A DNA stretch of 64,000 nucleotides from NCBI GenBank assembly GCA_964016885.1, contig OZ024752.1:5766001-5830000 (forward strand). Reading direction: 5' to 3'. Position 1 is the stretch's first letter, and each line of letters opens with the position of its first letter. Positions 1 through 64,000 of this stretch are shown piece by piece. The notes below the pieces were generated by a model that was not told where the DNA came from, did no database searches, and saw only the letters and a list, made by a program, of their open reading frames with translations. A program made the translations under genes and the position numbers. This DNA comes from Eledone cirrhosa. Its lineage: Eukaryota.

Positions 1-1880
1 ATTGACTGACATAGAGTCAAGGGAATCAATGCAAGTAGTGTGACATATTGACTGACAGAGAGTCAAGGGAATCAATGCAAGTAGTGTGACATATTGACTG
101 ACAGAGAGTCAAGGGAATCAATGCAAGTAGTGTGACATATTGACTGACAGAGAGTCAAGGGAATCAATGCAAGTAGTGTGACATATTGACTGACAGAGAG
201 TCAAGGGAATGAATGAAAGTAGTGTGACATATTGACTGACAGAGAGTCAAGGGAATGAATGAAAGTAGTGTGACATATTGACTGACAGAGTGTCAAGGGA
301 ATCAATGCAAGTAGTGTGACATATTGACTGACAAAGAGTCAAGGGAATCAATGCAAGTAGTGTGACATATTGACTGACAGAGAGTCAAGGGAATCAATGC
401 AAGTAGTGTGACATATTGACTGACAGAGAGTCAAGGGAATGAATGAAAGTAGTGTGACATATTGACTGACAGAGAGTCAAGGGAATCAATGCAAGTAGTG
501 TGACATATTGACTGACAGAGAGTCAAGGGAATCAATGCAAGTAGTGTGACATATTGACTGACAGAGAGTCAAGGGAATCAATGCAAGTAGTGTGACATAT
601 TGACTGACAGAGAGTCAAGGGAATCAATGCAATTAGTGTGACATATTGACTGACAGAGAGTCAAGGGAATGAATGAAAGTAGTGTGACATATTGACTGAC
701 AGAGAGTCAAGGGAATCAATGCAAGTAGTGTGACATATTGACTGACAGAGAGTCAAGGGAATGAATGAAAGTAGTGTGACATATTGACTGACAGAGTGTC
801 AAGGGAATCAATGCAAGTAGTGTGACATATTGACTGACAGAGAGTCAAGGGAATCAATGCAAGTAGTGTGACATATTGACTGACAGAGAGTCAAGGGAAT
901 GAATGAAAGTAGTGTGACATATTGACTGACAGAGAGTCAAGGGAATCAATGCAAGTAGTGTGACATATTGATTGACAGAGTGTCAAGGGAATGAATGAAA
1001 GTAGTGTGACATATTGACTGACAGAGAGTCAAGGGAATCAATGAAAGTAGTGTGACATATTGACTGACAGAGAGTCAAGGGAATCAATGCAAGTAGTGTG
1101 ACATATTGACTGACAGAGAGTCAAGGGAATGAATGAAAGTAGTGTGACATATTGACTGACAGAGAGTCAAGGGAATCAATGCAAGTAGTGTGACATATTG
1201 ACTGACAGAGAGTCAAGGGAATCAATGAAAGTAGTGTGACATATTGACTGACAGAGAGTCAAGGGAATCAATGCAAGCAGTGTGACATATTGACTGACAG
1301 AGAGTCAAGGGAATCAATGAAAGTAGTGTGACATATTGACTGACAGAGAGTCAAGGGAATCAATGAAAGTAGTGTGACATATTGACTGACAGAGAGTCAA
1401 GGGAATCAATGCAAGTAGTGTGACATATTGACTGACAGAGAGTCAAGGGAATGAATGAAAGTAGTGTGACATATTGACTGACAGAGTGTCAAGGGAATCA
1501 ATGCAAGTAGTGTGTCATATTGACTGACAGAGAGTCAAGGGAATGAATGCAAGTAGTGTGACATATTGACTGACAGAGAGTCAAGGGAATCAATGCAAGT
1601 AGTGTGACATATTGACTGACAGAGAGTCAAGGGAATCAATGCAAGTAGTGTGACATATTGACTGACAGAGAGTCAAGGGAATGAATGCAAGTAGTGTGAC
1701 ATATTGACTGACAGAGAGTCAAGGGAATCAATGCAAGTAGTGTGACATATTGACTGACAGAGAGTCAAGGGAATGAATGCAAGTAGTGTGACATATTGAC
1801 TGACAGAGAGTCAAGGGAATGAATGCAAGTAGTGTGACATATTGACTGACAGAGAGTCAAGGGAATGAATGCAAGTAGTG
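1..1880. repeat. 46-bp minisatellite, about 41 copies, runs off the left edge
   Basis: Unit attgactgacagagagtcaagggaat(c/g)aatg(c/a)aagtagtgtgacat repeated head-to-tail with no spacers; internal inverted repeat ttgact...agtcaa. Confidence 0.98.
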
Positions 1881-1945
1881 CGATCTACTGATTGATTGAA
1901 ATATTTTAACTTGAAACCTGAAACACAGAAACCAAGAATACACAC

Positions 1946-2137
1946 CTCTAATTTCTCAAATTCTAAATTATCAAAATGTATTCGCTGATTATCCAGAACT
2001 TCATGTTCTTTCTGGTACCGTTCCAAGAGATTGTCTTCATCTTCTATAATACAGGCCTCCAGTAACTGTTCTGTTTCATAATGTTTCTTTTCTAATTCTC
2101 GTAGCTTCTTTTTCTCAACTTCTATCAGTTCAAGGTC
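1946..2137 (-). CDS. PHLDB-like: Internal coding exon (192 nt, phase 0-0) of a PHLDB/LL5-like coiled-coil protein
   Basis: Acceptor ttttgttttatag|GAC, donor GAG|gtgtgt. Open for 64 codons: DLELIEVEKKKLRELEKKHYETEQLLEACIIEDEDNLLERYQKEHEVLDNQRIHFDNLEFEKLE. The end resembles the HFEDLEFQQLE motif recalled from vertebrate PHLDB2. Confidence 0.88.
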
Positions 2138-2224
2138 CTATAAAACAAAACAAAACGGAACTTGAATTTGATTTTAGTGGAGAATTGATTGACCCTTAGA
2201 TATGGGGAGGTTGCTGTGACATAA

Positions 2225-2350
2225 ATGAACTCATGCAATGAAGTGTGGTTCCAAGTTCAGTTCCTCGATCTGATGACGCGTTATGTCCTTGAGCAAGACA
2301 CTTTATTTCATGTTGCTCTTTCTACCTGGAGCTACAAACAGTAAATATCA
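2225..2350 (+). mobile_element. Degenerate tRNA-derived SINE fragment
   Basis: Contains tgtccttgagcaagacactttatttca, shared with the better preserved copy at 4226-4375. Confidence 0.7.
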
Positions 2351-3207
2351 TCAGTAATTGGAAAAACAGATGGAAACATTGTTTTTTTGGGGGCTCTAAT
2401 TTGACAAGTTCCACCCCACTTATTAAGCAATTGAGGTCAGATGTTGTCAACTGATTTGATATGTAATGAATAAGCAGTCATAGAACAATAGCAGTGGCTA
2501 CTGAGGGGCTTAGTGAATTAGTGGGGGAAAAGCTGCACTACTTTACGGTATCGGAGCCAGCTGTGGAAGAAAGGGGTTTACCTAATGGATAAGCAGAAGT
2601 GGAACAAAAGTTTGAGGTTAGTTACACAGGTGTGTATCTAATAATACCATGTATCTAGAATAGGTACACCATATCTCTGCATGTCATAGGTGGTGACTGA
2701 AAGAGTTGGTACCATGAAGGGTATCTGATCATAAAATAATGCCTAAAAAAACACCTCACGATGAGTTTAATAAGAAAGGAAAGGAGATAATAGAATTAAT
2801 TAGAAATTGAAATGTTGTAGTAAAGGGCTACAAATAGTAATAGAGAGAATAGAGAGATATAATTCCCGAGATAAGATTACATTAATCATTTAATTCTGGA
2901 AGAATGAACCAATAGAGAACATTAAGACTGTATTTCTAATGAAATACAGTGATGTAAGTGTTACTCAAGGAGAAAAGACAGCAATAATGACTTGGTTTGG
3001 GGAATCTGCAAGACTGGCGCCAAGAACTGAAGAGGCTTTCTTAAAACCAGAGACCTGCTTCAAATGATTAAAGTAGAATGGACTTCACTAAAGACACCCA
3101 AGGGCCATATGATGATTTTAAACACTTAGCTTTTTGTAATAGTTCAGCAGAAAATATTATATATCTATCTATCTATATATCTATCTATATATATAAATGA
3201 AAGGTAT

Positions 3208-3255
3208 CGGATAGTGGAGTTATAACTTTAATTAAAGTTATAACTCCACTATCCG
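3208..3255. repeat. Perfect 48-bp palindrome without spacer
   Basis: cggatagtggagttataactttaa|ttaaagttataactccactatccg; the halves are exact reverse complements. Confidence 0.97.
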
Positions 3256-3432
3256 GGAGCTTCCAACAGCAATGGTTGCATTCTTTAAGGGTATGTCAAT
3301 ATTTATTTATAAAACTGCTCTATATTATATTTTATCTGATGAAAGCACACCATAATTTAACTTGGTGTCCTTGAAATATGTATAATGAAATAAATATGGT
3401 TTTATAAATATAGTTTCCATTTGTTAATATTG
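3256..3432 (+). mobile_element. Penelope-like pseudo-LTR remnant
   Basis: Same sequence family as the reverse complement of about 61371-61545; carries a hammerhead core. The family assignment is inferred from the ribozyme type. Confidence 0.55.
3328..3392 (+). ncRNA. Type I minimal hammerhead ribozyme motif
   Basis: Stem I tattttat/atgaaata; CTGATGA at 3336-3342; stem II aagcacacca/tggtgtcctt with one mismatch; GAAA at 3373-3376; short near-palindromic stem III; predicted AUA cleavage triplet ending at 3384. Confidence 0.65.
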
Positions 3433-3520
3433 TATATATATATATATGTGAGTCCTGGATTCAATCGAGGGTAACAACAGTAAGTAAGGAACTCAATACA
3501 TTAGTAGAGTGTAAACATCA

Positions 3521-3649
3521 AGTTTAATATAGAAATGGTTTCTACAGGATTAGAACTGTTTCATTCAAAACAAATCATCAGGAAAGCCCTGATGATTTCT
3601 TGTGAATGAAACAGTTCTAGTCCCATAGAAGCCATTTCTATATTAAACT
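3521..3649. repeat. Inverted repeat with about 62-bp arms and a 5-nt loop
   Basis: agtttaatatagaaatgg...aaatcatcagg aaagc cctgatgattt...ccatttctatattaaact, few mismatches. Confidence 0.92.
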
Positions 3650-4183
3650 ACACATACATATGTGTGTGTGTATAGATAAACTACACATACATGTGTGTGT
3701 GTGTGTGTGTGTATATAGGTACACATACATATGTGTGTGTGTATTGATATAAAGTTTTCATTTTCTATTTTGTTTTTTGACTTAACTGGACCTTTTTTTC
3801 TGTTTCTCCATTGTGATCCTGTCTCTTTTTGTATTCCTGAAGAAGGGCTTAAGCCCGACACATCAAACTTTCTTTCCCCTTTCCAATATAAAGCATGAAA
3901 CTAATAAGACTTCTTGTACCCCTGTTTGTTGTCTCCTTGAACTAATATATATATATTTATATATATATATATATATATTATTGATATTTTATCTGAGTGA
4001 CCCGAATCTTCCTGATCGTAATTTTTCGGTCGTATGGTTGATTTTAGACATAATCTATGTGTGTTGTTATTTTAACGATAGTTATAGCTCTGATTTATCT
4101 GAATTATTGAGCCCTCTGCCACTCATGTCGAATTTTGTTTATCGCGAACTCGTGCGCCGATTTTTCGATACTCGATTATTCGA

Positions 4184-4225
<42 letters not shown>

Positions 4226-4229
<4 letters not shown>

Positions 4230-4375
4230 AGGCACATGGCTTAGTGGTTAGAGCATTGGCCTTGCAATCGAGAGGTTGTGAGTTCAATTCTCAGACCAGG
4301 TGATGTGTTGTTTCCTTGAGCAAGACACTTTATTTCACATTGCTCCAGTTTACTCAGCTGTAGAAATGAGATGAT
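4226..4375 (+). mobile_element. tRNA-derived SINE (head plus conserved central domain)
   Basis: A-box-like tggcttagtgg, B-box-like gagttcaattc, then ccttgagcaagacactttatttcacattgctccagt; related copies occur through the window. Confidence 0.8.
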
Positions 4376-4404
4376 AGGACTGGGGTCCATATGATTCCAC
4401 TGCA

Positions 4405-4570
4405 AAGTGGTCGTGGAGGTGCCACGGCAAAAAAAGCACCCAGCACTCACTGTAAATGAGGTTGGTGTTTGGAAGGGCATCCAGCTGTAGAAATCAAGCC
4501 AGAATCAGTTCCCGTCCCACCCTTGCATCAGGGAAAAGTGGACGTAAAATGAAATGATGATGATGATGTA
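4405..4570 (+). mobile_element. Interspersed retroposon 3' segment with (GAT)n tail
   Basis: aaaagcacccagcactcactgtaaatgaggttggtgtt.ggaagggcatccagctgtagaaa...ggacgtaaaa then (tga)n; nearly identical at 50340-50600, related at about 9630, 30870, 56580, 57560, 60600. Confidence 0.8.
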
Positions 4571-4821
4571 TTGATGTGTAAATACACACACACACAATGG
4601 GTTTCCACAGTTTACATTTGACGAAGCCCACTTGAAGTTATAAGGGAAGCCATGACTATATTTGATCGGAGACAATCTAAGGTGCTACATGATGGGAACC
4701 CAGAACTACATGGTTAGCAAGAACAACTTCTTTGTCACACATGTCATGCCTGAGAACATTAAATTAAAGAAAGTAAACATTAGATTTCAGATGAAACAGA
4801 ACAATTACTTGATGATGATGG

Positions 4822-4853
<32 letters not shown>

Positions 4854-4904
4854 ATGATGATGGTTTCTAATTTAGCCAAAAGGTCAGTAATTTTAGGGGA
4901 ACAG

Positions 4905-5485
4905 GAAGCCTGGGCAGTGCATGCTACATGTGAATGGAGTTCCACTGAAGCAGGTGAAGTAGTTCAAATATATTGGGGCCGTGTTCACGAGTGACCGAAG
5001 GCAGGAGGCTGAATTAAGTGCAAGAATTGCAGGAGCGGGTGCAGTAACGCGTCAGCTTCAGTATTCGGTAATCAGAAGAAAGGAGGTAGGTGTAAAAGCC
5101 AAACTTGCTATCTTCAATTCAGTATTTGTGCCAACCCTTACTTACAAGCCACCAAAATGGGGTTCTTCTGAAGACTCTTTGGAGTAACGTTACTCGATAG
5201 AGTGTATAGCTCGGATATTAGAGAGTCACTCCAAGTAGAGCTGCTACTTCTCCAAATTGAGAGATCACAACTCCGATATTACAGACATGTGTGGTTAGAA
5301 TGTCTCATGAAAGAATTGCTGGACAGATTTTATAGGCAAAACCAACCAGCAGGAGACCCAGGAGTAGACCCCGAGCAAGATGGTTGGATAACATCCATAA
5401 TGAACTCGACTGGTCTTACTTGGGGATCCAGCCGGATCAGTTGGAGAGGGTTGCTTCTGAAGGACCTGCTGGAAGTAGTACTTGA
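4905..5485 (+). mobile_element. Degenerate RTE-clade LINE, C-terminal part of the RT ORF
   Basis: Broken translation FKYIGAVFTSDRRQEAELSARIAGAG...KAKLAIFNSVFVPTLTY...IRESLQVELLLLQIERSQLRYYRHV, typical of RTE (Expander/REX3-like) elements; frameshifts and an internal deletion. Confidence 0.8.
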
Positions 5486-5491
5486 AGAAAA

Positions 5492-5531
<40 letters not shown>

Positions 5532-5959
5532 AGAGGGGGTTTAATTTGTCCCAGCATTTCAGTGGTATTTTATTTTATTAATTCCAGAGGGATGAAAGGT
5601 GAAGTTGGTAGGATTTGAATAATAATAATAACAACAACAACAGTTCCAAGATTCTCTGATTGGGAAGAACATTATCAGCAACAAATACATAAAAACATCA
5701 GATTAACAAGATAAATACAGGAAACAAATGAGAGGGGGAGGGAGAGCGAGAGAGAGGGGGAGAAAGAGAGAGAGAGAGAGGTGGAGAGAGAGAGAGGTAG
5801 AGAGAGAGAGAGTTTCAGTACAGAAGTATGTGTGCAAATTCTTAATGCAGTGGTAGCCATAGCAATAGATAAATAAATAAAAATGAATAAATAAAAAACA
5901 AAAGAATAAAATGAAGAAGAATATATATATATGTAAGTATGCATACGTACACATGTGTG

Positions 5960-5992
<33 letters not shown>

Positions 5993-6024
5993 CATATGTA
6001 CGCATGGGTTATATCAAACATTAA

Positions 6025-6220
6025 TAATTGTTTCTACTTTAGGCACAAGGCCAGCAATTATCCCAGTGCATTACTGGTACTTTATTTTATCGACCCCGTA
6101 AGGATGAAAGGCAAAGTTAACCTCGGCGGGATTTGAACTCGGAATGGCAAGGGCCGTAACTCTATGCGTCAAAGCATGGCGTCCGACCCTCTCCCGATAC
6201 TGCCAATCCACCGCCATTCA
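6025..6220 (-). mobile_element. Young tRNA-derived SINE, abundant family
   Basis: aattgtttctactttaggcacaaggccagcaatt...atcgaccccgtaaggatgaaaggcaaagttaacctcggcgggatttgaactc; B-box gagttcaaatcc on the minus strand; more than 8 similar copies in the window. Confidence 0.85.
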
Positions 6221-6397
6221 AACATTAATAATAATATTCGATCGTTTGTGAACAATCGGTCCCACTAAAGTTGTGCCGATGACAAATCGTGATCTGTTTG
6301 TTCAACATGTCATCGATAACAGCTTTAGTGGAGATCATTGTTTACAAACGGATCTAATATTATTATTAATGTTCGATATAACCCATGCGTACAAATG

Positions 6398-6399
<2 letters not shown>

Positions 6400-6448
<49 letters not shown>

Positions 6449-6503
6449 ACGTATGCATACTTATATTTATATATCAGCTGTGCTACGGCGAGAAATAAAA
6501 TTC

Positions 6504-6588
<85 letters not shown>

Positions 6589-6730
6589 GGGTGTGTGTGT
6601 GTATATAGAGAGAGAGAGGAGGGAGAGGGAGAGGGGGAGAGAGAGAGAGGGAGAGAGAGAGAGTGAGAGAGAGAGGGAGAGGGAGAGAGGGAGAGAGAGA
6701 GGGAGAGGGAGAGAGAGAGAGAGAAATGAG
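6400..6730. repeat. Compound microsatellite (GT)n/(AT)n/(AG)n
   Basis: Read directly; explains the overlapping spurious ORFs. Confidence 0.95.
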
Positions 6731-7356
6731 ACATGGATTTAATTGCAAATTAAGAAAAAAACAAGAACACTGCAAAGGTTTTAATATGAAGCAAAATGAT
6801 AATATAATATATACCTGTGTGTACGTATTTACGTATACCTGTGTGTGTGTGTGTAATGTGTGCATGTAATATATACCTGTGTGTACGTATTTACGTAACC
6901 TATGTGTGTGTAATAATGTGTGCATGCATATACACACATGCCCACACATGTATGTATGTATGTATGAATACACACTCACAGACCTATATTGTGTAAAACC
7001 ATTAAGTTAGAGCTAAGGTTTTCTGAGAATGCAATAAACGATGTATTTATGATAAAAATCAAAAAATCAAAACGACAGCTTTATTTATTGATTATTGATT
7101 ATGACCAGGAAAGATATTTAATTATTTCCTTTTGATTAATGGAGAGAAATGTCTTTAAACAGTGGGTGTGTTCTTACTTGGTAACAGTGTGCCATGAGAT
7201 TCACACTAACTGGTACCTTAGACGAGTGTCTCCTCTCCAACAGTTTGTGAGGGAAATTTGAACATTGGTAGACCGAAACTGCAGAAGCCCATTTCACATA
7301 TATAGAAGCCACTAAAATAAATTTGGTGACCCTTTTATACTATATATATATATATT

Positions 7357-7399
<43 letters not shown>

Positions 7400-7402
<3 letters not shown>

Positions 7403-8597
7403 TGAGCTACAGCTTTAACATTTTGAACTGGATACTAAAAGAACTAACTGAAATAGATAGAAAAACCAGAAAAATACTGACCGCATTTAGAATACACCAT
7501 CCAAAATCAGACGTAGAAATATTATACCTACCAAGAACACAAGGAGGAAGGGGCCTTATGCAACTAAAAACTCTTATAAAATAACTTCTGTAGAGCTACA
7601 AAAATACCTAATAAAAAACAAAAGAAAACTAATACAAATAGTCTTGAAACATGAACTAAAAAAATCTGTTGTCGGTCTTCAAGGGAGCCAAAAAATTCAA
7701 ATGAGAAATTGGACGAACAGATAATTCTTAGGAAAATGAAGGCAAAGAAAAAACAACAATAAAAGTTGTAAAAGACATCAAATTTAAATTGAAAACTGAC
7801 ATCCAGAATGCCATATTAAAACGATGGCAAGAGAAATCCTTACATGACCAATACCCCCAAAAAGCTAAATAGAAAGGAAGTAGACAAAGAAAACACACAA
7901 AACTGGCTCCGAAGCACTGGACTAAAAGCTGAGACAGAAGGATTTTTAATTGCAGCGCAGGACCAGCGTCTACCCACCAGAAACTTCCAGAAGTACATAA
8001 TGAAACAAAGCACAATAAGTAACTGTAGAATATGTGGAGATAGGGAAGAAACAATGAACCAGATAGTCCCTGGATGGCCAGCTCTAGACAAAAAAGAAAC
8101 TCCAAAAAAAGAAACTTTCCAAATATAAAGATCTAGAGATAGAAATAACACGAATGTGGAAAATGCATACAGAAACATAGGTCTTATATATACAACATAC
8201 AAAAGATAGCACTACTAGGCACTGCACACATATTATGAAAAGTAATATAAATACAACAGAAACAACATCAGCAAAAACTACACTGCACATACCCAAGGTG
8301 CACAGAACTGTGCACCTTGGTAATGCAGTAATGATGTGCAATAAAAATAATAATAATAAAGATCTGGAAATAGAGATATAATAAAGATCTAGAAAATGTG
8401 GAAGTTGAGAACTAAAACAATAGCAGTGGTTGTAGGTGCTCTAGGAATGATACCTAAGGGGTCTAATGATTACTTATATCAAATCCCAGGAAACCTGCAT
8501 ATAGAAGAAATACAAAAGATAGTACTAATGGGAACTGCCCATATACCGAGGAAGATTCTGTCAATATAAATACATCACAAGTCTAAACACCTAAGGA

Positions 8598-8636
<39 letters not shown>

Positions 8637-8748
8637 CTTGAACATGGCAGATCTTGTTGTCTCTTGAGGTCACTGGTTGTGACTTAGTGATAATTTGTAT
8701 GAACATAAAGCAAGATAAATGAAAAAAAAAAAAAATAATAATAATAAT
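7400..8748 (+). mobile_element. 5'-truncated, degenerate R4/Dong-like non-LTR retrotransposon (RT C-terminus, zinc knuckle, restriction-like endonuclease)
   Basis: IDRKTRKILT...HHPKSDVEILYLPRTQGGRGL; LKAETEGFLIAAQDQ; CRICGDREET; KYKDLEIEI; VVVGALGMIPK...IQKIVLMGTAHI; stop near 8569; A-rich/(AAT)n tail. Confidence 0.8.
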
Positions 8749-9864
8749 TACAATAATCTACCATTGGAGATATTTTCTGACAGATAAACAGGCCGGCAGT
8801 AAGTAGAGAGACAGGGAAAGGCAGAAGAATTCTGCTAATTATATTTTAATTTCTCCAGAAGAATCCAATATGTAAAGGTCAGAGGAAGGAATGGCAAAAA
8901 AGAGGATTATTGGTGATAAAAGAAATGAGAAAATTCTTGATAAAGAAGTCATTGGAAATGTATCATTTATAGAGAGTTTGATAAACAACTAGTGTGTGTG
9001 TGTGGGGGGGGGGGGTATCTAAATATAAGGTGATTCTAGAATCCAAACTCAGATATTCAGATATATATATTTGTTTACCTGTTTCTGTTATTAGACAGCG
9101 GCCATGCTACGACACCACCTTAAAACACACACACACATACATGTAAAAGGTTAACAGAAATAACACAGCAAACAACACAGTACGTTGAAGGAATATATTA
9201 GTTTAAAGCTTGGAATAGTCAGAAAAGAGTCAATGTTTTGGACACAAGTCCTTCATCAGAAGATAAAGTTAGAAATAGAAGATAAATAGAAAGAAAAGAG
9301 TCAGAAGAGGATGGAACAGGAAATAAAATACATGTGTGTATTCAGTCAGCCATTTTCCAAGAAGTGTGAAACTAATAAGACTTTGTGCTACTATATCTCT
9401 GTGATTGCCTTGTTTATCTTAAACTATATATATGTCATCATTTAATATATGAATATCAACATCATTTAATGTCTATTTTCCACATTTACATAGGTTAGAT
9501 GGGTTATCACCTTACAAGACAAGTCAGGCCATTTGGGTCTGTAATTTGACTTGGTTTCTACAGTGGATGCCAACAAGTTTAAAATAAGGCCACCATATCC
9601 CTGTATGATGTAAGAAGTGACTAAATGAGTTAGCATCAGGAAGAGCATCTGGCTGAAAGCATTATCTCAAAAAGTGTCGCTCAGCCCATGCCAGTATGGA
9701 AAAGTCAACATATATGATAAATGACGATATATATCCACAAACATATATAATCTACATATATAAACTGTATATAGAACATATATCTTGTATCAAACATACA
9801 TTCATAATTAATGTTTCACTTCTCATTATGTAGATTTCTAATGGAAGTTTTGTTTTACTTCCCC

Positions 9865-10070
9865 AAATTGAGAGATCACAGCTCTGAAACTATGGACATG
9901 TGGCTAGAATGTTTCAGGAAAAAAATCACTGGACAGACTCTACAGACAAAAACCAGCCAGCAAGAGACCCAGGGGTTGACCTCAAACAAGATGGTTGGAT
10001 AACATCTATGAGCTTGGCTGGTCTCACTTGGGGACCCAGCTGGAGATAGTTGTTTCTGGCAGGACCTGAA
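9865..10070 (+). mobile_element. RTE LINE 3' fragment (same family as 4905-5485)
   Basis: aaattgagagatcacagctc...agcaagagacccagggg...caagatggttggataacatc matches 5255-5465. Confidence 0.75.
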
Positions 10071-10697
10071 TATTAATCCATGCCTAATTTGAACTCAAAA
10101 CCTTAATCTTCAATATCAAAGTTATCTCTATATATGGATATAACCATTTGATGAATTACATGAGCCAACAAATCAGAGGATAATATGCCAGTATGGTAAA
10201 CCTCTATGTGGTCACTTGATATGCTAGAAATAACAAGCATATATCCCTCAATTTAGACCCTACCATTGTCATAAAGGAGAGTCACATTTGCTAATAAATG
10301 ATCATCATCGTCATCAGAACATCTGCTAGCATGTGTTGGGTAGGTCATCACATTCTGAAACCATACAGGTCACATGACTATTTTGCTCATATGTTTCATT
10401 TTAGTGTGGCTTCTACGACTGGGTGCACTATTAGTTAATAAACAGGCCTAACAAATATATAGGCGGGTTATGTTAGAACATCTTTGATTATTAGATCAGG
10501 TTTAACCTGTGTCTAAACAACAGCAACTTCCATACCTCCTTTTTATCAATAAAATCTTTATTCCGAGTCTTTGAGACTTTCCAGTGATATCAATGTGACA
10601 GAATACACTAATTAAAACATATATATATATGTATATATATATACAAAGAGAGAAGTCAATAAAATAATGTAATCTTTCCCAGAGAACAGAAACTCAC

Positions 10698-10706
10698 TTT
10701 AATAAA
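10698..10706 (-). CDS. Candidate 9-nt microexon (Phe-Ile-Lys)
   Basis: atgcttctatgttaatatttcag|TTTATTAAA|gtgagt; in frame within a phase-0 intron. Confidence 0.4.
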
Positions 10707-10756
10707 CTGAAATATTAACATAGAAGCATGATTCTCTATAGTTCAACAGACATTTC

Positions 10757-10985
10757 TTAATCCTTTTGATACCAAATTGCTCCTGGTTCTATTATACAAA
10801 ACTGTTTTTAAGTTTTTATATTTATCTAAGATCCTTCCATGATAATATTTTGTCAACCTTTTTTAAGTTATCTTCCAAACACCAGCTTAATAATGAAAAT
10901 GTTGTGTTATTAAATCCCTCTAAATTTTCCATAATTTGAAAACCATAAGCAGTGTATTTCATTGGAAATATGGTTAAAGATTAAA
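10757..10985. mobile_element. Degenerate TTAA-flanked MITE
   Basis: Begins ttaatccttttgataccaaa, ends ggaaatatggttaaagattaa; interior similar to 39061-39738 and about 49870-50178. Confidence 0.55.
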
Positions 10986-11874
10986 TATTGGTTAGAAAGG
11001 GTGCAGGTAGCACAAGCATAACTGGTGTGATTAAGAATTCTGCTTTTACAATTAGTGGATTCTGGTTCAATCCCAGCTCAGAGAGGGCCATTTATTAGTC
11101 TTGTGCAGAGCCCAAGATGAGCTAAGTATTCTGAGTAGATGGAAACTGTACATTCTTGTAATGGATGCAAATGTGGCTGGGTGGTTAAGAAGTCTACTTT
11201 GTGATGATGGAGTCCCAGATTGGTCCCTTTGTAATGATGGTATTTAGGGTATCTTTACCATAGCCTCAAGTCAATTGGTTAGACAGAAACTGTGTGGAAG
11301 CCTATAGATATATCATAAGTGTAATTCAAAGGTCCAGCCTTGTCACAAACTGTATCCTATTGATTTGGCTTGAAAATTTCATTCAGGGTACATGATGTCC
11401 ATGGAATACTCAGTCAATCACATATTAACTTAACAAGTGGGATATTCAGTTGAACATTAAAAAAACTAAACGTTCTTAGTCAAAACTAATAGAGAATCTC
11501 TCCTCACATTTTACCTCTTCTTGGGTAATAGTATTCTTAACTCATTGCTTATTTTAACACCTTCACCTAGAATCTTTTGGACTTGGGTACAATTTACTAT
11601 CACAATTTTGCTGTTGCACAGGGGTAGGATAAAAAAAAGAGTGAGCCAAATAGGATATTTATATAAATTTCAAAATAAAATTGATTTTAATCCTTAGAAA
11701 AATACAAGATATATTTTATATGAGTTTACTTGTTGAAAGTAATTTACAATGAGTTTATATCTATAATACAATTGACAAGATCCCAGACCTCATTCACTTA
11801 CTGAGTGGGGTGGAACTCATCAAATGGAACTAAGGAAACAATATTTCCATTGGTCTTTCTATTGCTGATACTAT

Positions 11875-12020
11875 CTACCAGTTGTAATTCCTGGCAGAAG
11901 GAGTAATGTAAAATAAAGTGTCTTGCTCAAGGACATAAAACATCGCTCAGTCAGGAAATCAAACTTGCAACTTCACGATTGCAAATTCAATTCCTTAACC
12001 ACAAAGCCATGTGTCTTCAC
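11875..12020 (-). mobile_element. tRNA-derived SINE (family of 4226-4375)
   Basis: aaataaagtgtcttgctcaaggaca...ccttaaccacaaagccatgtg is the reverse complement of the SINE head and core; another copy near 12300-12510. Confidence 0.7.
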
Positions 12021-12892
12021 CAAAAGTTTGATTTAATTTGAAATAATAGACATACCAGGAAAGACAAAATTGGAAATATTTATAATCAATGATATTGAGG
12101 AAATATAACTTCAATATAGACAACATCTTGAAACTTCAACAGTATGTCAACAGAGAAACAGCAATAGTGATTTGTTCCTCTTCAAAAACCTTCAGTGTGT
12201 TTAACAGAGAACATTTTCCCTTTTCTCCACTGATCAACTAAGTTATTTTAAAAAAACTGGTGAAATATTTCTTGAACCTAAAGGTTCATTAGGCTGGACC
12301 TTATTCTCGGTTCATCAGGCTGGACCTTATTCTAGGTTCATGTGGTGTTAAGTGATTGAGAATACAAGATTCTCTCCCCTAGCTGCTTTTGGTACTCATT
12401 TGGTCAGCTGAGTTGACTGGACAATATGAAATAAAGTGCTTTACTCAAGGACACCAATTTAGCACCAAACGTTTGTGAATCAAACTCACAATTGTATGAT
12501 TATGAACACAGTTTGAAAAACCCTATACTAGGACATCTACCCTCACATCCCTATACTAGGACATCTACCCTCACAACCCATATAAAAGATAAGAAATCAA
12601 TCAAAATAGGAAGAATCGAGGATGGAGTAGATGACTGTTGCAAAATTTAGTGAAATAAGACATAAAACATCTGCAGAACTCTGATGAATCCAAATAAGGA
12701 AACAATGTGAACACCATGCAGAAAAATGCAGAGTTTAGCTAGAGTTATGGTTCTTAGAAAAAAAGAGAGATGGAAGCAATAGAGTAGAAGTGGTAGTAGT
12801 AGTGGCAGCAGCAGCAATAGCAGTAGTAGTAGTGGAAATGATAATAATATTAATAATAAATGATGCTAATAATTGTAAGTTGTTGATGGAAC

Positions 12893-15800
12893 GAACATGG
12901 AGTCATTATGTCACAGTTGTGATGTATATAACAGACATGGAGTCACTGTCACAGTTGTGATGTATATAACAGATATGGAGTCACTGTCACAGTTGTGGTG
13001 TATATAACATGGTGTCACTGTCACAGTTGTGATGTATATAACAGACATGGAGTCACTGTCACAGTTGTGATGTATATAACAGACATGGAATCACTGTCAC
13101 AGTTGTGATGTATATAACAGATATGGAGTCACTGTCACAGTTGTGATGTATATAACATGGTGTCACTGTCACAGTTGTGATGTATATAACAGACATTGAG
13201 TCACTGTCACAGTTGTTGTGTATATAACAGACATGGAGTCACTGTCACAGTTGTGATGTATATAACAGACATGGAGTCACTGTCACAGTTGTGATGTATA
13301 TAACAGACATGGAGTCACTGTCACAGTTGTGATGTATATAACAGACATGGTGTCACTGTCACAGTTGTGGTGTATATAACAGACATGGTGTCACTGTCAC
13401 AGTTGTGGTGTATATAACAGACATGGAGTCACTGTCACAGTTGTGATGTATATAACTGACATGGTGTCACTGTCACAGTTGTGGTGTATATAACTGACAT
13501 GGAGTCACTGTCACAGTTGTGGTGTATATAACATGGTGTCACTGTCACAGTTGTAGTGTATATAACAGACATGGAGTCACTGTCACAGTTGTGATGTATA
13601 TAACAGACATGGAGTCACTGTCACAGTTGTGATGTATATAACAGACATGGTGTCACTGTCACAGTTGTGGTGTATATAACAGACATGGAGTCACTGTCAC
13701 AGTTGTGATGTATATAACAGACATGGAGTCACTGTCACAGTTGTGGTGTATATAACATGGTGTCACTGTCACAGTTGTGATGTATATAACAGACATGGAG
13801 TCACTGTCACAGTTGTGATGTATATAACATGGTGTCACTGTCACAGTTGTAGTGTATATAACAGACATGGAGTCACTGTCACAGTTGTGATGTATATAAC
13901 AGACATGGTGTCACTGTCACAGTTGTGGTGTATATAACAGACATGGAGTCACTGTCACAGTTGTGATGTATATAACATGGTGTCACTGTCACAGTTGTGG
14001 TGTATATAACATGGTGTCACTGTCACAGTTGTGATGTATATAACAGACATGGAGTCACTGTCACAGTTGTGATGTATATAACAGACATGGAGTCACTGTC
14101 ACAGTTGTGGTGTATATAACAGACATGGAGTCACTGTCACAGTTGTGGTGTATATAACAGACATGGAGTCACTGTCACAGTTGTGGTGTATATAACAGAC
14201 ATGGAGTCACTGTCACAGTTGTGGTGTATATAACAGACATGGTGTCACTGTCACAGTTGTGATGTATATAACAGACATGGTGTCACTGTCACAGTTGTGG
14301 TGTATATAACAGACATGGAGTCACTGTCACAGTTGTGGTGTATATAACAGACATGGAGTCACTGTCACAGTTGTGATGTATATAACAGACATGGAGTCAC
14401 TGTCACAGTTGTGATGTATATAACAGACATGGTGTCACTGTCACAGTTGTGGTGTATATAACAGACATGGAGTCACTGTCACAGTTGTGGTGTATATAAC
14501 AGACATGGTGTCACTGTCACAGTTGTGGTGTATATAACAGACATGGAGTCACTGTCACAGTTGTGGTGTATATAACAGACATGGTGTCACTGTCACAGTT
14601 GTGATGTATATAACAGACATGGAGTCACTGTCACAGTTGTGATGTATATAACAGACATGGTGTCACTGTCACAGTTGTGATGTATATAACAGACATGGTG
14701 TCACTGTCACAGTTGTGGTGTATATAACAGACATGGAGTCACTGTCACAGTTGTGGTGTATATAACAGACATGGAGTCACTGTCACAGTTGTGATGTATA
14801 TAACAGACATGGAGTCACTGTCACAGTTGTGATGTATATAACAGACATGGTGTCACTGTCACAGTTGTGGTGTATATAACAGACATGGAGTCACTGTCAC
14901 AGTTGTGGTGTATATAACAGACATGGTGTCACTGTCACAGTTGTGGTGTATATAACAGACATGGAGTCACTGTCACAGTTGTGGTGTATATAACAGACAT
15001 GGTGTCACTGTCACAGTTGTGATGTATATAACAGACATGGAGTCACTGTCACAGTTGTGATGTATATAACAGACATGGTGTCACTGTCACAGTTGTGATG
15101 TATATAACAGACATGGTGTCACTGTCACAGTTGTGATGTATATAACAGACATGGAGTCACTGTCACAGTTGTGATGTATATAACAGACATGGTGTCACTG
15201 TCACAGTTGTGGTGTATATAACAGACATGGAGTCACTGTCACAGTTGTGATGTATATAACATGGTGTCACTGTCACAGTTGTGGTGTATATAACAGACAT
15301 GGTGTCACTGTCACAGTTGTGGTGTATATAACAGACATGGTGTCACTGTCACAGTTGTGGTGTATATAACAGACATGGAGTCACTGTCACAGTTGTGATG
15401 TATATAACAGACATGGTGTCACTGTCACAGTTGTGGTGTATATAACAGACATGGAGTCACTGTCACAGTTGTGGTGTATATAACAGACATGGTGTCACTG
15501 TCACAGTTGTGATGTATATAACAGACATGGTGTCACTGTCACAGTTGTGGTGTATATAACTGACATGGAGTCACTGTCACAGTTGTGATGTATATAACTG
15601 ACATGGTGTCACTGTCACAGTTGTGGTGTATATAACAGACATGGAGTCACTGTCACAGTTGTGATGTATATAACTGACATGGTGTCACTGTCACAGTTGT
15701 GGTGTATATAACTGACATGGAGTCACTGTCACAGTTGTGGTGTATATAACTGACATGGTGTCACTGTCACAGTTGTGGTGTATATAACAGACATGGAGTC

Positions 15801-18800
15801 ACTGTCACAGTTGTGGTGTATATAACAGACATGGAGTCACTGTCACAGTTGTGGTGTATATAACAGACATGGTGTCACTGTCACAGTTGTGATGTATATA
15901 ACAGACATGGTGTCACTGTCACAGTTGTGGTGTATATAACTGACATGGAGTCACTGTCACAGTTGTGATGTATATAACAGACATGGAGTCACTGTCACAG
16001 TTGTGGTGTATATAACAGACATGGTGTCACTGTCACAGTTGTGATGTATATAACAGACATGGTGTCACTGTCACAGTTGTGGTGTATATAACAGACATGG
16101 AGTCACTGTCACAGTTGTGGTGTATATAACAGACATGGAGTCACTGTCACAGTTGTGGTGTATATAACAGACATGGAGTCACTGTCACAGTTGTGGTGTA
16201 TATAACAGACATGGAGTCACTGTCACAGTTGTGAAGTATATAACAGACATGGAGTCACTGTCACAGTTGTGATGTATATAACAGACATGGAGTCACTGTC
16301 ACAGTTGTGATGTATATAACAGACATGGAGTCACTGTCACAGTTGTGGTGTATATAACAGACATGGAGTCACTGTCACAGTTGTGAAGTATATAACAGAC
16401 ATGGAGTCACTGTCACAGTTGTGATGTATATAACAGACATGGAGTCACTGTCACAGTTGTGAAGTATATAACAGACATGGAGTCACTGTCACAGTTGTGA
16501 TGTATATAACAGACATGGAGTCACTGTCACAGTTGTGATGTATATAACAGACATGGTGTCACTGTCACAGTTGTGGTGTATATAACAGACATGGTGTCAC
16601 TGTCACAGTTGTGATGTATATAACATGGTGTCACTGTCACAGTTGTGGTGTATATAACAGACATGGTGTCACTGTCACAGTTGTGATGTATATAACAGAC
16701 ATGGAGTCACTGTCACAGTTGTTGTGTATATAACAGACATGGAGTCACTGTCACAGTTGTGATGTATATAACAGACATGGAGTCACTGTCACAGTTGTGA
16801 TGTATATAACAGACATGGAGTCACTGTCACAGTTGTGATGTATATAACATGGAGTCACTGTCACAGTTGTGGTGTATATAACAGACATGGAGTCACTGTC
16901 ACAGTTGTGATGTATATAACAGACATGGAGTCACTGTCACAGTTGTTGTGTATATAACAGACATGGAGTCACTGTCACAGTTGTGATGTATATAACAGAC
17001 ATGGAGTCACTGTCACAGTTGTGATGTATATAACAGACATGGAGTCACTGTCACAGTTGTGATGTATATAACAGACATGGAGTCACTGTCACAGTTGTGA
17101 TGTATATAACAGACATGGTGTCACTGTCACAGTTGTGATGTATATAACAGACATGGAGTCACTGTCACAGTTGTGATGTATATAACAGACATGGAGTCAC
17201 TGTCACAGTTGTGATGTATATAACAGACATGGTGTCACTGTCACAGTTGTGATGTATATAACAGACATGGAATCACTGTCACAGTTGTGATGTATATAAC
17301 AGATATGGAGTCACTGTCACAGTTGTGATGTATATAACATGGTGTCACTGTCACAGTTGTGATGTATATAACAGACATTGAGTCACTGTCACAGTTGTTG
17401 TGTATATAACAGACATGGAGTCACTGTCACAGTTGTGATGTATATAACAGACATGGAGTCACTGTCACAGTTGTGATGTATATAACAGACATGGAGTCAC
17501 TGTCACAGTTGTGATGTATATAACAGACATGGTGTCACTGTCACAGTTGTGGTGTATATAACAGACATGGTGTCACTGTCACAGTTGTGGTGTATATAAC
17601 AGACATGGAGTCACTGTCACAGTTGTGATGTATATAACTGACATGGTGTCACTGTCACAGTTGTGGTGTATATAACTGACATGGAGTCACTGTCACAGTT
17701 GTGGTGTATATAACATGGTGTCACTGTCACAGTTGTAGTGTATATAACAGACATGGAGTCACTGTCACAGTTGTGATGTATATAACAGACATGGAGTCAC
17801 TGTCACAGTTGTGATGTATATAACAGACATGGTGTCACTGTCACAGTTGTGGTGTATATAACAGACATGGAGTCACTGTCACAGTTGTGATGTATATAAC
17901 AGACATGGAGTCACTGTCACAGTTGTGGTGTATATAACATGGTGTCACTGTCACAGTTGTGATGTATATAACAGACATGGAGTCACTGTCACAGTTGTGA
18001 TGTATATAACATGGTGTCACTGTCACAGTTGTAGTGTATATAACAGACATGGAGTCACTGTCACAGTTGTGATGTATATAACAGACATGGTGTCACTGTC
18101 ACAGTTGTGGTGTATATAACAGACATGGAGTCACTGTCACAGTTGTGATGTATATAACATGGTGTCACTGTCACAGTTGTGGTGTATATAACATGGTGTC
18201 ACTGTCACAGTTGTGATGTATATAACAGACATGGAGTCACTGTCACAGTTGTGATGTATATAACAGACATGGAGTCACTGTCACAGTTGTGGTGTATATA
18301 ACAGACATGGAGTCACTGTCACAGTTGTGGTGTATATAACAGACATGGAGTCACTGTCACAGTTGTGGTGTATATAACAGACATGGAGTCACTGTCACAG
18401 TTGTGGTGTATATAACAGACATGGTGTCACTGTCACAGTTGTGATGTATATAACAGACATGGTGTCACTGTCACAGTTGTGGTGTATATAACAGACATGG
18501 AGTCACTGTCACAGTTGTGGTGTATATAACAGACATGGAGTCACTGTCACAGTTGTGATGTATATAACAGACATGGAGTCACTGTCACAGTTGTGATGTA
18601 TATAACAGACATGGTGTCACTGTCACAGTTGTGGTGTATATAACAGACATGGAGTCACTGTCACAGTTGTGGTGTATATAACAGACATGGTGTCACTGTC
18701 ACAGTTGTGGTGTATATAACAGACATGGAGTCACTGTCACAGTTGTGGTGTATATAACAGACATGGTGTCACTGTCACAGTTGTGATGTATATAACAGAC

Positions 18801-21800
18801 ATGGAGTCACTGTCACAGTTGTGATGTATATAACAGACATGGTGTCACTGTCACAGTTGTGATGTATATAACAGACATGGTGTCACTGTCACAGTTGTGG
18901 TGTATATAACAGACATGGAGTCACTGTCACAGTTGTGGTGTATATAACAGACATGGAGTCACTGTCACAGTTGTGATGTATATAACAGACATGGAGTCAC
19001 TGTCACAGTTGTGATGTATATAACAGACATGGTGTCACTGTCACAGTTGTGGTGTATATAACAGACATGGAGTCACTGTCACAGTTGTGGTGTATATAAC
19101 AGACATGGTGTCACTGTCACAGTTGTGGTGTATATAACAGACATGGAGTCACTGTCACAGTTGTGGTGTATATAACAGACATGGTGTCACTGTCACAGTT
19201 GTGATGTATATAACAGACATGGAGTCACTGTCACAGTTGTGATGTATATAACAGACATGGTGTCACTGTCACAGTTGTGATGTATATAACAGACATGGTG
19301 TCACTGTCACAGTTGTGATGTATATAACAGACATGGAGTCACTGTCACAGTTGTGATGTATATAACAGACATGGTGTCACTGTCACAGTTGTGGTGTATA
19401 TAACAGACATGGAGTCACTGTCACAGTTGTGATGTATATAACATGGTGTCACTGTCACAGTTGTGGTGTATATAACAGACATGGTGTCACTGTCACAGTT
19501 GTGGTGTATATAACAGACATGGTGTCACTGTCACAGTTGTGGTGTATATAACAGACATGGAGTCACTGTCACAGTTGTGATGTATATAACAGACATGGTG
19601 TCACTGTCACAGTTGTGGTGTATATAACAGACATGGAGTCACTGTCACAGTTGTGGTGTATATAACAGACATGGTGTCACTGTCACAGTTGTGATGTATA
19701 TAACAGACATGGTGTCACTGTCACAGTTGTGGTGTATATAACTGACATGGAGTCACTGTCACAGTTGTGATGTATATAACTGACATGGTGTCACTGTCAC
19801 AGTTGTGGTGTATATAACAGACATGGAGTCACTGTCACAGTTGTGATGTATATAACTGACATGGTGTCACTGTCACAGTTGTGGTGTATATAACTGACAT
19901 GGAGTCACTGTCACAGTTGTGGTGTATATAACTGACATGGTGTCACTGTCACAGTTGTGGTGTATATAACAGACATGGAGTCACTGTCACAGTTGTGGTG
20001 TATATAACAGACATGGAGTCACTGTCACAGTTGTGGTGTATATAACAGACATGGTGTCACTGTCACAGTTGTGATGTATATAACAGACATGGTGTCACTG
20101 TCACAGTTGTGGTGTATATAACTGACATGGAGTCACTGTCACAGTTGTGATGTATATAACAGACATGGAGTCACTGTCACAGTTGTGGTGTATATAACAG
20201 ACATGGTGTCACTGTCACAGTTGTGATGTATATAACAGACATGGTGTCACTGTCACAGTTGTGGTGTATATAACAGACATGGAGTCACTGTCACAGTTGT
20301 GGTGTATATAACAGACATGGAGTCACTGTCACAGTTGTGGTGTATATAACAGACATGGAGTCACTGTCACAGTTGTGGTGTATATAACAGACATGGAGTC
20401 ACTGTCACAGTTGTGAAGTATATAACAGACATGGAGTCACTGTCACAGTTGTGATGTATATAACAGACATGGAGTCACTGTCACAGTTGTGATGTATATA
20501 ACAGACATGGAGTCACTGTCACAGTTGTGGTGTATATAACAGACATGGAGTCACTGTCACAGTTGTGAAGTATATAACAGACATGGAGTCACTGTCACAG
20601 TTGTGATGTATATAACAGACATGGAGTCACTGTCACAGTTGTGAAGTATATAACAGACATGGAGTCACTGTCACAGTTGTGATGTATATAACAGACATGG
20701 AGTCACTGTCACAGTTGTGATGTATATAACAGACATGGTGTCACTGTCACAGTTGTGGTGTATATAACAGACATGGTGTCACTGTCACAGTTGTGATGTA
20801 TATAACATGGTGTCACTGTCACAGTTGTGGTGTATATAACAGACATGGTGTCACTGTCACAGTTGTGATGTATATAACAGACATGGAGTCACTGTCACAG
20901 TTGTTGTGTATATAACAGACATGGAGTCACTGTCACAGTTGTGATGTATATAACAGACATGGAGTCACTGTCACAGTTGTGATGTATATAACAGACATGG
21001 AGTCACTGTCACAGTTGTGATGTATATAACATGGAGTCACTGTCACAGTTGTGGTGTATATAACAGACATGGAGTCACTGTCACAGTTGTGATGTATATA
21101 ACAGACATGGAGTCACTGTCACAGTTGTTGTGTATATAACAGACATGGAGTCACTGTCACAGTTGTGATGTATATAACAGACATGGAGTCACTGTCACAG
21201 TTGTGATGTATATAACAGACATGGAGTCACTGTCACAGTTGTGATGTATATAACAGACATGGAGTCACTGTCACAGTTGTGATGTATATAACAGACATGG
21301 TGTCACTGTCACAGTTGTGATGTATATAACAGACATGGAGTCACTGTCACAGTTGTTGTGTATATAACAGACATGGAGTCACTGTCACAGTTGTGATGTA
21401 TATAACAGACATGGAGTCACTGTCACAGTTGTGATGTATATAACAGACATGGAGTCACTGTCACAGTTGTGATGTATATAACAGACATGGAGTCACTGTC
21501 ACAGTTGTGATGTATATAACAGACATGGTGTCACTGTCACAGTTGTGATGTATATAACAGACATGGAGTCACTGTCACAGTTGTGGTGTATATAACAGAC
21601 ATGGAGTCACTGTCACAGTTGTGATGTATATAACAGACATGGAGTCACTGTCACAGTTGTGGTGTATATAACAGACATGGAGTCACTGTCACAGTTGTGG
21701 TGTATATAACAGACATGGTGTCACTGTCACAGTTGTGATGTATATAACAGACATGGTGTCACTGTCACAGTTGTGATGTATATAACAGACATGGAGTCAC

Positions 21801-24800
21801 TGTCACAGTTGTGGTGTATATAACAGACATGGTGTCACTGTCACAGTTGTGATGTATATAACAGACATGGAGTCACTGTCACAGTTGTGATGTATATAAC
21901 AGACATGGTGTCACTGTCACAGTTGTGATGTATATAACAGACATGGAGTCACTGTCACAGTTGTAGTGTATATAACATGGAGTCACTGTCACAGTTGTGT
22001 ATATAACAGACATGGAGGCACTGTCACAGTTGTGATGTATATAACAGACATGGAGTCCCTGTCACAGTTGTGGTGTATATAACTGACATGGTGTCACTGT
22101 CACAGTTGTGGTGTATATAACATGGTGTCACTGTCACAGTTGTGATGTATATAACAGACATGGAGTCACTGTCACAGTTGTGATGTATATAACAGACATG
22201 GAGTCACTGTCACAGTTGTGAAGTATATAACAGACATGGAGTCACTGTCACAGTTGTGGTGTATATAACATGGTGTCACTGTCACAGTTGTGAAGTATAT
22301 AACAGACATGGAGTCACTGTCACAGTTGTGAAGTATATAACAGACATGGAGTCACTGTCACAGTTGTGAAGTATATAACAGACATGGAGTCACTGTCACA
22401 GTTGTGGTGTATATAACATGGTGTCACTGTCACAGTTGTGAAGTATATAACAGACATGGAGTCACTGTCACAGTTGTGGTGTATATAACAGACATGGTGT
22501 CACTGTCACAGTTGTGGTGTATATAACAGACATGGTGTCACTGTCACAGTTGTGATGTTTATAACAGACATGGATTCACTGTCACAGTTGTGATGTATAT
22601 AACAGACATGGTGTCACTGTCACAGTTGTGATGTATATAACAGACATTGTGTCACTGTCACAGTTGTGATGTATATAACAGACATGGAGTCACTGTCACA
22701 GTTGTGATGTATATAACAGACATGGAGTCACTGTCACAGTTGTGATGTATATAACAGACATGGAGTCACTGTCACATTTGTGGTGTATATAACAGACATG
22801 GAGTCACTGTCACAGTTGTGATGTATATAACATGGAATCACTGTCACAGTTGTGATGTATATAACAGACATGGTGTCACTGTCACAGTTGTGATGTATAT
22901 AACAGACATGGAGTCACTGTCACAGTTGTGATGTATATAACATGGAATCACTGTCACAGTTGTGATGTATATAACAGACATGGAGTCACTGTCACAGTTG
23001 TGATGTATATAACAGACATGGAGTCACTGTCACAGTTGTGATGTATATAACAGAGATGGAGTCACTGTCACAGTTGTGGTGTATATAACAGACATGGAGT
23101 CACTGTCACAGTTGTGATGTATATAACAGACATGGAGTCACTGTCACAGTTGTGGTGTATATAACAGAGATGGAGTCACTGTCACAGTTGTGGTGTATAT
23201 AACATGGAGTCACTGTCACAGTTGTGATGTATATAACAGACATGGAGTCACTGTCACAGTTGTGAAGTATATAACAGACATGGAGTCACTGTCACAGTTG
23301 TGATGCATATAACAGACATGGAGTCACTGTCACAGTTGTGATGTATATAACAGAGATGGAGTCACTGTCACAGTTGTGGTGTATATAACATGGAGTCACT
23401 GTCACAGTTGTGATGTATATAACAGACATGGAGTCACTGTCACAGTTGTGAAGTATATAACAGACATGGAGTCACTGTCACAGTTGTGGTGTATATAACA
23501 GACATGGAGTCACTGTCACAGTTGTGGTGTATATAACATGGTGTCACTGTCACAGTTGTGATGTATATAACAGACATGGAGTCACTGTCACAGTTGTGGT
23601 GTATATAACAGACATGGTGTCACTGTCACAGTTGTGGTGTATATAACAGACATGGAGTCACTGTCACAGTTGTGGTGAATATAACAGACATGGAGTCACT
23701 GTCACAGTTGTGGTGTATATAACAGACATGGTGTCACTGTCACAGTTGTGGTGTATATAACAGACATGGTGTCACTGTCACAGTTGTGGTGTATATAACA
23801 GACATGGAGTCACTGTCACAGTTGTGGTGAATATAACAGACATGGAGTCACTGTCACAGTTGTGGTGTATATAACAGACATGGAGTCACTGTCACAGTTG
23901 TGGTGTATATAACAGACATGGTGTCACTGTCACAGTTGTGGTGTATATAACAGACATGGAGTCACTGTCACAGTTGTGGTGAATATAACAGACATGGAGT
24001 CACTGTCACAGTTGTGGTGTATATAACAGACATGGAGTCACTGTCACAGTTGTGATGTATATAACTGACATGGAGTCACTGTCACAGTTGTGATGTATAT
24101 AACTGACATGGAGTCACTGTCACAGTTGTGGTGTATATAACAGACATGGTGTCACTGTCACAGTTGTGGTGAATATAACAGACATGGAGTCACTGTCACA
24201 GTTGTGGTGTATATAACAGACATGGAGTCACTGTCACAGTTGTGATGTATATAACAGACATGGAGTCACTGTCACAGTTGTGGTGTATATAACAGACATG
24301 GTGTCACTGTCACAGTTCTGGTGTATATAACATGGTGTCACTGTCACAGTTGTGGTGTATATAACAGACATGGAGTCACTGTCACAGTTGTGGTGTATAT
24401 AACAGACATGGTGTCACTGTCACAGTTGTGATGTATATAACAGACATGGAGTCACTGTCACAGTTGTGAAGTATATAACAGACATGGAGTCACTGTCACA
24501 GTTGTGAAGTATATAACAGACATGGAGTCACTGTCACAGTTGTAGTGTATATAACAGACATGGTGTCACTGTCACAGTTGTGGTGTATATAACATGGTGT
24601 CACTGTCACAGTTGTGTATATAACAGACATGGAGTCACTGTCACAGTTGTGATGTATATAACAGACATGGAGTCCCTGTCACAGTTGTGGTGTATATAAC
24701 TGACATGGTGTCACTGTCACAGTTGTGGTGTATATAACATGGTGTCACTGTCACAGTTGTGATGTATATAACAGACATGGAGTCACTGTCACAGTTGTGA

Positions 24801-27800
24801 TGTATATAACAGACATGGAGTCACTGTCACAGTTGTGAAGTATATAACAGACATGGAGTCACTGTCACAGTTGTGGTGTATATAACAGACATGGAGTCAC
24901 TGTCACAGTTGTGGTGTATATAACATGGTGTCACTGTCACAGTTGTGAAGTATATAACAGACATGGAGTCACTGTCACAGTTGTGATGTATATAACAGAC
25001 ATGGAGTCACTGTCACAGTTGTGAAGTATATAACAGACATGGAGTCACTGTCACAGTTGTGATGTATATAACAGACATGGAGTCACTGTCACAGTTGTGG
25101 TGTATATAACATGGTGTCACTGTCACAGTTGTGGTGTATATAACAGACATGGTGTCACTGTCACAGTTGTGATGTATATAACAGACATTGTGTCACTGTC
25201 ACAGTTGTGATGTATATAACAGACATGGAGTCACTGTCACAGTTGTGATGTATATAACAGACATGGTGTCACTGTCACAGTTGTGGTGTATATAACAGAC
25301 ATGGAGTCACTGTCACAGTTGTGATGTATATAACAGACATGGAGTCACTGTCACAGTTGTTGTGTATATAACAGACATGGAGTCACTGTCACAGTTGTGA
25401 TGTATATAACAGACATGGAGTCACTGTCACAGTTGTGAAGTATATAACAGACATGGAGTCACTGTCACAGTTGTGGTGTATATAACAGACATGGAGTCAC
25501 TGTCACAGTTGTGATGTATATAACAGACATGGAGTCACTGTCACAGTTGTGATGTATATAACAGACATGGAGTCACTGTCACAGTTGTGATGTATATAAC
25601 AGACATGGAGTCACTGTCACAGTTGTGATGTATATAACAGACATGGTGTCACTGTCACAGTTGTGGTGTATATAACAGACATGGAGTCACTGTCACAGTT
25701 GTGATGTATATAACAGACATGGAGTCACTGTCACAGTTGTGATGTATATAACAGACATGGAGTCACTGTCACAGTTGTGATGTATATAACAGACATGGAG
25801 TCACTGTCACAGTTGTGAAGTATATAACAGACATGGAGTCACTGTCACAGTTGTGATGTATATAACAGACATGGTGTCACTGTCACAGTTGTGATGTATA
25901 TAACAGACATAGTGTCACTGTCACAGTTGTGGTGTATATAACAGACATGGAGTCACTGTCACAGTTGTGGTGTATATAACAGACATGGTGTCACTGTCAC
26001 AGTTGTGGTGTATATAACATGGTGTCACTGTCACAGTTGTGATGTATATAACAGACATGGAGTCACTGTCACAGTTGTGATGTATATAACAGACATGGAG
26101 TCACTGTCACAGTTGTGATGTATATAACAGACATAGTGTCACTGTCACAGTTGTGGTGTATATAACAGACATGGAGTCACTGTCACAGTTGTGGTGTATA
26201 TAACAGACATGGTGTCACTGTCACAGTTGTGGTGTATATAACATGGTGTCACTGTCACAGTTGTGATGTATATAACAGACATGGAGTCACTGTCACAGTT
26301 GTTGTGTATATAACAGACATGGAGTCACTGTCACAGTTGTGGTGTATATAACAGACATGGAGTCACTGTCACAGTTGTGGTGTATATAACATGGTGTCAC
26401 TGTCACAGTTGTGGTGTATATAACAGACATGGAGTCACTGTCACAGTTGTGGTGTATATAACAGACATGGTGTCACTGTCACAGTTGTGGTGTATATAAC
26501 ATGGTGTCACTGTCACAGTTGTGGTGTATATAACAGACATGGAGTCACTGTCACAGTTGTGGTGTATATAACAGACATGGAGTCACTGTCACAGTTGTAG
26601 TGTATATAACAGACATGGAGTCACTGTCACAGTTGTGGTGTATATAACAGACATGGTGTCACTGTCACAGTTGTAGTGTATATAACAGACATGGAGTCAC
26701 TGTCACAGTTGTGGTGTATATAACATGGTGTCACTGTCACAGTTGTGGTGTATATAACAGACATGGTGTCACTGTCACAGTTGCAGTGTATATAACAGAC
26801 ATGGAGTCACTGTCACAGTTGTGGTGTATATAACATGGTGTCACTGTCACAGTTGTGGTGTATATAACAGACATGGTGTCACTGTCACAGTTGTGGTGTA
26901 TATAACAGACATGGAGTCACTGTCACGGTTGTGGTGTATATAACAGACATGGAGTCACTGTCACAGTTGTGATGTATATAACATGGTGTCACTGTCACAG
27001 TTGTGGTGTATATAACAGACATGGTGTCACTGTCACAGTTGTGGTGTATATAACAGACATGGAGTCACTGTCACAGTTGTGATGTATATAACAGACATGG
27101 AGTCACTGTCACAGTTGTGGTGTATATAACAGACATGGAGTCACTGTCACAGTTGTAGTGTATATAACAGACATGGTGTCACTGTCACAGTTGTAGTGTA
27201 TATAACAGACATGGTGTCACTGTCACAGTTGTGATGTATATAACAGACATGGTGTCACTGTCACAGTTGTGGTGTATATAACAGACATGGTGTCACTGTC
27301 ACAGTTGTGGTGTATATAACAGACATGGAGTCACTGTCACAGTTGTGGTGTATACAACATGGTGTCACTGTCACAGTTGTGATGTATATAACAGACATGG
27401 TGTCACTGTCACAGTTGTGGTGTATATAACATGGTGTCACTGTCACAGTTGTGGTGTATATAACAGACATGGAGTCACTGTCACAGTTGTGGTGTATATA
27501 ACAGACATGGAGTCACTGTCACAGTTGTGGTGTATATAACAGACATGGAGTCACTGTCACAGTTGTGATGTATATAACAGACATGGAGTCACTGTCACAG
27601 TTGTGATGTATATAACAGACATGGAGTCACTGTCACAGTTGTGATGTATATAACAGACATGGAATCACTGTCACAGTTGTGAAGTATATAACAGACATGG
27701 AGTCACTGTCACAGTTGTTGTGTATATAACAGACATGGTGTCACTGTCACAGTTGTGGTGTATATAACAGACATGGAGTCACTGTCACAGTTGTGGTGTA

Positions 27801-29485
27801 TATAACATGGTGTCACTGTCACAGTTGTGAAGTATATAACAGACATGGAGTCACTGTCACAGTTGTGGTGTATATAACAGACATGGAGTCACTGTCACGG
27901 TTGTGGTGTATATAACAGACATGGAGTCACTGTCACAGTTGTGATGTATATAACATGGTGTCACTGTCACAGTTGTGAAGTATATAACAGACATGGAGTC
28001 ACTGTCACAGTTGTGAAGTATATAACAGACATGGTGTCACTGTCACAGTTGTGTATATAACAGACATGGAGTCACTGTCACAGTTGTGGTGTATATAACA
28101 GACATGGAGTCACTGTCACGGTTGTGGTGTATATAACAGACATGGAGTCACTGTCACAGTTTTGATGTATATAACAGACATGGAGTCACTGTCACAGTTT
28201 TGATGTATATAACATGGTGTCACTGTCACAGTTGTGGTGTATATAACAGACATGGAGTCACTGTCACAGTTGTGATGTATATAACAGACATGGAGTCACT
28301 GTCACAGTTGTGGTGTATATAACATGGTGTCACTGTCACAGTTGTGATGTATATAACAGACATGGAGTCACTGTCACAGTTGTGGTGTATATAACATGGT
28401 GTCACTGTCACAGTTGTGATGTATATAACAGACATGGAGTCACTGTCACAGTTGTGGTGTATATAACATGGTGTCACTGTCACAGTTGTGGTGTATATAA
28501 CAGACATGGAGTCACTGTCACAGTTGTGGTGTATATAACATGGTGTCACTGTCACAGTTGTGGTGTATATAACAGACATGGAGTCACTGTCACAGTTGTG
28601 ATGTATATAACTGACATGGAGTCACTGTCACAGTTGTGATGTATATAACTGACATGGAGTCACTGTCACAGTTGTGAAGTATATAACAGACATGGTGTCA
28701 CTGTCACAGTTGTGTATATAACAGACATGGAGTCACTGTCACAGTTGTGGTGTATATAACAGACATGGAGTCACTGTCACAGTTGTGAAGTATATAACAG
28801 ACATGGAGTCACTGTCACAGTTGTGAAGTATATAACTGACATGGAGTCACTGTCACAGTTGTGAAGTATATAACAGACATGGAGTCACTGTCACAGTTGT
28901 GAAGTATATAACAGACATGGTGTCACTGTCACAGTTGTGGTGTATATAACAGACATGGAGTCACTGTCACAGTTGTGATGTATATAACAGACATGGAGTC
29001 ACTGTCACAGTTGTGGTGTATATAACATGGTGTCACTGTCACAGTTGTGATGTATATAACAGACATGGAGTCACTGTCACAGTTGTGATGTATATAACTG
29101 ACATGGAGTCACTGTCACAGTTGTGAAGTATATAACAGACATGGAGTCACTGTCACAGTTGTGATGTATATAACTGACATGGAGTCACTGTCACAGTTGT
29201 GAAGTATATAACAGACATGGAGTCACTGTCACAGTTGTGAAGTATATAACAGACATGGAGTCACCGTCACAGTTGTGGTGTATATAACAGACATGGAGTC
29301 ACTGTCACAGTTGTGGTGTATATAACAGACATGGAGTCACTGTCACAGTTGTGGTGTATATAACAGACATGGTGTCACTGTCACAGTTGTGGTGTATATA
29401 ACAGACATGGAGTCACTGTCACAGTTGTGGTGTATATAACAGACATGGAGTCACTGTCACAGTTGTGGTGTATATAACTGACATG
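12893..29485. repeat. 16.6-kb minisatellite, 38-bp unit (34-bp deletion variant), about 440 copies
   Basis: Unit gtcacagttgtg(a/g)tgtatataacagacatgg(a/t)gtcact; variants lack 4 bp or carry gaag, tag or ttg substitutions. Confidence 0.99.
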
Positions 29486-29540
29486 AATATGTCACAATTC
29501 AAAAATACAAAAAACAAACCAAGACCAAGCAAATACCTAC

Positions 29541-29552
29541 CCGAAACTTTCG
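29541..29552 (-). CDS. Candidate 12-nt microexon (Arg-Lys-Phe-Arg)
   Basis: ctgtattttttctatttttcttctacag|CGAAAGTTTCGG|gtaggt; strong pyrimidine tract, in frame within a phase-0 intron. Confidence 0.55.
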
Positions 29553-29610
29553 CTGTAGAAGAAAAATAGAAAAAATACAGTATATATATATTTATATATA
29601 TATATATATG

Positions 29611-29642
<32 letters not shown>

Positions 29643-29997
29643 GTATATACACACACACACACACATATGTGTGTGTGTGTAAGTGAGTGTGAGTATGTGT
29701 GTGTGTGTGTGTGCGTGTGTGTGTGTATGTAAACATACATAGTTTATTGATTTGTTCAAATATAATTTAATAAAACATTGTTTACAATTTGAATGTAACA
29801 CTTTCATTTGTCACGGGTTTTACTGAGATAAAAAGTTTGATATATAATATATTTTCTGATTTAGGTACAAGGTCAACAAATGTTTTGTGGGGAGAGGAAT
29901 GTGGCTCCAGTGCATTATTCACCCCATAAGAGTTAAAGGCAAAACTAATCTTGATAGGATTTGAACTTCTAGATATATATTATAATAAAACTAAATC

Positions 29998-30160
29998 AAC
30001 ATTTGATAACAAATCACCAATATAGGTATTGAACACTTATATTTGATAACAAATCACCAATATAGGTATTGAACACTTATATTTGATAACAAATCACCAA
30101 TATATATATTGAACAGTTATATTTGATAACACATCACCAATATAGGTATTGAACAGTTGT
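29998..30160. repeat. 40-bp tandem repeat, 4 copies
   Basis: atttgataacaaatcaccaatataggtattgaacacttat. Confidence 0.93.
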
Positions 30161-30564
30161 ATTATATATTGTTTCTAATTTTTTTTAATAAATAAGGTTT
30201 ATATTAAAAAACAAACAGATGTTGTTGTTTATGTTATTATTGTCGATGTTGTTGCAATTGTTGCTGTTGTTAGTGTTTAATATGAAATACTTACAGTACT
30301 ATATAACTACTACAGTTAATATATAAGAAATGGAGTATGACTTGGTAGTATATACTATATCAATATATACAAATGCATAAAGACAATGTTGGCAGGTTGG
30401 TGATATGAACTGATAGCGACATATTTCACCTTATCGGTTATTTAATCTAATATCATGTGTCTTCTGTAGTAAATGGTAACCCCTGACCTTAATTAAGCTA
30501 TGATGAGCTACAAACCAGTAATAAACGGAGATATAACTGAAATATCTCAGCACAGTACCTTTAA

Positions 30565-30702
30565 CCCTTTAGCAATCAAACTGGCCATATCTGGCCAGAA
30601 TTCTCTCACCTATTACTGTTCAAACCAGCCATAACTGGCTGTTCCTACTTATGTTAAGGTATTTTATAAAGGTATATATAGAGTAATGTAAATGGTAAAG
30701 GG
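30565..30702. mobile_element. Short piggyBac-like MITE
   Basis: TTAA|ccctttagcaat ... aatggtaaaggg|TTAA: terminal inverted repeats starting CCC with TTAA on both sides. Confidence 0.7.
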
Positions 30703-31459
30703 TTAATGAGATTCAAACCTTTACTGATTTTCAAATAAAACATATATAAGTTTTGAGAAGATGTTTCTATCTGGCCTAGCATATGATAACGTCTCTAGCG
30801 ATGGTGCCATGATAAAATGTACTCACGATAGAATACACACAGATCACTCTATAAAGTGGTAGAGAAATATACGCAGCACATCCTGTTAGGTGGTTGACAT
30901 TAGTAAGAGCATCCATTGGTGGAAGCCAAGCCAAATATGGAACATGAACAAAATTGATTGCCCCAACTTGCCTGGTCTCAGGCTGTGACAACCTGTACAA
31001 CCCATACCAGTGTGGAACAGGAACGTAAAATGATGACAATGATATATATATACACATATATACATACATAGACACAGATAAATTATATATACATACATAC
31101 ACACATAGACATACATATACATACATATATATATGTATACTCACACACATACACACATACATACACACACACATATACATACATATATATATACAGATGC
31201 ATACATACATACATACATACACATATATATACATATGCATACAGCATACTATGGAAAGATATAAAAATGATGATGAGACTAAACACAGAGAAACAAAAGT
31301 AATTACAGGAGTCGTAATTTGTGTTCATTATAATCAAATATGAGAAGAAAATGTGCTTTGATCGTAATTTGAGATTTCCACAAAGAAATAATATAAAAAA
31401 GTTTTTTAATGAAATACCTTATTGCTTTATGTACATTATTTAATATTTATTTAATCAGA

Positions 31460-34400
31460 TTCTGTGTATATCTGGTCTAGAATAAGTACACTGTAACCTT
31501 GTGTGTATATAGTCTAAAATAGGTACACTGTATCCCTGTGACTATCTGGTCTACAACAGGTACGCTGCATCCCTGTGACTATCTGGTCTACAACAGGTAC
31601 ACTGTAGCTGTGTCTATCTGGTCTACAACAGGTACACTTTAGCTGTGTCTATCTGGTCTACAACAGGTACACTGTAGCTGTGTCTATCTGGTCTACAACA
31701 GGTACACCTTAGCTGTGTCTATCTGGTCTACAACAGGTACACTGTAGCTGTGTCTATCTGGTCTACAACAGGTACACTTTAGCTGTGTCTATCTGGTCTA
31801 CAACAGGTACACTTTAGCTGTGTCTATCTGGTCTACAACAGGTACACTTTAGCTGTGTCTATCTGGTCTACAACAGGTACACTGTAGCTGTGTCTATCTG
31901 GTCTACAACAGGTACACTGTAGCTGTGTCTATCTGGTCTACAACAGGTACACTGTAGCTGTGTCTATCTGGTCTACAACAGGTACACTGTAGCTGTGTCT
32001 ATCTGGTCTACAACAGGTACACTTTAGCTGTGACTATCTGGTCTACAACAGGTACACTTTAGCTGTGACTATCTGGTCTACAACAGGTACACTGTAGCTG
32101 TGTCTATCTGGTCTACAACAGGTACACTGTAGCTGTGTCTATCTGGTCTACAACAAGTACACTGTAGCTGTGTCTATCTGGTCTACAACAGGTACACCGT
32201 AGCTGTGTCTATCTGGTCTACAACAGGTACACTATAGCTGTGTCTATCTGGTCTACAACAGGTACACTGTAGCTGTGACTATCTGGTCTACAACAGGTAC
32301 ACTGTAGCTGTGTCTATCTGGTCTACAACAGGTACACTGTAGCTGTGTCTATCTGGTCTACAACAGGTACACTTTAGCTGTGTCTATCTGGTCTACAACA
32401 GGTACACTTTAGCTGTGTCTATCTGGTCTACAACAGGTACACTTTAGCTGTGTCTATCTGGTCTACAACAGGTACACTGTAGCTGTGTCTATCTGGTCTA
32501 CAACAGGTACACTGTAGCTGTGTCTATCTGGTCTACAACAGGTACACTGTAGCTGTGTCTATCTGGTCTACAACAGGTACACTGTAGCTGTGTCTATCTG
32601 GTCTACAACAGGTACACTTTAGCTGTGACTATCTGGTCTACAACAGGTACACTTTAGCTGTGACTATCTGGTCTACAACAGGTACATGTAGCTGTGTCTA
32701 TCTGGTCTACAACAGGTACACCGTAGCTGTGTCTATCTGGTCTACAACAGGTACACTATAGCTGTGTCTATCTGGTCTACAACAGGTACACTGTAGCTGT
32801 GACTATCTGGTCTACAACAGGTACACTGTAGTTGTGTCTATCTGGTCTACAACAGGTACACTGTAGCTGTGACTATCTGGTCTACAACAGGTACACTGTA
32901 TCCCTGTGACTATCTGGTCTACAACAGGTACACTGTAGCTGTGACTATCTGGTCTACAACAGGTACACTGCAGCCCTGTGTCTATCTGGTCTACAACAGG
33001 TACACTGTAGCTGTCACTATCTGGTCTACAACAGGTACGCTGCATCCCTGTGTCTATCTGGTCTACAACAGGTACACTGTAGCTGTGTCTATCTGGTCTA
33101 CAACAGGTACACTGTATCCCTGTGACTATCTGTTCTACAACAGGTACACTGTAGCTGTGACTATCTGGTCTACAACAGGTACACTGTAGCTGTGACTATC
33201 TGGTCTACAACAGGTACACTGTATCCCTGTGACTATCTGGTCTACAACAGGTACACTGTAGTTGTGTCTATCTGGTCTACAACAGGTACACTGTATCCCT
33301 GTGACTATCTGGTCTACAACAGGTACACTTTAGCTGTGACTATCTGGTCTACAACAGGTACACTGTATCCCTGTGACTATCTGGTCTACAACAGGTACAC
33401 TGTAGTTGTGTCTATCTGGTCTACAACAGGTACACTGTAGCTGTGACTATCTGGTCTACAACAGGTACACTGTAGCTGTGTCTATCTGGTCTACAACAGG
33501 TACACTGTAGCTGTGACTATCTGGTCTACAACAGGTACACTGTAGCTGTGTCTATCTGGCCTACAACAGGTACACTGTAGCTGTAACTATCTGGTCTACA
33601 ACAGGTACACTGTAGCTGTGACTATCTGGTCTACAACAGGTACACTGTAGCTGTGTCTATCTGGTCTACAACAGGTACACTGTAGCTGTGACTATCTGGT
33701 CTACAACAGGTACACTGTAGCTGTGACTATCTGGTCTACAACAGGTACACTGTATCCCTGTGACTATCTGGTCTACAACAGGTACACTGTAGTTGTGTCT
33801 ATCTGGTCTACAACAGGTACACTGTAGCTGTGTCTATCTGGCCTACAACAGGTACACTGTAGCTGTAACTATCTGGTCTACAACAGGTACACTGTAGCTG
33901 TGACTATCTGGTCTACAACAGGTACACTGTAGCTGTGTCTATCTGGTCTACAACAGGTACACTGTAGCTGTGACTATCTGGTCTACAACAGGTACACTGT
34001 AGCTGTGACTATCTGGTCTACAACAGGTACACTGTATCCCTGTGACTATCTGGTCTACAACAGGTACACTGTAGTTGTGTCTATCTGGTCTACAACAGGT
34101 ACACTGTATCCCTGTGACTATCTGGTCTACAACAGGTACACTGTAGCTGTGTCTATCTGGTCTACAACAGGTACACTGTAGCTGTGTCTATCTGGTCTAC
34201 AACAGGTACACTGTATCCCTGTGACTATCTGGTCTACAACAGGTACACTGTAGCTGTGTCTATCTGGTCTACAACAGGTACACTGTAGCTGTGTCTATCT
34301 GGTCTACAACAGGTACACTGTATCCCTGTGACTATCTGGTCTACAACAGGTACACTGTATCCCTGTGACTATCTGGTCTACAACAGGTACACTGTAGCTG

Positions 34401-35700
34401 CGTCTATCTGATCTACAACAGGTACACTGTAGCTGTGACTATCTGGTCTACAACAGGTACACTGTAGCTGTGACTATCTGGTCTACAACAGGTACACTGT
34501 ATCCCTGTGACTATCTGGTCTACAACAGGTACACTGTAGCTGTGACTATCTGGTCTACAACAGGTACACTGTATCCCTGTGACTATCTGGTCTACAACAG
34601 GTACACTGTAGCTGTGACTATCTGGTCTACAACAGGTACACTGTATCCCTGTGACTATCTGGTCTACAACAGGTACACTGTATCCCTGTGCCTATCTGGT
34701 CTACAACAGGTACACTGTATCCCTGTGACTATCTGGTCTACAACAGGTACACTGTAGCTGTGTCTATCTGGTCTACAACAGGTACACTGTAGCTGTGACT
34801 ATCTGGTCTACAACAGGTACACTGTAGCTGTGTCTATCTGGTCTACAACAGGTACACTGTATCCCTGTGACTATCTGGTCTACAACAGGTACACTGTAGC
34901 TGTGACTATCTGGTCTACAACAGGTACACTGTAGCTGTGTCTATCTGGTCTACAACAGGTACACTGTAGCTGTGTCTACCTGGTCTACAACAGGTACACT
35001 GTAGCTGTGTCTACCTGGTCTACAACAGGTACACTGTAGCTGTGTCTATCTGGTCTACAACAGGTACACTGTAGCTGTGACTATCTGGTCTACAACAGGT
35101 ACACTGTATCCCTGTGACTATCTGGTCTGCAACAGGTACACTGTATCCCTGTGACTATCTGGTCTACAACAGGTACACTGTAGCTGTGTCTATCTGGTCT
35201 ACAACAGGTACACTTTAGCTGTGTCTATCTGGTCTACAACAGGTACACTGTAGCTGTGTCTACCTGGTCTACAACAGGTACACTGTAGCTGTGACTATCT
35301 GGTCTACAACAGGTACACTGTAGCTGTGACTATCTGGTCTACAACAGGTACACTGTAGCTGTGTCTATCTGGTCTACAACAGGTACACTGTAGCTGTGTC
35401 TATCTGGTCTACAACAGGTACACTGTAGCTGTGTCTATCTGGTCTACAACAGGTACACTGTAGCTGTGTCTATCTGGTCTACAACAGGTACACTGTAGCT
35501 GTGTCTACCTGGTCTACAACAGGTACACTGTAGCTGTGTCTATCTGGTCTACAACAGGTACACTGTAGCTGTGTCTATCTGGTCTACAACAGGTACACTT
35601 TAGCTGTGTCTATCTGGTCTACAACAGGTACATTTTAGCTGTGACTATCTGGTCTACAACAGGTACACTTTAGCTGTGACTATCTGGTCTATCTGTGTAT
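31460..35700. repeat. 4.2-kb minisatellite, 35/36-bp unit, about 120 copies
   Basis: tctatctggtctacaacaggtacactgtagctgtg, with a 36-bp variant ...tgtatccctgtg; two degenerate units at the left edge. Confidence 0.98.
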
Positions 35701-35724
35701 CTGGCTGTAAAACATTGCTTCAAA

Positions 35725-36510
35725 AAGGACCCCATGGTTCTTTTGTTGGTCTCCTTTATTGTTTTTCTTTGCCATGACATCTACACCCATATTTTCTGCT
35801 ACAACAATACTTGCTGAATTTATCATGTCATTTGTTTCTGTGGTGTTTTTTGTTTTAATGTATTTCAGAACTTCATTCACCTTATATGTTTCTTAGTTCA
35901 ACTTGCATTGGTCATCCTTCTTCAGGTTACAAATAAGATTCCTATTGTCCTCCTGTAACCTTGTCTTTATTCTGTCCTGCTTTGCTTTCTGTTCACCTGT
36001 CACGTTTACATTAACTTTATTGTCTTCCATACCTACCATCTACATTTCTCTCACCAGACAGACTATCTCTACCCTGTTTCTGTGGGTTACCAAAAATCTC
36101 TTCACCCCTTGTCCTCTGCTGTAGTTTCCCTTTCCTTAATAAACCTTCATTTTCACCATTTCTTTCACTGTTGTTTTCTGAAACCCATCTTTTGATAGCT
36201 TCAAATTCCACTTCTGTCAACCAGTGATTTTTTTTTTATAGCTCTAGCTTGGTCACATAACCTCTGACTTGGTCACATACCCCCTGCTCTGTGAGTGTAA
36301 ACAATCCTCTTTCTCTCCAGTTTTTATGCATCTGTTGTTGATATCCTTTGATAGGGACCCCCATTTTCCTCTACAGGATTGCTCAAGTACTAACACTCCA
36401 GGACCACAACATTTACTTGTTTACTTCACCTTTGTCGTCGTTGCTAGTCCATTGCTGAATAACGACCTGCTGGAGCAGGACCAGATACGATACCTTTACC
36501 ATCAACAGTT
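35725..36510 (-). mobile_element. N-terminal region of a degenerate R4/Dong-like retrotransposon ORF
   Basis: Minus-strand translation includes QRLCDQARAIKKNHW...TEVEFEAIKR and NEVLKYIKTKNTTETNDMINSASIVVAENMG, resembling N-terminal motifs of R4-clade elements; frameshifted. Confidence 0.6.
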
Positions 36511-36524
36511 CCCGTTAATGCCAT

Positions 36525-36722
36525 TTATTATTTTGGCAGTATCGGTAGAAGGTCGGACGCCATGCTTTGCAGCATAGAGTTACTCCCCTTTATAGTCTGA
36601 GTTCAAATCCCGCCGAGGTTCACTTTGCCTTTCATCCTTACGGGGGTCGATAAAATAAAGTACCAGTAATGTACTGGGATAATTTCTGGCCTTGTGCCAA
36701 AAGTAGAAACAATTATTATTAT
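36525..36722 (+). mobile_element. Young tRNA-derived SINE (family of 6025-6220)
   Basis: B-box gagttcaaatcc at about 36599; ends gccttgtgccaaaagtagaaacaatt(att)n; duplicated 3' ends also at 37150-37290. Confidence 0.85.
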
Positions 36723-37789
36723 TAATGTTAAAATAATTATTTGACAGTTTCATGTTAATTTCTTCCCTCATCTGTTCCTGCGTTCTTATTTCCCTCAACA
36801 GACATCCATTCCTGAAATGTATTGTTGTGCGTTCTTATTTATGTTGGAGATTACAGAGTATAGATATAGTATCAGCAAATATGATAGACCAATAGAAACA
36901 TTGTTTCCTTGGCCCAATTTGATGAGTTTCACCTCACTCGGTAAGTGAATGGGGTCTAGGATCTTGTTGATTGTTCAAGGAAGATACCTGCTCATATTGT
37001 ATAGCATCAGTCTTGTTTTGTTATAGGGATTAGCTTGTGTCTTCTAATGTTATTTGTTAGTTTCTTCCATCATATATAGTATATGTGTAATGTGTGTAGT
37101 GTTATTTTGTTGTGTATTAATCATGTAGAGTGTAAGTTGTGTTGTTTGCTACACTGGGTAATTGCTGGCCTTGTGCCAAAAGTAGAAACAATTATTATTA
37201 TTATTATTAAAGTACCAGTAATGTACTGGGGTAATTGCTGGCTTTGTGCCAAAAGTAGAAACAATTATTATTATTATTATTATTATTGATGTTATCACTA
37301 TTATTATTAATATTCTTACTATTATTGTTATTATTACTTTTATTATCATCATTATTGTTATTATTGTTCCTGCCATTTTCTCACCAAATAATGAAAATTT
37401 AAAATAATATCCTCTGGCTTTAAAGTCAATCTATCAAATCCTTTTAAAAAAAATATTTACAATGTTTAAAATATGTACACAAATACATACACACACACAA
37501 TTCTATAAGACATACATACACACATTATATATATATATGTATATATATACACACACACACATATAATACCACTCTTCTTCTTCTTCCTCTAAAAACAACA
37601 ACAGCAACAACTGTATCCTCACAAACAAGTGTTATATATAAATAAATATCTTACTTTTTACACACAATGGTAGATGTTTTTTTCCTGCTAAATTAATGTT
37701 TTGAAATAAAGAAAAAGGAAACAAACTACAAGATGGAAGAAATGATGTTTCTGTCTTCTTTTCCGAGATAGATTATGAAAGTAGATTCA

Positions 37790-38285
37790 ATCACATCTCA
37801 CCTCAGATAACAAAACTAGTTACAACCAGTCACATCACATCTCACCTCAGATAACAAAACTAGTCACAACCAGTCACATCACATCTCACCTCAGATAACA
37901 AAACTAGTTACAACCAGTCACATCACATCTCACCTCAGATAACAAAACTAGTTACAACCAGTCACATCACATCTCACCTCAGATAACAAAACTAGTCACA
38001 ACCAGTCACATAACATCTCACCTCAGATAACAAAACTAGTCGCAACCAGTCGCATCACACCTCACCTCAGATAACAAAACTAGTCACAACCAATCACATC
38101 ACATCTCACCTCAGATAACAAAACTAGTTACAACCAGTCACATCACATCTCACCTCAGATAACAAAACTAGTTACAACCAGTCACATCACATCTCACCTC
38201 AGATAACAAAACTAGTTACAACCAGTCACATCACATCTCACCTCAGACAATGAAACCAGATGATTCTAATCTCGCCTCAGATAAT
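37790..38285. repeat. 44-bp minisatellite, about 11 copies
   Basis: cacatctcacctcagataacaaaactagt(t/c)acaaccagtcacat; related diverged units resume at 38720-38860. Confidence 0.95.
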
Positions 38286-38299
38286 GGAAAAATGTTGGT

Positions 38300-38720
38300 G
38301 CCTGATTTAGGCACAAGGCCAACAATTTTGGGGAGAGGGGAAAGTCGATTAAATCCACTCCAGTGCATTACTGGTACTTTATTTTATCGACCCCCGTAGG
38401 AATGGAATGGAAAGCTAACTGCAGAGGGGTTTGAACTCAGAATGTAAAGGGATAGAACTCTATGCTGCAAAGCATGTCCAATGCTCTACTGATTAAGGTC
38501 AATCCACCACCCTCAATCTACTGAAAATAATTGTTTCTCTATTTAGCACAAGGTCAGCAATTAACCCAGTGCATTACTGGTACTTTATTTTATCGACCCC
38601 GTAAGGATGAAAGGCAAAGTTAACCTCAGGGGGATTTGAACTCAGAACGCAAAGGGCCATAACTCTATGCTGCAAAACATGATATCTGACACTCTACCAA
38701 TACTGCCAAACCACCGCCCT
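38300..38720 (-). mobile_element. Two tandem copies of the young SINE family
   Basis: ccagtgcattactggtacttt...atcgacccc...tttgaactcagaa occurs twice (about 38300-38515 and 38528-38720). Confidence 0.85.
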
Positions 38721-39060
38721 AGCCAATCACATCACATCATGCCTCAGATAAACTAGTTACAGCCAATCACATTGCATCATGTCTCATAATAAACTAGTTA
38801 CAGCCAATCACATCGCATCATGCCTCAGATGATAAACTAGTTACAGCCAATCACATCATACTTCACTTTATCCGTTGTAAGAGAGATAGAGACTAGTAAT
38901 TCATGGGGAGGGATTAGTCAATTAGATGGGACCCCATTACTGAATCGGTACTGATAAAAGATGAAGTTGACTGCAGTGGGGTTGAAACTCACAGCTGGAA
39001 CACATACTGCAAAGAAATTTGTCCTACATTTTCACAACTACCAATTCATCACCTACTTAA

Positions 39061-39738
39061 CCCTTTAGATGCTAAATTGGTCAAAAGCAACCCTTGTTCT
39101 ATAATACAAAATAATCTATTTTAAAGTGTTTGTATATATGTATGGTCGTGTAATTCCTGAGGGAGTAGGTAGGGGTGCCATATTGACGTACACCATTTCT
39201 AGGACTTTTTTTAAACCTGGTGGAGCCCATCTCCTCTCCAGGTCTGAATACAGCAGATTTCTTCCAGAGAAGGAGAGAGATAGAGAGAGAGAGAGAAGAA
39301 GTGAGAAAGAGATATAGAGAAAGAATCAACCCCAATTAAAGTGTTTATATTTATCTAAAAACTTCCCTCATAATTGTTTCTATTTTAGGCACAAGGCCAG
39401 AAAATACCCAGTACATTACTGGTACTTTATTTTATCGACCCCGTAAGGATGAAAGACAAAGTTAACCTCGACAAGATTTGAACCCTCATAATGTTATGTA
39501 AGAACCTTTGTTAGTTATATTTCAAACACTAGCTTCACAATGAAAACATTTGTTACATCATTAAATCCCTAAAAATTCTGGAATATTTTCAAGATTATTT
39601 GAAAATCTTAGTCAGTGTTTTTCATTAGAAATATAGAAATAAAAGGCTTAAAGTGTTTATATTTATCTAAAAAACTTTCCATCATAATTGTTTATGTAAG
39701 AACCCTTATATTCGAAAGGAAATATGGTAATAAAAGGG
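39061..39738. mobile_element. TTAA-flanked MITE with nested insertions
   Basis: TTAA|ccctttag ... taaaaggg|TTAA; contains a truncated SINE (about 39370-39485) and a repeat (about 39135-39335) also found near 55980-56150. Confidence 0.6.
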
Positions 39739-40182
39739 TTAAAATATATTTCAACAGATAAACTTTTTAGATGTTGATTGGGTCTATCATCTAGTTTTAT
39801 TTCTTAAAAATGACAGCTCAATCAACATTATGGTGTTTCCTGATAAATGAGAGAACAACCATCTCATTAAACATTCTAGGTAATTGATAGTGCTGTTTAA
39901 GCATTGATCATTGTGAAAATAGCATTTAAGATGATTATAATCAGCAAACTCGTTAGCAAGAGAGAAGAAGCTGTACAGATATTTACTTTGATGTAAGATA
40001 AAGTAAAATGGTTTTAGAACCAAAGTAAATATCTTTGAATCATTGAAAAATACTGTTTTTGTCACATGACTGACTTTTGTTGCATTTTTATTGGTTGTCA
40101 ACAAAATTTAGTTAGAAATTTACTTAATTTTCTTTTTTTTGCAAAAGTATTTTAGAGACAAACAGAAATTAACTGTTTCTTT

Positions 40183-40392
40183 CATCATCACTGTCATCAT
40201 CACCATCAGTGTCATCGTCACTGACATCATCACCATCACCATCACCATCACTCATTATCCCCATCACCATCATTGTCATCAGTCATCATCACCATCACCA
40301 TCACTGTCATCATCATCATCAGCATCATCATCACCACCACCATCAATATTGTATTATCATTGTCATCATCATCATCACTGTAATCATCATTG
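40183..40392. repeat. (CAT/CAC)n trinucleotide tract
   Basis: Read directly. Confidence 0.9.
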
Positions 40393-40393
40393 G

Positions 40394-40675
40394 CAACAGG
40401 TGTAATATTCACCTCCAAAGTGAAACAGGTGTAATATTAACCTCCAAAGTACAACAGGTGTAATATTAACCTCCAAAGTGAAACAGGTGTAATAGTCACC
40501 TCCAAAGTGAAACAGGTGTAATAGTCACCTCCAAAGTGAAACAGGTGTAATAGTCACCTCCAAAGTGAAACAGGTGTAATATTAACCTCCAAAGTGAAAC
40601 AGGTGTAATAGTCACCTCCAAAGTGAAACAGGTGTAATAGTCACCTCCAAAGTGAAACAGGTGTAATAGTCACTT
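40394..40675. repeat. 29-bp minisatellite, about 10 copies
   Basis: aaacaggtgtaatagtcacctccaaagtg. Confidence 0.95.

Positions 40676-64000: not shown

Follow-up and report, generated by a model that had tools for sequence, protein, structure and literature searches.

Within an intron of an LL5/PHLDB-type gene of the octopod Eledone cirrhosa lies a 12-nt exon encoding the four residues RKFR, which is one real, old and optional microexon. It is probable that this exon alters a predicted helix of the LL5/PHLDB scaffold by introducing a second stutter, with a likely change in partner binding, and that a second tiny unit of the same intron, encoding FIK, goes unused. The RKFR element itself is unsurprising, as it is already contained in automatic octopus gene models. 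The window analysed here is a stretch of 64,000 nucleotides, and the features discussed are collected in Table 1.

The gene lies on the minus strand and, judged by homology, is an octopod PHLDB/LL5 scaffold with a span of about 236 kb. It was mapped on genomic stretches by tblastn of homologues, and 17 segments cover homologue P0016 over that distance of the contig as an exon chain with full-length homology. Moreover, an exon of the locus shares 97% identity with a named Octopus PHLDB, a Pfam PH domain is found at the C-terminus of homologues P0016 and P0001, and the last exon of the gene matches the PH-domain region of a homologue at 99%. A sequence-only reading of this DNA had called the gene LL5-like, had delimited the 38.8-kb phase-0 intron and had described the 16.6-kb satellite as separating RKFR from FIK, and it was right in all three respects. 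Inclusion of RKFR divides the intron into 11,394 and 27,403 bp; the satellite begins 55 nt beyond the RKFR donor, and FIK is located in single-copy DNA between repeats. Elsewhere in the same gene there is an optional K/R-rich cassette of 16 residues, present in this genome too, and an optional K/R-rich piece of 14 residues is found in the gene of a second cephalopod lineage. A homologue of the 14-residue piece was sought in the intron upstream, where the best scores were 22 or less and came without splice signals.

Table 1. Features of the LL5/PHLDB locus, in window coordinates.
Feature	Positions	Strand	Basis
Coding exon, 126 nt, start of the long helical region	42563..42688	-	tblastn of homologues, splice sites
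138-nt coding exon before the junction, ending ...MEREK	40947..41084	-	sequence, tblastn; exact cover by the spliced X4 contig
Phase-0 intron, 38,809 bp	2138..40946	-	sequence
LYST candidate, AG|12 nt|GTAAGT	30295..30306	-	acceptor score -0.76
RKFR microexon, AG|12 nt|GTAGGT	29541..29552	-	X4 contig, 11/27 cephalopod proteins, top splice score
Satellite, 16.6 kb, 38-bp unit, 442 copies	12895..29485	.	tandem-repeat content of the sequence
FIK candidate, AG|9 nt|GTGAGT	10698..10706	-	splice signals only
FIK-grade candidate in the same intron, 21 nt, score 8.8	7844..7864		splice scoring
192-nt coding exon after the junction, starting DLELIE...	1946..2137	-	sequence; covered by the spliced X4 contig

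Four sequencing runs, all from a single study, represent the species. Three of them (X1-X3) cover intron and exon alike, as DNA would, and X4 is the only informative run, its RNA nature being deduced from its exon-only cover. An X4 contig of 3,799 nt covers exons only, with the downstream exon starting at position 1482 of the record and the upstream exon occupying 1686-1823. Between the two stand exactly the 12 letters of RKFR, and FIK is left out. RKFR is thus a separate AG/GT-flanked unit that is spliced into mRNA. The loose end of the contig at 41084 corresponds to the 3' end of the 126-nt exon. In this species the RKFR-included form is the one seen, in one contig from one sample and one study; transcript contigs drop rare forms, and a skipped form or FIK could escape this one.

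The splice signals point the same way. They were scored with a rough model built from the gene's own 16 acceptors and 16 donors, with generic donor frequencies blended in and tandem repeats masked. With a score of 13.9 RKFR ranks first among the gene's 1,498 sense candidates that are in frame and free of stops, and it exceeds all 1,473 antisense candidates. Its acceptor (10.7) surpasses all 16 real acceptors of the gene (highest 8.1) and is preceded by an AG-free zone of 117 nt; TGC and YTRAY are absent from the 120 nt upstream.

Additional evidence comes from relatives. Among 27 cephalopod proteins that span the junction, 10 of which derive from de novo contigs, 11 carry RKFR and 16 lack it. 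The same gene, junction and insert are found in the Octopus PHLDB1/2-like models XP_014770468, -471 and -473 to -476 (O. bimaculoides), XP_036358612 (O. sinensis) and CAI9722296 (O. vulgaris). O. bimaculoides has models with and without RKFR, the six newer ones among the matches listed being without; these RefSeq and GenBank models are automatic, and FIK and LYST occur in none. O. bimaculoides and a second lineage each have both the included and the skipped form, and the four letters are identical in these two lineages, whose proteins share 75% identity. Beyond cephalopods, optional four-residue inserts occupy the same junction in three Haliotis species (LKRR/LKKR), in Patella (MKRR), in Mizuhopecten (MRIQ) and in the nemertean Tubulanus (RRLK), and Lingula has an optional insert of 10 residues; in all, at least nine taxa retain both forms. 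Argopecten, Owenia and two freshwater mussels showed no insert there, and a search with shorter junction fragments gave three matches, none crossing the junction into the next exon. Of 297 proteins 161 could be scored, the remainder (fragments, distant relatives, forms skipping 43 residues) falling below the alignment thresholds: 94 have no insert, 50 have four residues, 14 have ten, and differences of -2, 14 and 22 residues occur once each. The letters vary and are not conserved residue by residue, yet K or R is present in eight of nine distinct four-residue inserts and D or E in none, in a surrounding region with 17% K/R and 26% D/E. In this protein-level comparison the scallop and nemertean inserts, ending in Q or K, could reflect shifted acceptors, and the Mytilus insert VLLL a shifted donor.

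Is FIK used as well? The sequence-only reading had proposed that RKFR and FIK, 4+3 residues, together add one heptad, that their combinatorial splicing tunes the register, and that the unit LYST would bring the total to 11 residues. Both microexon candidates do exist as in-frame, stop-free units, and RKFR alone was confirmed as an exon. Nine-base exons are easily overlooked by aligners. FIK has a strong donor, a TGC at -22 and a TTAAT at -12, and its splice score of 9.1 is the second best in the intron, sixth among the 1,498 sense candidates and above all 1,473 antisense ones. It could be imagined that both exons are used and combine to +3, +4 or +7 residues, giving several registers; on the register computed below, +3 would yield a clean period of 3.50 and +7 would lead back to the no-insert state. 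In addition to its single-copy surroundings, the signals of FIK resemble those of eMIC-type neural microexons, as portrayed in PMC8797185. However, the 227,674 unmasked bases outside the gene contain four units that score at least as high, or 0.27 for a stretch of the intron's length, and the sense strand of the gene contains six, RKFR and FIK counted (0.71); the FIK score is therefore near chance level. Furthermore, TGC occupies the same zone before 939 of the 6,734 YAGs of the gene. FIK was found spliced neither in the X4 contig nor in any of the 27 cephalopod proteins, where rare forms would escape, and inserts of three or seven residues occur in 0 of the 161 scored proteins. Use of both exons is accordingly quite unlikely, and the evidence is against a heptad assembled from the two and against a combinatorial switch. 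Most probably FIK is a cryptic unit that goes unused; its splice signals are decent, and its use as an exon is unsupported. Conservation among cephalopods, which had been suggested as a check, thus came out at the protein level in favor of RKFR and against FIK and LYST (0/27 each). LYST was rejected, having a poor acceptor with a further AG 3 nt upstream, and the total of 11 residues falls with it. The 21-nt candidate, which the sequence-only reading had not mentioned, was rejected as well, and neither it nor LYST is carried by any homologue.

How would four residues act on the protein? AlphaFold2 predicts an unbroken helix over the junction both for the abalone protein P0075 with insert (H543-664, pLDDT 92 at 631-640) and for P0018 without it (H2-59), the two models being monomers from different species. 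In 50 no-insert homologues, hand-picked for lacking nearby indels, core positions fall at -28, -21, -14 and -7 and at +5, +12, +19 and +26, and all 1000 bootstraps place a register shift of 4 at the junction. When positions -35 to -1 were used with Ala uncounted, 973 of 1000 bootstraps over the 17 spiralian-like rows gave zero shift; taken one by one, sequences disagree, with a shift of 1 in 10 of them, of 4 in 4 and of 0 in 3. The junction without insert probably already holds one stutter with a charged core. The no-insert form is then probably not a clean heptad here, one choice of positions disagreeing. The description of a four-residue insert in a heptad region as a stutter, defined as in PMC4786415, did hold: RKFR inserts four residues into a heptad pattern on both sides of the junction and an unbroken predicted helix. 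Judged by the heptad pattern, the segment would form a coiled coil in the cell. With four residues more the hydrophobic stripe stays in phase, the period changing from 3.545 to 3.585, and it is in phase for insert lengths of 4, 10 and 14 alike.

These data bear on two further explanations. The microexon might merely supply a basic patch, contacting membrane lipid, microtubules, the nuclear import machinery or an acidic partner, with register being irrelevant. Basic residues do recur in inserts of 4, 10 and 14 residues, and two more optional pieces of the gene are K/R-rich. But scallop inserts stay four residues long with just one or two basic residues, and the lengths 4, 10 and 14 all hold the hydrophobic stripe in phase, although three events would achieve this by chance in about 8 of 100 cases. 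We regard this explanation as unlikely. Alternatively, the microexon is real but has no consequence, the charged helical stretch simply tolerating an indel of four residues, as the varying letters, the species without insert and the helix predicted intact either way would allow. The identity of RKFR in two lineages at 75% protein identity, an acceptor that is the strongest in the gene and the retention of both forms speak against this, and a neutral indel appears very improbable.

The preferred reading is that RKFR would place four residues, three of them basic, into a predicted continuous helix and add a second stutter to a junction already bearing one. The segment would then likely bind its partner, be it CLASP or a second LL5 chain, differently. 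According to PMC10337942, human LL5beta binds CLASP through residues 563-916 and ERC1/ELKS through 306-562, CLASP, ELKS and PIP3 binding is known for it, and full-length mammalian LL5beta self-associates. The junction comes after residue 683 of lizard PHLDB2 and falls inside the span homologous to the CLASP-binding region; by homology, the octopod protein presumably binds CLASP, ELKS and PIP3.

A more far-reaching view, which we consider quite unlikely, as is joint use of both exons, sees in this junction an ancient hotspot of splicing by which the LL5 coiled-coil register is set and to which this octopod added a second, neural microexon of 9 nt. The four-residue microexon of molluscs and a nemertean, the 10 residues of Lingula and the 43-residue skip of vertebrates would then be traces of the hotspot. 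Four states would result: one stutter without insert, a clean heptad with Phe in the core for FIK, a double stutter for RKFR, and for both exons together one stutter in addition to a heptad. Chains would then pair or bind CLASP according to isoform. Such a two-exon code would matter more, and the evidence goes against it. Conserved microexons with optional use are an established class. Our literature search returned no report of one LL5 junction with an optional four-residue insert in cephalopods, gastropods, scallops and a nemertean; the main text of bioRxiv 10.64898/2026.09.05.749416 leaves PHLDB unmentioned, and its O. bimaculoides splicing tables could list the RKFR exon. The junction offers a small, clean system for testing whether splicing can alter how the coiled coil supercoils and which partners are chosen in a scaffold that anchors microtubules at the cortex.

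Vertebrate LL5alpha and LL5beta (PHLDB1/PHLDB2) share the C-terminal PH domain and the central helical segment. Unlike octopod LL5, the vertebrate-type sequences scored have no four-residue insert, and five sequences (one named bird PHLDB1) instead miss 43 residues from the same junction onward. Being very short, frame-keeping and optional, RKFR resembles eMIC/SRRM4-dependent neural microexons. Fly eMIC exons, according to PMC8797185, combine weak acceptors with UGC, whereas RKFR has a very strong acceptor and no TGC and so lacks the UGC near a weak acceptor that marks this class; FIK fits the eMIC marks better, without transcript or homologue support. In MITF/TFE factors, as described in PMC6954422, a coiled-coil break of 3-4 residues decides partner pairing. 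The MITF stammer has three residues and is described as a family feature seen in crystal structures, whereas the break in LL5 would come from a four-residue optional exon; by analogy, the MITF/TFE stammer may serve as a model for how the LL5 insert could act.

In Eledone cirrhosa the 12-nt exon RKFR, whose acceptor is very strong, is spliced between the PHLDB/LL5 exon ending in MEREK and the exon beginning with DLELIE, at their phase-0 boundary (the junction). A 3,799-nt assembled contig of the sequencing run X4, which covers exons only, is identical to both exons, matching the upstream one at record 1686-1823 and the downstream one at 1482-1674 (the last letter of this match fits the intron as well), and between them it carries exactly the 12 nt of RKFR, read from loose ends on both sides. 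FIK, a 9-nt unit of the same intron, is left out of this spliced contig, which stems from one sample of unrecorded tissue, presumably RNA; assembled contigs lose rare forms. RKFR is already contained in automatic gene models under three Octopus names. Among the papers listed by full-text searches on mollusc, octopus and PHLDB1 microexons, on stutters with microexons or alternative splicing, and on PHLDB splice variants, none came up that describes the exon; the supplements of a preprint that quantify O. bimaculoides exons (bioRxiv 10.64898/2026.09.05.749416) may list it.

The gene is LL5-like, as the sequence-only reading had proposed, and by homology an LL5/PHLDB orthologue: the exon downstream of the junction shares 97% identity with PHLDB of O. 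bimaculoides, tblastn of homologues against 464 kb around the window places 17 segments along some 236 kb, beginning at the start codon and reaching the PH domain, and the PH domain of the protein family matches Pfam PH. RKFR, FIK and a 12-nt unit, LYST, all lie where that reading had placed them. Large minisatellite arrays fill the introns, the 38-bp array starting 55 nt beyond the RKFR donor, and an open frame begins with a stretch that resembles the C-terminal end of a putative Helitron-like helicase of the PIF1 type.

Features of the PHLDB/LL5 region in window coordinates
Feature	Position	Strand	Remark
Coding exon	42688-42563	-	one of three in window
Coding exon upstream of junction	41084-40947	-	
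Coding exon downstream of junction	2137-1946	-	
Phase-0 intron	2138-40946	-	38,809 bp
RKFR unit	29552-29541	-	AG/n/GT, in frame, stop-free
FIK unit	10706-10698	-	AG/n/GT, in frame, stop-free
LYST unit	30306-30295	-	AG/n/GT, in frame, stop-free
21-nt unit	7844-7864	-	in frame, seven residues, same intron
3-nt phase-0 unit	55186-55188	-	AG/ATG/GTAAGC, intron upstream of exon 42688
Satellite	12895-29485		38-bp
Minisatellite	31462-35691		35-bp
Minisatellite	1-1880		46-bp
Minisatellite	59144-60374		43-bp units
Open frame	48316-48768	-	

Every in-frame, stop-free AG/3-27 nt/GT unit outside tandem repeats was scored with a rough splice model built on the splice sites of this gene and generic donor frequencies. 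RKFR, at 13.9, is the top scorer among the 1,498 sense candidates and beats every one of the 1,473 on the antisense strand. FIK (9.1) likewise exceeds every antisense candidate; one unit of the intron and five of the whole gene score higher. Units equal or better number 4 in the 227,674 unmasked bases scanned beyond the gene and 6 in the 130,649 within it, a rate of 0.27-0.71 per intron of this size. Judged against chance, RKFR is thus conspicuous; FIK, though plausible, is close to the chance level, and LYST, with an acceptor score of -0.76, is noise. The 21-nt unit scores 8.8 and is present in no homologue examined. The 3-nt unit scores 9.55, more than FIK, with TGC at -22 and -33; no cephalopod protein compared has a matching one-residue insert at that junction.

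The junction is spanned by 27 of the 33 cephalopod proteins listed: RKFR is present in 11 and absent in 16. O. bimaculoides has both forms, and so does a second cephalopod lineage, which is 75% identical to it and represented mostly by de novo contigs. RKFR is a real, old microexon, optional in these relatives. Optional inserts at the junction are also found in three Haliotis species (LKRR or LKKR), Patella (MKRR), Mizuhopecten (MRIQ) and the nemertean Tubulanus (RRLK), in Lingula with 10 residues, and as a basic 14-residue insert in one amphioxus model; Pecten (MRVQ) and Ylistrum (MRRQ) have only the insert-bearing form, one Mytilus contig has VLLL, and none was seen in Argopecten, Owenia and two freshwater mussels. 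At a phase-0 intron, a shifted splice site cannot account for the inserts of cephalopods, gastropods and Lingula, but it can for those of scallops, the nemertean and Mytilus. Eight of nine distinct four-residue inserts hold K/R and none D/E. Five vertebrate-type sequences (P0164, P0172, P0234, P0235, P0261) lack 43 residues (six heptads plus one) from the junction onward, suggesting that the intron site is old and that alternative splicing has made use of it repeatedly. The Lingula anatina insert (P0086 versus P0092) contains K-V-R-F, presumably resembling the PP1-docking RVxF motif.

Other optional pieces occur in the gene. A K/R-rich 16-residue cassette (48 nt, minus strand, source-genome contig G000 C12, stretch L019, some 20.3 kb below position 1 of the window) is optional in O. 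bimaculoides and the second lineage, which also has an optional basic 14-residue piece just before the long helix (P0004, P0022, P0026), unmatched in the upstream intron of this genome.

Two intronic microexons, RKFR and FIK, had been proposed to add together one heptad. The X4 contig and the relatives' proteins uphold RKFR but not FIK, which no junction-spanning cephalopod protein carries; the heptad switch is not supported, as insert lengths scored in 161 of 297 proteins are 0 (94), 4 (50), 10 (14), and -2, 14 and 22 (one each), never 3 or 7. LYST, the supposed third microexon of an 11-residue hendecad, is likewise in none of the 27 and falls away with its poor acceptor. FIK does have eMIC-like marks (TGC at -22, TTAAT at -12); in this gene, TGC occupies that zone ahead of 14% of the YAGs. 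FIK could be a neural exon that is rare or arose recently in this lineage, but real use as an exon is improbable, and the full combinatorial model with RKFR more improbable still. If used, FIK alone would cancel a stutter and with RKFR would bring back the no-insert state.

In 50 hand-picked homologues without insert (17 spiralian-like, 33 others), hydrophobic columns fit the core at -28, -21, -18, -14, -11 and -7 before the junction and at +5, +12, +15, +19, +22 and +26 after it, and residues -4 to +1 are 70-96% charged. With window -28..-1 the register shifts by 4, one stutter, in 1000/1000 bootstraps each for all rows, the spiralian-like rows and the others, but with window -35..-1 and Ala uncounted the spiralian-like rows give no shift in 973/1000, and single sequences differ in their call, so that one stutter in the no-insert form is probable, not firm. 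Fourier fits put the best period at 3.545 for the no-insert form and at 3.585 once 4 residues are added; adding 3 or 10 gives 3.500, adding 7 gives 3.540, and the amplitudes are almost the same. In AlphaFold2 monomers the helix is unbroken over the junction with insert (an abalone protein) and, in a separate model, without.

By computation, RKFR would put four residues into a long helix where it is charged and lacks a core, giving 7+4+4, a 15-residue two-stutter segment by the scheme in PMC4786415. The second stutter would locally unwind the supercoil and RKFR would add a basic patch. In lizard PHLDB2 the junction comes after residue 683, inside the span 563-916 with which human LL5beta binds CLASP (PMC10337942); another paper describes most partners of the CLASP C-terminal domain as coiled coils (PMC10443533). 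RKFR would likely affect CLASP binding or the choice of pairing LL5 chains. Fly eMIC exons combine UGC with a weak acceptor (PMC8797185); RKFR has neither, so neural specificity is not to be assumed. The MITF stammer, which decides pairing (PMC6954422), offers a model for how the LL5 insert might set chain pairing.
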